The notes under the pieces: generated by a model | Seen by the model: only the letters and a program-made list of their open reading frames with translations | Databases searched by the model: none | What the model was told of the DNA's origin: nothing | Part shown: in pieces, positions 1-64,000 of the stretch | Layout of the letters: each line of letters starts with the position of its first letter | Position numbering within the stretch: position 1 is the first letter of the stretch | Program-made: the position numbers and the translations under genes | From: Escherichia phage vB_EcoM_Ozark | DNA length: 64,000 nucleotides | Reading direction: 5' to 3' (one strand) | Sequence record: NC_054927.1

Positions 1-695
1 CTGGTATTCTGGCTACCGAAATCATGCTGGAAATCAACCGTGAAGTTGTTGATTGGATTAACTACTCGGCTCAGGTTGGTAAATCTGGTATGACCCTGAC
101 TCCAGGTTCTAAAGCTGGTGTATTTGACTTCCAGGATCCGATTGATATTCGTGGTGCTCGCTGGGCGGGTGAATCCTTTAAAGCTCTGTTGTTCCAGATT
201 GACAAAGAAGCAGTTGAAATTGCTCGTCAGACCGGTCGTGGTGAAGGTAACTTCATTATCGCTTCCCGTAACGTAGTTAACGTTCTGGCTTCAGTTGATA
301 CTGGCATTTCTTATGCTGCACAGGGTCTGGCTACCGGCTTTAACACTGATACTACCAAGTCAGTATTTGCTGGTGTTCTGGGTGGTAAATACCGTGTATA
401 TATCGACCAGTATGCTAAACAGGATTATTTCACTGTAGGTTATAAAGGTCCGAACGAAATGGATGCTGGTATTTACTATGCTCCATATGTAGCTCTGACT
501 CCGCTGCGTGGTTCCGATCCGAAGAACTTCCAACCAGTAATGGGATTCAAAACTCGTTACGGTATCGGTATCAACCCATTTGCAGAATCCGCTGCTCAGG
601 CTCCGGCTTCTCGCATTCAAAGCGGTATGCCTTCTATTCTGAATAGCCTTGGTAAAAACGCTTACTTCCGCCGTGTATATGTTAAAGGTATCTAA
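1..695 (+). CDS. 23: Major capsid protein gp23, C-terminal part (gene continues upstream of window)
   Basis: Frame is open from window start; translation matches remembered T4 gp23 C-terminus (..GIGINPFAESAAQAPASRIQSGMPSILNSLGKNAYFRRVYVKGI). Confidence 0.9.
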   Translation, partial: GILATEIMLEINREVVDWINYSAQVGKSGMTLTPGSKAGVFDFQDPIDIRGARWAGESFKALLFQIDKEAVEIARQTGRGEGNFIIASRNVVNVLASVDTGISYAAQGLATGFNTDTTKSVFAGVLGGKYRVYIDQYAKQDYFTVGYKGPNEMDAGIYYAPYVALTPLRGSDPKNFQPVMGFKTRYGIGINPFAESAAQAPASRIQSGMPSILNSLGKNAYFRRVYVKGI

Positions 696-710
696 TCTTT
701 GACGATTTAA

Positions 711-726
711 GGGACCTTCGGGTCCC
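711..726. terminator. GC-rich tetraloop hairpin gggaccttcgggtccc after gene 23
   Basis: Perfect inverted repeat with UUCG loop, followed by T-run. Confidence 0.5.
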
Positions 727-743
727 TTTAGTTGTTTTTATGG

Positions 744-751
744 TATAAATA
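744..751 (+). promoter_or_regulatory. T4-type late promoter TATAAATA upstream of gene 24
   Basis: Exact TATAAATA about 27 nt upstream of the ATG at 779. Confidence 0.6.
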
Positions 752-778
752 AATCATATAAACCAAAAGGAAAGCGCA

Positions 779-2062
779 ATGGCTAAAATCAACGAACTTC
801 TGCGCGAATCAACCACAACGAATAGCAACTCAATCGGTCGCCCAAATCTCGTTGCTTTGACTCGCGCTACCACTAAATTAATATATTCTGACATTGTAGC
901 AACGCAAAGAACTAATCAACCTGTTGCTGCTTTTTACGGTATCAAATACCTTAACCCAGATAACGAATTTACGTTTAAAACTGGTGCTACTTACGCTGGC
1001 GAAGCTGGGTACGTAGACCGAGAACAAATCACAGAATTAACAGAAGAGTCTAAATTAACTCTCAATAAAGGCGATTTATTCAAATATAATAATATCGTTT
1101 ATAAAGTATTAGAAGATACACCATTTGCTACCATTGAAGAAAGCGATTTAGAATTAGCTCTTCAGATTGCAATTGTTCTTTTAAAGGTTCGTCTATTTTC
1201 TGACGCAGCATCAACAAGCAAATTTGAAAGCTCTGATAGCGAAATTGCTGATGCTAGATTCCAGATTAATAAATGGCAAACCGCAGTTAAATCTCGTAAA
1301 CTTAAAACTGGCATCACAGTTGAATTAGCACAAGATTTAGAAGCAAATGGATTCGATGCTCCTAATTTCTTGGAAGATTTGCTTGCAACTGAAATGGCGG
1401 ATGAAATCAATAAAGATATTCTACAGTCTTTGATTACAGTATCAAAACGATATAAAGTTACAGGAATTACTGATACTGGATTCATTGATTTGAGTTATGC
1501 ATCTGCACCTGAAGCTGGCCGTTCATTATACCGAATGGTATGTGAAATGGTTTCGCATATCCAAAAAGAATCAACTTATACAGCAACGTTCTGCGTTGCT
1601 TCAGCTCGTGCCGCTGCGATTCTTGCTGCATCAGGTTGGTTAAAACATAAACCAGAAGATGACAAATATCTTTCACAAAATGCCTACGGGTTCTTAGCTA
1701 ATGGTTTACCACTTTATTGTGATACTAACAGCCCATTAGATTATGTAATCGTTGGTGTGGTAGAAAATATCGGTGAAAAAGAAATTGTCGGATCAATTTT
1801 CTATGCTCCGTATACAGAAGGTCTTGACTTAGATGACCCTGAACATGTAGGTGCATTTAAAGTTGTAGTTGATCCAGAAAGCTTACAACCATCTATCGGT
1901 TTATTGGTTAGATATGCTTTATCTGCAAATCCTTACACTGTAGCAAAAGATGAAAAAGAAGCAAGAATAATTGACGGTGGAGACATGGATAAAATGGCAG
2001 GTCGTTCAGATTTGTCTGTTTTATTAGGTGTTAAGCTACCAAAAATTATTGTTGATGAATAA
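779..2062 (+). CDS. 24: Head vertex protein gp24
   Basis: 427 aa, same length as T4 gp24; capsid-like sequence, directly downstream of gene 23. Confidence 0.9.
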   Translation: MAKINELLRESTTTNSNSIGRPNLVALTRATTKLIYSDIVATQRTNQPVAAFYGIKYLNPDNEFTFKTGATYAGEAGYVDREQITELTEESKLTLNKGDLFKYNNIVYKVLEDTPFATIEESDLELALQIAIVLLKVRLFSDAASTSKFESSDSEIADARFQINKWQTAVKSRKLKTGITVELAQDLEANGFDAPNFLEDLLATEMADEINKDILQSLITVSKRYKVTGITDTGFIDLSYASAPEAGRSLYRMVCEMVSHIQKESTYTATFCVASARAAAILAASGWLKHKPEDDKYLSQNAYGFLANGLPLYCDTNSPLDYVIVGVVENIGEKEIVGSIFYAPYTEGLDLDDPEHVGAFKVVVDPESLQPSIGLLVRYALSANPYTVAKDEKEARIIDGGDMDKMAGRSDLSVLLGVKLPKIIVDE

Positions 2063-2068
2063 AACAAA

Positions 2069-2084
2069 GGGACCGAAAGGTCCC
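2069..2084. terminator. Bidirectional hairpin gggaccgaaaggtccc between convergent genes 24 and rnlB
   Basis: Perfect palindrome with GAAA loop flanked by A-run and T-run. Confidence 0.55.
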
Positions 2085-2091
2085 TTTTTAT

Positions 2092-3096
2092 TTAACTTAC
2101 CAATTCAATCCAAGCCGGACGAAGTACATCTTGTACCATTTTAACTAATTCCTTTTTAATCAAAGAAGGATTATCCGCTTGAGTTAGAGTAATACCTTCA
2201 CGAGAAGTTTCTTCCAAAATATCTTGAACAGTTAGTCCCATCACCTTTCCAAAATCTTTTGGACCAATTTCGCCAATTTTAGAAATAACGTTATTTACTC
2301 GGTTCAGTGTAACGTAGCAAGCTAAAATTCCCAGCAATTTATTATCAGCTTCTGACAGCTCAACTTTAGCTTTAATAGGCTTATCAGACTTTTTCTTTTC
2401 ACTAAATTTGGAATTCTTGCATTTGATGGCTACACGATTGCCATTAGGCATCCAAGAAGGATAACAAGGTTTCAATACATATCCTTCAGCAGTAAATACT
2501 TCGCCTTTTGCTTCAGCATTCCAAACACATTTATTTGCATCAACTAATCCAGCATGGTCTACTGTAAAATTATAATCTTGAACAACAGAATCTAAATCAT
2601 TTGGCAATTTAATAAGCTCTTCAAATTTACCGCGACCTAAAAGTGGAGCCATTTTAAATTTAAATGTATTACAGAATGATTCCATCATATAATCATCGAC
2701 ATAAGTCACATCACCACTTTCTGTAGTGACAATAATGTCAAATACATAAAAATCTTTATCGCCATAATCAACATTCTTCTGAATGCCAGGTCCAGCGAAT
2801 TCGCCAAAAACTTGATAAGATACAACCGCTGAAGTTTCCATAATATCTTGTACTGCTTTAATGGAATCAGCGTAATTCTTTAGAATAATTTCATACCCAA
2901 AGAAATCTTCAGCAGGAAGAATTGGTCCAGTACGTTTAGCGCAAGTTACTTTATCACGCTCAATAATCAATGAGAAATTTGTGCCGTGAATCTTTTCACG
3001 AGCTACCCACTCCCCACCAGTCAATCCCAGGCTATAAAGTTTTTCAATAAATTTAGAGTTGTAATGATTTTCAAGACTGCTATACTTTTTAAACAT
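2092..3096 (-). CDS. rnlB: RNA ligase 2
   Basis: 334 aa; KIHGTN nucleotidyltransferase lysine motif; matches remembered T4 Rnl2. Confidence 0.9.
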
Positions 3097-3105
3097 AATT
3101 AATCC

Positions 3106-3384
3106 TCAAAATGTAATTTCTAACCAATCACCATCACGCTGATCACTATTGACTTTAAAGCTAAATCCTTCTTTTCTCAGCCAATCACCAATTTCTTCAG
3201 TAATCAATTTATCACGAGCAATACAATAATAATTAAAATGTGTTTTACCTTGTTCAGCTGCTTTATTAGCAAGTTCCGAAAAATCTTTAATAAAACATTC
3301 TAGCTTAAACTGTTTACTTTTGAATGCTTTTTCGCGTAATTGATTAGCAAAAGATGCATTTTCATAAAGATCATACTGTTCCAT
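3106..3384 (-). CDS. Hypothetical protein (position of T4 24.2)
   Basis: 92-aa ORF with ATG start, packed between rnlB and next gene. Confidence 0.55.
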   Translation of the reverse strand: MEQYDLYENASFANQLREKAFKSKQFKLECFIKDFSELANKAAEQGKTHFNYYCIARDKLITEEIGDWLRKEGFSFKVNSDQRDGDWLEITF

Positions 3385-3586
3385 TTTTCACCTTTTTATT
3401 GATATGTCTTTTTCTATAGACAACTTTTTCTCGAGTTTCAAATTTATTCTTAGCAGTCATAGCTCGAGCCCATAATACAGCCACTTCTTTTGCCTGTAAG
3501 TTTAATTCACGAGCAATTTCAATGAATGACTTTCCAGACTCATGAAGAGTAAACACCACAACCTCAGTTCTCATAATCAATCTCAT
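3371..3586 (-). CDS. Hypothetical small protein with helix-turn-helix-like segment (position of T4 24.3)
   Basis: 71-aa ORF; segment IEIARELNLQAKEVAVLWARA resembles an HTH. Confidence 0.5.
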   Translation of the reverse strand: MRLIMRTEVVVFTLHESGKSFIEIARELNLQAKEVAVLWARAMTAKNKFETREKVVYRKRHINKKVKNGTV

Positions 3587-3675
3587 GTTATCGAGTTGGT
3601 GCCATTATATACATCATTTTCTGATTGTGTTTTGTGTGCTTTCAAAATGAAGAAAGGGGCCGAAGCCCCTTATGA

Positions 3676-4806
3676 TTATGGATAGGTATAGATGATACCA
3701 GTTTCTAAAGCAGTTTTATGAATGATGTATCCATTACGCGATTCTTGAACATCAACTTCTGGATAGTCTTTCATCATCTTCTGAAGAGTGTAACGATGCA
3801 AGTAGTACTTACTATCTGGATCGTCAGTTTTCCAATCTTTACCTTCTTCGGTCATTTTTTGGATTTCATCCATAACCCACCAACCGCACCAGATGTAAGC
3901 TGAAGTACGATGTGGAAGAGGATGAACATAAGGTAATTCACCTTCTGGTTCTGGAGCAACTTTATCAGTTACCTGAACTTGACCTGTTGCTGTAATAGTT
4001 TTGCTATCATAATCAGCAGCAGTAACAGTTGCAGTAACTTCAATAGTTTGACTTCCAACAGATGAAGTATCAACGGTATATACATTAGTTGACCCTTCTA
4101 CAGGAGAAGAATCTTTCTTCCATGAATAAGTAATTTGCGCTTCTTCTGGAGCATCAGTAACATTAGCAGTAAATGTAGCCGAAGCATCTTGCTGAACGTT
4201 AATAGAAGGAGGAGTCAATGTAACCTGTGGATTCATTGTCTTCTTATTAACCGTTAATGATACTTCATTAGAAGTAACTTCCTTTGCATCATAATCAGCC
4301 GCGGTTACTTGGGCTACGCATTTAATTCTTTTTACTCCACTTGTAGTTGGAGTATAGCTAAATGTAGAGTTAGTTTCTCCACCAACTTGTGAATCATCTA
4401 CATACCACTGATACGTAGCAGACGCTCCAACGGGTTGAGAAGCTAAGGCAGCGGTAAATTCAACAGCTGTTCCAATCACTCCAGCAGCAGGACTATCAGG
4501 AGTTACTGCCAAGGTAGTCGTTTGTGTCTTATTTTGAACTGTGATAGTTGTTGTCGCTTCAGCCGTTTCCGGGCCTCCTTCAGAAAGTGTATTTGTTGCA
4601 ACTACTTTAATAGTCTTTTGACCGGCAGGTCCTTTTAGTACATAACTAAAAGTTGCTTCAGCTCCATCTTGTGGAGCATCATCTACAATCCAAGCATATG
4701 TAATAGTTCCGCCTCCAGTTTCACCACTGGGTGTAGCAGTAAACTGCTGAGTCTGATCTATAACTCCAGTAGGTGTTTTAGGAGTTATATCAACTGTAAA
4801 AGCCAT
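3676..4806 (-). CDS. hoc: Highly immunogenic outer capsid protein Hoc
   Basis: 376 aa, T/S-rich repeated Ig-like segments; synteny between 24.x and inh. Confidence 0.85.
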   Translation of the reverse strand: MAFTVDITPKTPTGVIDQTQQFTATPSGETGGGTITYAWIVDDAPQDGAEATFSYVLKGPAGQKTIKVVATNTLSEGGPETAEATTTITVQNKTQTTTLAVTPDSPAAGVIGTAVEFTAALASQPVGASATYQWYVDDSQVGGETNSTFSYTPTTSGVKRIKCVAQVTAADYDAKEVTSNEVSLTVNKKTMNPQVTLTPPSINVQQDASATFTANVTDAPEEAQITYSWKKDSSPVEGSTNVYTVDTSSVGSQTIEVTATVTAADYDSKTITATGQVQVTDKVAPEPEGELPYVHPLPHRTSAYIWCGWWVMDEIQKMTEEGKDWKTDDPDSKYYLHRYTLQKMMKDYPEVDVQESRNGYIIHKTALETGIIYTYP

Positions 4807-4815
4807 AAGTTATCC

Positions 4816-5496
4816 TTATTTTAATGTTACGAAAGAAGAATTGCGTGTTTCACGAATTAAAACTGATCCGTCACGGTTAATGTAATAAATTAAGCTAAAT
4901 AAAGTTTGGTGTGCTGACGCATGCTCAAAACTTGTTGGGTGAGATTTCCAATCCGGAGTTTCAGCAATCCATTGATAAATCCACCAAGGAACAGTGCAGA
5001 ATCCTGGATTTTTTCCAATCAGCTGAAGATTCGGACTAAAGTTTTCCGGAAGAGTAAATACAGACGGCTTTTCAGATTCAATAATCTCAGCTACAGCTTG
5101 TTCGAATTTTTCTTCAACAAAAGGAGTATCTTCAATCAAAACATCGGTATTTTCAGGAATTTTATCCTTTTCTACTACTTCAATTTTAATGTCAGATTTA
5201 ACCGGAGAATCAATCAAAAGTGCTGCTTCTGGATTGACTTCTTCATCGTCATATTTTAATCCCTCTGCGGCATCAGCAGCATCAATTAAGTCTTTAATAG
5301 ATAACCCATCAGTCTCTGGCATAGGTTCACTAGCGAGCTTCTGGAGGGCTTCTTCAATATCAACAACGATATTATCAAAAGATTTATTCTTTTTGACCTT
5401 TATACCAAACTGTTCAGCGTATTCAGCTAATTTAGCTTTAGCTTCTTTATTATCATCAAGAGCCTTCAGCTCTGCAATATAATCTTTATCTATCAT
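4816..5496 (-). CDS. inh: Inh, inhibitor of prohead protease
   Basis: 226 aa, acidic; position and length as T4 inh. Confidence 0.75.
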   Translation of the reverse strand: MIDKDYIAELKALDDNKEAKAKLAEYAEQFGIKVKKNKSFDNIVVDIEEALQKLASEPMPETDGLSIKDLIDAADAAEGLKYDDEEVNPEAALLIDSPVKSDIKIEVVEKDKIPENTDVLIEDTPFVEEKFEQAVAEIIESEKPSVFTLPENFSPNLQLIGKNPGFCTVPWWIYQWIAETPDWKSHPTSFEHASAHQTLFSLIYYINRDGSVLIRETRNSSFVTLK

Positions 5497-5546
5497 AATA
5501 TTTCCTCAGTATAAATATAGATATATTTATTACATGGTATTTAGAC

Positions 5547-7058
5547 ATGACTGACATTAAAGTACATTTTTATGATTTTAGTCACGTGAGAATTGATTGT
5601 GAAGAAAGTACATTTCATGAACTCCGTGATTTCTTTAGCTTTGAAGCTGATGGGTATCGTTTTAATCCGAAATACAAATATGGCCACTGGGATGGACGAA
5701 TCCGTCTTTTAGATTATAATCGTCTTCTTCCATTCGGCTTAGTCGGGCAAATTAAAAAGTTCTGTGATAACTTTGGCTATAAAGCCTGGATTGACCCACA
5801 AATTAACGAAAAAGAAGAATTATCAAGAAAAGATTTTGATGAATGGCTTTCTAAATTAGAAATCTATTCAGGAAATAAAAGAATTGAACCACACTGGTAT
5901 CAAAAAGATGCAGTGTTCGAAGGATTAGTTAATCGTCGTAGAATTCTTAATCTTCCAACATCCGCAGGTAAATCGTTAATTCAAGCTTTGCTTGCGCGAT
6001 ATTATTTGGAAAATTATGAAGGTAAAATTCTTATCATTGTTCCAACAACTGCCTTAACAACTCAGATGGCTGATGACTTTGTTGACTATCGTTTATTCAG
6101 TCATGCAATGATAAAGAAAATTGGTGGCGGAGCATCAAAAGATGATAAATATAAAAATGATGCACCAGTCGTTGTTGGTACATGGCAAACTGTAGTTAAA
6201 CAACCGAAAGAGTGGTTCTCCCAATTTGGAATGATGATGAATGATGAATGTCATCTTGCTACAGGAAAAAGTATTTCATCTATCATATCAGGTTTAAATA
6301 ACTGCATGTTCAAATTTGGTCTATCTGGTTCATTACGTGATGGCAAAGCCAATATCATGCAGTATGTTGGAATGTTTGGTGAAATATTTAAGCCAGTAAC
6401 GACTTCTAAATTAATGGAAGATGGACAAGTAACTGAGCTAAAAATTAATAGTATTTTTCTTCGCTATCCCGATGAGTTTACTACTAAATTAAAGGGAAAA
6501 ACTTACCAAGAAGAAATAAAAATTATTACTGGGCTTAGTAAAAGAAATAAATGGATCGCTAAATTAGCTATTAAGCTTGCACAAAAAGATGAAAACGCTT
6601 TTGTCATGTTTAAACATGTATCACATGGTAAAGCTATTTTCGATTTAATTAAAAATGAATACGATAAAGTTTATTACGTATCAGGGGAAGTTGATACCGA
6701 AACTCGAAACATAATGAAAACCTTAGCTGAAAACGGTAAAGGAATAATTATAGTAGCTAGTTATGGTGTATTTTCTACTGGTATTTCAGTTAAAAATCTG
6801 CATCATGTTGTTTTAGCGCACGGTGTTAAATCTAAAATTATTGTATTGCAAACAATAGGTCGTGTATTACGTAAGCATGGTTCTAAAACAATCGCAACGG
6901 TCTGGGACCTCATTGATGATTGCGGTGTTAAGCCAAAATCTGCTAATACAAAAAAGAAATATGTTCATTTGAACTATCTTTTAAAACACGGCATTGATCG
7001 TATTCAGCGCTACGCAGATGAAAAATTTAATTACGTAATGAAAACAGTTAATTTATAA
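5547..7058 (+). CDS. uvsW: UvsW helicase
   Basis: 503 aa; Walker A LPTSAGKS, DECH box MMNDECHLA, SF2 helicase motifs. Confidence 0.9.
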   Translation: MTDIKVHFYDFSHVRIDCEESTFHELRDFFSFEADGYRFNPKYKYGHWDGRIRLLDYNRLLPFGLVGQIKKFCDNFGYKAWIDPQINEKEELSRKDFDEWLSKLEIYSGNKRIEPHWYQKDAVFEGLVNRRRILNLPTSAGKSLIQALLARYYLENYEGKILIIVPTTALTTQMADDFVDYRLFSHAMIKKIGGGASKDDKYKNDAPVVVGTWQTVVKQPKEWFSQFGMMMNDECHLATGKSISSIISGLNNCMFKFGLSGSLRDGKANIMQYVGMFGEIFKPVTTSKLMEDGQVTELKINSIFLRYPDEFTTKLKGKTYQEEIKIITGLSKRNKWIAKLAIKLAQKDENAFVMFKHVSHGKAIFDLIKNEYDKVYYVSGEVDTETRNIMKTLAENGKGIIIVASYGVFSTGISVKNLHHVVLAHGVKSKIIVLQTIGRVLRKHGSKTIATVWDLIDDCGVKPKSANTKKKYVHLNYLLKHGIDRIQRYADEKFNYVMKTVNL

Positions 7059-7083
7059 GGGCTTCGGCCCTTTGGAGAAAAAG

Positions 7084-7314
7084 ATGTTACTAGAATTTAA
7101 ACAATTTCTTTATGAAGCTTCTATTGATGAATTTATGGGTAAAATTGCCTCTTGTCAAACATTAGAAGGTTTAGAAGAACTTGAAGCTTATTATAAGAAA
7201 AGAGTCAAAGAAACTGAATTAAAAGATACTGATGACATCTCAGTCAGAGATGCTTTGGCAGGAAAAAGAGCTGAATTAGAAGATTCAGACGATGAAGTAG
7301 AAGAAAGCTTTTAA
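7084..7314 (+). CDS. uvsW.1: UvsW.1 small acidic protein
   Basis: Track ORF begins at TTG 7072; ATG at 7084 preceded by GGAGAAAAAG gives 76 aa; hairpin separates it from uvsW. Confidence 0.65.
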   Translation: MLLEFKQFLYEASIDEFMGKIASCQTLEGLEELEAYYKKRVKETELKDTDDISVRDALAGKRAELEDSDDEVEESF

Positions 7315-7369
7315 ATTAAAAAAGGCCCAACCAAAAAGGAAGGGCCAAAACTATAGACTAAAGGTCACA

Positions 7370-7537
7370 CTATAGCAAAAGTTGTGTTTCATTTAATTGT
7401 TCTTCCGAACTTTCTGAAACTGGTAGTTCTTTAATGTAATTATAGCAAGGCCCAGGATGTACAGGACCTTTGTCTGTTTCAACAACCAATGCAGAATCGA
7501 TTGGAGTTTTACAGACAACACAAATCTTATCTGACAT
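7370..7537 (-). CDS. Small Cys-containing ORF (55 aa; position of T4 uvsY.-2), below ORF-track size cutoff
   Basis: Hand-translated MSDKICVVCKTPIDSALVVETDKGPVHPGPCYNY...; coordinates approximate. Confidence 0.35.
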   Translation of the reverse strand: MSDKICVVCKTPIDSALVVETDKGPVHPGPCYNYIKELPVSESSEEQLNETQLLL

Positions 7538-7565
7538 GATTGTCTCCTCTGAATTATATATCTAT

Positions 7566-7790
7566 TTATACAACTCTCATATGCATATCAATGCCCATAT
7601 CTTTAGAATAAAAATATTCATCAAGATATCCGGCAAATTTTCCTTTAATATAAAGGACATCTTCACCACACGGATGGTCGGCCAGGATACGAATATCCTG
7701 ACGCTTAAGATTATGCTTTTTCATTAAGAATTGAATTTCCGTTTCAAATTCTTCTTCATAATTAAAAGCATCATCAATGCTATATCTCAT
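7566..7790 (-). CDS. Hypothetical protein (position of T4 uvsY.-1)
   Basis: 74-aa ORF, ATG start overlapping uvsY stop. Confidence 0.6.
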   Translation of the reverse strand: MRYSIDDAFNYEEEFETEIQFLMKKHNLKRQDIRILADHPCGEDVLYIKGKFAGYLDEYFYSKDMGIDMHMRVV

Positions 7791-8203
7791 TATTTTCCAG
7801 CCTCAAATGCCCGCATGTCTTGAATATGCTTAATAGCAAATCCGCGTGATTTGATAGCATCAAGAGCTCCACTACAGAAATCTAATAAAATCCCCCAATA
7901 CTGTAGCGAGGTATCAACCTTTAAAACATCCTTATCAGCTGATAGAACTGTTTTCATTTCTGATTTCTCGTAACGATCCATACTAAATTCATCACCATCT
8001 CCTCGTCCCGAGTAGTAGTCTAATTTAGCTTTAAGAGCAACTTTTTTCTGTGCATCAATTCTAAGCATTTCCTTTTTAATACTTGAATGCTTATTAAGCC
8101 ATTTACTATATAACATCACATTATTAGCTGCTTCATACTGTAATTTAGTCGAATCTATAAACACATCTTTCTTCAATTCTTCTTGAAGATCTTCTAATCT
8201 CAT
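7790..8203 (-). CDS. uvsY: UvsY recombination mediator
   Basis: 137 aa, same length as T4 UvsY. Confidence 0.85.
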   Translation of the reverse strand: MRLEDLQEELKKDVFIDSTKLQYEAANNVMLYSKWLNKHSSIKKEMLRIDAQKKVALKAKLDYYSGRGDGDEFSMDRYEKSEMKTVLSADKDVLKVDTSLQYWGILLDFCSGALDAIKSRGFAIKHIQDMRAFEAGK

Positions 8204-8269
8204 ATTGTTCTCTATTCAATTGTTATTGGATGGACTTAGATTCATTATACCACGTTTATACGTGAAGCA

Positions 8270-8668
8270 TTATACTCTATTACTAGAAGCCAATTGCAGT
8301 TTTATCTGCTCAATATCATCAGGGTTATCGATGACCGAAAAGCGTATTTCTACTATCAGAGTATAATCATCATAAACGGGTATCACATTAACTGCTAATT
8401 TATCAATACGTGGCTCATAGTTTCTTACTGCGCTTTCGATATTGCGCTCAACCGTGTCAGCAGTAAGAGGAGTCATATTTTCAAAAAGCTGGTCTGATAA
8501 ATCACATCCAAATTCAGGGTCAAACGGTCTTGAACCTTTTCTTGTTGTAATAATTCCTAAAAGGCTATTTTTAATTGACCTTAATCCAAGAGATCTGGAA
8601 ACGTCTTTGTCCCAGTCCATTTTCATTTCTGGGTCAATGTCAGAATAAAGCTTATTAATATTTGCCAT
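8270..8668 (-). CDS. 25: Baseplate wedge protein gp25
   Basis: 132 aa; gp25/lysozyme-like fold family sequence; synteny. Confidence 0.85.
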   Translation of the reverse strand: MANINKLYSDIDPEMKMDWDKDVSRSLGLRSIKNSLLGIITTRKGSRPFDPEFGCDLSDQLFENMTPLTADTVERNIESAVRNYEPRIDKLAVNVIPVYDDYTLIVEIRFSVIDNPDDIEQIKLQLASSNRV

Positions 8669-9294
8669 TATAATAACTCAAAGAACTCTTTGAGGCCTCT
8701 TATTACATGAGCATGGGTTTTTCCACACTCTGGACATTTAATTGGAACAGCCAAATAAACGGTAGGCTTTAAAAGCATATCTTTTATAGCTACAATATCT
8801 GACTCTGTGATGATAGAATATAAATCTTCCAACTCTTTTTCATTTAAGTCTTCAATTGGAATGCTTTCCCCGTTAGCATGAATCGTTTCTATACATGATA
8901 CTATCATATGGGCTATATTTTTATCATCAAAAATTTTGGGGTAATGGAACTTAATTTTAATGTCACCTAGTGTATACCAGAGGTCTTCTGGTGCATCTAT
9001 TTGTGTATGTAATAGATTTATATGGGTTGGTATTTCAGTTCCACAGGTGCACTTCCAGGAGTTTTCGTGATTAACTTCACCAAGAGAATGTGCCCATAAA
9101 TGAATCAGCAATAGTTCTGATTCTTGACGGTTTAAATCTTTTGCATTTGTGCAGTCTTTGATTAGCTTTTTAACAATTACTTCTACAGAACCATTATTTT
9201 TTGCAGTAATAAGTTCTAGATATTCTTTAAGCGTGAATGCGCGACAATTGATTATTTTAGAACCAACTCTCACATCAAATTTGTATTCATACAT
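8668..9294 (-). CDS. 26: Baseplate hub protein gp26
   Basis: 208 aa; synteny 25-26-51-27. Confidence 0.8.
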
Positions 9295-9315
9295 ATTTAG
9301 CTCCTTTATTTATCA

Positions 9316-9327
9316 TATTTATAAATA
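9316..9327. promoter_or_regulatory. Palindromic bidirectional late promoter TATTTATAAATA (genes 26/25 on minus, 51 on plus)
   Basis: 12-nt perfect palindrome yields TATAAATA on both strands, 17-21 nt from each divergent start codon. Confidence 0.6.
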
Positions 9328-9344
9328 GAATAAAAGGAGCATCT

Positions 9345-10094
9345 ATGGCAAACATTATTCGTTGTAAATTACCAGATGGTGTTCATCGTTTTAAACCATT
9401 TACGGTAGAAGATTATCGAGATTTTTTGTTAGTTCGAAACGATATAGAACATCGGTCACCACAAGAACAAAAAGAAGTAATTGCTGATTTAATTGCTGAT
9501 TATTTTGGAGACTATCCGAAGACTTGGCAACCATTTATATTTTTGCAGGTATTTGTAGGGTCAATAGGTAAAACTAAAGTACCGGTCACATTTGTATGTC
9601 CAAAATGTAAAAAAGAAAAGACAGTTCCATTTGAAATATATCAAAAAGAATTAAAGGAACCTGTTTTTGATGTAGCTAATGTTAAAATTAAATTAAAGTT
9701 TCCTTCTGAGTTTTATGAAAATAAAGCAAAGATGATTACTGAAAATATTCATTCTGTTCAAGTAGATGAAATATGGTATGATTGGAAGGAAATTAGTGAA
9801 TCAAGTCAAATAGAACTTGTTGACGCCATCGAGATAGAAACATTAGAAAAAATTCTCGATGCAATGAATCCTATTAATTTAACGCTACACATGTCATGCT
9901 GTGATAAGTATGTAAAAAAATACACTGATATAGTAGATGTGTTTAAGCTATTAGTTAACCCAGATGAGATATTTACTTTTTATCAAATTAATCACACACT
10001 CGTAAAAAGTAATTATAGTTTAAATTCAATAATGAAAATGATTCCTGCCGAGCGCGGATTCGTATTAAAACTGATTGAGAAGGATAAACAATAA
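9345..10094 (+). CDS. 51: Baseplate hub assembly protein gp51
   Basis: 249 aa; paired Cys clusters CPKCKK and SCCDK; synteny. Confidence 0.8.
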
Positions 10095-11269
10095 TGAGTA
10101 TGTTGCAACGCCCAGGATATCCAAATCTCAGCGTTAAATTGTTTGATAGCTACGACGCTTGGAGTAATAATAGATTTGTTGAATTAGCTGCTACTATTAC
10201 CACATTAACTATGCGGGATTCTCTTTATGGTCGAAATGAAGGAATGCTGCAGTTTTATGATTCTAAAAACATCCATACAAAAATGGATGGAAATGAAATA
10301 ATTCAGATTTCTGTAGCTAATGCAAACGATATTAATAATGTTAAAACAAGAATTTATGGATGTAAGCATTTTTCCGTGTCAGTAGATTCAAAGGGTGATA
10401 ACATCATTGCTATTGAATTGGGAACTATTCATTCTATAGAAAATCTTAAATTTGGCAGACCGTTTTTCCCTGATGCAGGTGAATCTATAAAGGAAATGCT
10501 TGGTGTCATTTATCAAGACCGTACGCTATTGACTCCACCTATAAATGCTATAAATGCTTATGTTCCTGATATTCCGTGGACTAGTACATTTGAAAACTAT
10601 TTGTCATATGTCAGAGAAGTTGCTCTAGCTGTAGGAAGTGACAAATTTGTGTTTGTGTGGCAAGACATCATGGGAGTTAACATGATGGACTATGATATGA
10701 TGATAAATCAAGAACCGTATCCAATGATTGTCGGTGAGCCATCTTTAATAGGTCAATTCATCCAAGAATTAAAATATCCATTAGCATATGATTTCGTTTG
10801 GTTGACTAAATCGAATCCTCACAAACGCGACCCAATGAAAAACGCTACCATCTACGCGCATTCATTTTTAGATTCTTCATTGCCAATGATTACTACAGGA
10901 AAAGGCGAAAACTCTATTGTAGTGTCAAGGTCAGGTGCTTATTCTGAAATGACTTATAGGAATGGATATGAAGAAGCTATTCGTCTTCAAACTATGGCGC
11001 AATACGATGGCTATGCTAAATGTTCTACTGTCGGTAATTTTAACTTGACTCCTGGCGTTAAAATTATTTTTAATGATAGTAAAAACCAATTTAAAACAGA
11101 ATTTTACGTTGATGAAGTCATCCATGAATTATCAAATAATAATTCAGTAACTCATCTATATATGTTCACTAATGCAACGAAACTGGAAACAATAGACCCA
11201 GTTAAGGTTAAAAATGAATTTAAATCTGATACTACCACTGAAGAAAGTAGTTCTTCCAATAAGCAATAA
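10094..11269 (+). CDS. 27: Baseplate hub protein gp27
   Basis: 391 aa, same length as T4 gp27. Confidence 0.85.
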
Positions 11270-11747
11270 AGAAGTTTCTATTCCTAAAATGGGTCTTAAA
11301 CACTATAACATTTTAAAAGATGTTAAAGGTCCTGATGAAAATTTAAAACTTCTTATTGATTCTATTTGTCCGAATTTATCACCGGCAGAAGTTGATTTCG
11401 TTTCTATTCATTTATTGGAATTTAATGGAAAGATTAAATCTCGTAAAGAAATAGATGGTTATACTTATGACATTAATGATGTTTATGTGTGCCAAAGATT
11501 AGAATTTCAATACCAAGGAAATACATTTTATTTTAGACCTCCTGGAAAATTTGAACAATTTTTAACGGTGAGCGATATGTTATCCAAATGCTTGCTTAAG
11601 GTCAATGATGAAGTTAAAGAAATTAATTTTCTTGAGATGCCAGCATTCGTTTTAAAATGGGCAAATGACATTTTTACAACTTTAGCAATTCCTGGCCCTA
11701 ATGGTCCAATAACTGGAATTGGCAATATTATTGGATTATTTGAATGA
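11214..11747 (+). CDS. 28: Baseplate hub distal protein gp28
   Basis: 177 aa; starts inside the 3' end of gene 27 in another frame. Confidence 0.75.
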
Positions 11748-13516
11748 AAAAGCCACAAGAAATGCAAACAATGCGTAGAAAAGTTATTTCAGATAATAAA
11801 CCAACACAGGAAGCGGCTAAATCCGCTTCCAACACTTTATCTGGACTTAACGATATATCTACGAAATTGGATGATGCTCAAGCTGCTTCTGAGTTAATTG
11901 CTCAAACTGTCGAAGAAAAATCGAATGAAATAATTGGAGCAATTGACAACGTAGAAAACGCAGTGAGTGATACTACTGCTGGTTCTGAGTTAATTGCTGA
12001 AACTGTCGAAATTGGCAATAATATTAATAAAGAAATCGGTGAATCACTCGGGAGCAAATTAGATAAATTAACGAGTTTACTAGAGCAAAAAATTCAGACA
12101 GCCGGAATTCAACAAACAGGAACTAGTTTAGCCACGGTTGAAAGCGCTATTCCTGTTAAAGTTGTTGAGGATGATACAGCTGAATCTGTGGGTCCTTTAT
12201 TACCAGCTCCTGAAGCAGTTAATAATGATCCTGACGCTGATTTTTTCCCTGCCCCTCAGCCAGTTGAACCCAAACAAGAATCACCAGAAGAAAAACAGAA
12301 AAAAGAAGCATTTAACTTAAAATTATCTCAAGCTTTAGATAAATTAACAAAGACAGTTGATTTTGGATTTAAGAAATCCATTTCAATTACTGATAAAATA
12401 TCAAGCATGCTATTTAAGTACACCGTTAGTGCTGCTATTGAAGCTGCTAAAATGACTGCAATGATATTGGCTGTTGTTGTTGGAATAGACCTTTTGATGG
12501 TTCACTTTAAATACTGGTCAGGTAAATTTTCACAAGCCTGGGACTTGTTTAGTGCAAACTTTACTAAATTCTCTAGCGAAACCGGAACATGGGGTCCTTT
12601 ATTACAGAGCATCTTTGGTTCTATTGATAAAATTCAACAATTTTGGGAAAAGGGAGATTGGGGCGGATTGACGGCAGCTATCATAGAAGGACTCGGAAGT
12701 GTTCTTTTTAATTTAGGAGAGCTTATTCAATTAGGCATGGCTAAATTATCTGCTGCAATTCTTCGAGTCATTCCTGGCATGAAAGACACTGCTGATGAAG
12801 TAGAAGGAAGAGCACTGGAAAATTTCCAAAATACTACTGGAGCATCTCTCAATAAAGAAGACCAGGAAAAAGTTGCAAATTATCAGTACAAAAGAATGAA
12901 TGGAGACCTTGGTCCAATAGCAAAAGGATTAGACAAAATTGCGAACTGGAAAACTCGTGCATCTAACTGGATTCGTGGTGTAGATAATAAAGAAGCACTA
13001 ACATCTGATGAAGAGAGAGCAGAGGAAGAAGAAAAATTAAAGCAGCTTTCTCCAGAGGAAGCTAAAATTGCTTTAATGAAAGCTAATGAAGCTCGTGCTG
13101 CTATGAATCGTTTTGAAAAATATGCTGATTCAGCTGATATGAGTAAAGACTCAACGGTTAAATCTGTTGAATCTGCCTATGAAGACCTTAAAAAACGGAT
13201 GGATGACCCGGATTTAAACAATTCACCGGCAGTTAAAAAAGAACTTGCTGCTAGATTTTCTAAAATTGATGCTACTTATCAAGAGCTCAAGAAAAATCAG
13301 CCTAATGCCAAACCTGAAACTTCTGCTAAATCGCCAGAAGCGAAACAGGTCCAAGTTATTGAAAAGAACAAAGCACAGCAAGCTCCTGTTCAGCAAGCAT
13401 CTCCTTCAATCAATAATACTAATAATGTTATTAAGAAAAATACTGTCGTTCATAATATGACACCTGTCACAAGCACAACTGCTCCTGGTGTATTTGATGC
13501 GACTGGAGTTAATTAA
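11744..13516 (+). CDS. 29: Baseplate hub / tail length determinator gp29
   Basis: 590 aa; hydrophobic central segment. Confidence 0.85.
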   Translation: MKKPQEMQTMRRKVISDNKPTQEAAKSASNTLSGLNDISTKLDDAQAASELIAQTVEEKSNEIIGAIDNVENAVSDTTAGSELIAETVEIGNNINKEIGESLGSKLDKLTSLLEQKIQTAGIQQTGTSLATVESAIPVKVVEDDTAESVGPLLPAPEAVNNDPDADFFPAPQPVEPKQESPEEKQKKEAFNLKLSQALDKLTKTVDFGFKKSISITDKISSMLFKYTVSAAIEAAKMTAMILAVVVGIDLLMVHFKYWSGKFSQAWDLFSANFTKFSSETGTWGPLLQSIFGSIDKIQQFWEKGDWGGLTAAIIEGLGSVLFNLGELIQLGMAKLSAAILRVIPGMKDTADEVEGRALENFQNTTGASLNKEDQEKVANYQYKRMNGDLGPIAKGLDKIANWKTRASNWIRGVDNKEALTSDEERAEEEEKLKQLSPEEAKIALMKANEARAAMNRFEKYADSADMSKDSTVKSVESAYEDLKKRMDDPDLNNSPAVKKELAARFSKIDATYQELKKNQPNAKPETSAKSPEAKQVQVIEKNKAQQAPVQQASPSINNTNNVIKKNTVVHNMTPVTSTTAPGVFDATGVN

Positions 13517-13524
13517 GGAATAAT

Positions 13525-14619
13525 ATGGCAATTGTTAAAGAAATAACTACTGATTTAATTAAAAAGTCCGGTGAGAAAATTTCAGCCGGACAGAGCACTA
13601 AATCAGAAGTAGTAACTAAAACATACACTGCCCAGTTTCCAACTGGGCGTGCTAGTGGTAATGACACTACAGGGGACTTCCAGGTAACAGATCTATATAA
13701 GAATGGATTATTATTTACTGCATACAATATGTCATCTAGGGATTCTGGAAGTCTTAGATCGATGAGATCTAACTACTCTTCTTCATCTTCGAGTATTTTA
13801 AGTACAGCTAGAAACACTATTAGTAGTACAGTATCAAAACTATCAAATGGATTAATATCAAATAATAATTCAGGAACAATAAGTAAAGCTCCTGTCGCAA
13901 ACATTCTTTTACCGAGATCTAAATCTGATGTTGACACATCATCACATAGATTTAATGATGTTCAAGAAAGCCTTATTAGTAGAGGCGGAGGTACTGCTAC
14001 TGGTGTGCTAAGTAATATTGCTTCAACCGCAGTATTTGGGGCACTGGAAAGTATAACACAAGGTATAATGGCTGATAATAATGAGCAGATTTATACGACA
14101 GCCAGAAGTATGTACGGTGGCGCTGAAAATAGAACTAAAGTGTTTACATGGGATTTGACTCCACGTTCAACAGAAGATTTAATGGCTATTATTAATATCT
14201 ATCAGTATTTTAACTATTTTTCTTATGGTGAAACAGGTAAATCTCAATATGCTGCTGAAATAAAGGGGTATTTAGATGATTGGTATCGTTCTACGTTAAT
14301 TGAACCTTTATCTCCGGAAGACGCAGCTAAAAATAAAACACTATTTGAGAAAATGACAGCAAGTTTAACTAACGTTCTAGTGGTTTCAAACCCGACAATT
14401 TGGATGGTGAAAAACTTTGGTGCAACATCTAAGTTTGATGGAAAAACGGAAATATTTGGCCCATGCCAAATACAGAGCATTAGATTTGATAAAACACCTA
14501 ATGGTAACTTTAACGGATTAGCTATTGCTCCAAACCTCCCTAGTACATTTACTCTCGAGATTACTATGAGAGAAATTATCACGTTAAACCGTGCTTCTTT
14601 ATATGCGGGGACTTTTTAA
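13525..14619 (+). CDS. 48: Baseplate tail-tube junction protein gp48
   Basis: 364 aa; synteny. Confidence 0.85.
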   Translation: MAIVKEITTDLIKKSGEKISAGQSTKSEVVTKTYTAQFPTGRASGNDTTGDFQVTDLYKNGLLFTAYNMSSRDSGSLRSMRSNYSSSSSSILSTARNTISSTVSKLSNGLISNNNSGTISKAPVANILLPRSKSDVDTSSHRFNDVQESLISRGGGTATGVLSNIASTAVFGALESITQGIMADNNEQIYTTARSMYGGAENRTKVFTWDLTPRSTEDLMAIINIYQYFNYFSYGETGKSQYAAEIKGYLDDWYRSTLIEPLSPEDAAKNKTLFEKMTASLTNVLVVSNPTIWMVKNFGATSKFDGKTEIFGPCQIQSIRFDKTPNGNFNGLAIAPNLPSTFTLEITMREIITLNRASLYAGTF

Positions 14620-15584
14620 TGTATTCTTTAGAGGAATTTAATAATCAAGCAATAAACGCAGATTTCCAACGTAATAATATGTTTAGCTGCGTTTTTGCAA
14701 CAACTCCATCAACTAAAAGCTCTTCGTTGATAAGTTCAATTAGCAACTTTTCTTATAATAACTTGGGCCTAAATTCAGATTGGTTAGGATTAACTCAAGG
14801 CGATATTAATCAGGGAATTACTACGCTAATTACAGCTGGCACACAAAAACTGATAAGAAAATCAGGGGTTAGTAAATATCTTATTGGTGCCATGAGTCAA
14901 CGTACAGTTCAAAGTTTATTAGGCTCGTTTACAGTTGGTACATATTTAATTGACTTCTTTAACATGGCATATAACTCATCTGGATTGATGATATATTCTG
15001 TAAAAATGCCAGAGAATAGATTATCCTATGAAACTGACTGGAACTATAATTCTCCTAATATTCGTATAACTGGGAGAGAATTAGATCCTTTGGTTATTTC
15101 ATTTAGAATGGATTCAGAAGCTTGTAACTATCGTGCAATGCAAGACTGGGTTAACTCTGTTCAAGACCCAGTAACTGGATTACGTGCTTTGCCACAAGAT
15201 GTCGAGGCAGATATTCAGGTTAATCTTCATGCTCGTAATGGATTACCTCATACTGCGGTGATGTTCACCGGATGCATTCCAATATCAGTGAGCGCTCCTG
15301 AGTTATCATATGATGGAGATAACCAAATAACTACATTTGACGTTACTTTTGCGTATAGAGTGATGCAGGCTGGAGCAGTTGATAGACAAGCTGCGCTTGA
15401 ATGGCTTGAATCTGCTGCTATAAATGGTATTCAAAGCGTTCTCGGAAATAGTGGAGGTGTTACTGGACTATCTAATTCGCTTTCACGGCTTAGTAGATTA
15501 GGAGGGACTGCAGGAAGCATTTCAAACATTAATACTATGACAGGGATTGTCAATTCGCAGAGTAAAATATTAGGAGCAATATAA
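14619..15584 (+). CDS. 54: Baseplate tail-tube initiator gp54
   Basis: 321 aa; synteny. Confidence 0.85.
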   Translation: MYSLEEFNNQAINADFQRNNMFSCVFATTPSTKSSSLISSISNFSYNNLGLNSDWLGLTQGDINQGITTLITAGTQKLIRKSGVSKYLIGAMSQRTVQSLLGSFTVGTYLIDFFNMAYNSSGLMIYSVKMPENRLSYETDWNYNSPNIRITGRELDPLVISFRMDSEACNYRAMQDWVNSVQDPVTGLRALPQDVEADIQVNLHARNGLPHTAVMFTGCIPISVSAPELSYDGDNQITTFDVTFAYRVMQAGAVDRQAALEWLESAAINGIQSVLGNSGGVTGLSNSLSRLSRLGGTAGSISNINTMTGIVNSQSKILGAI

Positions 15585-15588
15585 CAAT

Positions 15589-15606
15589 GGGGACCGAAAG
15601 GTCCCC
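15589..15606. terminator. Hairpin ggggaccgaaaggtcccc after gene 54
   Basis: Perfect palindrome with GAAA loop then T-run. Confidence 0.55.
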
Positions 15607-15612
15607 ATATTT

Positions 15613-15903
15613 TTATTTACGGAATGAAATAAAAGCAGCAACTGAAGCAACTAAACTGTCTTCAATATAAACTTCAATTTTTACCGGAGCTTCTGACTCA
15701 AATTTACCTGTTACTACACCCTGAAAAATACTTTCAGTCTGTTCTGGCTTTGAAAAATTTTCAGAAGGAAAAATTCCGAACTTTTTATCTGTTCCAAAAA
15801 TTTTAATAAATTCATCGTAAACTGCTTCATTAAAAGCATTATCAGCAGGAATAACGCCTTCAACTACAAGTTCTTGACCTAAAAAGCGCAAAGAAGATTT
15901 CAT
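15613..15903 (-). CDS. Hypothetical protein (position of T4 alt.-3)
   Basis: 96-aa ORF, ATG with GAGGAA RBS, just downstream of the repeated early promoter cassette. Confidence 0.6.
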   Translation of the reverse strand: MKSSLRFLGQELVVEGVIPADNAFNEAVYDEFIKIFGTDKKFGIFPSENFSKPEQTESIFQGVVTGKFESEAPVKIEVYIEDSLVASVAAFISFRK

Positions 15904-15910
15904 TTTGTGT

Positions 15911-15964
15911 TCCTCATGTTATGTCAGTAAGACTACTATAACACAACACGAGAGACTTGTAAAC
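15911..15964 (-). promoter_or_regulatory. T4-type early promoter plus leader, 54-nt cassette copy A
   Basis: On minus strand: GTTTAC -35, 18-nt spacer, TGnTATAGT -10, leader ending in GAGGAA RBS; 52/54 identical to 31129-31182. Confidence 0.6.
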
Positions 15965-18021
15965 TACATTTTGAACTTTTTAGACATTCCGTTAATGTTA
16001 ACCAAAGAAGCTAAGATTTGAGAAACTTCGTTTTCCTCTTCTTTTGATTCTTCTACAAGGAATTGATTAAATCCAGTCATTGGACGAACTTCACCAGTTT
16101 CCATTAGATGGTCGCCATCATATACTGATTCCTCTAATTGTTCAGAAGGAGGAACGATTGTACCTTCTATTAGATACTTGTTATAAGCAGTTTCTTTCAT
16201 AAAGTACGTACTTACTTTATTAATCTTCAGTAAAATTCCGCGCGGTAGAATAACTTCAGCTTCTGATGGAAATCCTGATAAATGACCTGGAACGATAACT
16301 TTGATTCGCTCAGCTCCTTTAATTACCATACCCACGCTAGTTTCAGCATCTTCATTAGCATATGTAGAATGACTACCCATATGCATCAAATCTTCTGCAT
16401 CAACGGAACCTTCTCCTTCACCAGAAAATACTGCACCGGAATCATCTAGAGCCATATAGTTTTTACCATGCTCACCGAAGATATTTGGTTTAAGCGATGT
16501 GGATACGAAGTTCTTGAAATAGAACATTTTATTTTCAATGTTATGACGCAAAGTTTTAAAGGTAACTTCTTGTCCACGGTAAAGTGTAGTTCCTGGAGGA
16601 AGAACTGATCCTTTGGCAAAGGCAGAATCCAACGTCTCGATGTGCTTAATAGCTCGTTCCATGTATTCTTCACGGGTAGAATCTGGTTTACCCAAAAGGA
16701 ACGAGTTCATTTCAACATATGAATCTGCACAATAATCTTCAATTACATCAGATTCAGCTTGGGTTAGTCCTTTTGGAGTTACTTCGGTGCTTGCGTATTC
16801 ATATGCCTGAGCAGCAGATTCATTAATCAATTTATAAATGCCATTCATTACAAATTGAATAATAGCTGTCTTTTCATCTGGCGTAGCTTTAGAACCTTTA
16901 ACTAAATCATTAATAATTTTCTTAATAACATCAAAGCTATTAGAAATATTAATGTCAGCAAGATCGCTTAAAATTTTATCAGTTTTATAATCAAAGAATT
17001 CTTTATTCTTTAAATATTCTTGAGAACCTTGATATGTTATATCGCTCTGCAACTTGATGGATGGATCACGTAAACGTGCATGGGCTAATGCAATGTGATT
17101 TCGGAAGTTTTCTAGTTCATAATCGCTAGATTTAAAACGAGAAGCACTCCTCATGCCACCGATAGCTCCTTTGCTGAAGTTTGAACCAATCTGAATAACG
17201 CCAGAGTTCATTGGTCCTTCTGCTTTATATACCGGAACTTTAGATTCAAACTCTTGATATTTCTTAGCAGCGAAGCTATCACCCTGAAGTGAAGCATCAA
17301 CAGTAGAATATTGAGCTTGTGCTGCTAATCGACGACTAATTTTAGTTTTCTGAATAACAGCTTGGTCCGTGCGCTTATCATTTTCTAAAGCAATAGAAGC
17401 AGCAACAGCAACAGCTTTAGGAACAGCATTACCTGTTTTAATGTCTACATAAACATCACCAACCTTCGATTCAACTTTTGTGAATAACTCAGTTGAAATA
17501 GGAGGTACACCTGGAATGTCTTCTAAATTGGCATTTTTACGGTAAACCATAATATATGCATATTTCTTATCATAGTCCCAGATTTCCTTTAAAAGAACAT
17601 ATCGACCTGCTCCTTTAGTACGTACTAAACGGTCAGCAATAACTTGCATTTGACGAGCTGCGCCATTTGTTTTACTTTTTAGTACGCGGAATAGGCATGC
17701 GTCGATTTTATACTGTTTCATTGTTTGAAGAGCAGTATCAAAAACAGCATTAATGACGCCAATTGGATTTCCACCCAAGTTTCTAAGCTTAACCAGTGAT
17801 AATTTCTCGTTGACACCTATCATTACGATATGCATCATTTTATCGCCTGGCTTAACGTTTTTATTTGTATCACCGCCAGAGGTGTATGTACAAAATCTAA
17901 ATCCAGGAAGCACACTTTCTTCACCAGCTTGAATAGCAAAAATTTGTGGTATTTTATGCTTAGGATTTAAGTTAACAACCGGCGCCGAAGCGCCGTCAAA
18001 TAATTCTGTAATAAGTTCCAT
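15964..18021 (-). CDS. Alt-family ADP-ribosyltransferase, paralog 1
   Basis: 685 aa; C-terminal ART motifs YRG, STS, EAEVILPRG; N-terminal about 230 aa nearly collinear with the upstream paralog. Confidence 0.8.
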   Translation of the reverse strand: MELITELFDGASAPVVNLNPKHKIPQIFAIQAGEESVLPGFRFCTYTSGGDTNKNVKPGDKMMHIVMIGVNEKLSLVKLRNLGGNPIGVINAVFDTALQTMKQYKIDACLFRVLKSKTNGAARQMQVIADRLVRTKGAGRYVLLKEIWDYDKKYAYIMVYRKNANLEDIPGVPPISTELFTKVESKVGDVYVDIKTGNAVPKAVAVAASIALENDKRTDQAVIQKTKISRRLAAQAQYSTVDASLQGDSFAAKKYQEFESKVPVYKAEGPMNSGVIQIGSNFSKGAIGGMRSASRFKSSDYELENFRNHIALAHARLRDPSIKLQSDITYQGSQEYLKNKEFFDYKTDKILSDLADINISNSFDVIKKIINDLVKGSKATPDEKTAIIQFVMNGIYKLINESAAQAYEYASTEVTPKGLTQAESDVIEDYCADSYVEMNSFLLGKPDSTREEYMERAIKHIETLDSAFAKGSVLPPGTTLYRGQEVTFKTLRHNIENKMFYFKNFVSTSLKPNIFGEHGKNYMALDDSGAVFSGEGEGSVDAEDLMHMGSHSTYANEDAETSVGMVIKGAERIKVIVPGHLSGFPSEAEVILPRGILLKINKVSTYFMKETAYNKYLIEGTIVPPSEQLEESVYDGDHLMETGEVRPMTGFNQFLVEESKEEENEVSQILASLVNINGMSKKFKM

Positions 18022-18024
18022 GAT

Positions 18025-20118
18025 TTATCCTTGAACGAACTTGTAAGGCATGTTTGTAATATCTATGCAAGACGCAATAATTCCAAGAGATGATTCTACT
18101 TTCTGTTTAACATTTGATGAAACAAATGATGCAAAGTCAACTCTATCTTCTATTTCAATACCACCAGTCATTGCAACTACTTCGCCGGTTTCCATTAAAC
18201 GGTCTCCGTCATAGATTACCGATTCGGTGAGTTCTTCTGTGGTCATAACTTCAGCTTGAATGAGTTTTGTATTATTAGACGTGGTTCCGTCATTATTAGA
18301 AGCATCAGTTATTTTATTAACTTTAACCATCAATCCGCGCGGTAGAATAACTTCAGCTTCTGTTGCTATTCCGAGACTTCCTGGATATACAACATTAACT
18401 TTATGAGCTCCATCAATTGCCCATCCTATTTGAACTTTAACGTATTCAGGATTTTCTTTATACGCTCTTATTTCGTTTGGATTAATAGTTATTCCTTCTT
18501 CATTTTTATCAACCGTTAATTCGTTACGAGCTTCTGGTTCTAAAAGACCAATACCAGCATGTGTAATTCCAAAACGCCCAAAAATGATAGGAGTTAAAGA
18601 AGTAGATACAAAATTTCTGAAATAGAACACTTTATTTTTAACTAGCGCTTCGTATATAGGAGCAGTCATACTTTGAGCACGATAAACTGTAATGCCTTCC
18701 GGTATGCGGTCACCATTTTCAAAAGCTGAATCTAAATTATTTATAGCAGATTCAATTTCTTTTTCACTCATTACATCATATCGTTCTGGATTGTAACGAC
18801 CTAAAAGAAGATTATTGATGTCAGTATATCCTGAACCACAATACTCTCTAATGCCGCGCTTTTGTGATGGAGTATATTTAGAACCATCACGGGCAATAGT
18901 AATATCAATCATTGGACCTGCACCAATTCCAGAAAAACTATAAATCATTCTTTTGAGGAATTTAGTTTTTGCTGCGTTCCAGGAATTTTTAGTCATTTCT
19001 TCCCAGACTTCATCTTGCTGCCCTTTACGAGTTTTATTATGTTTATCAAGCCAATTATCTTTATATTCTTCAAAGAATTTATTAATAGCTGCTGCGTATT
19101 TCTCTAAACATTTTATTGAAGTAGTTGGTTCATTTTTTATCGCGTTAAAAATTACATCTTTAATTTTTTCGGAAACTTCATTAACCTCACTTTTTGAAAA
19201 GAATTTATAGTCATAGTGAAGTTCATTCGCAGTTCCTTCGGCAATAATTTTTGCTGCCTTAGTTTTAGAAGCTAATGAATTAATTCCAAGCTTCATTTCT
19301 TCTGCTTCGGGAATTAAAGGAGCGGTAGCGGGTTTATTGAAATTAGCTGCGGTAGATTCATACTTCTGAAATAATTCACTTTCAAATCTAGAAGATTCCA
19401 ATGACTGACTTTGTGCAATTGCTCTACGGGAAATTTTAACTTTAACGATTACAGCTTGATCAGAACGTTTATCATTTTCTTGCGCAATAGATGCTGCAAT
19501 TGCCTCATTTTTAGTTACTTGAGCTCCAGTATCTTTATTGATATAAACATCACCGACCTTCGATTCAACTTTAGTAAAGAGCTCGGTACTAATTTCCGGA
19601 ACCCCTGGAATGTCTTCTAGTGATACATTTTTGCGATGTATAAGAATATATGCATACTTTTTATCGTAATCCCAGAGTTCCTTAAGAAGGACGTATCTGC
19701 CACCTGAACGACTACGGATAAGTCTATCAGCAATAACCTGAATTTGTCGAGCTTGACCAGCGGTTTTAGACTTAAGAATACGAAGCATACAGGCATCAAT
19801 TTTATACTGACGCATTGTTTGCATTGCAACAGTAAAAACTGAATTGATATAATTAATTGGGCTTGAACCAAGACCTTTCAATTTAGCAATTGAACCTTTA
19901 GCAGTTAATGTAAAAGGAACAATATGCATCATTTTATCGCCCATCTTTAAATCGCGATTAGTATCACCTCCAGATGTATAGGTACATAAACGAAAGCCTG
20001 GTTGTTCAATTGCGTCATCAACATGAACTGAAAAAATTTGTGGTATTTTCTTCTTTGGATTTAAGTTTGTAATCGGAAGAGTAGTATCTTCGTCAAATAA
20101 TTCTGTAATGAGTTCCAT
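18025..20118 (-). CDS. alt: Alt-family ADP-ribosyltransferase, paralog 2 (the copy adjacent to gene 30)
   Basis: 697 aa from second ATG (MELITELF); motifs YRAQ, STS, EAEVILPRG; late promoter upstream. Confidence 0.8.
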   Translation of the reverse strand: MELITELFDEDTTLPITNLNPKKKIPQIFSVHVDDAIEQPGFRLCTYTSGGDTNRDLKMGDKMMHIVPFTLTAKGSIAKLKGLGSSPINYINSVFTVAMQTMRQYKIDACMLRILKSKTAGQARQIQVIADRLIRSRSGGRYVLLKELWDYDKKYAYILIHRKNVSLEDIPGVPEISTELFTKVESKVGDVYINKDTGAQVTKNEAIAASIAQENDKRSDQAVIVKVKISRRAIAQSQSLESSRFESELFQKYESTAANFNKPATAPLIPEAEEMKLGINSLASKTKAAKIIAEGTANELHYDYKFFSKSEVNEVSEKIKDVIFNAIKNEPTTSIKCLEKYAAAINKFFEEYKDNWLDKHNKTRKGQQDEVWEEMTKNSWNAAKTKFLKRMIYSFSGIGAGPMIDITIARDGSKYTPSQKRGIREYCGSGYTDINNLLLGRYNPERYDVMSEKEIESAINNLDSAFENGDRIPEGITVYRAQSMTAPIYEALVKNKVFYFRNFVSTSLTPIIFGRFGITHAGIGLLEPEARNELTVDKNEEGITINPNEIRAYKENPEYVKVQIGWAIDGAHKVNVVYPGSLGIATEAEVILPRGLMVKVNKITDASNNDGTTSNNTKLIQAEVMTTEELTESVIYDGDRLMETGEVVAMTGGIEIEDRVDFASFVSSNVKQKVESSLGIIASCIDITNMPYKFVQG

Positions 20119-20141
20119 CATATCCTCTCTAGTGTTTATTC

Positions 20142-20149
20142 TATTTATA
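20142..20149 (-). promoter_or_regulatory. Late promoter TATAAATA upstream of alt
   Basis: TATAAATA on minus strand about 20 nt before the alt start codons. Confidence 0.55.
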
Positions 20150-20170
20150 AAATTAAAGGCCCGAAGGCCT

Positions 20171-20359
20171 TTAATAATCTATTGGTAAGAGAGTACGATA
20201 TATTTCAAACTTTGGACCTTTTTCATAAGCATCAAAAGTTTCTGTGAATTTATTATAAGCATATGCATCTATAAATTCAATCATGATTTGTGATACAGAA
20301 GTAGAAACATCTCCACCTTCTTTTTGAGCCACGACAATTGTTTCTAAGTAAGCTTTCAT
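20171..20359 (-). CDS. Hypothetical 62-aa protein translationally coupled to DNA ligase
   Basis: ATG overlaps the ligase TGA (ATGA); followed by hairpin aaaggcccgaaggccttt. Confidence 0.5.
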   Translation of the reverse strand: MKAYLETIVVAQKEGGDVSTSVSQIMIEFIDAYAYNKFTETFDAYEKGPKFEIYRTLLPIDY

Positions 20360-21819
20360 AAACCAGTTACCTCATGAAAATCACCAAATACATCCTCGAA
20401 TGTATTAGCTTTAGTTTTATCTTCACGCAAACGAATCGCAATTGGAAGAAATAATTTAACGTAATCAGTGCGGCCATCGGATTTTAACCAACCGTTGCAT
20501 TCGCACTCTAGAATTTTTCCAATATAATAATTTTGGTTTTCCATAATGCGAGTACGGTCAAGTTCATGTGATTTTACGCCGGCTTTATCTTTTAAGCCTG
20601 AACCGGCATTTACCTTAATTTTTCCACACTCTGACTCAAGAATAAATCCACCTGCTTTAGTAGGGTCTTTACGGTGAGGATAAATTCCTACAATTTTTAA
20701 ATCAACATCAATTACTTCTTTAAATTTATAGAGATTTTTTGAACGAGCATTTTCCCATAATCCATCGATATTTTTGAGAATAATACCTTCAAGACCTTGG
20801 TCAATATACTTTTTATAAATTACCTTAGCTTCATCTAGGTTATTTACTACTTGGTTTTCAATTAAAATTACTTTATCATATCCTGATGTCATTTGTTCTA
20901 ATTTAGAAAAACGTACATCATATTTTAAACGAAATGCTGGAAGACCGTATATTTCTACCAACGGAACATAATCCCAGACCTGAAACTTCATGCATTGAGC
21001 TTCTTTTTCTGAAATAGTTCCCTTTAAAGATTTATTAGCGATTCCATTAGAAGTAGTACGTGATTCAGCTACTTCAGCAAACTCTTTAGCTTTACTAATT
21101 TCAGGATAAGCATCAAAAAGAAAATCTAGGCCTTCTGGCTCCTTTTTAACTTGCTCATGGTATACCAATTCGCCATCAATTAACACACCTTCTGGATGAA
21201 TCTGGCGGGCTTCAGCGGTCATTTTGATTAACTCTTCCTTAAGAAGATCTAATCCTAGATATTCATTACCAGCTCGTGATAAAAGACGGACATCATCTAA
21301 TTCATCGCCTCGGACTTCAGCAAAACACCTGGCTCCATCTGCTTTTAACTGTGCAAAGGCTGGAAATTTGATATTCTTACTAATGCCCTTTTCATCATAA
21401 GAACTTGCCAGCATTTGAGGTTGTTCAGGAATTAAACCTGGCCAAACTTTGTTTGCAATAGATACTGAAGCACCGCATTCAAGGTCTCGCATCATCACTC
21501 GACGCAAAACTTCAACATCATCCTTTTTACCATCGGTGATATATCCAGTCAATTCCTCAATTGCAGCATTTCCGGTCAATTTCCGAGTAGCTAACGTGAA
21601 TTCAATGAAGTCAAGCATATCGGTAATGGTCAGCATTCCAAAACTCTGGGTAGCAATACCAGGTTTAGGCCATTTCTTGATATAATACTGTAACCCACGA
21701 GAATAAGTTAGACGATATACTCGTTTAAGCAATTCATTATCTTTATTCTTTTCAAGAATTGCTTGCTTCTGCTTAGTTGATCCAATAGATGCTATTTCAT
21801 TCAGAATTTTAAGAATCAT
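20356..21819 (-). CDS. 30: ATP-dependent DNA ligase gp30
   Basis: 487 aa; adenylation motif KADGAR; matches remembered T4 ligase. Confidence 0.92.
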   Translation of the reverse strand: MILKILNEIASIGSTKQKQAILEKNKDNELLKRVYRLTYSRGLQYYIKKWPKPGIATQSFGMLTITDMLDFIEFTLATRKLTGNAAIEELTGYITDGKKDDVEVLRRVMMRDLECGASVSIANKVWPGLIPEQPQMLASSYDEKGISKNIKFPAFAQLKADGARCFAEVRGDELDDVRLLSRAGNEYLGLDLLKEELIKMTAEARQIHPEGVLIDGELVYHEQVKKEPEGLDFLFDAYPEISKAKEFAEVAESRTTSNGIANKSLKGTISEKEAQCMKFQVWDYVPLVEIYGLPAFRLKYDVRFSKLEQMTSGYDKVILIENQVVNNLDEAKVIYKKYIDQGLEGIILKNIDGLWENARSKNLYKFKEVIDVDLKIVGIYPHRKDPTKAGGFILESECGKIKVNAGSGLKDKAGVKSHELDRTRIMENQNYYIGKILECECNGWLKSDGRTDYVKLFLPIAIRLREDKTKANTFEDVFGDFHEVTGL

Positions 21820-22085
21820 TGTTCATCCTTCAGAGTTTGATTTACAGCTCTATTATAAATCAATTCATCATTAAGCTCAGTCAAAGACCTATGATATGTA
21901 GTTCTAACTTTATTTCCTTGCATCCAGTGCTTGACGTAAATGAAACCTTGCTCTACACATTTTTTAAAAATTCGTTCGTCTTTTTGAGCTCGGAATTCTG
22001 GATTGCATCTAAAAAATTGATTTACGTGACCGTAATCACGTGTAGTATTACCTTCATTTTCATAAATAGTGTGAACGACAAACAT
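21816..22085 (-). CDS. Hypothetical protein (position of T4 30.1)
   Basis: 89-aa ORF with protein-like composition; the antisense ORF is low-complexity. Confidence 0.6.
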   Translation of the reverse strand: MFVVHTIYENEGNTTRDYGHVNQFFRCNPEFRAQKDERIFKKCVEQGFIYVKHWMQGNKVRTTYHRSLTELNDELIYNRAVNQTLKDEQ

Positions 22086-22918
22086 TAGAATGCTCCTTGG
22101 AAAATATTATCACCACTAGTAAATCTATTAAAATACCCTGCATCACCAGGCTTAGTATAGTTCCATGTCTGAAACGGATGTGTCTGATATAGATGATATG
22201 GATTATAAGGATTAAATCCAGGAGTTCTCCAGGTAGTGTTCCAACGAAAAGAATCGTTTTTAACCATCTTCTCAATTACATCTTTTATAGCTTTTTCACT
22301 ATCAAAACTTTCTTTATTTTCCTTCGGTGAAAAAAGCTTATTTTCTACATCATTCCATGTATAAACTCGCTGAGCGGTTTTTGGAATATTGTCACGCTCT
22401 CCTCGCGCCATCCAATAAACAGGAACATTTAATATTTCACTCGCATGATCGCAGTGGTGAGCGAGATCGTCAATATAACAAATTACGTTATATTTCTCTT
22501 TTGCCTTTTTGAACAACTCTTCTTTTGAAGAATCATGACCACACATCATTACTTCTGAGAAGGCACCAGGAAAAAGAGCATTCAAATTAAATTGACGATT
22601 CAACAGAGCGTCAATAGAATCACCCAACGCTGTAACAGCTACAAAATTATAATCTTCTTTTAATTTGTTAATTACGCACAGGGCGTCTTTATATGGAGAC
22701 AAATAACGAATAAAATCTGAACGATTGTATTTTTCAATTAACTTGACGCCAAGTTCTTCATCACAATTAAAGAGTTTACCCGGAGAAATAAATTTCTCAT
22801 CTTGGATCATTTTTAAAATATGTTCTAACGGAAGATTATATTTCTGAGCAAAATAAGGAAGGCCTGATTGCCAGCTTAAACATACTCCATCAATATCAGT
22901 TAAAATAGTAGGCTTCAT
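22085..22918 (-). CDS. HAD-superfamily hydrolase-like protein (position of T4 30.2)
   Basis: 277 aa; N-terminal DxDGV (ILTDIDGV), a threonine motif (FVAVTAL) and a DD motif (CYIDDLAHH) as in HAD phosphatases; aromatic-rich C-terminal tail. Confidence 0.6.
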   Translation of the reverse strand: MKPTILTDIDGVCLSWQSGLPYFAQKYNLPLEHILKMIQDEKFISPGKLFNCDEELGVKLIEKYNRSDFIRYLSPYKDALCVINKLKEDYNFVAVTALGDSIDALLNRQFNLNALFPGAFSEVMMCGHDSSKEELFKKAKEKYNVICYIDDLAHHCDHASEILNVPVYWMARGERDNIPKTAQRVYTWNDVENKLFSPKENKESFDSEKAIKDVIEKMVKNDSFRWNTTWRTPGFNPYNPYHLYQTHPFQTWNYTKPGDAGYFNRFTSGDNIFQGAF

Positions 22919-23373
22919 AGAGAGTCTCTTAATAGATTTAACACATCAATAAATTCAGCTTCGGTTAGTATTGTATCATCTTTTGTTAGACCACTAGCCA
23001 TGCTGTGCTTCAAAACTTTTCCTTTCGAGGCTTGTAATGCATCACGAAAGCCCTTGTTTTGGATCGCTGCTTCAAAATATGCATTTGTGTATAATTCTTT
23101 CCACGCCGGGGAGTATCTTGAAAACGGAACTCCAATCCAGAAGAGGGTCCCACGGTCCTGAGCTCTAGCATAAGACCTTCCAGCTTGTTGGGCGGCAAGC
23201 CCGGATAACCCAAATATACGACGTTGTTGTTCAACATTTTTCACCTTACACCCTTGGAGGAATCCTTCAAGACCTCCAAATTGAATACCATCCATAACGA
23301 AAGGCCATTGGGCGAAATTACTTAATGCGCATGATGGCCATCTAAAATTACTTCTAATCTCTAACTCAGACAT
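22915..23373 (-). CDS. YbiA-like / NADAR (DUF1768)-like protein (position of T4 30.3)
   Basis: Track start is TTG at 23379; ATG at 23373. Motif LSNFAQWPFVMDG...EGF resembles the YbiA-family N-terminal signature as remembered. Confidence 0.5.
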   Translation of the reverse strand: MSELEIRSNFRWPSCALSNFAQWPFVMDGIQFGGLEGFLQGCKVKNVEQQRRIFGLSGLAAQQAGRSYARAQDRGTLFWIGVPFSRYSPAWKELYTNAYFEAAIQNKGFRDALQASKGKVLKHSMASGLTKDDTILTEAEFIDVLNLLRDSL

Positions 23374-23572
23374 TTTCAATGCTTATAATTTCAACATCAG
23401 CCCAATGACCATAGCAAGGAAGACGAAATTCAACTGGCCAGTTAGGGTCCTTTTCTAATATAATAGACTTAACTTGTGGTTCTTCGTGTTCATCAGTATA
23501 CGGATTTTTATCTGTTACTTTATATGTGACCTTAATGTACTGAATTCCAAAAATCTTATTAATTATATTCAT
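23366..23572 (-). CDS. Hypothetical protein
   Basis: 68-aa ORF, ATG start, tightly packed. Confidence 0.5.
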   Translation of the reverse strand: MNIINKIFGIQYIKVTYKVTDKNPYTDEHEEPQVKSIILEKDPNWPVEFRLPCYGHWADVEIISIENV

Positions 23573-23766
23573 ACTAATTCCTTTAATCCGTAGATAGGAG
23601 ATAATTCATCACCCATACGAAGGTCTTCATTTCCATCTACCCAGGAAACAATATAAGCCTCTTTTATTTGAATACCACTCCATTTAAATGGAGGTAGAAC
23701 CTTAGAAATTAATCCAGGTATACCAACTCCCTTTAATTCAACGGTTTGACCTAAAAAGAATTTCAT
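23569..23766 (-). CDS. Hypothetical protein
   Basis: 65-aa ORF, ATG overlapping upstream stop. Confidence 0.5.
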   Translation of the reverse strand: MKFFLGQTVELKGVGIPGLISKVLPPFKWSGIQIKEAYIVSWVDGNEDLRMGDELSPIYGLKELV

Positions 23767-24053
23767 TAAAACCTCATCTGAAAACCATGCGATTTAACGT
23801 TACCACCGCCAATATCAGAAATATTAATTTCACGCGCAATTGAAGGGTCAATGTCAATTTCACGATTGAGTTTAGTGATAGCTAAAGTATCGCGCCCATT
23901 TACAGTACGGAACTCTAAAGGACAAACCACATCAACGTAGTTTTTAATCGATTCACTAGTAGGCTGCAAATGAGCAGGAAGGTCTTTAGGCGCCTTTGAG
24001 AAAACCACTTCACAGAAATTTTTGCGGGTATCAAAATAAGTAGTCATAAACAT
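23766..24053 (-). CDS. Hypothetical protein
   Basis: 95-aa ORF. Confidence 0.55.
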   Translation of the reverse strand: MFMTTYFDTRKNFCEVVFSKAPKDLPAHLQPTSESIKNYVDVVCPLEFRTVNGRDTLAITKLNREIDIDPSIAREINISDIGGGNVKSHGFQMRF

Positions 24054-24095
24054 AATATTTTCCTCAGTAAGGGGCCGAAGCCCCTCATTTTATTT

Positions 24096-24473
24096 TTAAA
24101 TATCAAATTCGTTAAGAACTACATCAAAGATTGCTTCCAAGTGCTCAGGTTTAGCTTTGTTACTCAGAATATGACGAATCCAAGTTTTAACTAAGAGTTT
24201 ACGATTAGCACCATTCCAGCAAGGATGAGTCCCTAAATCGCGTTGGCGGAAATCATCATCCAGAGCGATTTTGAAGTTGGAACCTTTCATCGTGATTGAA
24301 ACCGTGATACCGTTTTCAAATCGCATATAAACGTAGTTAGGAGTCATATACTGTTCAATTTCGCATACTGATCCGTTTTGATGTTTCCAGAGGCAAATAG
24401 TATCAATAGAACCTGCAATACCATTAGAAACATATTTACGTTCAAAGTTGATGTAGTTCATTTTATTCTCCAA
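24096..24473 (-). CDS. Hypothetical protein
   Basis: 125-aa ORF preceded by an early-promoter-like region. Confidence 0.55.
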   Translation of the reverse strand: MENKMNYINFERKYVSNGIAGSIDTICLWKHQNGSVCEIEQYMTPNYVYMRFENGITVSITMKGSNFKIALDDDFRQRDLGTHPCWNGANRKLLVKTWIRHILSNKAKPEHLEAIFDVVLNEFDI

Positions 24474-24528
24474 GATGTTTAATTGCGGTACAGGTATATA
24501 ATATCATATCCTGTACCAAAGTAAACAA

Positions 24529-24861
24529 TTATTTTACTACTTTCCAATGCTGCATGTCAAGTTTACCAACTTTTTTCATCTTCTCAATTAAGCGTTCTGC
24601 ACGTTGGCGAGCTGTAACATAATGCCATTCGCCTAATTCATTTTGTTCAATTTTTCCAACGATTACTGTATTCAATTCATAAATCCAACCAGTAAAGAAA
24701 TTATGAACTTGAATTGTAAAGGTGAAATCTGTTCCCATACCTTCTGTTGTTTCTACTTCAATAATATCACCTTCAACTGCCATTAAGAACCACATAGTTT
24801 CATTATATTTACCATTGAAGCATTTAGTTTTAACTGCAGCGTTCAGATTAATCGTTTTCAT
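24529..24861 (-). CDS. Hypothetical protein
   Basis: 110-aa ORF; GTTTAC-type promoter upstream. Confidence 0.55.
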   Translation of the reverse strand: MKTINLNAAVKTKCFNGKYNETMWFLMAVEGDIIEVETTEGMGTDFTFTIQVHNFFTGWIYELNTVIVGKIEQNELGEWHYVTARQRAERLIEKMKKVGKLDMQHWKVVK

Positions 24862-24971
24862 TTTATTCTCCTTTGTTTGTGTAAGATAATACTATCACAA
24901 AGGAACTATACTGTAAACAACTTTATGCAATCTTTGGAAAATAAAAAAGGACTCCCGAAGGAGTCCTCAAC

Positions 24972-25148
24972 TTATGCTTTCTGCTTACCAAAACGAGAAG
25001 CATCATCTCGAAGAACCGCACGTGCTCGGCGCATGATCTTCTCAACAGTTTGATTGATACGAGAGTTCGACCCACGCTTGTAACCAGCGCGTTTAGAATC
25101 ACCAACTTTCTTTTCAACTGCTTTCTTTGCTTTAACTTGTTTTGCCAT
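24972..25148 (-). CDS. Small highly basic protein (position of T4 30.9)
   Basis: 58 aa from internal ATG (MAKQVKAKKAVEKK...), Lys/Arg-rich; alternative upstream start at 25190. Confidence 0.5.
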   Translation of the reverse strand: MAKQVKAKKAVEKKVGDSKRAGYKRGSNSRINQTVEKIMRRARAVLRDDASRFGKQKA

Positions 25149-25344
25149 TATAAATTCTCTTTTAAATGAAAATGCAGGACTTATTGACATTGCCTGCGCA
25201 AGCCCTCAAGGGGAACATAGGTTTTTGGATATTTAACGACCAGGATAACCATAAACCTCGTCAACATTCAAGAGGTACACCGTAAAACAAAGTTCGACGG
25301 CTCCTCGTTTTAACTTCACACTAAGGCAGTGACTCTCCAATAAA

Positions 25345-25593
25345 TTACTTCAGTGTTACCACAAAGTGACGAACTGCTTTTCGTGCGGCAGAAGCCAGAG
25401 GCTTAGCATATTTAAGTTCATCTTTTTCCTGAAGCTCAGCAGCTAATGCAGTTTGAGCAGGATTCAGATGTTTGAAATAACGCAGGATTTCAAGAGCTTC
25501 GGCTTCAACATCAATAGATGCGCCATAGTTTTCGTGACCATTATTCCATGCGTTTCGTTGCAGTTCAAGAGCGTGTTGTAATTGTTTAATCAT
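25345..25593 (-). CDS. rIII: rIII lysis inhibition accessory protein
   Basis: 82 aa, same length and position as T4 rIII. Confidence 0.8.
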   Translation of the reverse strand: MIKQLQHALELQRNAWNNGHENYGASIDVEAEALEILRYFKHLNPAQTALAAELQEKDELKYAKPLASAARKAVRHFVVTLK

Positions 25594-25719
25594 TTAAAAA
25601 TTCTCGTTAGAGATTAAAACTCGGTAGTCACGTTCTTCTGAATTTCATCTTCTTTCGACAGATCTCTCAGTTGTAGACTACCACATAGAATTGAAACTCA
25701 ATTCATATTATTATTTATA

Positions 25720-26055
25720 TCACTTATAAAGACACGGAATAGCTTTATAGTGACAGGTAACAAATTTTTGTTTAATTTCTTTTGGCTGCTTAAGACCTAG
25801 AGCTACAAAAGGATGCGGAACGTTTCGAATTTGACCAACTGGAAGAGAAGTCAAATCACCAACTTCGCAGAAACCTTCAGGAACATCAGGACCGACAGAG
25901 TGAACTACACACAGTTCAGGAACTTCACCTTGGACACGTTTACCAATAATAAGTCCTGATTCTGTAACTTCTTCATCACCGGCTTGCGCAGGTTCAGAAA
26001 CTAAAATAACATATTCACCGACAGCACGAATTGGTAGCTGTTGTACTTCAGACAT
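25720..26055 (-). CDS. 31: Co-chaperonin gp31 (GroES analogue)
   Basis: 111 aa; matches remembered T4 gp31. Confidence 0.9.
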
Positions 26056-26111
26056 CGTTTTTCCTTTTTGTTAACAGATGAATTAATAATAACAAATAAT
26101 TCTTAAAGCAT

Positions 26112-26420
26112 TTATTTACCAATAAATTGAAGCAAATGCTCAACTTTCATGCCATTAACGGAAATCAATTTGTCAATAGAAAAACCTCGCCATGCACCGA
26201 GTTCAACATCAAATATCGGAATCATATCAGTAGATTCTTTCCGAGTAGATTCAGTCAATTTACCGGTTTGCATAGTTGGCATAAAGTCAGCATCACGGGT
26301 GCCTTTCATAGTACGAATAGTACCATCAGACTTTTCAAAAACCACGTTTGAAATACCCATGGACAATTTAGTTTTCAAAATTTCACGAATTGCTACTTTC
26401 TGTTCAGTTGTCAGTTTCAT
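26112..26420 (-). CDS. Hypothetical protein (position of T4 31.1)
   Basis: 102-aa ORF. Confidence 0.55.
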   Translation of the reverse strand: MKLTTEQKVAIREILKTKLSMGISNVVFEKSDGTIRTMKGTRDADFMPTMQTGKLTESTRKESTDMIPIFDVELGAWRGFSIDKLISVNGMKVEHLLQFIGK

Positions 26421-26657
26421 TTATTTACCTATTACAGTTTTAATATGAGTTGTTCCACGTTCTTTAAGAGTGGAAAGCAACTTTTGGCATTTTTCTAAAT
26501 CAGATTTCCAACTATACGGTCTATCAATACAAACCCATTCTGACTTATAATACTGTTTCCATTTAGAGAAAAAATATTTCTTATACTCTACAGCAAATGA
26601 AATGTTCTCGTTAGAATAAGAACTAATTGCTGTGAGCTGTACCAAACGAAATTTCAT
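26421..26657 (-). CDS. Hypothetical protein (position of T4 31.2)
   Basis: 78-aa ORF. Confidence 0.5.
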   Translation of the reverse strand: MKFRLVQLTAISSYSNENISFAVEYKKYFFSKWKQYYKSEWVCIDRPYSWKSDLEKCQKLLSTLKERGTTHIKTVIGK

Positions 26658-27238
26658 TATTCACCACAGAATTCGTTGATATTTTCCCAATTTAACTTAT
26701 TCAAGTTTTTCTTAGGAACATTAAACACTTCAATACCTGCATTTCGCAGAATATCATCCCAGCCAGGTTTATTTTTATCGTATGTTTCGCAATAAACCAG
26801 TTTTTTAATTCCAGATTGAGCTATGGCTTTTGCACAATCCGGACAAGGAGAAAGTGTTACATACATAGTAGCACCTTCAATTGAAGAACCGTTTCGTGCA
26901 GCAAACAAAATCGCATTTAGTTCAGCATGAATTTCATTTTTAGACGACCATTCAGAGTGAGCATTACGATGTTCTTTCGCCAAGACAAAACGATCAGTTG
27001 AACCAAATGATACACATTCAGGCTTATGACCTTGAATGATAGTATGTTTAGGTTTATTCAACAACCAACCTTGCTCGGCAGCATAATCGCAGCAATTCAC
27101 ACCACCTGCCGGAGAACCGTTATATCCGGTAGAAATAATACGTCCATTCTTTTCAATTACTGCTCCTACCTTCCAGGAGCAACATTTTGATTCTTGTGAT
27201 ACTAAATATGCAATTTGAAGTACTGTACTCGCTTTCAT
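26657..27238 (-). CDS. cd: dCMP deaminase
   Basis: 193 aa; zinc-binding deaminase motifs HAELNA and PCPDCAKAI. Confidence 0.9.
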   Translation of the reverse strand: MKASTVLQIAYLVSQESKCCSWKVGAVIEKNGRIISTGYNGSPAGGVNCCDYAAEQGWLLNKPKHTIIQGHKPECVSFGSTDRFVLAKEHRNAHSEWSSKNEIHAELNAILFAARNGSSIEGATMYVTLSPCPDCAKAIAQSGIKKLVYCETYDKNKPGWDDILRNAGIEVFNVPKKNLNKLNWENINEFCGE

Positions 27239-27573
27239 TTCATAATCACCAGATAAGCAGATTTAGCAGTTTCAACACGATAAATTTCGTGACGAAGTTT
27301 AGTTATACTTTTAATAACAGAACTAATTATATTCTGCCCATCTTTAAAGCGGTTTTTCTTATCAATAAAAATTGCACCAGCCATCTTTTTGTGAAGCTCA
27401 ACTGGATATTTCGTCACAATAATAGCATCATACACAGAAGGATGAATACTATTCACTAGAGTATCATTCATTAAAGTTATTCTAATGAACTGTGCTGTTT
27501 CAGAATCAAGCGCTCTATGATCGCCAGTATCATTTTCAAGACAATTATCAATTATATCAGTTAAATTCATCAT
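27235..27573 (-). CDS. Hypothetical protein (cd.1 position)
   Basis: 112-aa ORF. Confidence 0.5.
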   Translation of the reverse strand: MMNLTDIIDNCLENDTGDHRALDSETAQFIRITLMNDTLVNSIHPSVYDAIIVTKYPVELHKKMAGAIFIDKKNRFKDGQNIISSVIKSITKLRHEIYRVETAKSAYLVIMK

Positions 27574-27806
27574 AGTACGCCATACGCCCTTTGTGCTTCA
27601 ACTAATCCATCAAAATCCAGTTTAAGATGTGTTATTTGGTCACCATCACCTGGATTCACAATTACTAATACTGAACGAGGAGTTTCGGTAATAACACGAA
27701 CCGATGTTTCAGGAAATCGTTCAGAAACCTTATTTACCAATTCCTGCGCAAATAGTTTAACTTTTTCTTGGAATTCTTTAACAGTAATTGGTTTTTCACT
27801 TAGCAT
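27570..27806 (-). CDS. Hypothetical protein (cd.2 position)
   Basis: 78-aa ORF; early promoter upstream. Confidence 0.5.
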   Translation of the reverse strand: MLSEKPITVKEFQEKVKLFAQELVNKVSERFPETSVRVITETPRSVLVIVNPGDGDQITHLKLDFDGLVEAQRAYGVL

Positions 27807-27868
27807 TTTGTTTTCCTCATTTGTTTTGGTAGAGCTATAATATCACAACTCTACCATAAAGTAAACTG

Positions 27869-28150
27869 TTAAATTGCCTTGAATTCTGATGTCTGTGATT
27901 CAAAACGAATATCGCCTTTGATGACTAGCTCAGCATCAAGACCAAATACGACAATGATATGCGCGGAACCCGGATACAGCGTAATTGCAATAGAATCCAC
28001 CTGGTCTGGAAGCAAAGTGTTCAATACATGAGTCACTTGAGCATGAATTCGAAGCTCGGCTGCGTTATCAAGCTTTTCAAACATATTATTAGCGATAATT
28101 TGACTAAACACTACTTCTACGATTTTAGAATAAGTCGGAAACATATTCAC
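27869..28150 (-). CDS. Hypothetical protein (cd.3 position)
   Basis: 93-aa ORF. Confidence 0.5.
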   Translation of the reverse strand: MNMFPTYSKIVEVVFSQIIANNMFEKLDNAAELRIHAQVTHVLNTLLPDQVDSIAITLYPGSAHIIVVFGLDAELVIKGDIRFESQTSEFKAI

Positions 28151-28339
28151 CTCACATAATTTTCTTCAAGCCAATTAATAACATCCAACGCATTATCAAA
28201 AGTTGAACCATCTACTATGTCTTCTGTTTCATAATCAAGAATATCTAAGTCTACTCTTCCATCAACAATAGGCCATAAACAAAATAGATATTTCTTTTCT
28301 TTTTCAATTTTATCACAAAGTCGATAAATCTTTTCTATG

Positions 28340-28347
<8 letters not shown>
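28147..28347 (-). CDS. Hypothetical protein (cd.4 position)
   Basis: 66-aa ORF. Confidence 0.5.
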
Positions 28348-29753
<1,406 letters not shown>

Positions 29754-29756
29754 TTA

Positions 29757-29987
29757 TTATTTCTCAACCAATGATTGAATATAATCATGCAAGTCTTTAG
29801 ATGCTTTACCCCACTTATTTTGGTATTCATTTTTAAGATTAGCCCGAGATTGAGCTAATAAAACATCATTAGTTGGAGGTAAAGATTCTAACCGTTGAAT
29901 CTGGCGTCCATAAATCATTGCAGCCATCTCGGATTCATAAATCAATCCTTTGAGATGTTCAAATTGATGCCATGAAATCATTTGCAT
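29757..29987 (-). CDS. Hypothetical protein
   Basis: 76-aa ORF. Confidence 0.5.
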   Translation of the reverse strand: MQMISWHQFEHLKGLIYESEMAAMIYGRQIQRLESLPPTNDVLLAQSRANLKNEYQNKWGKASKDLHDYIQSLVEK

Positions 29988-30277
29988 TTATCCTCTTTTA
30001 ACTCTTGACGATAATAACATATCATAGTTTTCTGATCATGTACATATCGTTTTACATCATTAAGCCAAATGCGAAATTCCTGGGAATCTTCAAATGGCAT
30101 ACCGACCCAAGCTTTACCATCAATAACTTTAACTTGCCAAGATAGTTTAGCTTCATCATATGACTTTATTTGTACAGGCCAATTAGGATGAACTGTTTCT
30201 TTCTTTACTTCTAGAGGCTTTGTCGAACAACCAACTAGAAGACCAATAGATAATATTACTGCTGATAGTTTAATCAT
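29978..30277 (-). CDS. Outer-membrane lipoprotein, o-spanin candidate (T4 pseT.2 equivalent)
   Basis: Signal peptide with lipobox LLVGC; 99 aa; overlaps the downstream i-spanin candidate. Confidence 0.6.
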   Translation of the reverse strand: MIKLSAVILSIGLLVGCSTKPLEVKKETVHPNWPVQIKSYDEAKLSWQVKVIDGKAWVGMPFEDSQEFRIWLNDVKRYVHDQKTMICYYRQELKEDKCK

Positions 30278-30627
30278 TTAGAAAGGTCCTGGATGTCTTC
30301 TGCGAACTTGTTGAAGGAGTTGTTGATTTGTTTTTCAACCAATCCTGGCTTATGAGCCACCACATCCGCCTTCTTTGCGTCTTTGCGCAGTTTTTCATTT
30401 TCACGCTCAATAGCAGCAATTGCCTCACGATTTTTATTATTCATCGCATCAATATAATTATACTGAATTCGCAAATTATTTAATGCTAAAGCGTTTTCAT
30501 TGGCCGTTTTTGTAATTTCTACAACAGACGTTTCTAATCTTTCAATTTTATTTTTTAAAATTAAAGAAGTTCCGCCCAATGCAATTACAATTAATAGCAA
30601 GCCTGCTGTCGTATTACTTAATTGCAT
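30274..30627 (-). CDS. i-spanin candidate (T4 pseT.3 equivalent)
   Basis: N-terminal transmembrane helix followed by predicted coiled coil; 117 aa. Confidence 0.6.
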   Translation of the reverse strand: MQLSNTTAGLLLIVIALGGTSLILKNKIERLETSVVEITKTANENALALNNLRIQYNYIDAMNNKNREAIAAIERENEKLRKDAKKADVVAHKPGLVEKQINNSFNKFAEDIQDLSK

Positions 30628-31121
30628 AAAGTTTTAATAACCTCTATAATATCGTCTTGAGAAAGACCGTTAATTAAAATATGATGTTCAGCCGGAGATT
30701 TAGAAATTTTAAAGCATGCCTCAACATCTTCTGCCATATCTGATGCGCTACGATTTGGATTACTAATTCCAAGACGATGTTTTCCCGTCAAAGGATTAAC
30801 GATGATATAGCATTTACAGTTGTTAATATGAACATTAGGTTGAGTCTGATTAATGAACACATCACAATCATATTTCGCAAGCTGATTTTCTAAAAAGACT
30901 TTCATCTCCTCAACTGCATCAGGAAGCATATCACGGGCTTGCTCAAGACGACGATTTCGATATTCTTTAATGGTCGTTTTCCGCTTGACTTGCTTAGCTA
31001 AATCTTTCTTAAGATCGGTGATATATCCAACTCGACGATTTCCTTTAAATACAGAAATCCCATCTGTAGTATCACCGTATGCTTCAACGACCATTTCAGT
31101 AGTAATAAGCTGTAAATCCAT
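30618..31121 (-). CDS. alc: Alc, inhibitor of host transcription on cytosine DNA
   Basis: 167 aa from second ATG; position between the spanin genes and rnlA. Confidence 0.7.
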   Translation of the reverse strand: MDLQLITTEMVVEAYGDTTDGISVFKGNRRVGYITDLKKDLAKQVKRKTTIKEYRNRRLEQARDMLPDAVEEMKVFLENQLAKYDCDVFINQTQPNVHINNCKCYIIVNPLTGKHRLGISNPNRSASDMAEDVEACFKISKSPAEHHILINGLSQDDIIEVIKTLCN

Positions 31122-31128
31122 CATAAAG

Positions 31129-31182
31129 TCCTCATGTTATGTCAGTAAGACTACTGTAACACAACACGAGGGACTTGTAAAC
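31129..31182 (-). promoter_or_regulatory. T4-type early promoter plus leader, 54-nt cassette copy B
   Basis: GTTTAC -35, spacer, TACAGT -10, GAGGA RBS; 52/54 identical to copy A at 15911-15964. Confidence 0.6.
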
Positions 31183-31185
31183 AGC

Positions 31186-32773
<1,588 letters not shown>

Positions 32774-32800
32774 AATAAAATGGGCCTTGCGGCCCACTCC

Positions 32801-33303
32801 TTAAAAATATTTTTTAAAACTCATCATAACTTTATCATCAACATCATTATCAATCTGTGCAACAAGGTAAGATGACAGTTCTACTTCTTGTGGCGCGGAT
32901 TGAACATTATCAGAATTAAGATATTCACGAATCCAAGGATATGGGTGTTTAACCGGAGCATCGGTAATTGGGCATGGAAGACCACACTGTTTCATACGAG
33001 ATACAGTTAAGTAATCAATAAAGCTCCACATGCTATTTGTATTTAATCCAGGAACATCGCCATCTTTAAATAAATGAACTGCCCAATCTTTTTCTTGGCG
33101 GTTAACTTCCATGAAAATATCAACTGCTTCTTGTTCACACTCTTGAGCAATTTTAACCCATTCATCGCCATCAGTGCCAAGTTGAAGTTGACGAATAATA
33201 TATTGGGTGCCCTTGAGGTGGAGCTGTTCATCACGAGCAATGAACTTCATAATCTTGGCATTACCTTCCATGATTTCCATGTTCTTATGGAAGTTAAAGG
33301 TAC
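32801..33303 (-). CDS. nrdB: Ribonucleotide reductase small subunit NrdB, exon 2
   Basis: Frame stays open upstream of MEIMEGNAK to ..CTFNFHKN, which aligns with the E. coli R2 FACSFAF region when joined to exon 1. Confidence 0.8.
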
Positions 33304-34394
33304 CGTTATGTTCGATTGAGCTCGCTAATTCTCAACCCGTTCTCTTATGAACTGCTACATATTACTATGCAGACCAGACTATATCACAATCCCAGAGGGA
33401 TTCTCCCCATTTCGAGTCGCTTGACCCTACGTCCGAAGACTAGTCGTTGAACCTTGCTTTGCAATTGTCGCCGTGCCATCGTTTATATGTTGATGGTGAT
33501 AAATCTTTCTTATCACAATATGGACAATTCAATTGAATTCTATTTGGATTTAATTTACATCTGTCATTATGTTTTAGATAAAATCCAGGACCTTTACCAA
33601 TGTGACCGCAGAAATCACATGTGATTTCTTTTTGTGCAGGATGGGTCCCGTTCTTAACCATTTCTAATGTTTTTGCTGATGTTCTTTTCTTATGGTCTTC
33701 TGACAAGAAATGATGTGAACCGTCATTTACCCGTTTTGATTGAGTTTCTGACTGCATTTTACCACCGCAAAATACATGAGTACCTTCTTTTATAGCTGCA
33801 ATATTGCGTTCTTTAACTTTTGCAATATGCTCAGCTTGTTGAAAATTATGTATACCTAATGCAACTCTATTTAAATTAGATTTACGTTGTATTTCACCAC
33901 CTAAAAGATGAAATGTACCATTTTCTATCTTAGATTTAATAGAGGCAATATTTTTAGCTCGTACTTCAGGGATATTAAAAACCTGGATTTCTCTAGATTT
34001 TGCGGCTTTAGAAGCTAATTCAGAAATTTCTTCAGGAGAATATTTCATTCTGAGCTTTATAGCATGACAAGCCTGGTAGTCTTTTTGAGCTAAATGTATA
34101 TCATAATGTTCCTGTATAGAAAGGCACATCAAATTATCTAAATCATTATTTTCACGGTTACCGTCTTTATGATGGATTTCGTATGTTCTTCCATCAGAAT
34201 CTTTAGGTATAGGTCCGTTAGCATCTATCCAAATTTTTCTATAGTTCAATTGTGCATCCTCTTAAAAGTATAATCATATTTATATTATACTAATTAAAGG
34301 TGCAAGCAAAACCTTGGCTGCTAGTTTTCCTATAAAGGACTTTCCAGCAATTAAAGGAGTTTTCGATAAACGTTACCGTTTAAAGGCGCATTTT
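33304..34394 (-). other. Group I intron in nrdB (about 1.09 kb) carrying an endonuclease ORF
   Basis: Exon 1 ends in U at GCGU; intron begins AAAAUGCGCC whose GCGC can pair with exon GCGU (P1 with U-G at splice site); proposed 3' end is a G. Confidence 0.75.
33440..34249 (-). CDS. I-TevIII: Intron-encoded HNH homing endonuclease, full-length I-TevIII-like
   Basis: 269 aa; HNH core EIHHKDGNRENNDLDNL; C-terminal Cys clusters CDFCGH and CPYCDKK; lies wholly inside the intron. Confidence 0.8.
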   Translation of the reverse strand: MNYRKIWIDANGPIPKDSDGRTYEIHHKDGNRENNDLDNLMCLSIQEHYDIHLAQKDYQACHAIKLRMKYSPEEISELASKAAKSREIQVFNIPEVRAKNIASIKSKIENGTFHLLGGEIQRKSNLNRVALGIHNFQQAEHIAKVKERNIAAIKEGTHVFCGGKMQSETQSKRVNDGSHHFLSEDHKKRTSAKTLEMVKNGTHPAQKEITCDFCGHIGKGPGFYLKHNDRCKLNPNRIQLNCPYCDKKDLSPSTYKRWHGDNCKARFND

Positions 34395-35070
34395 ACGCAA
34401 AAGATACATAAAAACGAATAGCTTCCAATGCGTTGATTACATGGAGGCAAAGGTAAAGAGATTTCATTAAAGCACGTTTAGCTTCGGCTTCTTGTTTAAT
34501 AGCTCGGTTTAAACGAAAGACGGCATCAGGAGATTCTTTAGCTAGTTCTACAAATTCTTTAGCATTTTCCCATTCACGAGTCTTAACTAGAACATCATCG
34601 TAATAGCGACCAATGGACTCGGCACGTTTCATAATAGCTTTATCTAATACAATCTCATCAAATACCTTTGACGGATCAGTATAAAGATTTCGCATAATAT
34701 GAGTGTATGAACGACTGTGAATAGTTTCACTAAAAGTCCATGTAGCAACCCATGTATCAAGACTTGGGTCTGAAATTAACGACATAAGTACAGCAGACGG
34801 TGCACGACCCTGAATGCTATCTAGAAGTGATTGATACTTCAGGTTATTAGTAAAAATATCTTGCTGATATTGAGGAAGCTTGTTAAATTGTGCAGCATCC
34901 ATCATCAAGTTTACTTCTTCAGGACGCCAGAAAAATGATAATTGCTTTTCGGTTAAATCTTCAAAAACTTTATGACGTTGAATATCATAACGCGCAATAC
35001 CAAGACCTGAACCAAAAAACATAGGTTCTTTTAAAACATCAACTGGATTTGTATTAAAAACTGTGCTCAT
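34395..35070 (-). CDS. nrdB: Ribonucleotide reductase small subunit NrdB, exon 1
   Basis: 225 codons ending ..LHVINALEAIRFYVSFA, the conserved R2 region; stop follows immediately in the intron. Confidence 0.85.
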
Positions 35071-35121
35071 AAATTTTCCGCTTAGTTAATAGTTGGTGAC
35101 TCGTCCATGAGTCAAATTATA

Positions 35122-37386
35122 TCATAATTTACAGGATGAACAATCTTCAGCTTTTGGAGTTTCTATTTCATAATCATCAGTACCGGAACCATCACGGGTA
35201 TTATGATAATAGAAATTTTTTCCGCCAAAATACCAGAAATACAAAAGGTCATCAATCATTATTGACATTGGAACTTTTCCTTTTGGAAAAATCTGTGGGT
35301 CATAATACGTATTCGCTGAAGCTGATTGACATACCCATTTCAGCATAATAGCTACCTGCGTAAGATAAGGTTTATTACCTTTCTTAGCTAATTTCCATGT
35401 ATAATCATATAGGTCTATGTTATGCTCAATATTGGGCACGACTTGATTAAAGGAACCCTCTTTTGATTCTTTAACAGAGACTGGTCCACGTGGAGGCTCG
35501 ATACCGTTTGTACTGTTAGAAACTTGGGAAGATGACTCACATGGCATAAGTGCTGATAATGTGCTATTACGGATGCCAAAGAGCTTAAGGTCTTCCCGCA
35601 GCGACGACCAGTCACAAACGTATTTTGGAGCTGCGATTTGGTCAATCTTTTTATTGTACCAGTCGATAGGTAATTCGCCTCGAGACCAACGAGTGTCTGA
35701 ATAATATTCGCAAGGTCCTTTTTCTTTGGCGAGCTTAATGGATGCTTTAATGAGTCCATACTGTAATCTCTCAAATAGTTCATGTGTTAAATCGTTAGCA
35801 TCTTCATAAGAAGCAAAGTTACTTGCCAGCCAAGCTGCATAGTTGGTAACACCTACACCGAGGTTACGACGCTTTTTAGCTTTTTCTGCTTCAGGAACTG
35901 GATATCCTTGATAATCCAAAAGATTATCAAGAGCACGAACTTGAACTTCTGCCAATTCATTAATTTTATCTTGGTCTTGCCAGTCAAAATTATCTAGTAC
36001 GAATGCAGAGAGAGTACACAATCCAATTTCAGCATCAGGACTGTTCACATCATTTGTTGGAATAGCAATTTCACAGCACAAGTTACTCTGACGAATAGGT
36101 GCCTTTTCACGAATAAACGGAGTATAGTTATTCGTATTATCAATGAACTGCACATAAATCCTTGCTGTTCCTGAACGTTCAGTCATGAGCAATTCAAATA
36201 GTTCACGGGCTTTAATACGCTTTTTACGAATATTAGGGTCTTTTTCTGCTGCTTCGTATAATTCACGGAAACGGTCTTGGTCTTTAAAATAAGAATAATA
36301 AAGCTCGCCACCCATTTCATGTGGACTGAACAAAGTAATGTAATCGTTCTTTCCGAATCGTTCCATCATCAAATCATTCAGTTGAACACCATAATCCATA
36401 TGACGAATGCGGTTTTCTTCTACGCCTTTGTTATTTTTCAAAACGAGAAGATTTTCAACTTCCAAATGCCAAATAGGATAATAAGCAGTAGCAGCGCCGC
36501 CACGAATTCCACCCTGTGAGCATGATTTAACAGCAGTTTGAAAATGTTTCCAAAAAGGAATAACACCGGTATGGCGTACTTCACCCATGCCAATCTTAGA
36601 ACCTTCGGCACGAATCATACCAACGTTAATACCAATTCCAGCGCGTTTAGAGATATATTCAACAATTGAAGCAGAAGCCTTATTGATAGACTTCAGCGAA
36701 TCACCTGCCTCAATAACAACACATGAACTAAACTGTCGAGTCGGAGTACGGCAACCAGCCATAATAGGAGTTGGCAATGAAATCTGTCGAGTAGATACTG
36801 CTTCATAAAAACGGATAACATGTTTTAGTCTATCAACAGGTTCATCTTGATGCAATGCCATTCCAATAGCCATAAATGCAAACTGCGGAGTTTCATAAAT
36901 TTGACCAGTGGTTTTATCTTTAACTAGATATTTTTCTTTTAATTGCATCGCCCCGGAATAAGTAAATTCCATATCCCGCTCGTGCTTAATTTTTGATTCT
37001 AAAAATGTAATTTCTTCCGCAGAATATTTTGACAATAATTCAGGGTCATATTTCCCTTCATTTACGCAATAAGAAATATGGTCAATAAATGAACGCGGTT
37101 CATACTGCCCGTAAACATGCTTACGAAGAGCAAACATTAAACAGCGTGCAGCTACATATTGATAATCAGGCTCTTCAACCGAAATAGAATTCGCAGCAGC
37201 CTTAATTACAATAGTTTGAATGTCATCAGTGGTCATTCCATCACGGAGATATGATTTAATATTTTCATATAATTCATAAGGATCTACAGATGTTCCTTCA
37301 GCTGCCCAAGATAAAACTTTAATAATTTTTTGTGGGTCAAAGCTCTGAGAAACACCACTACTTTTGATAACATTAATTAATTGCAT
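35122..37386 (-). CDS. nrdA: Ribonucleotide reductase large subunit NrdA
   Basis: 754 aa from ATG (MQLINVIKSSG); class Ia motifs and C-terminal CSSC; track ORF is over-extended upstream. Confidence 0.9.
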   Translation of the reverse strand: MQLINVIKSSGVSQSFDPQKIIKVLSWAAEGTSVDPYELYENIKSYLRDGMTTDDIQTIVIKAAANSISVEEPDYQYVAARCLMFALRKHVYGQYEPRSFIDHISYCVNEGKYDPELLSKYSAEEITFLESKIKHERDMEFTYSGAMQLKEKYLVKDKTTGQIYETPQFAFMAIGMALHQDEPVDRLKHVIRFYEAVSTRQISLPTPIMAGCRTPTRQFSSCVVIEAGDSLKSINKASASIVEYISKRAGIGINVGMIRAEGSKIGMGEVRHTGVIPFWKHFQTAVKSCSQGGIRGGAATAYYPIWHLEVENLLVLKNNKGVEENRIRHMDYGVQLNDLMMERFGKNDYITLFSPHEMGGELYYSYFKDQDRFRELYEAAEKDPNIRKKRIKARELFELLMTERSGTARIYVQFIDNTNNYTPFIREKAPIRQSNLCCEIAIPTNDVNSPDAEIGLCTLSAFVLDNFDWQDQDKINELAEVQVRALDNLLDYQGYPVPEAEKAKKRRNLGVGVTNYAAWLASNFASYEDANDLTHELFERLQYGLIKASIKLAKEKGPCEYYSDTRWSRGELPIDWYNKKIDQIAAPKYVCDWSSLREDLKLFGIRNSTLSALMPCESSSQVSNSTNGIEPPRGPVSVKESKEGSFNQVVPNIEHNIDLYDYTWKLAKKGNKPYLTQVAIMLKWVCQSASANTYYDPQIFPKGKVPMSIMIDDLLYFWYFGGKNFYYHNTRDGSGTDDYEIETPKAEDCSSCKL

Positions 37387-37411
37387 AAGTCCTCTGTAGT
37401 AAGTTACCCCA

Positions 37412-37419
37412 TATAAATA
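37412..37419 (+). promoter_or_regulatory. Late promoter TATAAATA driving the GIY-YIG endonuclease gene
   Basis: Exact TATAAATA 22 nt upstream of ATG 37442, followed by AGGAG RBS. Confidence 0.55.
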
Positions 37420-37441
37420 TAATTTTATATAGGAGAATATA

Positions 37442-38173
37442 ATGAAATCTGGAATATATGCTATTATAAACACTAAAACCAATAAGCACTATATAGGAAG
37501 TGCAATTAATTTTGAAGAACGATGGAAACGACACTTTAAAGATTTAGATAATGGAAATCATCATTCAATAAAGCTGCAGCGTTCTTATAATAAGCATGGG
37601 AAAGATGCTTTCGTATGTAAAATCATAGAAGAACTTCCATACGAAAAATCTATCATTATTGAACGTGAAAATTATTGGATACATGAATATGACTCAAAGG
37701 AAAATGGGTATAATATAGCAGACGCATCGTTTGGGGATACCTTATCTCATCACCCAAGAAAGCAAGAAATCCTTAATAAAATTTCAAATGCAATTAAAAA
37801 TAATAATTCAAAATTATCACCAGAAGAACTTAAGCAAAAACATGGTAGACCTAAAGACATCAAAGGTAAAACTATAGAAGAACACTATGGGTTAGATCGT
37901 GCTATAGAAATAAGCAAAAAGTTCCAAGAAAGAAACGCTGCACTTAATATGAAAGGCATCAATAATCCATATTATGGACAGACACATACCAATGAAGTTA
38001 GAAAACGAATTTCTGACTCACAAAGAGGTAAAAAGAAACCCCATCTAAGAGTAAGTATAGATGGGGTAGAATATCCAACAATAGCAGAAGCTGTGCGTCA
38101 AACCGGAATAAGCAGAAAACTTATATCTAAAAGATGTGCTCTAGATTGTTGGGAATCATATTTATACTGCTAA
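37442..38173 (+). CDS. Free-standing GIY-YIG homing endonuclease, I-TevI-like catalytic domain
   Basis: 243 aa; N-terminal about 100 aa closely resemble remembered I-TevI ([36 protein letters not shown]); C-terminal region has NUMOD-like and HTH-like segments; only plus-strand gene in a 30-kb minus-strand block. Confidence 0.8.
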
Positions 38174-38407
38174 AGTTCTACATTCGTCATATTGTTTTTC
38201 CGTTAAAACAGTAATATCGTAGTAACAGTCAGAAGAAGTTTTAACTGTGGAAATTTTATTATCAAAATACTCACGAGTCATTTTATGAGTATAGTATTTT
38301 TTACCATAAATGGTAATAGGCTGTTCTGGTCCTGGAACTTCTAACTCGCTTGGGTTAGGAAGTGTAAAAAGAACAACGCCAGAAGTATCTTTAAATCGTA
38401 AAATCAT
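38162..38407 (-). CDS. Hypothetical protein immediately downstream of td
   Basis: 81-aa ORF whose ATG overlaps td stop (ATGA); its 3' end overlaps the convergent GIY-YIG gene by 12 nt. Confidence 0.5.
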
Positions 38408-39264
38408 ATTGCCATTTTCCCTTTAATTGCTGGATGCGATTCATAATTTTCAAGGATAAAATCTTTCGGTTTCATGTATTCAGTTAACCAGTAAAGCTGT
38501 GTTTCGGTGTCACAATTTCCAAACTCTATAGGCCAATCAATTTTAAGTTCACATAGTTCTTTAGGCTCACGACGTAAAATTTCTTTACATTGCTCAGTAT
38601 GATTCATATAGATGTGAGTATTACCACCAGAAAATATCAAATCTCCTGGGATAAGATTACACATCTTAGCCACAATATGCGTCAAGGCAGCGTACGAGGC
38701 AATGTTGAATGGCAATCCCAAGAAAACATCTACACTTCTTTGGTACCATTGTAAATCAAGATAACCATTACGCACATTAAACTGATAGAACATATGACAG
38801 GGCGGTAATGCCATTTGATTGATTTCAGCTGGATTCCATGCTGAAACGATTTGACGTCGATCAGTTGGTAATTTTTTAATACGATCAATAGTTTCAACTA
38901 ATTGATCCACACCACCGAAATCACGCCATTGTTTACCGTATATAGGACCAAGTTCACCACTATGATATCCTAGGTCTTTAGCCTGGTTTTCATAGTTATC
39001 GTCCCAAATAGTTTTACCTTGAATAAGACTACCATGAGTGCGAAGACGTAAATCATTAACATTGGTAGAACCGGAAATAAACCATAGAAGCTCAGCAATG
39101 CATGCATTCCAGGCGAGCTTCTTAGTTGTTACTGCAGGAAAACCTTTAGTTAAATCCCAGCGTAATTTAGTACCGAACAAAGCAATTGTTCCTGTGCCTG
39201 TTCGGTCATCGGTTTCATAGCCATTTTCAAAAATGTCTTTAATTAAATCTTGGTATTGTTTCAT
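38404..39264 (-). CDS. td: Thymidylate synthase, intronless
   Basis: Single continuous 286-aa ORF with ThyA motifs (active-site PPCH, DLGPIYG). Confidence 0.92.
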
Positions 39265-39309
39265 TTAGTACCTTATATAAATTATAATACATTTTATGAA
39301 GCTGAATAA

Positions 39310-39669
39310 TCAATACGGTTTAGCATCAAATTTTCTCTCAATTTCAGGTGTGAAATATAATTCTTTACCGCGTTTGGAAAAGCGACCAATAATATGATAA
39401 TTATTCTCATCAAACGTGATATTACCAATATCCATAGCTTTCAACCAAATATCGATATTTCTATCCAGCTTTATGTCAAAATTCCAATACGGAGAACTAT
39501 TACCGAAAATACTACAAGCGGATTCAGTGAAACAGCTACTATAAATCTTGTCTTTAGGAACTACTAATTGATAAACACCTTTAATAAACTGAGGACCTTG
39601 CCATTTTGGCTGTTTCGCGTCTTTTTCTAATAGAATAGGGTAATAATTAAAATTCATATTTTCCGCCAT
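39310..39669 (-). CDS. Hypothetical 119-aa protein inserted between frd and td
   Basis: ATG-initiated ORF 8 nt after frd stop with no clear RBS; no recognisable motif. Confidence 0.5.
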   Translation of the reverse strand: MAENMNFNYYPILLEKDAKQPKWQGPQFIKGVYQLVVPKDKIYSSCFTESACSIFGNSSPYWNFDIKLDRNIDIWLKAMDIGNITFDENNYHIIGRFSKRGKELYFTPEIERKFDAKPY

Positions 39670-39677
39670 GCGTTATT

Positions 39678-40504
<827 letters not shown>

Positions 40505-40515
40505 ATCATCTCCAA

Positions 40516-40848
40516 TTAAAAAGGATCAGGAACGTATCCGCTAGCTTTAATCATTTTAATTAACGTTAACATTCCTTTGTTAACTGCTCGTGAGATTTCA
40601 TCAAAAGCTTCAGGATTAAAAAGTTCTAACACGCCCTTCTGAACTTTTAATTTACAGCCAACAATTTCTTCATCGCCTATAGTAAATTCATTACCACCAA
40701 TTCCTCCGAAAAACTTAATTACACCAGTTAACTGTCTTCCACGAGAATATGGGTCGTGTGATAAATTAATATGAGTCACCCCGGGTACAGTTTTAAATTG
40801 GCAGCGAATGTTTACTTGGGAAATTCCAGTTACATGAATATCAGACAT
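40516..40848 (-). CDS. Hypothetical protein
   Basis: 110-aa ORF. Confidence 0.5.
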   Translation of the reverse strand: MSDIHVTGISQVNIRCQFKTVPGVTHINLSHDPYSRGRQLTGVIKFFGGIGGNEFTIGDEEIVGCKLKVQKGVLELFNPEAFDEISRAVNKGMLTLIKMIKASGYVPDPF

Positions 40849-40858
40849 AATATTTTCC

Positions 40859-41158
40859 TCAAACAGACTTTTTCACAATTTTCCAATCAGCTTTAAACTG
40901 TTCAACGTCAGAATGGTAAATCCAGAATCCTGCGCTTTCTCCATCCTCATAAAGAGGGCATCCATCACATTCATCTTCCCATCCCATATCACGCAAAAGA
41001 CGTTCAGCTTTTTCAACAAGTTCAGAATCTTTACCAATAATATTAAAATACCATTTACCTCTAACTTCTGAATCTTTGATACTCTGACGTTGTAATCTCA
41101 TTTTATTCTCCTTAGTTGATAAGGCTATAGTATCACTACCATAGCCTGTTGTAAACAA
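40859..41158 (-). CDS. Hypothetical protein
   Basis: 99-aa ORF; true start may be an internal Met. Confidence 0.45.
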   Translation of the reverse strand: MFTTGYGSDTIALSTKENKMRLQRQSIKDSEVRGKWYFNIIGKDSELVEKAERLLRDMGWEDECDGCPLYEDGESAGFWIYHSDVEQFKADWKIVKKSV

Positions 41159-41452
41159 TTATTTTTGAATTTTATCGAGCCACTTACCAAGCTTAATCAT
41201 TTCTTTAGTAGCCTTTTCCATACTTCTGAACTTAACCAATAGAGGATAGGTATCGACACCCATAACTAAACTGGTTACAAGACTGTGTTCACCCACAAGC
41301 CATAACGAATACGTTTGAATATCGAGCCCGTAATTTCTGTCTTTGTGGACCCGTACACCCATCACTTCAAATTTCTCACTAGCTTTTTCTACCGCATTCA
41401 GGAAATCATCTTTAGTCATATTAGGCCTTAAAAGTTTTTCGCAAAAGTTCAA
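41159..41452 (-). CDS. Hypothetical protein
   Basis: 97-aa ORF. Confidence 0.5.
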   Translation of the reverse strand: MNFCEKLLRPNMTKDDFLNAVEKASEKFEVMGVRVHKDRNYGLDIQTYSLWLVGEHSLVTSLVMGVDTYPLLVKFRSMEKATKEMIKLGKWLDKIQK

Positions 41453-41801
41453 TGATTTCGTCTACATTGTTTTCATCTACAATGCAGTGAATTTTTGTTA
41501 CGCCAGAAACCTTGTCTTTGACTTCATCTTTTTCAGAAGTCGGTTCTTTATACTCACGAAAACAATGAAATTCGTCTTCGCAAATTTCTAAAAGTCTATC
41601 TTTGAGGTAAAAATGCTTTCCATTTGCGCATTCAATGTGTTTTACTGCTTTATATCCGTTAGCGACGGAAACTTCTTTAACTTCAAACCATCCGCCATTA
41701 TCTCGAATGGCTTTAACTATTGATGAATTAGAACGTGGGCTATAATTAATAAATGTATCAATAAGTCTTGGAACAAGTTCATACTTTTTACCAGTATACA
41801 T
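41421..41801 (-). CDS. Hypothetical protein
   Basis: 126-aa ORF with several Cys/His. Confidence 0.5.
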   Translation of the reverse strand: MYTGKKYELVPRLIDTFINYSPRSNSSIVKAIRDNGGWFEVKEVSVANGYKAVKHIECANGKHFYLKDRLLEICEDEFHCFREYKEPTSEKDEVKDKVSGVTKIHCIVDENNVDEIIELLRKTFKA

Positions 41802-41845
41802 TACGGTTTCCTCATTTTGATAGGGGCTTGATAGCCCCTTGATAA

Positions 41846-42076
41846 TTATTGTTCAATCAGTCCCATGTAAAATTCTGCGTCTTCAGAATCCATGCCATCA
41901 CAATATTCATTAGCCATAAAGCGGGTGAGGTCTTCAAGAGGACCTTCAATGACAATAGAAAAATTGCAATAATTGGGATCATCGTGAATACTTGTGATGC
42001 TAAGTTCAGGATAACGATTACGAATAATTTCTTCGATATATTCAAAATCAACGATGTCAATATCAACTTTAGCCAT
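41846..42076 (-). CDS. Hypothetical acidic protein (frd.3-like position)
   Basis: Track ORF starts at 42139, which lies inside promoter elements; ATG at 42076 with GAGGAA RBS gives about 76 aa. Confidence 0.5.
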
Positions 42077-42119
42077 ATTATTTTCCTCTTTAATCATCAG
42101 CAGTATTGCCGATAGTTGT

Positions 42120-42149
42120 ATAGTACCATGGAAGGACAAGGATGTAAAC
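42120..42149 (-). promoter_or_regulatory. T4-type early promoter (family shared with motA and ndd-region promoters)
   Basis: Minus strand GTTTAC, 18-nt spacer, TACTAT; conserved flanks gatagttgtatagtacca and gttttgtgaaa. Confidence 0.55.
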
Positions 42150-42223
42150 TGTTTTGTGAAAAAAATTTTTGAAATAAAAAAAGGGGACCTCTAGGGTCCC
42201 CAATTAATTAATAATATAATCTA

Positions 42224-43132
42224 TTAAAGGTCATTCAAAAGGTCATCCAGGTCCGTGTCATCAGCACTAGATGAACTGCCAGAGCTTGAGCTCATAAAAT
42301 CATCTTCAGTTTTTGTATTGAAGTCATCAACATTGAATGCATCCAAATCATCAGCAACTTTATCAGCTTTCTTAGCAGCAGTCGCTGCGGCACCGCCCAT
42401 CACAGCAGTTCCCATAACTTGACCGAATTTAGTATTCAGTTCTTCAAATGATTTGAATTTATCTTTAGAAGTCATTTCAGAAAGGTCAACCATTTGTTCG
42501 AACAGTTCTTTCTGGAAAGATTCATCATCAATGTTTGGAATCGCAGATTGATTCAGGAATTTAGATTCGTCGTAGTTACTAAATCCAGAAACTTGTTTAA
42601 CTTTCAGTACAAAGTTAGCACCTTCCCACGGACAAGTTACATCAACTGGAGTTTCACCCATTTCAACATCAACCGCAATCATTGCATTGATTTTATCCCA
42701 GATTTTCTTACCGAAACGGTATTTAAATACTTTACCTTCGTTTTCTGGAGCAGCTGGGTCTTTTACTACAAGAATGTTAGCCCAGTAAGAAGTTTTACGT
42801 TTAACAAGACTGTACTCTTTATTGTCAGTGTTGTACAGATCATTTTTACTAATATATTGACATACTGGGCAAGAATCGTAATCACCGTGGGTAGATGAAC
42901 AGTTTTCAATATACCATTTACCATTTTTCTTGAAACCGTGATTTACAAGAATTGCGAATGGTGCTTGTTCATCATTTTTAGACGGAAGAAAACGAATTAC
43001 TGCTTGACCGTTACCCGCATTGTCGAGTTTCAGTTTCCACTCGCCTTTATCTTCAGAAGAAAAACCACCTTTATTTCCAGCCAGTTTAGCCATTTGTGCA
43101 GCGAGTTCAGCAGTAGATTTACGTTTAAACAT
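42224..43132 (-). CDS. 32: Single-stranded DNA-binding protein gp32
   Basis: 302 aa; matches remembered T4 gp32 including zinc-site Cys/His and acidic C-terminus. Confidence 0.95.
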
Positions 43133-43231
43133 TTTTATTTCCTTTTTAATTTAATTAACAGTTGGTGCTATGACGATGTATGACCTCATAGCTAGTCAGT
43201 GAGATAATTATAATCTATTTATAATAAGCAA
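43133..43231 (-). promoter_or_regulatory. Gene 32 leader: late promoter plus candidate translational operator
   Basis: TATAAATA at 43216-43223 (minus); leader has self-complementary GCTATGAGGTCATACATCGTCATAGC followed by AT-rich TTAATTAAATTAAAAA before the RBS. Confidence 0.5.
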
Positions 43232-43885
43232 TTAATACTTACAAGATTTCACAGTTTCAATGAAAACACTTTTAGCTTTCTGTGAATCAATATTTAAAAT
43301 TTTTCTATAAGCCTTTAACTTTATAGAATAATTATTCCAGACTAAATTATCAGTCTGTTCATCATGTTTATCAATTATATTTAAAAATGAATCAAGCAAG
43401 ATAAACGTCTCAAACGAAATTATGTTCGATTGCAGAAGTTTAAAAATATAACTTGATTGAACTTTTGGATTATATTCAAAAATTTCTTTAAAAGCAGAAA
43501 CTTCAACTTTTTTACTAAAATAATAAATGTTGCGAATATCTTCTTCAAACTTAAATTTAATTTGCTTTAAGCGTCCGATATATTCACGATAAAACACAAG
43601 TGCATCAGCGTCAGAGATGTCGCCAATCCAAGCATCTTGGTTAGCAACCAAATTACTTATAAAGATTAAAGCAAGTTCCTTTAATTTATATTTTTCTGAT
43701 AACTTCTGGAAAAAATACTTATCCCTTCGCTTTTGATAAGCGGCATCAGACACCCGCATGCACCAATTATACTTAATAACATCATACTTTCCATTCATAT
43801 GTTGTTTTATCATTAAGTATAATTTATAAACTGATTTACCATCAATGTATCTTTCACCACCAGCAGGCATGCGGAGTTTAATCAT
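43232..43885 (-). CDS. 59: Helicase loader gp59
   Basis: 217 aa, same length and position as T4 gp59. Confidence 0.85.
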   Translation of the reverse strand: MIKLRMPAGGERYIDGKSVYKLYLMIKQHMNGKYDVIKYNWCMRVSDAAYQKRRDKYFFQKLSEKYKLKELALIFISNLVANQDAWIGDISDADALVFYREYIGRLKQIKFKFEEDIRNIYYFSKKVEVSAFKEIFEYNPKVQSSYIFKLLQSNIISFETFILLDSFLNIIDKHDEQTDNLVWNNYSIKLKAYRKILNIDSQKAKSVFIETVKSCKY

Positions 43886-44220
43886 AGCAGAAAATCTAAT
43901 GTATTAGTTTTTTCACAACGAACAACAGAAGGACGTAAAAGATTTTCGTCAATAGCTTCCGACTGAATTTTTTCAATTATACCCGAAGGAATAAATTTAG
44001 CAAATTGAGTTTCAGGAATAGAGTTTTCTTCCAAGAATGCTGTCGTAGCTTCAAGATAACTCATTCCAAACTCTTCTACCATTTTTTCAATAATAAATCC
44101 ATTTTCTTGACGATCAAGAAGCTTTGCTATTTCATCCTTTTCTTTCTTAATTGAAAGTTCTTTTTCTGAAAGACCGGTCTCATCGACCGGACGAATATCA
44201 TTTAGAGAAAACTGTGTCAT
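43882..44220 (-). CDS. 33: Late transcription accessory protein gp33
   Basis: 112 aa from MTQFSLNDIR; track start slightly upstream. Confidence 0.8.
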   Translation of the reverse strand: MTQFSLNDIRPVDETGLSEKELSIKKEKDEIAKLLDRQENGFIIEKMVEEFGMSYLEATTAFLEENSIPETQFAKFIPSGIIEKIQSEAIDENLLRPSVVRCEKTNTLDFLL

Positions 44221-44467
44221 AAAGTTCAACTACCTCTTCAGTTTCAGCTTCAAACACATCACGGTTATCTTTATGATACAAAGCTAATAGACGATTAAAC
44301 ATCTTACCATCAACGCCAAGTTCATCTTTGGCACGAATTCGAATATCTTTAATCAGTTCATTATAACCGGAAATTTTCAGTTTATGATCAGATGCTTCTT
44401 TAATAAATTTAGCCAAGTCTTCGCCATGGATAGCTTCATCAAATTCAACCATTTCTTTTTTAGCCAT
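44198..44467 (-). CDS. dsbA: dsDNA-binding protein DsbA
   Basis: 89 aa; position between rnh and 33. Confidence 0.75.
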   Translation of the reverse strand: MAKKEMVEFDEAIHGEDLAKFIKEASDHKLKISGYNELIKDIRIRAKDELGVDGKMFNRLLALYHKDNRDVFEAETEEVVELYDTVFSK

Positions 44468-44475
44468 TATTCACC

Positions 44476-45393
44476 TCAAAATTCATTAATGCTATTAGTT
44501 AATTTAGAAAGACCCGCTTTTACAAAATATGAATAAATTTTGCCACGCGGTGGTAATTTATATGAATTATAGTAATTCACAATGTTTGAAGCAATATTAT
44601 CAGGAATATAATCAAAATCAATTAGAACTAAATTTTCTTTATAACGATTATATTCAGATTCTGTGAGAAGCACCTTAGCTTGCTCACGGTCATTAGCAAT
44701 AGCTTCAACGATTGAAGTTTTCATTGAAGGAGTTCGTTCACCTTCAACTCTGGTAAACCAAAAGTCAGATCGTACTTTAACTGAAGCAACGTTATCCTTT
44801 TTGTCGCCTTTAAGGATTTTAGTCATGCAATCAATTTCAGCAGAACCGCTTTTAATTTTAACCCATTTCTTATGCATCGGTGACCATTGCTTAACATTTG
44901 GATATTTGTGAAGCTGTGTAAAGTCACCATCCGATGAAATGATTAAAATCTTGTGTCCTTCTAAAGAGAACTTTTTAACAAGAACAGCAATGTGGTCATC
45001 CGCTTCATACTTATCAATATCCATAACAATGTATGGCATATAAGCTTTCAATTCATCTATAACTTTATGGCTGGATTCAAAATAACCTTCCCAGTCCCAA
45101 GTAGATTCTTCTCGTGCTTTTCCACGGTTTTTCTTATAATAATAAGCGAAATCACGACGCCAGTATCCAGATTTCGCGTTATCAATACACAGTACAATTT
45201 TAGTGTATCCAAGCGTTTTTGCTTTTTTGACATTAAACTTAATTGAGTTCAATATCAAATGACGAACCATTGATAAATTAATTTTTTCTTTATCTGGGAA
45301 GTTTACTAAAGCAGTTGAAAGCGCAATTTGACTAAAGTCAATAAAGCAAATTCCTTCTTTGTAATCTTCATCCAACATCATTTCTAAATCCAT
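44476..45393 (-). CDS. rnh: RNase H (5'-3' exonuclease)
   Basis: 305 aa from MDLEMML; FEN-family acidic residues. Confidence 0.88.
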   Translation of the reverse strand: MDLEMMLDEDYKEGICFIDFSQIALSTALVNFPDKEKINLSMVRHLILNSIKFNVKKAKTLGYTKIVLCIDNAKSGYWRRDFAYYYKKNRGKAREESTWDWEGYFESSHKVIDELKAYMPYIVMDIDKYEADDHIAVLVKKFSLEGHKILIISSDGDFTQLHKYPNVKQWSPMHKKWVKIKSGSAEIDCMTKILKGDKKDNVASVKVRSDFWFTRVEGERTPSMKTSIVEAIANDREQAKVLLTESEYNRYKENLVLIDFDYIPDNIASNIVNYYNSYKLPPRGKIYSYFVKAGLSKLTNSINEF

Positions 45394-45455
45394 ATGAACC
45401 TCGTTCAATTAGTGAGATTTCTATTATATACCATCCAAATCTTAAAGTAAACAAG

Positions 45456-45463
45456 TATAAATA
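45456..45463 (+). promoter_or_regulatory. Late promoter TATAAATA upstream of gene 34
   Basis: Exact match 34 nt before ATG 45498. Confidence 0.55.
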
Positions 45464-45497
45464 CTTATTATTGAAAACACAATAGGAGCCCGGGAGA

Positions 45498-48400
45498 ATG
45501 GCCGAGATTAAAAGAAAGTTCAGAGCAGAAGATGGTCTGGACGCAGGTGGTGATAAAATAATCAACGTAGCTTTAGCTGATCGTACCGTAGGAACTGACG
45601 GTGTTAACGTTGATTACTTAATTCAAGAAAACACAGTTCAACAATATGATCCAACTCGTGGATATTTAAAAGATTTTGTAATCATTTATGATAACCGCTT
45701 TTGGGCTGCTATAAATGATATTCCAAAACCGGCAGGAGCTTTTAATAGCGGGCGCTGGAGAGCATTACGTACAGACGCAAACTGGATTACGGTTTCATCT
45801 GGTTCATATCAATTAAAATCCGGTGAAGCTATTTCGGTTAATACTGCAACTGGAAATGACATCACGTTTACTTTACCATCTTCTCCAATTGATGGAGATA
45901 CTATCGTTCTCCAAGATATTGGAGGAAAACCTGGAGTTAACCAAGTTTTAATTGTAGCTCCAGTACAAAGTATTGTAAACTTTAGAGGTGAACAAGTACG
46001 TTCAGTACTAATGACTCATCCAAAGTCACAGCTAGTTTTAATTTTTAGTAATCGTCTGTGGCAAATGTATGTAGCTGATTATAGTAGAGAAGCTGTAGTT
46101 GTAACACCAGCGAATACTTATCAAGCGCAATCTAATGATTTTATCGTGCGTAGATTTACTTCTGCTGCACCAATTAATGTCAAACTTCCAAGATTTGCTA
46201 ATCATGGCGATATTATTAATTTCGTTGATTTAGATAAACTGAATCCACTTTATCATACAATTGTTACTACATACGATGAAACGACTTCAGTACAAGAAGT
46301 TGGAACTCATTCCATTGAAGGCCGTACATCGATTGACGGTTTCTTGATGTTCGATGATAATGAGAAATTGTGGAGATTGTTTGACGGTGACAGTAAAGCA
46401 CGTTTACGCATTATAACGACTAATTCTAATATTCGTCCAAATGAAGAAGTCATGGTGTTTGGAGCGAATAACGGAACAACTCAAACAATTGAGCTTCAGC
46501 TTCCTACTGATATTTCTGTTGGTGATACTGTTAAAATTTCCATGAATTACATGAGAAAAGGACAAACAGTTAAAATCAAGGCTGCGGGCGAAGATAAAAT
46601 TGCTTCTTCAGTTCAATTACTGCAATTCCCAAAACGCTCAGAATATCCGCCTGAAGCTGAGTGGGTTACAGTCCAAGAATTAGTTTTTAATGGTGAAACT
46701 AATTATGTTCCGGTTTTACAACTTGCTTATATAGAAGATTCTGATGGAAAATACTGGGTTGTACAGCAAAACGTTCCAACTGTAGAAAGAGTTGATTCTT
46801 TAAATGATTCTACTAGAGCAAGATTAGGCGTAATTGCTTTAGCTACACAAGCTCAAGCTAACGTCGATTTAGAAAATTCTCCTCAAAAAGAATTAGCAAT
46901 TACTCCAGAAACGTTAGCTAATCGTACTGCTACAGAAACTCGTAGAGGTATTGCAAGAATAGCAACTACTGCTCAAGTGAATCAGAACACCACATTCTCT
47001 TTTGCTGATGATATTATCATCACTCCTAAAAAGCTGAATGAAAGAACTGCTACAGAAACTCGCAGAGGTGTCGCAGAAATTGCTACACAGCAGGAAACTA
47101 ATACAGGTACTGATGATACTACAATCATTACTCCTAAAAAGCTTCAAGCTCGCCAAGGTTCTGAGTCATTATCTGGTATTGTAACTTTTGTATCTACTGC
47201 AGGTGCTACTCCAGCTTCTAGCCGTGAATTAAATGGTACGAATGTTTATAATAAAAACACTAATAATTTAGTTGTTTCACCTAAAGCTTTGGATCAGTAT
47301 AAAGCTACTCCAACGCAGCAAGGTGCAGTAATTTTAGCAGTTGAAAGTGAAGTAATTGCTGGACAAAGTCAGGAAGGATGGGCAAATGCTGTTGTAACAC
47401 CAGAAACGTTACATAAAAAGACATCAACTGATGACAGAATTGGTTTAATTGAAATTGCTACGCAAAGTGAAGTTAATACAGGAACTGATTATACTCGTGC
47501 AGTCACTCCTAAAACTTTAAATGACCGTAGAGCAACTGAAAGTTTAAGTGGTATAGCTGAAATTGCTACACAAGTTGAATTCGACGCAGGCGTCGACGAT
47601 ACTCGTATCTCTACACCATTAAAAATTAAAACCAGATTTAATAGTACTGATCGTACTTCTGTTGTTGCTCTATCTGGATTAGTTGAATCAGGAACTCTCT
47701 GGGACCATTATACCCTTAATATTCTTGAAGCAAATGAGACACAGCGTGGTACACTTCGTGTAGCTACACAGGTTGAAGCTGCTGCAGGAACATTAGATAA
47801 TGTTTTAATAACTCCTAAAAAGCTTTTAGGTACTAAATCTACCGAATCGCAAGAAGGTGTTATTAAAGTTGCAACTCAGTCTGAAACTGTGACTGGAACG
47901 TCAGCAAATACTGCTGTATCTCCAAAAAATTTAAAATGGATTGTGCAGAGTGAACCTACTTGGGCAGCTACTACTGCGATAAGAGGTTTTGTTAAAACTT
48001 CATCTGGTTCAATTACATTCGTTGGTAATGATACAGTCGGTTCTACCCAAGATTTAGAACTGTATGAGAAAAATAGCTATGCGGTATCACCATATGAATT
48101 AAACCGTGTATTAGCAAATTATTTGCCATTAAAAGCAAAAGCTGTAGATAGTAATTTATTGGATGGTCTAGATTCATCTCAGTTCATTCGTAGGGACATT
48201 GCGCAGACAGTTAATGGTTCACTAACCTTAACCCAACAAACGAATCTGAGTGCCCCTCTTGTATCATCTAGTACTGCTGCGTTTGGTGGTTCAGTTTCGG
48301 CAAATAGTACATTAACTATTTCTAATACTGGAACGGCAACTCGTCTGATTTTTGAGAAAGGACCTCAAACTGGAACTAACCCAGCGCAGACGATGACTAT

Positions 48401-49367
48401 CAGAGTTTGGGGAAATCAGTTTGGTGGTGGATCAGATACAACACGTTCTACTGTATTTGAAGTTGGTGATGAAACATCTAATCACTTTTATTCTCAACGT
48501 AATAAAGCTGGTAATATTACGTTTAGCATTAATGGTACTGTGATGCCAATAAATGTTAACGCTTCCGGTTCATTGAATGCGAATGGCGTAGCAACATTTG
48601 GTAGTTCAGTTACAGCCAATGGTGAATTCATTAGCAAGTCTGCAAATGCTTTCAGAGCAATAAACGGTGATTATGGATTCTTTATCAGGAATGATGGCGG
48701 CAGTACATATTTTATGCTTACTGCATCTGGTGATCAGACCGGTGGATTTAATGGATTACGTCCATTATCAATTAATAATCAATCCGGTCAAGTCACAATT
48801 GGTGAAAGCTTAATCATTGCCAAAGGTGCTACTATAAATTCAGGCGGTTTAACTGTTAACTCGAGAATTCGTTCTCAGGGTACTAAAACATCTGATTTAT
48901 ATACCCGTGCGCCAACATCTGATACGGTAGGATTCTGGTCAATTGATATTAACGATTCAGCCACTTATAACCAGTTCCCGGGTTATTTTAAAATGGTTGA
49001 AAAAACTAATGAAGTGACTGGGCTTCCATACTTAGAACGTGGCGAAGAAGTTAAATCTCCTGGTACACTGACTCAGTTTGGTAACACACTTGATTCGCTT
49101 TACCAAGATTGGATTACTTATCCAACGACGCCAGACGCGCGTACCACTCGCTGGACACGTACATGGCAGAAAACCAAAAACTCTTGGTCAAGTTTTGTTC
49201 AGGTATTTGATGGAGGTAACCCTCCTCAACCATCTGATATCGGTGCTTTACCATCTGATAATGCCACAATGGGTAATCTTACTATTCGTGATTTCTTACG
49301 AATTGGTAATGTTCGCATTATTCCTGACCCAGTGAATAAAACTGTTAAATTTGAATGGGTTGAATAA
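45498..49367 (+). CDS. 34: Long tail fibre proximal subunit gp34
   Basis: 1289 aa, same length as T4 gp34; internal repeated ..TATETRRG.. segments. Confidence 0.92.
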   Translation: MAEIKRKFRAEDGLDAGGDKIINVALADRTVGTDGVNVDYLIQENTVQQYDPTRGYLKDFVIIYDNRFWAAINDIPKPAGAFNSGRWRALRTDANWITVSSGSYQLKSGEAISVNTATGNDITFTLPSSPIDGDTIVLQDIGGKPGVNQVLIVAPVQSIVNFRGEQVRSVLMTHPKSQLVLIFSNRLWQMYVADYSREAVVVTPANTYQAQSNDFIVRRFTSAAPINVKLPRFANHGDIINFVDLDKLNPLYHTIVTTYDETTSVQEVGTHSIEGRTSIDGFLMFDDNEKLWRLFDGDSKARLRIITTNSNIRPNEEVMVFGANNGTTQTIELQLPTDISVGDTVKISMNYMRKGQTVKIKAAGEDKIASSVQLLQFPKRSEYPPEAEWVTVQELVFNGETNYVPVLQLAYIEDSDGKYWVVQQNVPTVERVDSLNDSTRARLGVIALATQAQANVDLENSPQKELAITPETLANRTATETRRGIARIATTAQVNQNTTFSFADDIIITPKKLNERTATETRRGVAEIATQQETNTGTDDTTIITPKKLQARQGSESLSGIVTFVSTAGATPASSRELNGTNVYNKNTNNLVVSPKALDQYKATPTQQGAVILAVESEVIAGQSQEGWANAVVTPETLHKKTSTDDRIGLIEIATQSEVNTGTDYTRAVTPKTLNDRRATESLSGIAEIATQVEFDAGVDDTRISTPLKIKTRFNSTDRTSVVALSGLVESGTLWDHYTLNILEANETQRGTLRVATQVEAAAGTLDNVLITPKKLLGTKSTESQEGVIKVATQSETVTGTSANTAVSPKNLKWIVQSEPTWAATTAIRGFVKTSSGSITFVGNDTVGSTQDLELYEKNSYAVSPYELNRVLANYLPLKAKAVDSNLLDGLDSSQFIRRDIAQTVNGSLTLTQQTNLSAPLVSSSTAAFGGSVSANSTLTISNTGTATRLIFEKGPQTGTNPAQTMTIRVWGNQFGGGSDTTRSTVFEVGDETSNHFYSQRNKAGNITFSINGTVMPINVNASGSLNANGVATFGSSVTANGEFISKSANAFRAINGDYGFFIRNDGGSTYFMLTASGDQTGGFNGLRPLSINNQSGQVTIGESLIIAKGATINSGGLTVNSRIRSQGTKTSDLYTRAPTSDTVGFWSIDINDSATYNQFPGYFKMVEKTNEVTGLPYLERGEEVKSPGTLTQFGNTLDSLYQDWITYPTTPDARTTRWTRTWQKTKNSWSSFVQVFDGGNPPQPSDIGALPSDNATMGNLTIRDFLRIGNVRIIPDPVNKTVKFEWVE

Positions 49368-49375
49368 GAGGTATT

Positions 49376-50491
49376 ATGGAAAAATTTATGGCAGAGTTTG
49401 GACAAGGATATGTCCAAACGCCATTTTTATCGGAAAGCAATTCAGTAAGATATAAAATAAGCATAGCGGGTTCTTGCCCGCTTTCTACAGCAGGGCCATA
49501 CGTTAAATTTCAGGATAATCCTGTAGGAAGTCAAACATTTAGCGCAGGACTTCATTTAAGAGTTTTTGACCCTTCCACCGGAGCATTAGTTGATAGTAAG
49601 TCATATGCTTTTTCGACTTCAAATGACACTACATCAGCTGCCTTTGTTAGCTTCATGAATTCTTTGACGAATAATAGACTTGTTGCTATATTAACTAACG
49701 GAAAGGTTAATTTTCCTCCTGAGGTAGTATCTTGGTTAAGAACCGCCGGAACGTCTGCTTTTCCATCTGATTCTATATTGTCAAGATTTGACGTATCATA
49801 TGCTGCTTTTTACACTTCTTCTAAAAGAGCTATTGCATTAGAGCATGTTAAACTAAGTAATAGAAAAAGCACAGATGATTATCAAACTGTATTAGATGTA
49901 GTATTTGATAGTTTAGAAGATGTTGGAGCGACAGGATTTCCTAAAAGAACATACGAAAGCGTTGAGCAATTTATGTCAGCTGTTGGTGGAACTAATAACG
50001 AAATTGCGCGTTTACCGACTTCATCCGCGATAAGTAAACTCTCTGATTATAATTTAGTTCCTGGTGATGTTCTTTATCTTAAAGCTCAGTTATATGCTGA
50101 TGCGGATTTACTTGCGCTTGGAACTACAAATATATCTATCCGTTTTTATAATGCATCAAATGGATATATTTCCTCGACACAAGCTGAATTTACCGGACAA
50201 GCTGGGTCATGGGAATTAAAGGAAGATTATGTAGTTGTTCCAGAAAACGCTGTAGGATTTACGATATATGCACAAAGAACTGCTAAAGCTGGCCAAGGTG
50301 GCATGAGAAATTTAAGCTTTTCTGAAGTATCAAGAAACGGCGGTATTTCAAAACCTGCTGAATTTGGCGTCAACGGTATTCGTGTTAATTATATCTGTGA
50401 ATCCGCTTCACCTCCGGATATAATGGTACTTCCTACGCAAGCATCATCTAAAACTGGTAAAGTGTTTGGGCAAGAATTTAGAGAAGTATAA
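49376..50491 (+). CDS. 35: Long tail fibre hinge protein gp35
   Basis: 371 aa; synteny. Confidence 0.85.
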   Translation: MEKFMAEFGQGYVQTPFLSESNSVRYKISIAGSCPLSTAGPYVKFQDNPVGSQTFSAGLHLRVFDPSTGALVDSKSYAFSTSNDTTSAAFVSFMNSLTNNRLVAILTNGKVNFPPEVVSWLRTAGTSAFPSDSILSRFDVSYAAFYTSSKRAIALEHVKLSNRKSTDDYQTVLDVVFDSLEDVGATGFPKRTYESVEQFMSAVGGTNNEIARLPTSSAISKLSDYNLVPGDVLYLKAQLYADADLLALGTTNISIRFYNASNGYISSTQAEFTGQAGSWELKEDYVVVPENAVGFTIYAQRTAKAGQGGMRNLSFSEVSRNGGISKPAEFGVNGIRVNYICESASPPDIMVLPTQASSKTGKVFGQEFREV

Positions 50492-50496
50492 ATTGA

Positions 50497-50514
50497 GGGA
50501 GCCTTCGGGTTCCC
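50497..50514 (+). terminator. Hairpin gggagccttcgggttccc plus T-run after gene 35
   Basis: Stem-loop with UUCG loop followed by TTTTTC. Confidence 0.5.
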
Positions 50515-50522
50515 TTTTTCTT

Positions 50523-50530
50523 TATAAATA
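50523..50530 (+). promoter_or_regulatory. Late promoter TATAAATA upstream of gene 36
   Basis: Exact match 23 nt before ATG 50554. Confidence 0.55.
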
Positions 50531-50553
50531 CTATTAAAATAAAGGGGCATACA

Positions 50554-51219
50554 ATGGCTGATTTAAAAGTAGGTTCAACAACCGGAGGCTCTGTCATTTG
50601 GCATCAAGGAAATTTTCCATTGAATCCAGCCGGTGACGATGTACTCTATAAATCATTTAAAATATATTCAGAATATAATAAACCACAAGCTGCTGATAAC
50701 GATTTCGTTTCTAAAGCTAATGGTGGTACTTATGCATCAAAGGTAACATTTAACGGTGGAATTCAAGTTCCGTATGCTGTAAACAACACAAACCCATGCG
50801 GTGTTTATCCAGGTAACGGTGATAATGCTACTTTTGCTGTAGCAAATATCGATATTGTTTCGTGGAATGGTATTGGTTTTAAATCATCACAAGGTTCAGC
50901 AGCTCGAACTGTTGTAATTAATGCACGTAATGGTGATATTAGTACAAAAGGCGTTGTGTCGGCAGCAGGTCAAGTAAGAAGTGATGCGGCTGCTCCTATA
51001 GCAGCGAATGACCTTACTAGAAAGGACTATGTTGATGGAGCAATAAATACTGTTACGGCAAATGCAAACTCTAGGGTGCTACGGTCTGGTGACACCATGA
51101 TAGGTAATTTAACAGCGCCAAACTTTTTCTCGCAGAATCCTGCATCTCAACCTTCACACGTTCCACGATTTGACCAAATCGTAATTAAGGATTCTGTTCA
51201 AGATTTCGGCTATTATTAA
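50554..51219 (+). CDS. 36: Long tail fibre distal connector gp36
   Basis: 221 aa; synteny. Confidence 0.85.
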
Positions 51220-51227
51220 GAGGACTT

Positions 51228-54200
51228 ATGGCTACTTTAAAACAAATACAATTTAAAAGAAGCAAAACCGCAGGTGCACGTCCTGCTGCTTCAGTATTAG
51301 CCGAAGGTGAATTGGCTATAAACTTAAAAGATAGAACAATTTTTACTAAAGATGATTCAGGAAATATCATCGATTTAAGCATTTCTACTGGCGGTAATAT
51401 CAGTGGTAATATCACTCAAACTGGTGATTATACACAGACTGGAAAATTTAATTTAATTGGTCCGCAAATTGTAGCAAGCGGTGGATATATTGAGTTTAAT
51501 TATCGTACTACTGGAAGTGGGGCTTGGTCCGGTCAACATACTGCGAAAGCTCCAATTTTTGTAGATTTAAGCTCAGCTACTTCCACATCTGAATATAATC
51601 CTATAATTAAACAGCGCTTTAAAGATGGAACTTTTTCATTAGGTACTTTAGTTTCTGAAGGTTCGTTGAAGATTCATTATATCAATGAATCTGGCGATTC
51701 GAAATATTGGACGTTTCGACGTGACGGCGGATTTACTGTTGACGGTGGAGGTTTAGCAGTATCAGGAGGTAGTATAACTACATCTGGAAATATTGCAGCT
51801 ATTGGAAATATTACTTCGCCTCAGATTAATACTAAAAATATTATTTTAGATACAAAAGCATTTGGACAATACGATTCGCAATCATTAGTTCAATATGTTT
51901 ATCCTGGAACAGGCGAAGAAAATGGTATAAACTATCTTCGTAAAGTTCGAGCTAAATCAGGCGGTACAATTTATCATGAATTAGCTTCTGCGCAAACCGG
52001 AAAAAGTGATGAACTTTCTTGGTGGACTGGTAATACAGCCGTTAATAAACAAATGGGTCTTCGTAATGATGGGGCTTTAGTATTACGACGCTCACTCGCA
52101 ATTGGTACAATTACAACAGATGAAAACATTAATAACTACGGCTCCGCTGGAGCAATGGGCGAATGTTATATAGTTATCGGTGATGCATCAACAGGCTTAT
52201 CATACAAAAAAACTGGAGTATATGATTTAGTTGCTAGTGGTCTTTCTTTAGCATCTATTACTCCTGATAGTTTCCGTAGTACCCGTAAAGCGATTTTTGG
52301 TCGTTCCGAGGACCAAGGTACAACATGGATTATGCCTGGAACCAACGCCGCGTTTTTATCGGTTCAAACACAAGCTGATGAAAACACTGCTGGAGACGGC
52401 CAGACGCATATTGGCTATAACTCAGGCGGAAAAATGAACCACTATTTCCGTGGTAAAGGCAAAACTAATATTAATACTCAAGAAGGCATGGAAGTTAACC
52501 CGGGTATTTTGAAATTGGTAACTGGCTCTAATAATGTAATGTTTTATGCTGATGGCGGTATTACATCTGTTAAGCAGCTTTCAATATATAATGGCATATA
52601 TTTAGCAGCTAATAATTCTACTGCTGGGCTAACATTCGCTCCAACTACTACAATTGATGGCACTAAGCAAATTTTGTGGGAAGGCGGTACTCGTGCTGGT
52701 CAGAATAAAAGCTATGTAACTGTTAAAGCATGGGGTAATTCATTTAACGCATCTGGCGATCGTAATCGTGAAACGGTTTTTGAAGTAGCTGATGGACAAG
52801 GATATTATTTTTATTCACAGCGTGTGGCTCCAAGTGGCTCTGAAACTACTGGGCCTGTTGTAACCCAGTTCAATGGACAAGTTAATGCTAGAGGAAGTAT
52901 TATTACTGACGGAAGTTTTAAAGTTAATGGATTAAGCACTTTAGTCGGTAATGTTACCATGTCTAATGGTTTGTTTGTCCAAGGTGGTTCTTCTATTACT
53001 GGACAAGTAAAAATTGGTGGAACTGCTGATGCATTAAGAATTTGGAATGCCGAATACGGTGCTATTTTCCGTCGCTCAGAAACAGCATTACATATTATCC
53101 CGACTCCTAAAGATGCCGGTGAAAGTGGTGGAATAAGTAATCTCCGCCCACTTAGTATTAGTCTTAATAATGGTATGGTACAAATGCGCCATTCTGTTAC
53201 GTTAGGCGATGATGGCGCTGGCGGTAATATGATTACTGTGGACAACGATACCAAACTTGTTGTTGTTACTAGTAATAGTCGCATTTCTCCTAATTACCGT
53301 ATGCAGGTAGGACAAGCAGCTTATATTGATGCTGAATGTACTGACACAGTTCGCCCGGCTGGTGCAGGGTCTTTTGCTTCACAAAATAATGAAAACGTTC
53401 GTGCTCCATTCTATATGAATATTAATCGTACAGATACAAGTACTTACGTTCCTATTTTGAAACAACGATATGTCCAAGGAAACAGTTGTTATTCTCCAGG
53501 AACTCTAATTAACGGCGGTAACTTCAGAGTTCATTATCATGAAGGCGGCGATGGCGGTTCGACTGGCGCTATTATAAAGGATTTAGGTTGGGAATTTAAC
53601 AAAAATGGTGATTTTATATCTCCTAAGCGTGTTTCTGCTGGTGGTTCAGTTTATTTAGGTACAGACGGCAATATTACAGGTGGTTCTGGCAATTTTGCTA
53701 ATTTAAACAGTACAATTGAATCACTTAAAACCGATATTGTATCGAGTTACCCAATCGGTGCTCCTATTCCATGGCCAACGGATACTCCTCCTGACGGTTA
53801 CGCTATTATGGAAGGCCAGACTTTTGATAAGTCTGCATACCCAAAATTGGCTATGGCTTACCCATCTGGCGTAATTCCAGATATGCGCGGGCAAACTATT
53901 AAAGGTAAACCAAGTGGTCGAGCTGTATTAAGCGCAGAAGCCGATGGTGTTAAGGCTCATAGCCATAGTGCATCGGCTTCAAGTACTGACTTGGGTACTA
54001 AAACTACGTCGAGTTTTGATTATGGTACTAAGACGACAAGTAGCTTTGACTATGGCACTAAGACTAGCAATACCACAGGTAACCACTCTCATACTGTAAG
54101 CGGTACTACGAGTTCTGCTGGTGCACACCAACATGCGCGCTCAGGTCCTCAGATACAAGCCGGCATACCCAATAACATATTCTATGACGGATATAATAGT

Positions 54201-54503
54201 GTAGGTGCAAACGCCAACGCTAAATTCACTGGAACCGTGAACGGTGCTACTGCAGGGTCGAATATAGCCAAAACTTCTTCAGACGGTGCTCATACTCATA
54301 CTTGGTCTGGTACTACAAGCACTACAGGTAACCATGCTCACACAGTAGGTATTGGTGCTCATACCCATACTGTAGGTATCGGTGCTCATACCCACACGGT
54401 AGCAATTGGCTCGCATGGTCATACTATCACTGTAAATAGTACAGGTAATACAGAAAACACGGTTAAAAACATTGCTTTTAACTATATCGTTCGTTTAGCA
54501 TAA
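51228..54503 (+). CDS. 37: Long tail fibre distal subunit gp37 (receptor-binding tip)
   Basis: 1091 aa; C-terminal cluster of eight HxH motifs and short tandem repeats. Confidence 0.9.
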
Positions 54504-54530
54504 GGAGAGGGGCTTCGGCCCCTTCTAAAT

Positions 54531-55082
54531 ATGAAAATATATCATTATTATTTTGACACTAAAGAATTTTACAAAGAAGAAAATTACAAACCGGTTAAAG
54601 GCCTCGGTCTTCCTGCTCATTCAACAATTAAAAAACCTTTAGAACCTAAAGAAGGATATGCAGTTGTATTTGATGAACGTACTCAGGATTGGATTTATGA
54701 AGAAGACCATCGCGGAAAACGAGCATGGACTTTTAATAAAGAAGAAATTTTTATAAGTGAAATTGGAAGCCCGGTTGGTATAACTTTTGATGAGCCTGGC
54801 GAATTTGATATATGGACTGATGACGGTTGGAAAGAAGACGAAACATATAAGCGAGTTTTAATTCGTAATAGAAAAATTGAAGAATTATATAAAGAGTTCC
54901 AAGTTTTAAATAATATGATTGAAGCTTCTGTCGCCAATAAAAAGGAAAAATTTTATTATAAAAACCTTAAGCGGTTCTTTGCTCTTTTAGAAAAGCATGA
55001 GCATTTAGGTGGTGAATTCCCTTCATGGCCTGAAAAAGAACGGAAACCTTGGTATAAGCGTTTATTCAAGCATTACGTATAA
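54531..55082 (+). CDS. 38: Tail fibre assembly chaperone gp38 (T4 type)
   Basis: 183 aa, same length as T4 gp38; directly follows gene 37. Confidence 0.8.
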   Translation: MKIYHYYFDTKEFYKEENYKPVKGLGLPAHSTIKKPLEPKEGYAVVFDERTQDWIYEEDHRGKRAWTFNKEEIFISEIGSPVGITFDEPGEFDIWTDDGWKEDETYKRVLIRNRKIEELYKEFQVLNNMIEASVANKKEKFYYKNLKRFFALLEKHEHLGGEFPSWPEKERKPWYKRLFKHYV

Positions 55083-55102
55083 ATATCTTAAAAGGAGGGT
55101 CT

Positions 55103-55759
55103 ATGGCAGCACCTAGAATATCATTTTCGCCCTCTGATATTCTGTTTGGTGTTCTAGATCGCTTGTTCAAAGATAACGCTACTGGGAAGGTTCTTGCTTC
55201 CCGGGTAGCTGTCGTAATTCTTTTATTTATGATGGCGATTGTTTGGTATAGGGGAGATAGTTTCTTTGAGTACTATAAGCAATCAAAGTATGAAACATAC
55301 AGTGAAATTATTGAAAAGGAAAGAAATGCACGCTTTGAATCTGTCGCCCTGGAACAACTCCAGATAGTTCATATATCATCTGAGGCAGACTTTAGTGCGG
55401 TGTATTCTTTCCGCCCTAAAAACTTAAACTATTTTGTTGATATTATAGCATACGAAGGAAGATTACCTTCAACAATAACTGAAAAATCACTTGGAGGATA
55501 TCCTGTTGATAAAACTATGGATGAATATGCAGTTCATTTAAATGGACGTCATTATTATTCTGACTCAAAATTTGCTTTTTTACCAACTAAAAAGCCTACT
55601 CCCGAAATAAACTACATGTACAGTTGTCCATATTTTAATTTGGATAATATCTATGCTGGAACGATAACCATGTACTGGTATAGAAATGATCATATAAGTA
55701 ATGACCGCCTTGAATCAATATGTGCTCAGGCGGCCAGAATATTAGGAAGGGCTAAATAA
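55103..55759 (+). CDS. t: Holin T
   Basis: 218 aa; single N-terminal transmembrane segment then large periplasmic domain. Confidence 0.85.
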   Translation: MAAPRISFSPSDILFGVLDRLFKDNATGKVLASRVAVVILLFMMAIVWYRGDSFFEYYKQSKYETYSEIIEKERNARFESVALEQLQIVHISSEADFSAVYSFRPKNLNYFVDIIAYEGRLPSTITEKSLGGYPVDKTMDEYAVHLNGRHYYSDSKFAFLPTKKPTPEINYMYSCPYFNLDNIYAGTITMYWYRNDHISNDRLESICAQAARILGRAK

Positions 55760-56032
55760 TTATTTGTTCGTATACATCTCTAGATATCGATATACACCCT
55801 CAAAACCCTCGTTGAATTCGTCGATGAGGGTTTTCTTATCTTCCTGAGTTAATTCAGAAACAATTTTACGGAATGAATTCTGATTTAACTTTCTACCTTC
55901 ATGCGTTACTCCAATCTCATTCAGAAATGCAATAAAATTAGCACGATTTTCAACAATATCTTCTCTGGAAAATTTAATCAAAATAGACGCAACAGTAATA
56001 ATTTCACGAACTGTATCAATATTTTTATTCAT
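55760..56032 (-). CDS. asiA: Anti-sigma70 factor AsiA
   Basis: 90 aa; matches remembered AsiA. Confidence 0.9.
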   Translation of the reverse strand: MNKNIDTVREIITVASILIKFSREDIVENRANFIAFLNEIGVTHEGRKLNQNSFRKIVSELTQEDKKTLIDEFNEGFEGVYRYLEMYTNK

Positions 56033-56044
56033 TAACTATACCAC

Positions 56045-56197
56045 TCAATTAGTTGACTTTGTTATAATATCATCAGACGCTTGATTTGTAAACTGGTCTG
56101 TGTTATTTTCTTCAAAAATTTTTTCTACGAATTCCTTGAACGACTCACGTTCCTGAGCTACATTATGCTCGATTACCTTTTCAAGATTATGACTCAT
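56045..56197 (-). CDS. Small acidic ORF (50 aa) between arn and asiA, below ORF-track cutoff
   Basis: Hand translation MSHNLEKVIEHNVAQERESFKEF...; ATG overlaps arn stop (ATGA). Confidence 0.35.
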   Translation of the reverse strand: MSHNLEKVIEHNVAQERESFKEFVEKIFEENNTDQFTNQASDDIITKSTN

Positions 56198-56472
56198 TTG
56201 AAATAATCTTCAATTTCATAATCATGGACATAAAACATTATAGTTTTTAATACATCATCAATACTTTTTCCTGGAGCTGGAATTACGTAGAAATATCCTG
56301 CTTTTGAGAGGTCTTTATAAGTTCCAATCAAGAAATCATTATTCTCAAGATGTAGTTCTTCAACTAATTCATTAACAATTGAATGGTATAGGTTTGGTAG
56401 AAACTTATATAGCTTTTCTAGAATATCAATTTTGATTGTGTATTGAACCACAGACTGAGAATCAATAATCAT
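56194..56472 (-). CDS. arn: Arn anti-restriction protein (McrBC inhibitor)
   Basis: 92 aa, acidic; same length and position as T4 Arn. Confidence 0.8.
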   Translation of the reverse strand: MIIDSQSVVQYTIKIDILEKLYKFLPNLYHSIVNELVEELHLENNDFLIGTYKDLSKAGYFYVIPAPGKSIDDVLKTIMFYVHDYEIEDYFK

Positions 56473-56555
56473 AGACCTTCCCCTTATGTTTCTGTTTGCG
56501 ATTAGATTCTTTAAACGCTTTCTTCTTATCCTTATGAACAGAAGCTTTATTAAAA

Positions 56556-56774
56556 TTATGTTTTGCGACTAAATTGTTCATAGTGCTGAATTACCTCTCT
56601 CAAACATTTGCATGTGAATGAAAACTTTTTAGCTACACCACATTCAAATATATGTTCTCTTAAATCACGTGTATCGGTATATCCCATCTCAACGATAAAA
56701 TGCCGTATTAGATTTTTATCTTTATCATTGAGAGAATTAAAATAATCGGATTTTGAATTAATTTCCCTGGCCAA
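56556..56774 (-). CDS. Hypothetical protein
   Basis: 72-aa ORF. Confidence 0.5.
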   Translation of the reverse strand: MAREINSKSDYFNSLNDKDKNLIRHFIVEMGYTDTRDLREHIFECGVAKKFSFTCKCLREVIQHYEQFSRKT

Positions 56775-57054
56775 ATTGAATCACCTTCAGTTGACGTTTT
56801 AATTCTTTTATCATCTCTTCGTTCATCGCAATATAAAGATCGCGTAAAGCAGGTTTTAACATTCCATTTACTGGAGAACTAAATGGACATACATAATCTT
56901 TTCCTACGAGCTTTTTAGTGAATTCAATATTACAGAACTGAAATGCCGGCTCATTGGTATAAATTCCCCAATTAGTTGACATCATTTTATTGGCATATTC
57001 CAGTGCCTGGATTTGATTCATAATTCCATCAATTTGAAACTGTTTAATATTCAT
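56758..57054 (-). CDS. Hypothetical protein
   Basis: 98-aa ORF. Confidence 0.5.
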   Translation of the reverse strand: MNIKQFQIDGIMNQIQALEYANKMMSTNWGIYTNEPAFQFCNIEFTKKLVGKDYVCPFSSPVNGMLKPALRDLYIAMNEEMIKELKRQLKVIQFGQGN

Positions 57055-57515
57055 TAGTAAAGGTCCTCAGAATAAAGTTCTTTTTCACTACCACCACGTT
57101 CAATACGTACTTGTCCAGCGTAAGTTGCAATAATCATTGCTTCTTCACGTGTCCAATAATTACTATATTGGTCAATAAACCCTTGGTCATCATCACAAAC
57201 TTGTTGAGTAACTAATTGAGGTTTAACTACATCTAAAACTTCTGCCATATCTTTAGAATAATGACGAGCACCTGGAATAATAAGAGTTCGTCCATCTTTT
57301 AATTTAAAACGATTAGCTGCACAGACAATTCGTCGTTGATACTTTTGGTTTTCATCCCAGTACGCAGTCTGCCAACAGATTTCAGGAACTTCTTTCAGAA
57401 TATCTTCTTCTGTGCATTTATAACCATGCGCTTTAAATTTTTCAACAAGACTTTCTGGAGTTTCACGAGATAAAGGAACATTCAGCATTTTTAAACGATT
57501 GATAAATGGGTTCAT
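57054..57515 (-). CDS. Hypothetical protein
   Basis: 153-aa ORF. Confidence 0.55.
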
Positions 57516-57841
57516 TTAAACCATCCTTTAATACGTTGCCACAAAGTTTTCTGCTGAGCTCTGTTAACACCAATTGAACGAATAACCGGTTGAGATTCCT
57601 GGAATTCTTTATAATCAGCAAGGTAAATTTCGTAAGCTGCATCCGTAAATGAACTTATCGCTGCCATAAAATTATTACGAATACCTACTGGAGCATCTTT
57701 ACTTTCACGAATAATCATGTATTTACCAGTCTTAATCTTTACGATAGTTCCAAGATAAGCTCCATGATACCAGATGTCCCAACCCTCTTGTGTAGGTTCT
57801 GCACAACGACGAAGTTCATTAACAATTTCTAACTTGTTCAT
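57512..57841 (-). CDS. Hypothetical protein
   Basis: 109-aa ORF. Confidence 0.5.
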
Positions 57842-57851
57842 TATTTATTCC

Positions 57852-58487
57852 TCACAGTTCAGATGCTACAGTGATTACTGCTTCAATGTTTTCTGCTGAG
57901 CGTTTAATGTCAAGATACACATTACCGTTTTTAGCGATTTTACATGACATTCCGATATCAGTAAATTTCTGAATATGATGTTCCATCATTTTGTATCCAA
58001 AAATTCGCATATTTCCATTGTTGTTAATTTCAAAATTGCGAATTCCATGTGTACGTTTTTCTAAAATGGCAAGATAATTACTACGATAAGTTTCAACCTT
58101 TTTAAGAACAAATCCATTTTCATCTAGCAGTTTTAACATGAGGTCTTTATCTTCTTCCATATCAGAAGTAATCTCACGAGCTTTACGAGTTGCTCGTTTT
58201 TTCAGAAGTTCTGGAGCATTTTCCTGTGCATATAAAGTTGCTGCATTTGAAATAATATCTTGTGCTTCACCCGTGATGATTAATCCATCACCTGATTTCT
58301 CTACCAGGCCTTTTTTAATTAATACCCCAATATTACTATTAACTACTGCGTTACCTAAATCTGGATGCACCTCACGAACTTCTGCAGCTGTAATGAAATC
58401 TTTCTTAGCAATGGTAATTAAAATCGCAGCGGTTTTTTCATTCAGAACATCGTTAGAAGCTTTGATGATGTAAGTTACTTTAGACAT
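57852..58487 (-). CDS. motA: Middle-transcription activator MotA
   Basis: 211 aa; matches remembered T4 MotA. Confidence 0.9.
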   Translation of the reverse strand: MSKVTYIIKASNDVLNEKTAAILITIAKKDFITAAEVREVHPDLGNAVVNSNIGVLIKKGLVEKSGDGLIITGEAQDIISNAATLYAQENAPELLKKRATRKAREITSDMEEDKDLMLKLLDENGFVLKKVETYRSNYLAILEKRTHGIRNFEINNNGNMRIFGYKMMEHHIQKFTDIGMSCKIAKNGNVYLDIKRSAENIEAVITVASEL

Positions 58488-58528
58488 TTTCTAATCTCCG
58501 TAATTCTGTATCAGTAGTTGATAGTTGT

Positions 58529-58558
58529 ATAGTACCACAGTATGCTTTGGTTGTAAAC
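58529..58558 (-). promoter_or_regulatory. T4-type early promoter upstream of motA
   Basis: Minus strand GTTTAC, 18-nt spacer, TACTAT; AT-rich upstream element; same family as 42120-42149 and about 62165-62200. Confidence 0.55.
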
Positions 58559-58760
58559 CGTTTTGTGAAAAAATTTTTGAAATAAAAAAGGGAGAGCCTC
58601 GGCTCTCCCTAAAATTACTGCATGACTGTGATAACTGTCATGATAACACGTTGAATGCCGAACGCAAGAAGACCTCCTGCTACGGCTGGAACAACACCTA
58701 AACCCGCCAGTAAAATGCTACCGGATACTAATGCAGCGCTTGTAATACCTATGAATGGAC

Positions 58761-60089
58761 TCATTTGATTTCCTCTAAATCTTTGGTGTATTCTGTAACT
58801 ACATCAGTAGTTTTCCAATATTCGTTTTCTTCTTTTTTAGCTTTAGCTTCTTCAGCAAGTTTCTTTGCTTCATCAGAAGTCATATGAAAAATATTCATAC
58901 CAACTAGTTTATCAACATAAGAAGAATACATCTCAATTTTAGAAAGTTCTTCGGTCAGTTCTTTACGAGTTTTACCCTGTACAACAATTTCACCTGAAAT
59001 TACTTTCTTAATGAAATGCGCCTTGGCAAAGGCTAAACGAAAAGCTGATTCAGTTTCTTTGATTTTGTTATCAATTCGTTTTTGGACATAAGTTTTACGA
59101 ACTTCAACAAAGTCTTTAATTAAATCGACTACGTTATCGTAAACTTGTAGTTTTCCTTTCTCATTAATAACCGTAATATTCTGAGAACGACGCTCAATCA
59201 ACCCGAAGTCTTTCATAATTTTTGCATGGCGTTCTTCTTCATTATCGCTCAAAGAATATTCTTTACGGAATTTAACTTTAAAGCCAAAACCATGCTCACC
59301 ACAAGCATCATCCCATGTAATGAAGCCTTTATCTTCAAGTGGGTCTAAGATTTTACTCACATAAGTTTCACGATCATACTTATACGGAATCTCAGTGATA
59401 TGCATTTGAGTTCGTGAAGTAAACTTATATGTTCCACGAATTTCATATTGCCCATCAATTTCAACGACTTCACCACGAAATTCTGGGAATTCTACCTTCG
59501 GTTTAGTTACTTTCTTTCCTTGAAGAGCTTGCAGTACAGCTTTCTTGACAGAAGAAACACTATGAGGAAGAATGTAAGTTGCATAACCAGTTGCAATACC
59601 GGAAACGCCATTAAGAAGAACAGTAGGAATAATAGGTAAATAGAAAGCAGGCGGAATGTGTTCTTTATCTTGATGTACCGGAGCATATTCAGTATCTTTA
59701 TATACGTTATAGAAATTTTTACTTACACGAGCAAAAATATAACGACTTGCTGCTGATTTTTGGACGGTACGAGAACCAAAGTTTCCTTGACCATCTAACA
59801 GAGGAAAATTATTATTCCAAGTGTTAGCCATCAAAGCACCTGCATCTTGTGCAGAGTTTTCACCATGATGATATCCAAGGTCAGCTACACCACCTGCAAT
59901 AGAAGCAAGTTTGTGAAACTTATCTTTATTTCCTCGTGCCAAATCAAGAGCTCGAGCAATAACAAATCGTTGGACTGGCTTAAATCCGTCAATCATATTT
60001 GGGATAGCACGATTTTCAACCGTGTACATAGCATAAGCCAATGCTTCATTATCAATGATACTTTTTAAATCGCGATTATTCAGTTGCAT
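58761..60089 (-). CDS. 52: DNA topoisomerase II medium subunit gp52
   Basis: 442 aa; gyrase A-like catalytic Tyr region. Confidence 0.9.
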   Translation of the reverse strand: MQLNNRDLKSIIDNEALAYAMYTVENRAIPNMIDGFKPVQRFVIARALDLARGNKDKFHKLASIAGGVADLGYHHGENSAQDAGALMANTWNNNFPLLDGQGNFGSRTVQKSAASRYIFARVSKNFYNVYKDTEYAPVHQDKEHIPPAFYLPIIPTVLLNGVSGIATGYATYILPHSVSSVKKAVLQALQGKKVTKPKVEFPEFRGEVVEIDGQYEIRGTYKFTSRTQMHITEIPYKYDRETYVSKILDPLEDKGFITWDDACGEHGFGFKVKFRKEYSLSDNEEERHAKIMKDFGLIERRSQNITVINEKGKLQVYDNVVDLIKDFVEVRKTYVQKRIDNKIKETESAFRLAFAKAHFIKKVISGEIVVQGKTRKELTEELSKIEMYSSYVDKLVGMNIFHMTSDEAKKLAEEAKAKKEENEYWKTTDVVTEYTKDLEEIK

Positions 60090-60093
60090 AAAT

Positions 60094-60234
60094 TTACCAT
60101 ACTAGTGAATGTAGTGCCATAATAACATCAGAAATGAAAAGCACGACTTGAATTAATCCGAACATTATTCCGTAATATAACGCTACCAATAAAGTAGCAA
60201 GGGCTAGTGAATAGCCCAAGATTTTCTTAATCAT
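60094..60234 (-). CDS. Small membrane peptide (46 aa; 52.1 position), below track cutoff
   Basis: Hand translation MIKKILGYSLALATLLVALYYGIMF...; ATG overlaps ac stop. Confidence 0.4.
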   Translation of the reverse strand: MIKKILGYSLALATLLVALYYGIMFGLIQVVLFISDVIMALHSLVW

Positions 60235-60385
60235 TAGTAGATAACAACACAAATGTTAAATATGCACACATACCCTGGGCTAAAGCTTGTGAAAACACAC
60301 TGCTGGCATCAATACAGATAGTTAAAACACATGCTACTATCCAACAAATAAATGAAATAACTCCTAATAATTTTGCGATATTCAT
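60227..60385 (-). CDS. ac: Small membrane protein, Ac-like (52 aa)
   Basis: Hand translation MNIAKLLGVISFICWIVACVLTICIDASS...; position between stp and 52. Confidence 0.45.
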   Translation of the reverse strand: MNIAKLLGVISFICWIVACVLTICIDASSVFSQALAQGMCAYLTFVLLSTND

Positions 60386-60392
60386 ATTTTCC

Positions 60393-60473
60393 TCACTGGC
60401 GTCCGAAGACGCCTTTAGTTTTAAGATTGTTACGATAAAACTGCATCACATGTTCGTTGTGGAAATTACTCAT
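60393..60473 (-). CDS. stp: Stp peptide (26 aa), activator of host PrrC anticodon nuclease
   Basis: Hand translation [26 protein letters not shown] matches remembered T4 Stp; ATG overlaps ndd stop. Confidence 0.7.
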
Positions 60474-60916
60474 TAATATGCCTGCAAAACGAATTTAAAG
60501 TTATCAGCCAACATACGGTTCATTTCTTCAAGTGTTTGATACTCAGAATGATGATTACGAGTAAACGCCAAAGCTAACTGACCTTTACCAAATCCTGTCG
60601 TCAGAGGTTTCATCTTAGAAGCAGGCAGATAAAATACTGTGTATGGAACATTGTTATTTACAATAGTACGCGCAAGTTGAGACCGGCGTTGACGAATATG
60701 ACTTAGAACTGCGCTGAATCCTTGCTTAGAACGCTGATTACCCACATAAAATCGTGCGGATACGCATGAACCATCGAATTCATTTACTAAAAAGTAAAAT
60801 CCAGGTTTAGATAAAATATCTTTATGCGGAGTTCCCAAAAACCACTTACCACCCTTGATTGTACCAATAACAGTAGCGCCTGCGTTGTTCAGATCAGTAA
60901 CAGTCATGTATTTCAT
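60473..60916 (-). CDS. ndd: Nucleoid disruption protein Ndd
   Basis: 147 aa; position and sequence as T4 Ndd. Confidence 0.8.
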
Positions 60917-60975
60917 TTTAATTTCCTCTAATTATTTTCTACTCCAAGGCCGCATGAATACACGCGGCCATTAAA

Positions 60976-61191
60976 TTAATCGTCGCAGTCGACGCTCAAT
61001 TCCCAGAATTCTTCTACGGTGTAAGTTTCAGTATCATTTTCAATACAGAAACGTTCATTACTATTATTTGCTAAAGTAGCATTAACTGTCGGTTTCTCGC
61101 TAGTGCTCTTAAGAGGTGAAATACGAATTAACTGATCACCATTATCTAAACAGAAAATTTCACCAACTTTTACATCTTTAAAACTTTTCAT
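60976..61191 (-). CDS. Hypothetical protein (ndd.x)
   Basis: 71-aa acidic ORF. Confidence 0.5.
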   Translation of the reverse strand: MKSFKDVKVGEIFCLDNGDQLIRISPLKSTSEKPTVNATLANNSNERFCIENDTETYTVEEFWELSVDCDD

Positions 61192-61306
61192 AATTCACCT
61201 CAAGGAGTATAAAATCCAAATGCAGTTGTTGACCATCCCATCCAATATGGGAAATTTGCGCCAATGTAAAACATAAGAATATAAAACCAAATGTTTAGTA
61301 AATTCA

Positions 61307-61503
61307 TCATTTTACACCATTCCAAATTGTTTCAACTACGGATTTTAAACCATTTTGATGAATATCAATTCCGACTACTGTCATCAAATAGATTCCAACT
61401 ACAACTGAACCTAAGGCAAAAATCAGCATGAAAATGAATAAAGCCGGAAAAATATTATCGAAAAACCATTCAATAAATGTAAAAGCACTGCGTTTACGCT
61501 TCA
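61307..61503 (-). CDS. Small membrane protein (ndd.x)
   Basis: 65 aa from ATG with GAGGAA RBS (track start is TTG); hydrophobic core. Confidence 0.45.
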
Positions 61504-61868
61504 TATTTTCCTCACATAAATCCAAAGTAAGCGTTTAATACATCAATCATTAAAACGATTGGGAATATACTCAAAACTATTAATATTATAACTACATTCC
61601 ATATAGCTTTAATAATCTTTTTCATTTTCTGTTCCTCCGTAGTTGATAGAGTAATAATACCACGGAAGAACAGTCTTGTAAACAACTTTTTTAAAAATAT
61701 TCGTAATAAATGTGAATACCAACTACTACCGCTGAAACCTGTGCAACCCACCACGCGCAAGCAATAAGTACAGAATTCAAAATTTTCATAATAACCTCAT
61801 TACAAAAGTAAATGTTAAACAAATTACTGGAATACTAATTAACCAAATAAAACACCACCATAATGAAC

Positions 61869-62132
61869 TCATAGCTCAATCTCAGCGATTTTCATTTCAT
61901 TACTATTAATAGCCGCTTTAAGACTATCTGAAAGAATTACATTCCAGTGGTCATTCATATGACCATTAATTAAGCGTGTAATTTCTTCGGGAGTTGAAAA
62001 ATAAGGCTGATCAGACTCCCAATGCGATAATCCTAAGCGAGTATAAATCATGCCTTCATCATCGCTAGAATATTCAACTGACACAAACTCATCAGTTATT
62101 TTATGTTTAGCGTAATAAAATTTAAATTTCAT
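61869..62132 (-). CDS. Hypothetical protein (ndd.x)
   Basis: 87 aa from ATG (MKFKFYYAK..); track start is TTG. Confidence 0.5.
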   Translation of the reverse strand: MKFKFYYAKHKITDEFVSVEYSSDDEGMIYTRLGLSHWESDQPYFSTPEEITRLINGHMNDHWNVILSDSLKAAINSNEMKIAEIEL

Positions 62133-62217
62133 TTTATTCTCCAAATCCGTATCAGTAGTTGATAGTTGTATAGTACCACGGTCCTTGTGGTATGTAAACT
62201 GTTTTGTGAAATTTTTT

Positions 62218-62775
62218 TTAAATGGAAAGATACCATCCGTTGTAGTTGCTTTTTCTTACAACCCTACGAAGGTCTTCTCTGTCACCGATGAACTTCGGAG
62301 TGTACTGGATGACACCTGGATGAATTTCTTTAGTGTTGAATATAATTATACAGTCAGCGACTTGATGATTTAGAATGGGCCCTAAATTTATTCCAGAACC
62401 ATATGGATACTCTCCGCTGCATCCCGTTGTTACCGAAATCCAACGCGAGTCAGTTTGATGTGTTTTGACTTCTACACGAAGCCCGCAATATTTTGGATGC
62501 GCTAAAACATCCCATGCATACGTGTACGGATCATCGACATTTTCTTGGCCTTTATTGACATATCCGCTTAGCCAATCTGCCACAAAAAACTCTGCGTACA
62601 CAGCGATACGGCATCTTTCGATAACTTCTGCTTTATCCTGGTTCGGGTTTTGTTTTAAAGAGTATCTTGCTGTATCAGCAATTTTGACCTTCATTTCACT
62701 AGTCAAGTCACTGTTCGATAGGGTAAATGTCGGAATCTGAAATAGTCTCTGTAAACCCGGATTCGTTTTCTGCAT
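62218..62775 (-). CDS. denB: Endonuclease IV
   Basis: 185 aa, same length and position as T4 DenB. Confidence 0.8.
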   Translation of the reverse strand: MQKTNPGLQRLFQIPTFTLSNSDLTSEMKVKIADTARYSLKQNPNQDKAEVIERCRIAVYAEFFVADWLSGYVNKGQENVDDPYTYAWDVLAHPKYCGLRVEVKTHQTDSRWISVTTGCSGEYPYGSGINLGPILNHQVADCIIIFNTKEIHPGVIQYTPKFIGDREDLRRVVRKSNYNGWYLSI

Positions 62776-62838
62776 TTAAACTTTCCTTTATGTCGGAATC
62801 ATAATTTCTCTTAAAACAAAAGGGCCGAAGCCCTTATT

Positions 62839-63033
62839 TTATTTGAATTGTGCAATTCTTTTCTCTAGACATTCAGCATAAGATTTCATTGAGATGAACT
62901 GTGAAAGTAGTAGTTCTTGCTCAACTGCACTAACTGTTAGAAACTTTGCGCTTTCTAAAAATTTGTTCAGTGCATTAATTTTGAGCATTAATTGATCGTA
63001 TTCTTCTTTTACTCGTGCTTGATAACCTAACAT
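62839..63033 (-). CDS. Hypothetical protein (denB.1 position)
   Basis: 64-aa ORF flanked by hairpins gggccgaagccc. Confidence 0.5.
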   Translation of the reverse strand: MLGYQARVKEEYDQLMLKINALNKFLESAKFLTVSAVEQELLLSQFISMKSYAECLEKRIAQFK

Positions 63034-63061
63034 AATTTTCCTTAGTTAAGGGCCGAAGCCC

Positions 63062-64000
63062 TTATTTAAATTGTTCAGTAACGTCTTCAACTACTTCGTA
63101 TTGGCAGGTACGCATTTTAGCGTCGTTGTAATCAATCGGAATTGATACTACATCGCGAGGATGTACTTTAACTTTTACAACTCGGCTGGTTGAACTGCCA
63201 AAGTGACGAATATAAGATTTAGAACACACATGCAGACCACGAGAACAAGTTTGTGTATCATCGTCATTCACACGAGTACGCGGCATTTTAACTACTTTAC
63301 CAGGACTGTTATCAAAGGTGTTTGAGTGACAGTCAAAGTAGTTGTCACGAACTACTTTCCAAGCATAGAAGTAACCATCTTCTGTAATTTCAATATCGTT
63401 TGCTACCAAGAAATCAAAGAGTCGAGATACCGCTTTCTGGCTTGGGTTTTCCAGCAGATTTTCCAAGAACGGAAAATAAAATTCAAAGTTTTCACCTTTT
63501 TCCATCGAATCGAGAATACGATCAACTAAACCAGACCGTAATTCGATATTTTGATAGAACAAGCTTCCGCCTTCAATTCGAACATCGCCGGAAATATATT
63601 TTTCAACAGCGCGACGAACATTAATTTTTTGTGCCGCTTCTTCCAACTTATCTGCTACAAGCAGATTAAGAATTTCCTGGAAGTTTGAATGAGTATTAGG
63701 AGTTGCGTTATAAGTTACACCGTCAACAGTAATTGAAATGAATTTTTTAGATGCATTCCAAATAATGTCAGATTTAGCAACTGGAGCAATAACTGCATCG
63801 CTATTAACTTTAATTGTAATATCACCGCTAATAGTAACTTTAGAGCGTTTAGCTTCTTCAGCATTTTTCAAAACACGACGAATTGTGTCAACCGATACAC
63901 CTTGCCAATCAGCCAATTCCTGTTGGGTGTAATTACCACTTGAATACAGCTTAACAATTTCAGCTTGTTCGTTTTTGGTCAGGCATTTAATATTGTACAT
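63062..64000 (-). CDS. rIIB: rIIB (complete; start codon at window edge)
   Basis: 312 aa beginning MYNIKCLTKNEQAEIV; length equals T4 rIIB. Confidence 0.88.
   Translation of the reverse strand: MYNIKCLTKNEQAEIVKLYSSGNYTQQELADWQGVSVDTIRRVLKNAEEAKRSKVTISGDITIKVNSDAVIAPVAKSDIIWNASKKFISITVDGVTYNATPNTHSNFQEILNLLVADKLEEAAQKINVRRAVEKYISGDVRIEGGSLFYQNIELRSGLVDRILDSMEKGENFEFYFPFLENLLENPSQKAVSRLFDFLVANDIEITEDGYFYAWKVVRDNYFDCHSNTFDNSPGKVVKMPRTRVNDDDTQTCSRGLHVCSKSYIRHFGSSTSRVVKVKVHPRDVVSIPIDYNDAKMRTCQYEVVEDVTEQFK

Follow-up and report, generated by a model that had tools for sequence, protein, structure and literature searches.

The window, a stretch of 64,000 nucleotides from Escherichia phage vB_EcoM_Ozark (NC_054927.1), carries on its minus strand two adjacent full-length Alt-family genes, located between gene 30/alt.1 and the baseplate gene 54 and behind a late promoter. 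All coordinates given here refer to the minus strand unless otherwise noted. The upstream gene, alt (18025..20118), encodes 697 residues plus a stop, and the downstream gene, alt.-2 (15964..18021), is a full-length second paralog of 685 residues plus a stop, as had been predicted from the sequence alone; both match PF03496. The ORF listing of the window gives the first as a 698-aa frame at 18025..20121 and the second as a 685-aa frame at 15964..18021, and the alt frame opens with ATG-ATG, so that position 20121 yields 698 residues and position 20118 yields 697. The second ATG (20118) is evidently the true start, given that it lies 5 nt past GAGG, that the RB32 and T4 annotations begin at MELITE, and that Ec_O157kw has AAC at the position of the first ATG. 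The 3-nt separation described earlier is exact: the spacer 'atc' (18022..18024) lies between the alt TAA (18027-18025) and the alt.-2 ATG (18021). The Shine-Dalgarno sequence of alt.-2, AAGGA, is found within the 3′ end of alt, 6 nt before the alt.-2 ATG, and the junction is the same in 8/8 phages compared, T4 among them.

The late promoter that had been placed before the upstream copy is a T4-type TATAAATA element at 20142..20149, 31 nt ahead of the start codon of alt. It is kept in T4 and six relatives, at the same offset in the six relatives and 36 nt upstream of the ATG in T4 owing to a 5-nt insertion. After alt.1 there is a G+C-rich hairpin, AAAGGCC-TTCG-GGCCTTT (20150..20172), which is annotated as a terminator in G28 and which our consensus terminator scan skipped because of its short T-run; it probably stops upstream transcription, so the late promoter would begin the alt unit. 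At the other end, alt.-3 (DUF5498, 96 aa; 15613..15903) is the final gene ahead of a bidirectional hairpin terminator that separates it from gene 54 (15587..15608, serving both strands) and which was detected by the scan and is also annotated in G28. Between the late promoter and this hairpin (15608-15587), the consensus scan found no terminator-like site on the minus strand. Another TATAAATA element at 18745-18738 was considered as a promoter of alt.-2 itself and was dropped, since it lies in coding sequence, is kept only where the allele is T2-type, and belongs to a motif that occurs only slightly more often in the window than expected (15 vs 9).

The two proteins align from end to end at 41% identity (E 9e-163, far beyond chance), which bears out the expectation of collinear N-termini and divergent middles: identity is 67% over residues 7-238, 15% over 239-410, 35% over 411-634 and 45% in the C-terminal tail. 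Both match PF03496 (ADPrib_exo_Tox; 2.1e-37 and 5.8e-20) through a C-terminal domain scoring 71.9 bits in one copy and 128.8 bits in the other against a Pfam gathering cut-off of 23.4, and phrog_802, "Alt-like RNA polymerase ADP-ribosyltransferase", matches both end to end (5e-256 and 5e-272). Both also have the N-terminal domain PF26846 (Tevenvirinae_ADPRT), as judged from precomputed Pfam matches on 98%-identical cluster representatives and called genes, while NCBIfam holds no model matching either protein. The catalytic residues are kept in both copies, with R480 (18679..18681), S505-T-S507 (18598..18606) and E587-A-E589 (18352..18360) in alt, and R482 (16576-16578), S507-T-S509 (16495-16503) and E587-A-E589 (16255-16263) in alt.-2. 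The serines of S-T-S and the glutamates of E-x-E are nearly invariant among 60 family representatives, the active-site strand E-A-E-V-I-L-P-R-G is identical in the two copies, and the contexts of the R and of S-T-S match too. A T4 Alt mutant designated E577A has no catalytic activity (PMC11404850); RefSeq numbers the glutamates of this motif E574 and E576, which does not agree with that name.

These proteins have the catalytic fold and motif triad of the R-S-E mono-ADP-ribosyltransferase toxins C3, VIP2, iota, CDTa and Vis, from which they differ in being only about 15-19% identical, in roughly 40 added residues between S-T-S and E-x-E, and in their extra phage-specific N-terminal and middle domains and propeptides. 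By literature description, T4 ModA and ModB are R-S-E ARTs of the Alt/VIP2 clade as well and, in contrast to Alt, are not delivered by injection from the phage head (PMC5512222); they are early products (PMC2988021).

The upstream copy is the ortholog of T4 Alt (NP_049811, 682 aa), the head-packaged NAD+:arginine ADP-ribosyltransferase, and the alignment with T4 suggested in the original prediction gives 70% identity overall. The two share the locus from alt.1/gene 30 to gene 54, the late promoter, the R/STS/ExE motifs and both gp21 sites. Their similarity is uneven, with the N-terminal domain (aa 7-238; 19405..20100) 99% and the C-terminal tail 92% identical, whereas identity drops to 31% over residues 239-410 and to 67% over residues 411-634. 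At the DNA level, identity to T4 is 92-99% outside a variable cassette spanning the middle helical region and most of the ART domain (18260..19390) and 40-75% within it, with sharp breakpoints near 19390 and 18260. Since identity falls inside the cassette, the window must carry an allele different from that of T4; it is evidently the T2/RB32 allele, and it occurs in 329 phage records.

In alt.-2, the N-terminal Tevenvirinae_ADPRT domain (aa 7-238; 17308..18003) is followed by an all-helical middle (aa 239-415; 16777..17307) and an ART domain (aa 416-631; 16129..16776) assigned from profile, motif and structure matches. By sequence, no solved structure matches alt.-2, and the alt ART domain has only weak CDTa/iota-like matches. 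The ART domain of an AlphaFold2 model of alt.-2 (mean pLDDT 74) resembles known toxins in the PDB, of which Vis comes first (3e-07) and C3, CDTa, iota and VIP2 follow, all with a Foldseek probability of 1.00 and TM-scores (by target) near 0.6, and the model shows the ART fold with the NAD+-binding core of the C3/VIP2-like R-S-E enzymes. The loop from S-T-S to E-x-E is modelled with moderate confidence only, which makes arguments about targets from this structure weak.

T4 Alt is cut by the prohead protease gp21 at ITE-6 and LTE-619 to 68.2 kDa (PMC5694885), and the mass that we calculate from these cuts, 68.2 kDa, matches the published one. Both copies carry the corresponding motifs, with I-T-E spanning residues 4-6 and, directly ahead of SV(I)YDGD, an L-x-E that lies some 55-65 residues short of the C-terminus, as do all 13 full-length relatives aligned; the motifs are observed, and cleavage at them is predicted. 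In alt, L630-T-E632 (18223..18231) matches the LTE-619 site and would leave a C-terminal propeptide of 65 residues, and in alt.-2 the predicted site is L629-E-E631 (16129-16137), with a putative propeptide of 54 residues (15967..16128) that has low confidence in the model. [quoted passage not shown] Head packaging, at about 40 copies per head, and injection alongside the DNA are known for T4 Alt only, and alt.-2 probably follows the same route. The suggestion that the two copies are probably expressed together late and packaged gains some strength from the absence of terminator-like sites in the scan, the shared N-terminal domain and the gp21 motifs. A role of the N-terminal domain in packaging is suggested by its conservation and by its near-constant pairing with the ART domain, PF03496 accompanying it in 58/60 longer representatives. 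Out of 1.8 billion proteins, just 69 representatives carry this domain, always in N-terminal position. A word-indexed search with it as query gave only 6 matches, mainly fragments, and was uninformative. We also considered whether it might serve as a modular delivery domain on other effector types, and found no such fusions.

The original prediction had left aside whether T4 has a second intact copy; it does not. The T4 ORFs alt.-1 and alt.-2 (61 and 67 aa), which match phrog_23015 and phrog_15247, are near base-for-base the first ~350 nt of the second copy of the window, from which T4 differs by 1 nt missing in an A-run, causing a frameshift, and by 1,699 bp missing between two 9-bp direct repeats, CTAAAAAGT, that are intact in the window (17682-17674 and 15983-15975). 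These ORFs are evidently the remnant of a second copy, left by deletion and frameshift. The GenBank note speaks of an 'apparent insertion in alt.-2', whereas our comparison shows that it is T4 that has a deletion. The second copy is intact in T2, T6, RB3 and RB32; for instance, alt.-2 of RB32, T2 and T6 (e.g., YP_803136) has 685 residues, is 97-98% identical in DNA with nothing material different, and has the same position and 3-nt junction as in the window. About 400 phage records hold alt.-2 at 90% identity or more, a count that covers the part deleted in T4, and phage records annotate it as "Alt-like RNA polymerase ADP-ribosyltransferase". The tandem intact layout is therefore common and already annotated in Tequatrovirus, and is not new; by sequence comparison, T4 is the exception, having lost most of the second copy. 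The paralogs are old: alt.-2-like sequences occur in JS10 and KM16 and two Alt-family matches are found in several other T4-like genera.

Both copies are most likely functional arginine ADP-ribosyltransferases that are made late, packaged in the capsid and injected, and we consider it highly probable that the locus is a single late unit encoding two such T-even Alt paralogs. The unit would run from the late promoter through alt, alt.-2 and alt.-3 to the terminator. Each protein would start with the 6-residue propeptide MELITE, followed by the conserved basic Tevenvirinae_ADPRT domain, which may site the protein in the prohead scaffolding core, then by the variable helical middle, and then by the C3/VIP2-type R-S-E arginine ADP-ribosyltransferase domain with a C-terminal propeptide of 54-65 residues. 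Alt and Alt.-2 would be synthesized late, incorporated in the prohead core and shortened by gp21 at either end, leaving about 70 and 69 kDa; they would stay in the head until injection along with the DNA, whereupon they could ADP-ribosylate host proteins on arginine with NAD+, ahead of phage gene expression. What the analysis itself shows is the gene structure, the motifs, the fold, the promoter, the cleavage motifs, purifying selection and the distribution; for the second copy, expression, packaging, injection, activity and targets are all inferred. In the literature, we found no functional study of it and no virion proteomics detecting it; the search yielded no more than the T4 annotation note and Nolan et al. 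2006.

That alt.-2 might instead be a superfluous duplicate decaying into a pseudogene, with no contribution to infection, could be argued from the absence of 1.7 kb of it in T4, from its frameshift split into 273- and 415-aa ORFs in sixteen metagenomic contigs, and from T4 Alt itself being non-essential (PMC9026906). T4 thrives without alt.-2, which together with the split lineages indicates that the gene is dispensable on at least some hosts. Nevertheless, both genes are under strong purifying selection: across six phages, dN/dS is 0.061 for alt and 0.042 for alt.-2, where dS is about 0.2; dS values range over about 0.1-0.3, and dN/dS is low in all domains. The alt.-2 frame is full length, with catalytic and cleavage motifs intact, in 7/7 sequences compared (the window and six relatives), and the T4-deleted part persists in about 400 records, a picture that does not suit a decaying gene. 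Pseudogene decay is the least probable of the readings weighed here. Only a little more probable, and still very unlikely, is an alt.-2 that is expressed and active and stays unpackaged, with a late role in the producing cell or as a mainly structural core protein. Packaging has been demonstrated for T4 Alt only, which has also been termed a core protein (PMC11404850), but the N-terminal domain, MELITE and the C-terminal L-x-E/SVYDGDxLMETGE block are conserved between the copies, and in T4 Alt these features accompany head incorporation and gp21 processing.

The identical active-site strand and the shared R and S-T-S contexts would also suit two enzymes with the same targets, the duplication merely raising the injected dose. 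We regard this as unlikely, given the divergence of the middle and of the ART domain, the age of the paralogs, and the separate conservation of each copy, where dosage-only selection would favour homogenisation. Returning to two functional, injected paralogs, they differ most in the middle and in the long S-T-S/E-x-E loop, and therefore their target preference probably differs. A bolder proposal, that Alt.-2 is a second injected effector with host targets of its own, perhaps a defence or stress protein and not RNA polymerase, we put forward tentatively and hold to be possible, if somewhat less than even in its chances.

Alt is the classic case of a phage enzyme injected alongside DNA, and its function has been studied almost entirely in T4, an unusual relative with one intact copy. 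In all likelihood, most T2/T6/RB32-type phages inject two different ADP-ribosyltransferases, and the first copy exists in at least two alleles, so conclusions on early host takeover in T4 may not transfer to its relatives. For host takeover or counter-defence, the second enzyme offers an accessible and unstudied candidate. If the targets are indeed distinct, the loss of alt.-2 in T4 and the swapping of alt cassettes could reflect host-specific arms races and help to explain differences in host range or defence sensitivity between T4 and T2/T6. The tandem pair itself is an ordinary genome feature; what is added here is that gp21 motifs are kept in both copies and that both are under purifying selection.

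The window, a piece of Tequatrovirus (T-even phage) DNA, holds two real Alt-family genes in tandem: alt, the ortholog of T4 Alt (18025-20118, minus strand, 697 aa), and a full-length paralog downstream, alt.-2 (15964-18021, minus strand, 685 aa). In protein comparison, the two share 41% identity over their full length (E 9e-163); both exceed the Pfam threshold for ADPrib_exo_Tox (PF03496) and align along their entire length with PHROG 802, "Alt-like RNA polymerase ADP-ribosyltransferase", and precomputed Pfam annotations place Tevenvirinae_ADPRT (PF26846) together with PF03496 in close relatives. The original prediction that both copies carry the R / S-T-S / E-x-E motifs of ADP-ribosyltransferases (ARTs) was borne out when the paralogs were aligned with each other and with T4 Alt: the catalytic residues are R480, S505-T-S507 and E587-A-E589 in alt, R482, S507-T-S509 and E587-A-E589 in alt.-2, and R478, S503-T-S505 and E574-M-E576 in T4 Alt. 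These positions are conserved in 13/13 aligned full-length relatives, and most are nearly invariant among 60 family representatives. The T4 Alt mutant E577A is catalytically dead (PMC11404850); the E-x-E glutamates of RefSeq T4 Alt (T4 locus L001, 5455-7503) are 574 and 576, which suggests that the published numbering is offset. A search among solved structures found none of the Alt family. In the AlphaFold2 model of alt.-2 (mean pLDDT 74), a mixed alpha/beta N-terminal domain leads into an all-helical middle region, which is followed by an ART domain matching the Vis, C3, CDTa, iota and VIP2 toxins and by a C-terminal tail of low confidence.

As had been proposed, the copies are collinear at their N-termini and divergent in the middle. 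Their identity (alt numbering) is 100% over residues 1-6, 67% over 7-238, 15% over 239-410, 35% over 411-634 and 45% in the C-terminal tail. Both proteins have a long loop of 77-79 residues linking S-T-S to E-x-E; the two loops are unrelated in sequence, and that of alt.-2 is the more acidic (net charge -7 versus -3 in alt). These loop differences would fit different substrate surfaces, and the target preferences of alt and alt.-2 probably differ.

Genes 29, 48 and 54 occupy the plus strand (11744-15584), and the minus strand carries alt.-3, the two long ORFs, alt.1 and DNA ligase (gene 30). At its longest, the alt ORF (18025-20121, minus, 698 aa) begins ATG-ATG; judging from the sequence, the true start is the second ATG, at 20118, because its spacing from GAGG is better than that of the first, because the T4 and RB32 annotations begin at MELITE, and because phage Ec_O157kw has AAC in place of the first ATG. 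The late promoter noted before the upstream copy is TATAAATA (20149-20142, minus), 31 nt 5' of the alt ATG and directly beyond a G+C-rich hairpin 3' of alt.1. The copies are indeed 3 nt apart (alt stop TAA, then "atc", then the alt.-2 ATG), with AAGGA six bases 5' of the second start, and a terminator scan found a sole terminator-like site on their strand, a bidirectional hairpin after alt.-3 (15608-15587). Promoter, Shine-Dalgarno and junction are kept in T4, RB32, T6, SH7, G28, PEC04 and Ec_O157kw. A second TATAAATA lies within alt (18738-18745, minus), 717 nt ahead of the first codon of alt.-2; 6/6 compared phages with the T2-type alt allele keep it, T4 and SH7 lack it, and it may be a mere by-product of the coding sequence (S-A-I-N-N). 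Furthermore, alt.-3 (DUF5498, 96 aa, 15613-15903, minus) may also be transcribed separately, from a site in the 60-nt gap before it (15904-15963) that closely resembles an early promoter (GTTTACA, 17 nt, TATAGT); alt.-3 mutants with a C-terminal extension enable T4 to evade CmdTAC, a defence system (PMC11618068). In Pfam, the alt.1 product (62 aa, 20171-20359, minus) hits PF24647, "Phage blade protein", at 7.5e-29.

In T4, Alt belongs to the prohead core, with about 40 copies per head, and the prohead protease gp21 cleaves it at ITE-6 and LTE-619 to 68.2 kDa (PMC9026906, PMC5694885); the mass that we computed from these sites is exactly 68.2 kDa. Both alt and alt.-2 retain the MELITE N-terminus, and an L-x-E lies directly N-terminal to the conserved SV(I)YDGDxLMETGE block in each (LTE-632 in alt, LEE-631 in alt.-2), giving predicted mature masses of 70.2 and 69.2 kDa, respectively. 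Both gp21 motifs occur in all aligned full-length relatives. The Tevenvirinae_ADPRT domain is rare (69 representatives among 1.8 billion proteins) and in these representatives always sits at the protein N-terminus; since an ART domain accompanies it in 58/60 longer proteins scanned, the window's two included, it is an Alt-specific rather than a general delivery module. Some T4-like phages have 320-380-aa proteins with the N-terminal domain and no ART (P0121, P0125 and P0122, the last a 323-aa protein of Salmonella phage Melville), which are nonetheless annotated as ADP-ribosyltransferases. The proposed late co-expression and packaging of both copies is supported, and on the best explanation the pair would constitute two functional arginine ADP-ribosyltransferases, late-expressed, gp21-processed and head-packaged.

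For alt.-2, of which we found no published study, we infer expression, packaging, activity and targets. Across six phages (synonymous divergence ~0.1-0.3), alt.-2 has a dN/dS of 0.042 and alt one of 0.061, with low values in each domain of both; the genes are under strong purifying selection, which argues against alt.-2 being a pseudogene. It is dispensable in some settings, given that T4 lacks it and that 16 metagenomic contigs (e.g., L004 3183-5248, L005 and L006) have it broken into 273-aa and 415-aa ORFs, a second, independent route of loss besides the T4 deletion.

The original prediction had left undecided whether T4 has a second intact copy, and it has none. T4 contains alt and two small ORFs, its own alt.-1 and alt.-2, which a note by its annotators interprets as the beginning of alt, duplicated long ago. 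This segment aligns nearly base for base with the initial ~350 nt of the second copy in the window, and in T4 (L001 5105-5113) the junction GCGTACTAAAAAGTTCAAAATG fuses two sites that in the window are intact 9-bp direct repeats CTAAAAAGT (17682-17674 and 15983-15975, minus), 1,699 bp apart; one A is also missing from an A-run. By this comparison, the remnant is the product of a 1,699-bp deletion between the repeats plus a 1-nt loss, and T4 derives from the two-copy state, whereas GenBank notes for RB32 and T6 speak of an "insertion", which these phages do not carry.

The two-copy arrangement was already known and is common: Nolan et al. 2006 noted duplications of alt, both full and partial (PMC1524935), and many annotations name the second copy as another Alt-like ADP-ribosyltransferase. 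At ≥90% identity, 400 phage records contain the part of alt.-2 that T4 lacks, T2, T6, RB3 and RB32 among them. By tblastn, Alt-family matches occur in 1,220 phage records, and two places per record are also seen in other T4-like genera. The first copy is itself mosaic: its identity to T4 Alt reaches 99% at residues 7-238 and 92% in the tail, while the two regions between these share only 31% and 67%. DNA identity to T4 is 40-75% within a cassette at 18260-19390 (minus) and 92-99% outside it, with sharp breakpoints near 19390 and 18260. On this comparison, the central cassette is an allele other than T4's; the window's allele is common to 329 records, and at least two common alt alleles circulate in Tequatroviruses. 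T4-type alleles stand beside an intact alt.-2 in, for example, phage G4507; therefore, cassette and second copy assort independently. A metagenomic contig carries a hybrid gene directly after alt.1 (L003 4001-6061, protein P0004), Alt-type in its first ~105 residues and Alt.-2-type thereafter, which would match the expected product of unequal crossing-over between tandem copies or, as the contig stops 29 nt past the gene, could be an assembly chimera.

Follow-up and report, generated by a model that had tools for sequence, protein, structure and literature searches.

PeSL cassettes (Arbiol et al. 2010, PMC2839356; Comeau et al. 2014, PMC4122927) are intergenic units that extend from an upstream stop codon to a downstream Shine-Dalgarno (SD) sequence or ATG. 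They combine a strong sigma-70-type early promoter, with the T4/PST consensus TTTACW-N17-TAYWAT, and a stem-loop overlapping the -10 element; they are repeated in the genome and have been implicated in ectopic exchange. A second related system is found at T4 genes e, soc, 49 and I-TevI (reviewed in PMC3014915, section 29), where the SD lies in a helix in long transcripts and the RNA of an internal promoter lacks the 5' arm of that helix. T4 early promoters themselves (Hinton review, PMC2988021) comprise a GTTTAC -35 element, TGn and a -10 hexamer, the spacer measuring 17 nt from TTTACA, with an A/T-rich upstream region and downstream genes of the early class. These features recur, in part as predictions, in a 54-nt cassette that is present twice in the window, a stretch of 64,000 nt from the Tequatrovirus Escherichia phage vB_EcoM_Ozark (NC_054927.1). 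We consider it reasonably probable (about 60%) that this cassette is an early promoter fused to a hairpin-gated leader, ancestral at alc and copied to alt.-3.

The repeated cassette and its promoters

The two copies, upstream of alt.-3 (copy A) and alc (copy B), match at 52 of 54 positions without gaps and lie in direct orientation, both on the minus strand, as the sequence-only reading had reported (Table 1). Their starts are 15,218 nt apart, and they differ at cassette positions 12 (C/T) and 27 (T/C). Identity begins at the G of GTTTAC and ends at the last A of GAGGA, with unrelated flanks beyond. A scan of the window for all copies returned these two and no others. The repeat had been open to explanation as promoter consensus shared by all early promoters of the genome. 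Among the 11 early-promoter-plus-SD cassettes in the window, however, pairwise identity over 54 nt averaged 26.3 ± 6.9 positions and reached 44/54 in the next best pair, so the identity of copies A and B exceeds promoter consensus. Put differently, ordinary early promoters of the window have about half of the 54 positions in common, whereas the A/B pair shares 96%, spacer and leader included. None of 100 dinucleotide shuffles produced a match with up to three mismatches; together with the 11-cassette comparison, this rules out chance and promoter consensus as the cause of the repeat.

Table 1. Coordinates of the cassette copies, their elements and the flanking genes in the window
Feature	Coordinates	Strand	Remarks
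Cassette copy A	15911-15964	minus	54 nt, -35 to SD; alt paralog stop on one side, alt.-3 on the other
Copy A promoter	15935-15963	minus	TTTACA 15958-15963, 17-nt spacer, TG-extended -10 TATAGT 15935-15940; 10/12 match
Copy A hairpin	15912-15953	minus	5' arm 15940-15953 plus 15934-15937; loop 15930-15933; 3' arm 15912-15929
Copy A SD GAGG	15912-15915	minus	inside 3' arm of hairpin
Cassette copy B	31129-31182	minus	54 nt; rnlA stop 5 nt upstream, alc downstream
Copy B promoter	31153-31181	minus	TTTACA, 17-nt spacer, TG-extended -10 TACAGT 31153-31158; 9/12 match
Copy B hairpin	31130-31171	minus	register as in copy A; AAGUCC/GGACUU extension to about 31126-31176; SD GAGG 31130-31133
alt.-3 homolog	15613-15903	minus	96 aa, unknown function, phrog_1739; served by copy A
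alc	30618-31124	minus	inhibitor of host transcription, phrog_1253; served by copy B
Two tandem alt paralogs	15964-20121 (15964-18021, 18025-20121)	minus	transcripts run into copy A
rnlA ORF (RNA ligase 1)	31186-32346	minus	transcript runs into copy B
Late-promoter motif TATAAATA	20142-20149		20 nt upstream of alt
Bidirectional terminator hairpin	15587-15608	.	after alt.-3; first predicted terminator downstream of copy A

Each copy carries the elements claimed for it, a T4 early promoter and the downstream gene's ribosome-binding site. The -35 element, spacer, TAnnnT -10 and TGn of T4-type early promoters are present at both sites, and both promoters fit the TTTACW-N17-TAYWAT consensus save for a G at -10 position 5. 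The late-promoter motif found upstream of alt is absent from both cassettes. Transcription is predicted to start near 15928 (A) and near 31146 (B), taking the usual distance of ~7 nt past the -10. Neither the T4 GenBank record nor the RefSeq record annotates a promoter at these sites, and a literature search for T4 start-site maps yielded nothing usable. GAGGA precedes the T4 start codon by 7 nt; for alc, this codon is the second ATG (31121) according to the T4 annotation. T4 omics data place alt.-3 and alc in the early class for both RNA and protein, the upstream neighbour alt in the late class, and rnlA as early RNA and late protein (PMC9697503 and its supplements). The alt.-3 gene is dispensable in T4 (PMC11618068).

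In copy A, the G of GTTTAC is shared with the alt paralog's TAG stop, and neither cassette is separated from its upstream gene by a predicted terminator. By homology to annotated relatives, the interval between the copies holds the two alt paralogs, alt.1, 30 (ligase), 30.1-30.9, rIII, 31, cd, pseT and alc, bearing out the suggestion that the repeats bracket an alt-ligase-cd-pseT block.

Predicted fold and geometry of the cassette hairpin

Folding of the cassette RNA gave an 18-bp hairpin (-22 kcal/mol, z -5.4) that pairs the promoter spacer, as the site of the 5' arm, with a 3' arm containing the SD. The individual hairpins reach -20.5 kcal/mol (z -4.1) at copy A and -25.7 kcal/mol (z -5.3) at copy B, and three to four of the four SD bases are paired to the spacer in silico (z -3.7 to -5.4). 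In cassette coordinates, the -10 occupies positions 25-30 and the loop 32-35, and the predicted start at ~37 coincides with the 5' end of the 3' arm. Since this start lies just past the loop, the hairpin should be confined to read-through RNA and missing from the leader of the transcript that the cassette itself initiates. RNA beginning after the 5' arm is predicted to be unstructured (z about 0), and folding of the leader from position 37 yields 0 to -1.4 kcal/mol. The sequence-only reading, which described a short leader with an imperfect stem-loop, thus needs revision: the predicted stem-loop was understated, spanning 18 bp from spacer to SD, and the predicted start removes it from the leader.

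The spacer-to-SD design occurs in four of the 11 early cassettes of the window, those of alc and three other promoters among them. A preference for the sense strand, arising from G.U pairs, appears only in Tequatrovirus. Rfam contains no family matching either cassette; its sole hit was a sub-threshold chance match at 24933-25016. Readings of the element as a RegB (GGAG) or RegA operator were also considered; the T4 SD here is GAGGA rather than GGAG, and a RegA-like AU-rich operator is not evident.

A hairpin at this position might instead terminate or attenuate transcription and so insulate the downstream early gene, as proposed for PeSL stem-loops. Arbiol et al. (PMC2839356) showed a strong drop in downstream lacZ expression caused by a PeSL stem-loop, and the WebGeSTer annotation of phage SA20RB lists the copy A hairpin as a rho-independent terminator. 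However, no U-run follows the stem, the sequence there being ACACAAAAUG at A and CUUUAUGAUG at B, and a terminator scan recovered nearby canonical terminators but not the cassette hairpin. The 3' arm also ends in the SD in all of seven genera, an arrangement that a terminator would not require. We regard termination as improbable. Since the stem joins the spacer to the ribosome-binding site, its predicted role is to select the transcripts that are translated, not to set the point where transcription ends.

Distribution and proposed origin of the two copies

T4 and its close relatives carry the cassette pair as a fixed and for the most part ordinary feature. In T4 the copies are 53/54 identical and lie at alt.-2/alt.-3 and rnlA/alc. 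A database search located the cassette at 995 places in 498 phage records, 497 of them with two places and the remaining one with one; no record has three, and the record counts match those for Tequatrovirus-level Alc (495 at ≥95%) and Alt.-3 (497 at ≥90%). Positions and flanking genes were unchanged in every genome inspected, and none showed loss or doubling of the bracketed block. An IMG/VR pattern scan contributed eight loci from four genomes, too few for statistics.

Divergence between copies A and B (0-4%) is similar to genome-wide divergence among Tequatrovirus genomes (about 3-4%). Substitutions in the stem within the genus are weakly biased towards keeping pairs, with five pair-keeping types against four breaking ones (G16T, G18A, G29A, G40T). 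The C15-G50 pair has changed to U-A in one genome, and two others carry the U.G intermediate. Of the seven variant types at B, five are found at A as well. Phage PP01 has the same two derived bases, G29A and G32A, in both copies, and G16A and T27C are common to the copies of GBLB0003. Non-crossover exchange between the copies is plausible, as both loci segregate for the same polymorphisms and PP01 shares its changes across them. A permutation test of within-genome variant sharing between copies was not significant (P = 0.10), so these shared polymorphisms are only a hint of occasional gene conversion.

The copies might serve mainly as PeSL-type recombination substrates, their identity being kept for recombination that shuffles, deletes or duplicates the 15-kb module. 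Their direct orientation, 52-54/54 identity and length, about that needed for T4 recombination (about 50 bp according to Singer et al. 1982, as cited in PMC2839356), are compatible with this, and both RB49 and phi1 have been shown to form PeSL-to-PeSL circles. A probable origin of copy A by ectopic copying (see below) and the variants common to both loci point the same way. The constancy of the pair, however, argues otherwise: among the 995 places, one record has a single place, none has three, and positions and flanks do not vary in the genomes inspected. The block also contains the essential genes 30 and 31, so its deletion would not be viable, and its duplication would far exceed the terminal redundancy of T4, which is a few percent. 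Furthermore, the flanked genes are conserved rather than variable ORFans, within-genome variant sharing falls short of significance, and recombination leaves unexplained a hairpin that is conserved at alc in genera with only one copy. We judge this explanation unlikely. The idea that the cassettes act as recombination substrates survives in part, for the ectopic copying that probably produced copy A and for plausible non-crossover exchange; deletion or duplication of the block, as had been proposed, does not agree with two essential genes inside it and exactly two places in 497 of 498 genomes.

Comparison with other T4-like genera was informative about ancestry. Of nine outgroup genera, six (Karamvirus, Gelderlandvirus, a Klebsiella phage, Dhakavirus, Winklervirus and Bragavirus) have a spacer-to-SD hairpin upstream of alc; z-scores are -3.3 to -6.6, and all four SD bases are paired to the spacer. 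The arms of this hairpin differ in sequence and compensate for one another. A plain MAFFT alignment of the alc cassettes leaves these arms out of register, which accounts for a weak RNAalifold consensus; it was replaced by per-sequence folds with shuffles and a model-fitted alignment. In the latter, 74.6% of cells were paired against 65.9% in shuffles, the covariation score was 0.361 against 0.207 (reached by none of 500 shuffles), and four of nine pairs had changed on both sides. SD sequestration at alc was absent from Mosigvirus, Providencia phage PSTCR6 and Gaprivervirus, three of the nine outgroups, and the design is thus dispensable. In Gaprivervirus, a cassette upstream of an extra partial alc copy does sequester the SD, with its 5' arm downstream of the -10 and outside the spacer.

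None of eight outgroup genomes has an alc-type hairpin upstream of alt.-3 (z -1.6 to +0.9), and an ungapped scan of ±20 kb revealed no near-identical second copy of the outgroup alc cassettes. Presence upstream of alc and absence upstream of alt.-3 in the outgroups indicate that copy B is ancestral and copy A specific to Tequatrovirus. Percent identity to outgroup cassettes was uninformative (0.57-0.74 for all, not distinguishing the alc from the alt.-3 type), so we infer the B-to-A direction from architecture. In the proposed scenario, a copy of the alc unit replaced the alt.-3 promoter already present in a Tequatrovirus ancestor, probably through the short end homologies GTTTACA and CATGAGGA. 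Purifying selection on both copies, with occasional gene conversion, would have followed.

The copies could also be a passive relic of a recent duplication, too young to have diverged and with a functionless hairpin. An A-to-B divergence near the genome-wide level and the tolerance of several stem-breaking substitutions would suit such a relic. Against it stand the hairpins of the same geometry and different sequence at alc in six outgroup genera, the compensatory double change with its intermediate within the genus, and repeat edges that coincide exactly with functional edges, from -35 to SD. A relic is very improbable on this evidence.

Predicted early-only translation and comparison with known systems

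The cassette is probably built so that the downstream gene is translated only from its own early transcript. Each copy would act as one functional unit, a strong sigma-70 early promoter and its leader, in which the spacer is complementary to the SD region and the predicted start falls between the two arms. Read-through RNA, from late alt at copy A and from rnlA at copy B, contains both arms; the ribosome site should therefore be hidden there, with GAGG buried in the 18-bp hairpin, and alt.-3 and alc would be poorly translated from it. RNA from the cassette's own promoter, lacking the 5' arm, would leave the site free. With the site hidden in one RNA and free in the other, synthesis of Alc and Alt.-3 would be confined to the period of early-promoter activity. 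At alc, the hairpin arrangement appears to be the ancestral state across T4-like genera.

A more far-reaching version, which we hold tentatively and at somewhat less than even odds, is that the cassette is a portable "early-only" module, conserved at alc through T4-like divergence, transplanted to alt.-3, and kept alike in its two copies through gene conversion spanning 15 kb with essential genes. The alt.-3 product can interfere with host defence when mutated. If the portable-module reading is true, T4 uses the mirror image of the hairpin gates known from its late genes, and many stem-loops of PeSLs may gate translation and not terminate transcription. This offers a concrete, testable reading of T4 early-cassette stem-loops. 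The locus would also be a clear-cut example, from a model phage, of a promoter replaced by one from a distant locus, promoter and leader having moved as a unit between micro-homologies at the -35 and the SD. Such a replacement represents the viable, non-crossover side of proposed cassette-mediated shuffling. The picture of T4 biology is unchanged, and the sequence itself became public decades ago with the T4 genome.

The case fits known kinds, namely PeSL-type cassettes and hairpin-gated translation. In the broad sense of Arbiol (2010) the cassettes are PeSLs, and a stem overlapping the -10 is one of the five subclasses described. The stem-loop upstream of the promoter that characterizes the PST/T4 type (Comeau 2014) is missing: in the T4/PST pair stem-loops are described as lying just upstream of the promoter and as acting as terminators, whereas here the upstream stop codon abuts the -35 and the sole strong stem runs from spacer to SD with no U-tract. 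PeSLs are found near variable ORFans in hyperplastic regions, while the present copies lie 15 kb apart across essential genes and border conserved genes, their positions being constant in about 500 genomes. They neither sit in a hyperplastic region next to variable ORFans nor mark indel or replacement junctions, though copy A itself probably replaced an older alt.-3 promoter. The resemblance to e, soc, 49 and I-TevI (PMC3014915) includes an SD held, in silico, in a helix of the upstream-initiated RNA and a transcript that, from its predicted start, lacks the 5' arm. The internal promoter, however, is of the early and not the late type. Those genes use a late promoter for late-only translation; here an early promoter is predicted to give early-only translation, reversing the logic, and the effect is a predicted one.

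The repeat and its setting

The 54-nt cassettes called copy A and copy B, each an early promoter (-35 to -10) with leader up to the Shine-Dalgarno (SD) sequence, align without gaps at 52 of 54 positions, and a repeat finder grouped the two in a single direct-repeat family, spaced 15,218 nt apart. They were the sole matches in the 64-kb window at ≤3 mismatches, with none in 100 dinucleotide shuffles. The positions, identity and direct orientation given by the sequence-only reading were borne out, and the window-wide search for further copies that it suggested leaves two only. On the minus strand, the meaningful one, the cassette reads GTTTACAAGTC(T/C)CTCGTGTTGTGTTA(T/C)AGTAGTCTTACTGACATAACATGAGGA; identity runs from the G of GTTTAC to the last A of GAGGA, with unrelated sequence on both flanks.

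Features of the window and outgroup alc hairpin arms
Feature	Position	Strand	Description
Copy A	15911-15964	-	follows stop of downstream tandem alt paralog, precedes 96-aa alt.-3 homolog
Copy B	31129-31182	-	5 nt past rnlA stop, immediately before alc
alt paralogs	15964-18021; 18025-20121	-	full-length, tandem; ADP-ribosyltransferase
~80-nt cassettes	42093-42172; 58502-58581; 62143-62222	-	early promoters, 65-80% identical
Spacer-to-SD promoter	24859-24918	-	serves 30.8 homolog; 9-bp stem, -12 kcal/mol
Spacer-to-SD promoter	61623-61683	-	serves 37-aa membrane-like ORF; 15-bp stem, -23 kcal/mol
GTTTAC promoters	24526; 27866; 41156	-	perfect 7-8-bp inverted repeats around -10, e.g. GGTACAGG...CCTGTACC
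Rfam match	24933-25016	-	Rhizobiales sRNA Atu_C8, sub-threshold (31 bits vs gathering score 50), most likely chance; overlaps terminator hairpin
Repeat families	46899-47824	+	several, 33-68 nt
Tandem repeats	54333-54413	+	three in-frame, 27 nt; HAHTVGIGA-like, His-x-His
Karamvirus alc hairpin			5' arm UCUCCAUUUGGUU; 3' arm AACCAAAUGGAGA
Gelderlandvirus alc hairpin			5' arm UCUCCGUUUAGUU; 3' arm AACCAAACGGAGA
Klebsiella phage alc hairpin			5' arm UCCUCAUCAG; 3' arm CUGAUGAGGA
Dhakavirus alc hairpin			5' arm UCUCCUCAU; 3' arm AUGAGGAGA
Winklervirus alc hairpin			5' arm UCCUCAUUUCGUUGUG; 3' arm CACUAACGAAAUGAGGA
Bragavirus alc hairpin			5' arm ACCUCUCAUUUUU; 3' arm AAAAUGAGAGGUU

That the identity is mere early-promoter consensus was examined with 11 minus-strand window sites holding GTTTAC, a correctly spaced -10-like hexamer, an SD and a start codon. 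Pairwise identity over 54 nt was 26.3 ± 6.9 among these sites, against 52 for A/B and 44 for the next-best pair, and the likeness of A and B is more than consensus. The promoter group next in similarity (44/54) is the ~80-nt trio, which has in common an upstream A/T tract, GTTTAC, TACTAT and the leader ACAACTATC.

The window belongs to Tequatrovirus and over 19 kb is ~97-98% identical to many T4-like coliphages. T4 likewise has one cassette at alt.-2/alt.-3 and one at rnlA/alc, which match each other at 53/54 positions. With the 54-mer as query, blastn returned 995 places in 498 phage records, all at ≥94% identity; every record has two places except one, which has a single place. This record count matches those of Tequatrovirus-level Alc (495 at ≥95%) and Alt.-3 (497 at ≥90%); the pair is therefore a fixed genus feature and not a peculiarity of vB_EcoM_Ozark. 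The repeat is real, non-random, conserved, already in the T4 reference genome and of known kinds. Alt.-3 is dispensable; C-terminal extension mutants escape CmdTAC defence (PMC11618068). The alt paralogs hold several 64-158-nt repeat families ~2,094-2,103 nt apart; the second alt copy is present in T4 as fragments only (alt.-1, alt.-2), and alt is single-copy in the outgroup genera inspected. The 33-68-nt repeat families on the plus strand lie in a fibre-like coding region.

A predicted hairpin from promoter spacer to SD

A consensus scan found TTTACA, a 17-nt spacer, TG and then TATAGT (A) or TACAGT (B). In both copies GAGGA precedes the downstream ATG by 7 nt (for alc, the ATG of the T4 annotation). 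The early promoter and downstream gene's ribosome-binding site previously read in each copy are present. The stem-loop assigned to the leader was understated: RNA folding predicted an 18-bp hairpin over cassette positions 12-53 (-22 kcal/mol, z = -5.4 vs shuffles), reaching from promoter spacer to SD. The 5' arm, CCUCGUGUUGUGUU..AGUA, occupies the spacer and -10, the loop GUCU follows just after the -10, and the 3' arm, UACUGACAUAACAUGAGG, has the SD at its end. Since transcription usually starts ~7 nt from the -10, the predicted start would be near position 37, at the 5' end of the 3' arm. A transcript starting at this point is predicted to be unstructured (0 to -1.4 kcal/mol, z about 0). No U-run follows the stem 3', and the hairpin is absent from the terminator-scan output. 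In the SA20RB record (fetched as L037; OL960581.1, 2-51, equivalent to copy A) the hairpin is labelled a rho-independent terminator by WebGeSTer, with no U-run after it.

Variation was followed in 30 Tequatrovirus cassette copies from 17 genomes (both copies from 12). Stem changes C12U, C15U, G16A (six copies) and G40A keep pairing, and C15-G50 is replaced by U-A in one genome, with the U.G intermediate in two others. Pairs are broken by G16U, G18A, G40U and G29A, the last giving a perfect TATAAT -10. Within-genus variation thus favours the structure only mildly.

Probable origin of the pair and possible exchange between copies

Upstream regions were compared for alc (nine other genera or lineages) and for alt.-3 (eight outgroup genomes); a GTTTAC-type promoter occurs at both positions almost everywhere. 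At alc in six outgroups the spacer directly after GTTTACA can pair with the SD region, with differing arm sequences (Table); z ranges from -3.3 to -6.6 and 4/4 SD bases pair to the spacer in each. This pairing is absent at alc in the other three of nine (Mosigvirus, Providencia phage PSTCR6 and Gaprivervirus). In the Gaprivervirus phages VR7 and PSD2001, alc is preceded by an additional, partial alc copy; the cassette before this extra copy sequesters the SD with a 5' arm downstream of the -10, not in the spacer. The annotated alc start of Mosigvirus PhAPEC2 overlaps rnlA, takes in the promoter and is probably over-extended; the spacer of this cassette is of the type seen at alt.-3, and replacement may have run in the opposite direction (records L011 19941-20504, L012 19760-19993 and L022 1-190 for both genera).

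When the eight hairpin cassettes were aligned with a fitted covariance model, paired cells made up 74.6% (shuffles 65.9 ± 3.0%), the covariation score was 0.361 (shuffles 0.207, with 0/500 reaching 0.361; slid controls 0.09-0.23), and 4/9 pairs changed on both sides. The independent folds outweigh this result because such an alignment leans toward structure. Upstream of alt.-3, the alc-type hairpin was found in none of the eight outgroup genomes, whose cassettes fold into no more than a small hairpin within the spacer (-7 to -11 kcal/mol, z about 0). Around the outgroup alc cassettes, a scan of ±20 kb gave no near-identical second copy (best second match 30-41 of 54-56 positions). Most simply, the hairpin cassette would be native to alc, and in the Tequatrovirus ancestor the resident alt.-3 promoter would have given way to a copy of it. 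The ends GTTTACA and CATGAGGA also occur in outgroup alt.-3 cassettes and could have guided this exchange. The analysis adds three things: a hairpin linking spacer and SD, the deep conservation of that hairpin at alc and, by inference, the origin of copy A as an alc cassette moved to alt.-3.

The pair had also been proposed to delete or duplicate the bracketed block by recombination. The copies are suitably oriented and roughly as long as the minimum that T4 recombination needs (Singer et al. 1982, cited in PMC2839356). Circles joining promoter-early stem-loop (PeSL) cassettes are documented in RB49 and phi1. However, a crossover would remove DNA ligase (30) and co-chaperonin (31), both essential in T4, and a 15-kb duplication far exceeds T4 terminal redundancy. 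One database record alone departs from two copies, and no inspected genome has the cassettes in other contexts. Given the essential genes, the size and the near-constant two copies, block deletion or duplication lacks support as an evolutionary outcome. Exchange between A and B without crossover is possible: of the seven variant types seen at copy B, five recur at copy A in one genome or another. Both copies of PP01 (L033/L034) carry the derived bases G29A and G32A, and both of phage PV654517.1 (L027) carry G16A and T27C, copy A with compensatory C15U/G50A as well. However, a permutation test of within-genome variant sharing was not significant (P = 0.10), and occasional gene conversion is no more than plausible.

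A predicted translational gate and its known relatives

The hairpin would bury the SD only in RNA arriving from upstream, as promoter-started RNA would lack the 5' arm. Read-through RNA is expected, since no terminator was predicted between alt or rnlA and their cassettes, a late-promoter motif, TATAAATA, lies 20 nt upstream of alt, and T4 alt belongs to the late genes (PMC9697503). The same source classes T4 alt.-3 and alc as early RNA/early protein and rnlA as early RNA/late protein, which fits separate early expression of alt.-3 and alc but is no proof of a gate. Two further window early promoters have the spacer-to-SD design (Table), and it is thus a recurring T4 device. The inverted repeats at three other GTTTAC promoters stop short of the SD, a different stem-loop placement in the same promoter class.

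The cassette fits the broad description of PeSLs (early promoter, stem-loop overlapping the -10, SD at the 3' end) but not the T4/PST form, whose stem-loop precedes the promoter and is interpreted as a terminator. The predicted mechanism is similar to that of the T4 e, soc, 49 and I-TevI hairpin gates (PMC3014915); those hairpins contain a late promoter, whereas the present one contains an early promoter.

Follow-up and report, generated by a model that had tools for sequence, protein, structure and literature searches.

The introns in the nrdB genes of phages T4 and RB3 have been described as self-splicing (PMC2790892, PMC1865063), a property that PMC2790892, for the T4 version, credits by citation to Gott, Shub and Belfort. 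The mobility of the RB3 intron has been demonstrated, and its product, I-TevIII, is a dimer with endonuclease activity that drives homing and cuts the recipient at -14/-16 from the splice site (PMC1865063). In RB3 I-TevIII, H26, H27, N39 and H48, together with the cysteine pairs C211/C214 and C242/C245, have been mutated and their roles defined (Robbins et al. 2007, PMC1865063). The C-terminal zinc fingers are needed for DNA binding, and the dimerization interface lies in the same C-terminal ~75 residues (PMC1865063). The T4 intron is immobile by itself, its defective I-TevIII being mobilized in trans by mobE (PMC2790892). In phage intron endonuclease genes, the end of the ORF has been described as overlapping the ribozyme core, and late, hairpin-controlled expression has been described for the T4 intron endonucleases (PMC2988022). 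Finally, the inconsistent distribution of introns across the T-even phages is presented in PMC2988022, through its citation of Pedersen-Lane & Belfort 1987 and Quirk et al. 1989, as established.

Against this background, we analyzed a stretch of 64,000 nucleotides from Escherichia phage vB_EcoM_Ozark (NC_054927.1), hereafter the window, whose numbering is used throughout. The ORF list and the sequence together reveal an nrdB gene on the minus strand that is interrupted, with two exons around a 1091-nt intron:

34395..35070, minus strand: nrdB exon 1 (676 nt, codons 1-225 and the first base of Cys226; ORF list and sequence)
33304..34394, minus strand: group I intron, subgroup IA-like (P7.1/P7.2), 1091 nt, starting AAAAUGCGCC, terminal G at 33304
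32801..33303, minus strand: nrdB exon 2 (503 nt including the stop codon; frame ..FA-C-TFNFHKNMEIMEGNAK.. restored)

We are nearly certain that this element is an RB3-type nrdB group I intron of the T-even phages with an intact I-TevIII homing endonuclease gene. The assignment draws on the anatomy of the locus, its sequence identity to described elements, the intact functional residues of the endonuclease, a group I model match and a co-conversion-like haplotype in the upstream exon. A megablast search with the 1091-nt intron recovered 127 phage records, 83 of them covering at least 80% of the query, with E-values of 0. Full-length identity is 99.3-99.5% to the versions in RB3, RB5-RB10, e11/2, JK45, phiD1 and others, and the matches include X59078, a 1,464-bp RB3 nrdB record annotated with the I-TevIII CDS. 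Hence, the element is already known: it is a long-studied model mobile intron, present at 99% identity or more in dozens of sequenced Tequatrovirus genomes. Its recognition nevertheless has value for annotation, as many deposited genomes list two NrdB fragments and a "hypothetical protein" rather than a spliced nrdB and I-TevIII.

The exon-1 ORF (35070..34393) encodes the N-terminal 225 residues of a class Ia ribonucleotide reductase small subunit, ending ..ALEAIRFYVSFA, and then meets an in-frame TAA, which is composed of the last T of the exon end ...TTT GCG T and the first two A's of the intron. A second NrdB-like frame resumes at 33303 and ends at 32801. With the splice site marked by a slash, the 5' boundary on the minus strand reads ...TTT GCG T/AAAATGCGCC... 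and the 3' boundary ...CGAACATAACG/GT ACC TTT AAC..., the intron ending ...ATAACG. Joining the exons gives TTT GCG TGT ACC (F-A-C-T), where T and GT together form the Cys codon. Excision of 34394..33304 thus restores an NrdB frame of 392 aa, ..RFYVSFA-C-TFNFHKNMEIMEGNAK.., reading RFYVSFACTFNFHKNMEIMEGNAK, with 5 differences from the RB3 protein. The boundaries are fixed by the colinearity of intron-less alleles across the junction: exon 1 is colinear with both the RB3 nrdB exon 1 and the intron-less nrdB of IME339; the latter encodes an uninterrupted 392-aa NrdB with an identical peptide across the junction; and a 500-nt query spanning the spliced junction produced a single ungapped alignment to many natural intron-less nrdB genes (859 records matched). 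The original prediction had placed the intron at 33304-34394, with exon 1 ending ..RFYVSFA and exon 2 continuing in frame; its coordinates and boundary sequences prove exact.

To delineate the ribozyme, a minimum free energy (MFE) fold was run on the window intron with the ORF loop swapped for a tetraloop, and this was combined with Rfam alignments, including that of an ORF-less derivative of the same intron from phage vB_vPM_PD112 (PD112). The fold recovers P1, P2, P3, P4, P5, P6/P6a, P7.1, P7.2, P8, P9, P9.1 and P9.2, placed as follows:

34386..34398, minus strand: P1, exon GCGU (34398..34395) pairing with the internal guide GCGC (intron 6-9, 34389..34386); sequence and MFE fold
34302..34381, minus strand: 5' ribozyme half; Rfam alignment of the identical PD112 sequence and MFE fold
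34381..34368, minus strand: P2, with a GNRA loop
within 34361..34353, minus strand: P3 5' strand; Rfam alignment and MFE fold
34349..34319, minus strand: P4/P5/P4'; Rfam alignment and MFE fold
34318..34302, minus strand: P6/P6a 5' strands; Rfam alignment and MFE fold
33316..33462, minus strand: 3' ribozyme half, with P6a'/P6' from 33462; Rfam alignments and MFE fold
33445..33441, minus strand: P7 5' strand GACUA, overlapping the ORF stop codon
33440..33431, minus strand: P7.1, GUC-UUCG-GAC; MFE fold, and an insertion here in the Rfam alignment
33427..33414, minus strand: P7.2, GGGUC-AAGC-GACUC; MFE fold, and an insertion here in the Rfam alignment
33408..33403, minus strand: P3'; Rfam alignments and MFE fold
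33401..33389, minus strand: P8; Rfam alignments and MFE fold
33381..33377, minus strand: P7 3' strand UAGUC; consensus columns
33370..33357, minus strand: P9; Rfam alignments and MFE fold
33352..33339, minus strand: P9.1; Rfam alignments and MFE fold
33335..33316, minus strand: P9.2; Rfam alignments and MFE fold

The P1 helix with a U-G pair at the splice site, which had been proposed from the sequence alone, is recovered by the fold as a U(-1).G6 wobble at the 5' splice site; it is short, at 4-5 bp, and P10 amounts to at best 2 bp. P7 is a pseudoknot whose strands are both free in the MFE fold, and it was assigned from their complementarity and the conserved GACUA/UAGUC consensus columns. The extra P7.1 and P7.2 helices between P7 and P3' are typical of subgroup IA, and the T4 record is annotated as 'group 1A'. 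As all copies are at least 99% identical in the ribozyme segments, they offer no compensatory changes that could be counted for covariation.

The Rfam group I model (RF00028) has a gathering score of 50 bits, and a scan of the whole window at this threshold gave no match of any kind. A permissive scan returned RF00028 at 33.9 bits (E=1.3e-6), below the gathering score and covering only the 3' half/core of the intron; this shortfall arises because the 810-nt ORF insertion splits the core. We ran the T4 locus from 133000-145000, which contains both the td and nrdB introns, as a control, and it likewise gave no Rfam match at the gathering threshold; therefore, the silence on the window is a limitation of the tool. 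The PD112 derivative scores 68.6 bits against the same model (E=8.4e-17, model positions 1-253). Over intron positions 1-102 its 5' segment is identical to that of the window; over 1-148, where there is a 2-nt indel, the identity is 98.6%. Its 3' segment is 100% identical over intron positions 927-1091. On the strength of the T4 control and this ORF-less scan, we set aside the silence at the gathering level as evidence against an intron, and the covariance-model scores of the window core and of the ORF-less derivative bear out the group I assignment of the original prediction. More generally, scans that rely on the Rfam gathering score will overlook ORF-bearing phage group I introns, including those of T4 itself.

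By analogy with the published T4 and RB3 work, from which splicing, cleavage and mobility in this phage are extrapolated, we advance the following plausible sequence of events. The intron would be transcribed within the nrdB pre-mRNA and fold into a group I ribozyme, which would then excise itself by a guanosine-initiated two-step transesterification. The ligated exons, with a junction expected to read ...UUUGCGU/GUACCUUU..., would encode a functional 392-aa NrdB.

The intron carries the following endonuclease gene and candidate expression signals:

33440..34249, minus strand: I-TevIII homing endonuclease gene (269 aa, 810-nt ORF, TTG start; N-terminal HNH, two CCHC zinc fingers)
34257..34284, minus strand: expression signals in the P6a loop; motif positions and a fold of intron 86-175
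34263..34257, minus strand: Shine-Dalgarno AAGAGGA, 7 nt upstream of the TTG start
34284..34277, minus strand: T4 late-promoter-type box TATAAATA, by motif position, in the loop of the hairpin that pairs the Shine-Dalgarno

The ORF shares 266 of its 269 residues with RB3 I-TevIII, which is of the same length and has matching start and stop positions within the intron, and the TTG start is common to the window ORF and the RB3 gene annotation. Pfam HNH_3 matches residues 4-48 (E=6e-13), the zinc-finger motifs (CX2CX12-13HX3C) at residues 211-231 and 242-263 are both intact, and H26, H27, N39, H48, C211, C214, C242 and C245 are all present. A full-length HNH/zinc-finger protein of 269 aa had been predicted, as opposed to the truncated form of T4, and the alignment to I-TevIII substantiates this: the T4 intron lacks the positions 210-700 that are present here. 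The three substitutions relative to RB3 are D23Y, I90V and D117G. We considered D23Y as a potentially function-altering change beside the catalytic histidines and rejected it, since Tyr23 is the common state (also in e11/2, BGP and AV121) and the RB3 Asp is the outlier. I90V and D117G are absent from the four other copies compared, and neither falls within the HNH motif or a zinc finger. When the ORF was searched against the sequences of solved structures, nothing matched at E<=0.01. Pfam also placed FlgM on residues 74-117 (26.6 bits, cut-off 25); we gave no weight to this marginal hit, which falls on a helical, low-complexity linker.

The ORF occupies a loop extruded from P6a, and the ribozyme draws on its final ~25 nt, stop codon included, for P6a', P6' and the 5' strand of P7. 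Upstream of its start, the Shine-Dalgarno is predicted to be sequestered in a CCUUU/AAGAGG hairpin (fold of intron 86-175). The TATAAATA box and this hairpin fit the late, hairpin-controlled expression of the T4 intron endonucleases, from which we infer a comparable function in the window phage. Most I-TevIII translation probably relies on late transcripts initiated at this intron-internal box, since in longer ones the hairpin would sequester the ribosome-binding site.

The upstream exon provides a further line of evidence, centered on a single tract:

34396..34426, minus strand: exon-1 tract with a recombination junction, -2 to -32 from the splice site; the cut sites -14/-16 fall inside it at 34408 and 34410

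We compared the window with six intron-bearing alleles (RB3, e11/2, BGP, AV121, the PD112 mini-intron and T4) and two intron-less ones (IME339 and TB004). The six intron-bearing alleles have one synonymous haplotype in common, at -32, -35, -38, -41, -44, -47, -50, -52, -53 and -56. The window is instead of the intron-less type (IME339, TB004) at -32 to -47 and at -52/-53, and carries the intron-associated bases G at -2 and T at -5, where the intron-less alleles have A and C. The intron-less alleles thus have GCA where the window exon has GCG, and the -2 G of the window keeps this GCG complementary to the internal guide. The change from donor to recipient type therefore occurs between -5 and -32, an interval that includes the -14/-16 cut sites. 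Likewise, exon 1 is only 93.0-94.2% identical to those of RB3, e11/2, BGP and AV121, as against 99.3-99.5% for the intron; of the eight alleles compared, the intron-less IME339 has the most similar exon 1, at 95.7%. Such a switch point is the trace expected from a homing event with little upstream resection and fits acquisition by homing, although a short-tract haplotype could likewise result from ordinary homologous recombination between phages. We rejected the idea that the hybrid exon/intron junction is unique to the window phage, as WilhelmHis, 348Ecol098PP, AV119 and AV120 are 100% identical over 140 nt. Since these four other database phages share it, the haplotype records no event unique to the window genome. 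Intermediate exon haplotypes exist among the database phages, with the RB3 haplotype being the majority.

The surroundings of nrdB were compared with those in related phages. The td gene (39264..38404) is an uninterrupted 286-aa ORF that is 99.2% identical over 861 nt to the colinear, intron-less td of BGP, which upholds the earlier remark that the td intron is missing. Its alignment to the AV121 td breaks at nucleotides 548/553, the AV121 gene being interrupted by ~1 kb with an annotated homing-endonuclease gene. The nrdA-nrdB spacer (35071..35121) has only 51 nt and is devoid of mobE (found in T4 and RB3), of the 247-aa replacement of BGP and of nrdB.1. The window phage hence has a full-length I-TevIII intron without the free-standing endonuclease that mobilizes the defective copy of T4. 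Across relatives, the mobile elements are combined as follows:

RB3: nrdB intron present; mobE between nrdA and nrdB
e11/2: nrdB intron present; td intron present, with a remnant I-TevI; mobE inside nrdA
BGP: nrdB intron present; td intron absent; 247-aa gene between nrdA and nrdB
AV121: nrdB intron present; td intron present, with a homing-endonuclease gene; no mobE
TB004: nrdB intron absent; GIY-YIG gene of the window present
RPN226: nrdB intron absent; td intron present; GIY-YIG gene of the window present

We put forward tentatively, granting it slightly less than even credence, that the window nrdB allele may preserve the footprint of natural homing driven by I-TevIII alone, mobE being absent. 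The upstream co-conversion tract is very short, at between 5 and 31 nt, and carries the synonymous -2 G and -5 T, which make the exon compatible with P1 pairing. If this proposal is true, the several tract lengths among phages could constitute a natural record of how far repair tracts reach from the -14/-16 cut, and the alleles could show whether intron-less sites with -2A/-5C partly resist homing. The exon haplotypes may form a small natural dataset on I-TevIII co-conversion tract length in a mobE-free background, which is the sole mildly new angle of this locus.

Of the competing accounts, one holds that an endonuclease cassette has truly split the gene into two separately translated, assembling polypeptides, with no RNA splicing. 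Such split polypeptides have been reported for some phage nrd genes. Here, exon 1 does end in an in-frame TAA, exon 2 offers an in-frame ATG (MEIMEGNAK...) 8 codons from its start, several genome annotations give two NrdB CDSs, and the nrdA annotations of e11/2 and RPN226 consist of two CDSs with an HNH gene between them. However, the insertion splits a codon (T/GT) and brings a full group I ribozyme that is identical to that of RB3 outside the ORF and matches RF00028; a 304-nt ORF-less version at the same site is inexplicable by a split at the protein level; and the conserved residues CTFNFHKN would drop out of both halves. Together with the published description of the T4 and RB3 nrdB introns as self-splicing, these observations render a protein-level split vanishingly improbable.

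If nrdB is instead spliced, as we hold, the intron might still be an immobile passenger like that of T4, with I-TevIII inactive or unexpressed and its presence due to vertical descent or to hitch-hiking on recombination initiated by neighboring free-standing endonucleases. The T4 precedent of a defective I-TevIII mobilized by mobE, the I90V and D117G changes unseen in four other I-TevIII copies, the weak TTG start and a GIY-YIG endonuclease gene ~3 kb away all speak for this. Against it, the full-length ORF keeps all the catalytic and zinc-binding residues that were defined by mutation, the active RB3 gene has the same TTG start, mobE is absent from the window, and the interval in which exon 1 changes haplotype spans the I-TevIII cut sites and not some remote position. 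We accordingly regard an inert passenger as unlikely, and the description of the intron as 'active-looking' seems reasonable, in so far as it is read from the intact residues (PMC1865063) and the co-conversion signature of exon 1. The original prediction went further in taking the full-length nrdB intron and the missing td intron as marks of a distinct T-even lineage. It is true that td is uninterrupted, that the nrdB intron is of the long form and that coverage of the 10-kb neighborhood by any one database genome stays at or below 92%. Nevertheless, close relatives combine the nrdB intron, the td intron, mobE and the GIY-YIG gene variously: an intron at least 99% identical is found in phages with the td intron (AV121, e11/2) and without it (BGP), and with mobE (RB3) and without it (AV121). 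Moreover, phages whose exon 1 sequences diverge by 6-8% carry introns that are 99.4% identical. With an intron so much more conserved than exon 1 (99.4% against 92-94%) and such varied combinations, these elements move laterally and define no lineages, in keeping with the patchy T-even distribution that PMC2988022, citing Pedersen-Lane & Belfort 1987 and Quirk et al. 1989, treats as settled. The claim of a distinct lineage is therefore quite improbable, and we do not retain it.

Other endonuclease-related features of the neighborhood deserve mention in their own right. A free-standing GIY-YIG endonuclease gene lies between nrdA and td on the opposite strand, where T4 and RB3 have nrdA.1, alongside two small ORFs:

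37442..38173, plus strand: GIY-YIG endonuclease gene (243 aa)
38162..38407, minus strand: 81-aa DUF5496 protein (Pfam E=8e-54), directly downstream of td and, by position, the nrdA.2 counterpart; the 3' end of the gene overlaps the convergent GIY-YIG gene by 12 nt
39310..39669, minus strand: 119-aa ORF, flanked by frd and td and unmatched in Pfam; a hypothetical protein is annotated in the corresponding place in BGP and AV121

The GIY-YIG protein matches the Pfam domains GIY-YIG (E=1e-15) and NUMOD3, with a weak match to the I-TevI DNA-binding domain. Along its whole length it shares 46% identity with T4 I-TevI (E=9e-72), and it has no cysteines at the position of the I-TevI zinc finger. Both 7 Escherichia/Shigella phages (99%) and 18 Klebsiella phage records (90-92%) have the gene at this same position, and td or nrdA are the obvious candidates for its target. 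As the Klebsiella matches are labelled 'thymidylate synthase', we considered whether it might be an I-TevI-type ORF escaped from a td intron; this was rejected because in KP179 the gene stands free at the same position and merely abuts td, and in RPN226 it coexists with a td intron. In e11/2 (L004 3105..6273) and RPN226 (L011 1777..4945), the two nrdA CDSs flank an HNH (MobE-like) gene, representing an endonuclease insertion in nrdA, and the nrdA of the window (37386..35122) is intact.

Set beside the known systems, the window intron is closest to that of RB3 (Eddy & Gold 1991, Genes Dev 5:1032; X59078, KM606994), with which it shares the host gene, the insertion site and the 1091-nt length. 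The two are 99.4% identical, and, because all 7 nucleotide differences fall inside the ORF, their ribozyme segments are the same. They differ in context: RB3 has mobE between nrdA and nrdB, which the window does not, and its exon-1 haplotype at -32 to -56 is distinct from that of the window. The T4 nrdB intron (598 nt) shares the insertion site and the ribozyme, with 7 substitutions over 598 aligned positions, and the 3' end of its ORF overlaps the core as in the window. In contrast, it lacks intron positions 210-700 (491 nt) as well as two single bases, leaving an out-of-frame remnant ORF of 97 aa that is without the HNH domain and is annotated as a defective endonuclease in the T4 record. 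A still more reduced state is seen in PD112 and vB_EcoM_CE1, whose nrdB mini-introns of 304 nt are ORF-less, occupy the insertion site of the window and retain identical ribozyme segments. They correspond to a 785-nt deletion exactly between two direct repeats, both present in the window:

34247..34253 and 33462..33468, minus strand: ACAATTG direct repeats flanking the I-TevIII ORF, one overlapping the TTG start, the second where P6a' begins

In the PD112 record, no intron is marked and nrdB appears as two distinct CDSs. Beyond nrdB, the T4 td intron with I-TevI and the nrdD intron with I-TevII are also phage introns of subgroup IA in genes of nucleotide metabolism; they too loop a homing endonuclease ORF out of the ribozyme and have late or hairpin-controlled expression (PMC2988022). 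The endonucleases themselves are of different families, with I-TevI and I-TevII being monomers of the GIY-YIG family, whereas I-TevIII is a dimer of the HNH family (PMC1865063).

Follow-up and report, generated by a model that had tools for sequence, protein, structure and literature searches.

I-TevI, encoded in the td intron of phage T4, is the model GIY-YIG enzyme and is also used in engineered nucleases. In collaborative, or trans, homing, exemplified by F-CphI with the psbA intron and by MobE with the nrdB intron, a free-standing endonuclease gene lies close enough to a group I intron site for co-conversion. One free-standing gene can also stand in for another: SegH and Hef, as Sandegren et al. 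reportedly described in 2005, replace mobC and mobE in T4 relatives. Where recombination boundaries fall in T-even phage genomes is shaped by free-standing homing endonucleases. The Seg endonucleases of T4 spread via double-strand-break repair with co-conversion of their flanks, most of their genes being promoter-less and co-oriented (PMC2988022).

Our study of a 64,000-nucleotide window from Escherichia phage vB_EcoM_Ozark (NC_054927.1) concerns a gene between nrdA and td that an earlier note, made from the sequence, had read as a homing cassette encoding a 243-aa GIY-YIG enzyme with its own late promoter. That description holds: the locus behaves as a discrete mobile cassette, with a free-standing gene of the I-TevI clade and a late promoter of its own. 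We think it rather probable that the ORF encodes a functional GIY-YIG homing endonuclease of this clade, from a free-standing gene that is carried by a 787-bp cassette at the position of nrdA.1 and homes in the way proposed below. The cassette endonuclease is already annotated in GenBank and belongs to an ordinary kind of phage mobile element.

The endonuclease gene and its product

The earlier note began its feature at position 37412, which is the first base of the T4-type late promoter TATAAATA; the ORF itself starts with an ATG further downstream (Table 1). Its description as the sole plus-strand gene in a minus-strand block is essentially right, the block extending from 15964 to 45408 (roughly 29 kb) and the remaining plus-strand ORFs of at least 110 aa lying inside or across minus-strand ORFs. 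TATAAATA was found upstream of all free-standing homologues examined. Upstream of it TTACCCCATAT or TTATCCCATAT is kept, even though the cassette proteins are only 54-78% identical, and T4 I-TevI has CCCTTTAATAAATA at the equivalent position. By analogy with the operator concept of I-TevI (PMC2988022), the motif that abuts and overlaps the late promoter in the window, GTTACCCCATAT, is a possible autorepression operator of the endonuclease. Scans for sigma-70 promoters and terminators around the cassette were at or below chance, except for a weak 5-bp hairpin at 37486-37503.

Table 1. Coordinates of the cassette, the endonuclease and the neighbouring genes in the window
Feature	Position	Strand	Evidence
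Mobile cassette, 787 bp	37395..38181	+	Homology breaks against BGP and NR1; sharing with Klebsiella phages
Conserved non-coding motif GTTACCCCATAT	37403..37414	+	
Late promoter, T4-type consensus TATAAATA	37412..37419	+	Direct sequence reading
Shine-Dalgarno-like TAGGAGA, 5 nt 5' of ATG	37430..37436	+	Direct sequence reading
Endonuclease ORF, 243 aa	37442..38173	+	ORF list; Pfam; PDB-sequence and BLASTP matches
GIY-YIG catalytic domain, aa 1-97	37442..37732	+	Pfam; AlphaFold superposition; alignment
Linker, aa 98-170	37733..37951	+	BLASTP alignment to I-TevI
NUMOD3 motif, aa 171-191, minor-groove-binding helix region	37952..38014	+	PF07460 E=2e-6; aligned to 1i3j
C-terminal helix-turn-helix DNA-binding module, aa 201-238	38042..38155	+	PF20987, below gathering score; 1i3j match
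nrdA, left flank	35122..37386	-	
nrdA.2 (DUF5496), 81 aa	38162..38407	-	
nrdA.1 remnant, first three codons (ATG ACG AAT)	38182..38190	-	Junction alignment with BGP
td, intronless, continuous 286-aa ORF	38404..39264	-	

The close resemblance of the catalytic domain to that of I-TevI, also claimed earlier, is confirmed. Pfam found GIY-YIG (E=1.1e-15), NUMOD3 (2e-6) and I-TevI_DNA-bd (PF20987, 2.3e-4; at 21.4 bits this last match is under the gathering score of 27) in the protein, and a search of PDB sequences matched residues 1-98 to the I-TevI catalytic domain 1mk0 (E=4e-40) and residues 156-239 to the DNA-binding domain 1i3j (E=2.8e-7). The AlphaFold model (pLDDT 86) superposes on 1mk0 with a TM score of 0.98 and an rmsd of 0.6 Å, at 69% identity, and BLASTP against T4 I-TevI gives 46% identity over the full length (242 aa). 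The catalytic residues of I-TevI, whose possible alteration the earlier note had wanted checked by alignment, are all present (Y6, Y17, R27, H31, H40, E76 and N91); Y17, G19, R27, H31, H40, E76 and N91 are invariant among 38 aligned homologues and Y6 nearly so. The protein has the GIY-YIG fold with the catalytic Tyr, Tyr, Arg, His, Glu and Asn of GIY-YIG homing endonucleases, and a separate C-terminal NUMOD3 and helix-turn-helix region behind a long linker. The N-terminal part of the linker resembles that of I-TevI in the BLASTP alignment; a CxC...CxxC zinc finger was found in the linker neither by regular expression nor with the Pfam model I-TevI_ZnF (PF22635), and cysteine is absent between residues 60 and 230. 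By the same two methods the finger is absent from all free-standing members of the clade and present in the intron-encoded ones. The C-terminal module matches 1i3j by fold with E=1e-3 and 30% identity, and the earlier statement that the specificity domain differs from that of I-TevI needs to be narrowed: it is divergent and lacks the Cys4 zinc finger, but at about 30% identity it is still homologous.

The gene is under purifying selection: compared with orthologues from Klebsiella phages and metagenomes, its dN/dS is about 0.1 (0.08-0.13 for both domains). Defunct homing endonuclease genes are numerous in phages, T4 I-TevIII being one of them (PMC2790892), and this one might be an inactive relic too; nothing specific to the locus speaks for this, and a full-length ORF with intact and invariant catalytic residues, low dN/dS and an intact promoter and ribosome-binding site makes it extremely improbable. 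We predict from its sequence that the 243-aa protein is enzymatically active.

The cassette and the gene it replaces

Homology to the endonuclease-free phages BGP and NR1 ends at 37394 and returns at 38182, placing the boundaries at 37394|37395 and 38181|38182. Between them lie the late promoter, the ribosome-binding site, the endonuclease ORF and 8 nt of trailing sequence, in place of about 300 bp that comprise nrdA.1 from codon 4 to its end and the last 13 or so codons of nrdA.2. The remnant of nrdA.1 starts at the position equivalent to the beginning of BGP nrdA.1, and nrdA.2, of 81 rather than 87 aa, takes its new C-terminal residues from cassette DNA and overlaps the 3' end of the endonuclease gene by 12 nt. 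On the left the nrdA Shine-Dalgarno sequence (GAGGA, 37390-37394) is preserved right at the boundary, the true nrdA start being the ATG at 37386 (MQLINVIK...) and not the TTG at 37482 of the ORF lister. The earlier note was also correct that td is continuous and without an intron (the T4 insertion site is equivalent to 38716|38717) and that the T4 mobE locus is empty, 51 nt separating the nrdA stop at 35122 from the nrdB start at 35070. Since positions 32000-40500 gave no Rfam match to a group I intron at the gathering threshold, a putative intron in nrdB is deduced solely from the split nrdB ORFs and the HNH ORF inserted there.

The cassette and nrdA.1 are alternative alleles in three genera. 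At this position 7 Tequatrovirus records have the cassette and 492 have nrdA.1 (DUF4326); in Jiaodavirus about 21 Klebsiella-phage records have the cassette, while cassette-free genomes carry a DUF4326 gene and a small ORF; and in the Acinetobacter Lazarusvirus group 6 are with and 32 without it, the latter having NrdA.1/DUF4326, the homologues that replace nrdA.1 in Acinetobacter phages being more distant. This comparison of the locus across sequenced T4-like genomes, proposed in the earlier note, revealed what its account did not contain, namely the nrdA.1 segment of about 300 bp that the cassette replaces and that consistently differs between genomes with and without it. As a comparative footprint, the locus displays the sporadic presence and absence, with conversion of the flanks, of a homing element. 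The note had also asked whether an identical, already characterised seg gene sits here in a described phage: identical or nearly identical genes do, annotated 'homing endonuclease' or 'I-TevI-like', but an experimental characterisation of the cassette endonuclease was not found in the searched literature.

Besides the window, 7 Tequatrovirus records have the cassette, and the 8 copies show differences of only 2-10 nt in 787, in backgrounds where td has an intron and I-TevI, has an ORF-less intron or is intronless. Positions 37392/5-38174 recur in the Klebsiella phages KP179 and KpV477 with about 90-93% nucleotide identity, the flanks in Klebsiella Jiaodaviruses being only about 72-75% identical, and the left boundary ...GCATAAGTCCTC|TGTAGTAAGTTACCCC is common to these phages and to 37394|37395 here. 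Identity to KP179 is 98.6% in the 5' 349 nt of the cassette and only 88% in the 3' 434 nt. To judge from this sharing, the cassette has passed from one genus to another between phages of E. coli and phages of Klebsiella.

ECO07P5, with the cassette, and ECO07P4, without it, are a natural near-isogenic pair from the same isolation host that suits a direct test of homing and the mapping of its target. Their differences are confined to the immediate surroundings of the cassette, between -215 and +164 nt: on the left there are 2 mismatches in 4095 nt, at -173 and -215, and on the right the nearby mismatches number 7, the first at +6 and the last at +164, with the next one lying at +3722. This tract ends inside nrdA.2 and td is identical in the two phages. 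The ECO07P4 haplotype is shared by the independent cassette-free phage DCP2, so that by parsimony, with this one outgroup, the cassette-bearing state would be the derived one. The tract could also be a product of ordinary recombination, a frequent process in T-even phages that shows in the mosaic SNP pattern of the nrdA comparison.

Ordinary recombination would be the only means of movement if the gene no longer homed and were kept for some other function, such as degrading or excluding the DNA of co-infecting phages or serving as a DNA-binding regulator. Strong purifying selection, which pure selfish elements often lose after fixation, would fit such a role, as would the low frequency in Tequatroviruses and the conserved promoter-proximal motif, which suggests DNA binding at the gene's own promoter. 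We nevertheless hold this to be quite improbable, given that patchy presence across unrelated backgrounds, cross-genus transfer and a conversion tract of roughly 1.2 kb, centred on the gene in otherwise identical genomes, together form the classic footprint of homing.

Proposed homing and its presumed target

In the homing that we propose, the gene would be transcribed late in infection from TATAAATA, antisense to the early genes around it. During mixed infection with a cassette-free phage, the C-terminal NUMOD3 and helix-turn-helix region would bind a site in or straddling the nrdA.1 segment, and the linker-tethered GIY-YIG domain would make a staggered double-strand break nearby. The break would be resected and then repaired from the cassette-bearing genome, swapping nrdA.1 for the cassette and converting, too, about 200 bp of nrdA on one side and of nrdA.2 on the other; the carrier genome would be immune because its target segment is gone. 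The target is presumed most likely to lie in the replaced nrdA.1 segment itself. Within nrdA.1, two blocks perfectly conserved between Tequatrovirus and Jiaodavirus, GAGCTATTATATCACCATG and ATCTTTACCGACGTAATTTCCCCA, are candidate recognition sites, to be taken as leads only, the chance probability of the 24-mer being about 0.06 by a rough estimate at roughly 70% background identity. What counts against our preferred reading is that nrdA.1 is at least 95% conserved in the 492 records, and that a cassette frequency of about 1.4% in Tequatroviruses is low if nrdA.1 were an efficient target.

A comparison of the 47-nt leader with the nrdA.1 segment for an operator-like copy of the target gave a gapped local alignment no better than shuffles (420/500 and 483/500), and ungapped 20-mer scans were at chance (82-100 of 100 shuffles). 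Prediction of the target from a copy in the promoter region, for which I-TevI had been the precedent, was set aside as uninformative in AT-rich DNA, the true site of the T4 positive control having been missed.

The earlier note had named td or nrdA of endonuclease-free relatives as the target, which finds no support because the window's td and nrdA do not differ from those of such relatives. No position of td differs from both NR1 and BGP, the region of the I-TevI homing site is 100% identical to both, and neither the right flank from 38182 nor td has a change private to the window when set against cassette-free phages. A comparison of 1.4 kb of nrdA between cassette-bearing and cassette-free phages showed no cassette-specific SNP; an immunity polymorphism in nrdA was rejected in the absence of any SNP common to all carriers and missing from non-carriers. 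The td intron insertion site was likewise dropped as the leading target, since td equals that of NR1 and BGP and is the same in ECO07P5 and ECO07P4.

The enzyme might still cut td at or near the intron insertion site, as I-TevI does, resistant td alleles being widespread, and carry the adjoining td region or intron along as it spreads, by trans or collaborative homing. None of the I-TevI-clade homologues examined is found away from td; all are within the gene or immediately next to it, including that of L023, beside td without nrdA, and those of L024 and L025, inside a split td. This link, seen in every clade member examined, suggests that td was the ancestral target. The homology of the DNA-binding region to that of I-TevI also favours td, as does the short distance of about 545 bp between cassette and insertion site, which falls in the known range of co-conversion (PMC2790892). 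Six of the eight cassette-bearing Tequatroviruses also have a td intron (ORF-less in two), but this is no clear enrichment, because td introns are widespread (254 phage records, against about 520 matching the locus) and ORF-less ones often occur in phages that lack the cassette. On the same grounds the idea that the cassette is specially linked to ORF-less td introns was rejected, many cassette-free phages having them. That td is the present target appears unlikely: the conversion tract of ECO07P5 stops in nrdA.2, near the insertion site no fixed difference separates the two Jiaodaviruses compared that have the cassette from the two that lack it, cassette-bearing phages have three different td 3' alleles, and a DNA-binding region only about 30% identical to that of I-TevI, without the zinc finger, speaks against a common site, as does the lack of any private change in the window's td.

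Another view would place the recognition site in the conserved 5' end or ribosome-binding region of nrdA, spanning the left junction, so that insertion splits the site as an intron does. Tequatrovirus and Jiaodavirus agree to the nucleotide in their left junction, which comes immediately after the conserved ...TTGCATAAGTCCTC, and members of the group between nrdA and td lie 53-82 nt from the nrdA start (KP179, with an insert of about 250 nt between, is the exception), while the right junction varies. Such a site would still need bases of nrdA.1, sequence alone giving the same prediction as cleavage within the replaced segment, and the L023 homologue has no nearby nrdA; we give this view little probability.

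Relation to I-TevI and other homing endonucleases

A neighbour-joining tree places the protein among free-standing relatives that lack the zinc finger, next to the I-TevI clade. Tentatively, and as a possibility that we rate below even chances by some way, the zinc-finger-less, td-adjacent free-standing lineage may represent the ancestral state of I-TevI, the present lineage having retargeted its DNA-binding module to nrdA.1 (DUF4326). I-TevI would then have arisen when a td-adjacent free-standing gene entered the td intron and gained the zinc-finger 'ruler', and the module boundary within the cassette would still be recombinationally active, as the drop from 98.6% to 88% identity to KP179 may indicate. 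If true, these genes would be living intermediates for the Bonocora-Shub model of mobile group I intron formation and a natural case of domain swapping that alters homing specificity.

With I-TevI (T4 td intron; PDB 1mk0, 1ln0, 1i3j) the cassette enzyme has in common, beyond the 46% full-length and 69% catalytic-domain identity, the conserved N-terminal linker segment, the NUMOD3 helix, the C-terminal helix-turn-helix, the association with td and a late promoter of its own with a C-rich element just upstream. It differs from I-TevI proper in that its gene lies outside any intron, including the td group I intron, and antisense to td, in that the linker is without the Cys4 zinc finger (PF22635), and in that the comparisons of td speak against its targeting the homing site there. 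Genuine I-TevI coexists with a cassette-type gene in the phages sutha, RPN226, LH2, TB004, L017 and L020, and the two are therefore distinct elements. Closely related to I-TevI, the cassette enzyme naturally lacks a zinc finger and has a putatively different specificity, and this coexistence and the clade-wide link to td bear on the origin of intron-encoded endonucleases.

The 'I-TevI-like' genes of Klebsiella Jiaodaviruses (KpV477, KP179, PKO111) and Acinetobacter phages (Kimel, AbTZA1, Ac42, 133) belong to the same family and share the nrdA-td locus, the antisense orientation and the late promoter. The Klebsiella copies encode 88-93% identical proteins and have the cassette boundaries in common, whereas the Acinetobacter proteins are only 47-51% identical, and the Tequatrovirus copy differs in having nrdA.2 between the endonuclease gene and td. 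These endonucleases are merely listed in PMC4177764, and the searched literature yielded no experimental characterisation of them.

Like SegA-G of T4, the cassette gene is a free-standing GIY-YIG gene in an intergenic position of a T-even phage, and as with SegH at mobC and Hef at mobE, one occupant replaces another at a single locus. The occupant replaced here is a non-endonuclease gene (DUF4326), however, and unlike most T4 Seg genes the cassette gene is antisense with its own late promoter; tblastn in T4 (NC_000866) matched only I-TevI at E<=1e-5, with no sequence kinship to Seg found. It resembles collaborative homing in that a free-standing gene is near enough to a group I intron site to be co-converted with it, and in N2 and CJY920 the cassette is paired with an ORF-less td intron. 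It differs in that the window's td is intronless, so that it does not form a pair with an adjacent endonuclease-less intron whose insertion site is the target, and in that td is not a discriminating target in the comparisons made. Set beside these systems, the cassette adds a well-delimited case to a known category and is in kind nothing unexpected.

The endonuclease gene and its surroundings

The earlier note had described a GIY-YIG endonuclease gene with its own late promoter as the sole plus-strand gene of an early block, and both points were confirmed: the ORF lies behind TATAAATA, and the other plus-strand ORFs of at least 110 aa in 15964-45408 are all embedded in or overlap minus-strand genes. 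Its location between nrdA, for which we took the ATG rather than the TTG at 37482 reached by the ORF lister as the true start, and an intronless td was also borne out, with nrdA.2 intervening before td. The site of mobE in T4 is indeed empty, since only 51 nt separate the nrdA stop from the nrdB start (35070).

Features of the endonuclease locus and of nearby genes
Feature	Position	Strand	Remarks
nrdB	32801-35070	-	Two ORFs, 34393..35070 (225 aa) and 32801..33280 (159 aa)
HNH ORF in nrdB	33440..34249		269 aa
nrdA	ATG 37386, stop 35122	-	Protein begins MQLINVIK...
Late promoter TATAAATA	37412-37419	+	Upstream of endonuclease ORF, from sequence
TAGGAGA	37430-37436	+	Upstream of endonuclease ORF, from sequence
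Endonuclease ORF	37442..38173	+	243 aa, ATG start
Possible MotA-dependent middle promoter	37463-37488	-	TGCTTAT-N13-TATAAT inside endonuclease 5' coding region
Hairpin GCACT...AGTGC	37486-37503		Weak, 5-bp G+C; T-rich tails on both strands; 5' part of endonuclease ORF
nrdA.2	38162..38407	-	Small DUF5496 ORF between endonuclease ORF and td
nrdA.1 remnant	38182-38190		First three codons, left at right junction
td	38404..39264	-	Continuous ORF, 286 aa
td 3' end	38410-38545		Last ~135 nt
td around 38716/38717	38680-38760		I-TevI recognition and cleavage region
ORF between frd and td	39310-39669	-	119 aa

The proposed closeness of the catalytic domain to that of I-TevI was upheld. In a search against PDB sequences, residues 1-98 matched the I-TevI catalytic domain (E=4e-40) and residues 156-239 its DNA-binding domain (E=2.8e-7); full-length identity to T4 I-TevI is 46%. 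An AlphaFold model made with 38 homologues as input (mean pLDDT 86) superposes on the catalytic domain structure 1mk0 with a TM of 0.98, an rmsd of 0.6 A and 69% identity, and also matches the DNA-binding domain structure 1i3j (30% identity). Pfam detects GIY-YIG (1.1e-15) and NUMOD3 (2e-6), with the I-TevI DNA-binding domain below threshold. In the 38-sequence alignment, the I-TevI catalytic set Y17, G19, R27, H31, H40, E76 and N91 is among the invariant columns and Y6 is nearly invariant. This conservation, together with a dN/dS (Nei-Gojobori) of 0.08-0.13 against Klebsiella-phage and metagenomic orthologues that holds for both the catalytic and DNA-binding halves, indicates a gene that is maintained as a working protein.

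The MotA-like element within the ORF is directed towards nrdA, whose ATG lies about 75 nt downstream, and is kept in close cassettes, a conservation confounded by coding constraint; with nrdA.1 no longer present upstream, it might be a source of nrdA transcription. The hairpin was scored as terminator-like on both strands and recalls the terminators reported for mobE and segF, which lie within the 5' end of each gene (PMC2988022).

Other inserts occur nearby. The two nrdB ORFs lie ~1.1 kb apart, and the insert has the look of a group I intron whose I-TevIII-type endonuclease is intact: its HNH ORF (Pfam HNH_3 6e-13) is full-length, whereas the T4 I-TevIII copy is truncated. No Rfam intron model matched this insert at the gathering threshold. 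The 119-aa ORF (phrog_1928, function not assigned, no Pfam match), also found in NR1, BGP and ECO07P5, separates frd from td, two genes that in T4 directly overlap. In RPN226 (L011, 1-3087) and the related locus L017 (765-3919), an HNH/NUMOD-type endonuclease ORF divides nrdA into two ORFs, resembling Aeromonas phage Aeh1, where nrdA is split by mobE.

Alternation with nrdA.1

Homology to the cassette-free Tequatroviruses BGP and NR1 breaks off at 37394, 8 nt upstream of the nrdA ATG and with the nrdA GAGGA kept intact, and restarts at 38182, 8 nt past the endonuclease stop. The 787-bp cassette stands where endonuclease-free genomes have ~300 bp, comprising nrdA.1, which encodes a DUF4326 protein, from codon 4 onwards, and the last ~13 codons of nrdA.2. 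Seven other Tequatrovirus records carry the cassette in the same place with 2-10 differences per 787 nt, and nrdA.1 is present at 95% identity or more in 492 records. Klebsiella Jiaodaviruses such as KpV477 and KP179 carry it at 90-93% nucleotide identity, and the left junction is unchanged (...GCATAAGTCCTC meeting TGTAGTAAGTTACCCC), although their nrdA and td are only ~72-75% identical to those of the window; in Jiaodaviruses without it, which include KP185, JD18 and the majority of 146 records, its place is taken by an nrdA.1 homologue encoding DUF4326 and a small ORF. Acinetobacter Lazarusvirus belongs to a different subfamily; a homologue (47% identity) occupies the same place and orientation in six of its records, and 32 have NrdA.1/DUF4326 and a small ORF. 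Metagenomic homologues at 54-78% identity all lie antisense between nrdA and td, each with TATAAATA. This recurring arrangement indicates that, across Straboviridae, a single locus is occupied by either nrdA.1 or the endonuclease gene.

Mobility and a candidate target

The eight Tequatrovirus cassettes, including that of the window, are nearly identical though their genomic backgrounds differ: they occur beside a td intron with I-TevI (TB004, sutha, RPN226, LH2), beside an ORF-less td intron (N2, CJY920) or without a td intron (ECO07P5 and the window). Their td 3' ends fall into three alleles, and what occupies the nrdA/nrdB region also varies. The td 3' end exists in at least three very divergent alleles (window/NR1/BGP, T4/ECO07P5/TB004 and LH2) among otherwise 97-99% similar Tequatroviruses; nrdA.2 and td overlap in the window and are separated by a ~23-27-nt gap in others.

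The most informative comparison is between ECO07P5 (L001, with the cassette) and ECO07P4 (L026, without), which come from one study and the same isolation host. Their 8.3 kb of flanks differ by 12 substitutions, nine of which lie no more than 215 nt from the cassette: the left 4095 nt hold two, whose distances to the junction are 173 and 215 nt, and the right 4228 nt hold differences at +6, 38, 47, 143, 145, 161 and 164, the next only at +3722. The td sequences are identical. DCP2, an independent endonuclease-free phage, matches ECO07P4 at every one of these sites and throughout the nrdA.1 segment, which by parsimony suggests that the cassette-bearing state is the derived one. The ECO07P5 tract, whose alleles are those of other cassette-bearing phages, is what break-initiated gene conversion should leave behind if ~200 bp were co-converted to either side of the heterology; ordinary recombination may also have made it. 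The two phages form a ready donor/recipient pair for homing experiments. Exchange within the gene is suggested by KP179 (L015, 3001-3783), which is mosaic relative to window 37392-38174: the first 349 nt (promoter and catalytic domain) have 5 mismatches (1.4%, dS 0.02) and the remaining 434 nt (linker and DNA-binding region) have 51 (11.8%, dS 0.53), implying that versions from E. coli phages and Klebsiella phages have recombined at the catalytic/linker boundary.

A carrier genome would need immunity to its own enzyme. The earlier note's suggestion of td or nrdA as target is not supported for close relatives. From 38182 through td the window has no position differing from both NR1 and BGP, and is identical to them in the I-TevI homing region; across 1.4 kb of nrdA, the eight genomes with the cassette share no SNP that sets them apart from cassette-free ones; nrdA.2 SNPs at 38219 and 38228, common to the other seven, are absent from the window; and four Jiaodaviruses, two with and two without the cassette, show no fixed difference in td near the intron site. 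As the replaced nrdA.1 segment is the sole consistent difference, and the symmetric ECO07P5 tract is centred on it, we somewhat favour a target in, or straddling, nrdA.1. A family-wide link to td speaks against this: one homologue (L023) sits a short way downstream of td, with nrdA not in the vicinity, and two that lack the zinc finger (L024, L025) are located within a split td. For an nrdA.1 target, two blocks of nrdA.1, 19 and 24 nt long and perfectly conserved between Tequatrovirus and Jiaodavirus, provide leads; operator-style similarity searches for the site gave chance-level results.

The stretch of td that I-TevI recognises and cleaves is exactly where synonymous differences between the window and the T4 exon cluster, for example CAAAGAAGT for CAACGCTCA and GGGATTGCCATTCAACATTGCC for GGGTCTACCGTTTAATATTGCG in what we take to be the T4 exon 2 sequence. 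This intronless allele, common to the window, NR1 and BGP, may be I-TevI-resistant.

Relation to I-TevI and Seg endonucleases

All free-standing homologues have TATAAATA, and in the closer ones GTTACCCCATAT adjoins or overlaps it immediately upstream, being kept at protein identities of only 54-56%. The C-rich element and late promoter of T4 I-TevI are arranged in the same way, and I-TevI represses its own promoter via an operator resembling its homing site (PMC2988022). By analogy, autorepression of the cassette promoter is a reasonable guess.

Genes of this family are labelled 'homing endonuclease', 'I-TevI-like' or 'intron-associated endonuclease 1' in GenBank, and an I-TevI-like gene was noted in Acinetobacter phages 133 and Ac42 in 2014 (PMC4177764). 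Our literature search found no experimental work on any of these genes. The cassette is a well-delimited addition to a known category, its points of interest being the near-isogenic pair, the cross-genus transfer, the coexistence with genuine I-TevI and the catalytic/linker breakpoint. The endonuclease is nearer to I-TevI than to the Seg proteins of T4, since I-TevI was its only match in the T4 genome. A quick neighbour-joining tree, midpoint-rooted and lacking support values, puts the intron-encoded I-TevI proteins with a zinc finger into a single clade nested among free-standing clades without the finger. The linker of the window endonuclease has no cysteines and therefore lacks the zinc finger, so that two defining features of I-TevI proper, the finger and the intron location, are missing here.

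Follow-up and report, generated by a model that had tools for sequence, protein, structure and literature searches.

In phage T4, nothing separates the genes for dihydrofolate reductase (frd) and thymidylate synthase (td), which overlap by 4 nt (ATGA; NC_000866; frd 145109..145690, td ..145112), as the initial annotation of the present locus had stated. In the 64,000-nt stretch of Escherichia phage vB_EcoM_Ozark analysed here (NC_054927.1; hereafter the window), the same two genes are separated by an open reading frame, which we call ORF A. Comparison with the T4 locus, together with a family HMM search, bore out the view that T4 has no homologous gene at this position; the HMM search, run over 9 kb of T4 at this locus and over the whole 64-kb window, found no second copy. 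We asked whether ORF A is a gene, whether it was gained here or lost in T4, and what its product might do.

Boundaries and start codon of ORF A

In the window, frd (193 aa; 39678..40259) is the upstream and td (286 aa, intronless; 38404..39264) the downstream neighbour of ORF A, all three being on the minus strand, and the interval 39265–39677 is exactly the gap between frd and td. The ORF listing and the sequence both confirmed that this gap holds a 360-bp, ATG-initiated frame of 119 aa (39310..39669, minus strand), directly after frd and before td. Its first-listed ATG lies 8 nt past the frd stop (TGA, 39680–39678), and its own TGA lies 45 nt ahead of the td ATG (39264).

The start conserved in all relatives compared is a later ATG, at 39657, which gives a product of 115 aa; the annotations of RB18, T2 and Bas43 use the equivalent start (115 aa). 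The codon equivalent to ATG 39669 is GTG in RB18, T2, L013 and L014, GCG in L016 and ACT in F2, and the position is out of frame in L015 and L016, where the spacer is 1 nt shorter. Judged from these alignments, ATG 39669 is probably not the functional start, and the four extra in-frame codons that it adds (MAEN; 39658..39669, minus strand) are found in this genome and a few others. We take the conserved coding sequence to be 39310..39657 (minus strand; 115 aa plus stop), the equivalent of RB32ORF229c in PHROG 1928, on the basis of start conservation, dN/dS and an AlphaFold2 pLDDT of 89. The absence of a clear ribosome-binding site, reported initially, holds for ATG 39669 but not for ATG 39657, which is preceded at 5-nt spacing by GGCGGA (39662..39667, minus strand), a weak Shine–Dalgarno-like sequence; other genera have GAGG, GAGGG or GGTG where the window has GGCGGA. 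At the other end of the frame, two IMG/VR alleles (L014:4013-4363 and L016:4004-4354) have the tail ..AKPLII in place of ..AKPY and stop two codons later, so the last residues of ORF A are not constrained.

The 45 nt between the ORF A stop and td (39265..39309, minus strand) are non-coding and contain the td Shine–Dalgarno sequence, AAGG, at 39274–39271. The same spacer carries AGCTTCA followed, after 10 nt, by TATAAT (39281–39303, minus strand), which resembles a T4 middle (MotA-box) or a sigma-70 promoter; in a promoter/terminator scan these hexamers were a consensus match only, at chance level. The arrangement is kept in RB18 and T2 and is missing in F2, where the spacer is only 13 nt. An Rfam search of 38000–41000 gave no match.

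Relatives of ORF A and selection on the family

The initial annotation found no recognisable motif in ORF A. This stands for Pfam, NCBIfam and the defence-protein models of PADLOC, in which the protein had no match, but not for PHROG, where residues 8–115 match PHROG 1928 at E=9.5e-36. All of the relatives collected (55/55) match the same PHROG, and a Pfam scan of these 55 proteins gave scattered single matches only, each with E > 0.003.

Homologues were found by tblastn in 579 phage records. The 361 records at ≥90% identity are Tequatrovirus, including T2, RB18, RB51, RB3, PP01 and AR1, and they annotate ORF A as a hypothetical protein, often with the note 'RB32ORF229c'. The RB32ORF229c proteins of T2, RB18, RB51, AR1 and others are 97–100% identical to ORF A and occupy the same frd–td position; the only difference is the extra upstream in-frame ATG of the window, worth four codons. 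ORF A is thus a real gene in an already catalogued family, PHROG 1928, that has no assigned function, and its description as unannotated does not survive the comparison: the sequence is not new, GenBank having hundreds of deposits of the same protein under the name 'hypothetical'. Literature searches, by the names RB32ORF229c and phrog_1928 and more broadly, returned nothing on the gene.

The remaining ∼218 records, at 26–46% identity, come from Kanagawavirus, Jiaodavirus, Gelderlandvirus, Moonvirus, Winklervirus, Kagamiyamavirus and from a phage whose only classification is Marfavirus, and family members also occur in Providencia, Morganella, Erwinia and Edwardsiella phages. When 1.84 billion representative proteins were scanned in full with HMMER, there were 51 matches, about 47 of them real; these are all 95–148 aa long and none is fused to another domain. 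Weak matches to PEGA/CarboxypepD_reg-like repeat proteins (P0065, P0068, P0071, P0073) were rejected as homology because they derive from a G.Y.[LV] strand motif added up over the repeats, and the one match in a scan of bacterial genomes with the single ORF A protein, over 36 residues, was spurious. As far as these searches reach, the family is small and phage-restricted.

Several records carry more specific labels. In MZ501106 (Bas43), OR271596, OR125554, MN580668 and OK272484, ORF A is named 'putative homing endonuclease', 'putative glucose-1-phosphate adenylyltransferase' or 'putative dihydrofolate reductase', and our domain searches support none of the three. Dihydrofolate reductase was rejected because Pfam finds no DHFR_1 domain in ORF A, the true frd being the upstream gene. 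The present analysis thus corrects these misleading labels.

Pairwise dN/dS of ORF A is 0.00–0.09 within Tequatrovirus, with 17 synonymous and no nonsynonymous differences from T2 and 31 and 10, respectively, from F2; against two metagenomic relatives it is 0.05–0.13 (Nei–Gojobori in each case). By this measure, ORF A shows strong purifying selection.

Genes in the frd–td slot

The comparison of the frd–td junction across T4-like genomes, proposed at the outset as a check, covered ∼28 loci, and in every locus examined the gene order was frd–A–(B)–(C)–td. The ORF A family lies immediately after frd across at least ten genera, three distant members adjoin frd in further genera, and same-slot homologues in many genera are 26–66% identical. 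Outside Tequatrovirus, the slot genes overlap each other and frd or td by 1–20 nt.

B is a paralogue of A that falls in the same PHROG and has the motifs Q..W, HG.Y and GRF.K.G in common with it. It lies directly downstream of A in Kanagawavirus, Gelderlandvirus, Moonvirus, Winklervirus, Kagamiyamavirus and the phage classified only as Marfavirus, in the same slot and with a similar length, but it carries a conserved insertion of ∼19 residues after Q..W (..PTI..YKR.P..Y) that ORF A does not have; B is absent from the window and from all Tequatrovirus loci examined. C is a 68-aa ORF that is unrelated to A and has no Pfam match.

Within Tequatrovirus the slot is polymorphic, holding A alone, C alone or nothing. 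As estimates from search counts rather than a census, A alone is present in roughly 70% of records (361 of ∼513 with T4-like flanks), and C alone in part of the remainder, C being found at ≥90% identity in ∼135 records, a count that includes Dhakavirus JS10. The slot is empty in T4, its laboratory variants and HY03, and the ATGA junction is likewise empty in Mosigvirus ST0. Because ORF A is absent from T4, HY03 and Mosigvirus ST0, and is replaced by the 68-aa C in other Tequatroviruses, the comparison supports the suggestion made initially that it is an accessory gene, and shows it to be dispensable. Natural phages with and without the gene thus exist in one genus, which makes the family easy to test.

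The C gene was observed at L010:1354-1560 (Escherichia phage fHoEco02) and L006:3148-3354, where it overlaps both neighbours. The Tequatrovirus C is 98.5% identical in Dhakavirus JS10 and 79% in Klebsiella phage R3_1; its near-identity across genera points to recent cassette exchange at the frd–td slot.

Origin of the T4 junction

The initial annotation described ORF A as inserted between frd and td. The junctions themselves argue for the opposite polarity. In T4, HY03 and ST0 the junction reads GTATATAAATGAAACAATACC, which is the frd end of the window joined to the td start at TAAATGAAA. This 9-bp sequence is present in the window as a direct repeat, the left copy (39676..39684, minus strand) covering a frd Lys codon and the TGA stop and the right copy (39259..39267, minus strand) covering the td ATG, and the two copies (39684–39676 and 39267–39259) are 417 bp apart. 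In Tequatrovirus F2, frd runs 12 codons further (..VYKNEIATGGKYEF*) and shares 11 nt with ORF A, the two genes overlapping as they do in other genera. The A-run of the window is two bases shorter than that of F2, which brings the TGA into frame and creates the left TAAATGAAA copy.

As the simplest series, we envisage a starting state with a compact, overlapping frd–A pair, in which an indel would then have truncated frd; a 417-bp deletion between the TAAATGAAA repeats would have followed, giving the T4 state. The ATGA overlap of T4 is thus most likely a secondary state that arose by this deletion. Since the family is fixed after frd in every locus, the T4 junction has the form of a repeat deletion product and F2 has kept the compact overlap, we infer that A is more likely ancestral to the slot and T4 derived, and the term 'inserted' is not supported; the alternative, that A was regained in Tequatrovirus, seems to us the less probable course. 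Because Mosigvirus has the same empty junction, the deletion could be an old one, could have occurred repeatedly or could have spread by recombination. T4 is the outlier at a classic locus, and the 'overlapping frd/td genes' of the 1980s look like a deletion scar.

Co-conversion of exon sequence by I-TevI is a possible link between the td intron and flanking sequence (PMC2988022). That the absence of ORF A travels with the intron in this way was tested and rejected, since ORF and intron are both present in H138, H140, H154 and L013. The group I intron with I-TevI is found in td of T4, HY03 and fHoEco02; td of the window is intronless, with a continuous frame of 286 aa. Tequatrovirus has two classes of td allele, the window and T2 td proteins being 85.7% identical in amino acid sequence next to an identical ORF A protein.

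Predicted fold and conserved residues

The AlphaFold model of ORF A improved from a pLDDT of 78.5 with 27 sequences to 89.0, with a pTM of 0.82, with 55 sequences. It has strands at residues 10–16, 31–38, 66–68, 84–86, 90–100 and 103–108 and one helix at 72–80. A BFVD structure search returned only uncharacterised T4-like phage proteins, and profile searches of the PDB turned up nothing beyond noise (a transthyretin-like ancestor at E = 0.016; kappa-carrageenase and formin, both with E > 1). The modelled fold is without a confident solved neighbour. OB-fold domains such as those of Teb1, RPA, SSB and PriB may be like the model in strand order with one helix, and also in having a basic and aromatic conserved set; we treat the resemblance as a weak lead only.

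Residues W23, G95, K99 and G101 are invariant in A and B, and L13, G31, Y33, F97 and F106 are near-invariant, with R96 also listed as conserved. In the alignments, the window ORF A has L13, W23, G31, Y33, G95, F97, K99, G101 and F106, and no catalytic set of acidic, His or Cys residues is among the conserved positions. The median pI of the family, 8.6, is mildly basic. As modelled, the product is a single-domain alpha+beta protein of ∼115 aa without a catalytic motif. What the analysis defines is a compact, strongly constrained, phage-restricted family with two paralogue types and no structural or sequence relative. The new points are modest ones: the corrected start codon, the A/B/C anatomy of the slot, a repeat-bounded deletion that would explain the T4 overlap, and the lack of a structural relative.

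Possible roles of ORF A

Taken together, we think it reasonably probable that ORF A is a true early gene of the Tevenvirinae, conserved yet dispensable, old at this slot and deleted to give the T4 overlap, and that its product acts by binding. The gene would be co-transcribed with frd and td, whose stop and start codons it overlaps in most genera, and its protein would act in the pre-replicative period. Binding rather than catalysis is suggested because the family has no catalytic residue set and no catalytic domain and is mildly basic.

What the protein binds is a matter for more tentative argument. Small early T-even proteins with solved roles are mostly host-takeover or counter-defence factors, and we prefer the reading that ORF A is likewise a host-directed accessory factor, for host takeover or counter-defence, although we would put this at somewhat under an even chance. 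It is suggested by the slot being a site of variable cassettes (A, C or nothing in one genus), by C being nearly identical across genera, and by A having been duplicated to B and being repeatedly absent. That ORF A keeps its place between frd and td in all genera and loci examined could instead point to a role in the thymidylate arm of dNTP synthesis, as an accessory partner or regulator that binds dihydrofolate reductase, thymidylate synthase or their ligands, is kept at a fixed ratio by translational coupling and is helpful without being essential. In most genera it overlaps the frd stop at its start and the following gene at its stop; moreover, it is at least as conserved as frd (63% versus 48% against L028) and is under strong purifying selection, all of which would suit such a partner. 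But the same pathway operates in T4, HY03 and Mosigvirus in the absence of ORF A, the unrelated C can fill the same slot, and no family member is fused to either enzyme, while overlap and fixed order carry little weight because almost every small gene in genomes this compact shows them. We rank this explanation a close second, and regard it as possible but rather unlikely. Still more doubtful is a small OB-fold-like binder of ssDNA or RNA, such as a regulator of translation or one associated with replication, with which the median pI and the conserved W, Y, R, F and K of the family would be consistent.

Two further explanations can effectively be set aside. A free-standing homing endonuclease gene, or its remnant, invading the frd–td junction would account for the label in Bas43 and ValerieMcCarty04, in BASEL phages and in some Klebsiella phage records. 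T4, moreover, lacks ORF A at a site that has short direct repeats on either side, and true homing endonuclease genes do occur in this neighbourhood; presence or absence, compared with T4, at an intergenic position among the nucleotide-metabolism genes is a feature of ORF A and of seg and mob genes alike. Unlike them, however, ORF A has no nuclease or DNA-binding domain and shows a vertical, position-fixed, diverging pattern. No GIY-YIG, HNH, LAGLIDADG, PD-(D/E)XK or EDxHD domain was found by Pfam or PHROG in ORF A or 55 relatives, and in the same Pfam search the neighbouring true GIY-YIG gene scored 1.1e-15. The invariant and near-invariant residues (L, W, G, Y, G, F, K, G, F) offer no acidic, His or Cys catalytic set, and a slot that is fixed in every locus, with identity falling to 26–46% between genera under strong purifying selection, is not the sporadic and near-identical distribution of an invading gene. 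We consider this explanation effectively refuted. Even less credible is a spurious or non-functional frame, open by chance in a spacer. The weak Shine–Dalgarno sequence and the lack of a domain match would be expected of one, but it is refuted by the conservation pattern: the dN/dS of 0.00–0.09, the homologues of 26–66% identity in the same slot across genera and the confident AlphaFold2 fold.

Neighbouring genes

The other small early ORFs between gene 32 and nrdA of T4 (frd.1/DUF5417, frd.2, frd.3, DUF7247, nrdA.1/DUF4326 and nrdA.2/DUF5496) are like ORF A in being short, syntenic across T4-like genera, co-transcribed with nucleotide-metabolism genes and without an assigned function. They differ in having Pfam families, mostly since T4 carries them, whereas the ORF A family has none and does not detectably resemble them.

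A free-standing homing endonuclease gene with GIY-YIG, NUMOD3 and I-TevI-type DNA-binding domains lies at 37442–38173 (plus strand), between nrdA and an nrdA.2-like gene and on the opposite strand to them; T4 has nrdA.1 there. The arrangement is common to only 7 of ∼520 matching phage records. T4-like phages of Klebsiella have copies of this gene, at 87–88% identity, between nrdA and td, suggesting that it has moved from one genus to another.

Upstream of frd in the window are three more small minus-strand ORFs that are absent from the 32–frd interval of T4: one of 81 aa that belongs to PHROG 3183 (40259–40504), one of 110 aa with DUF7247 (40516–40848) and one of 97 aa with no family (41159–41452). 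T4 is gene-poor across the whole frd locus compared with most of its relatives.
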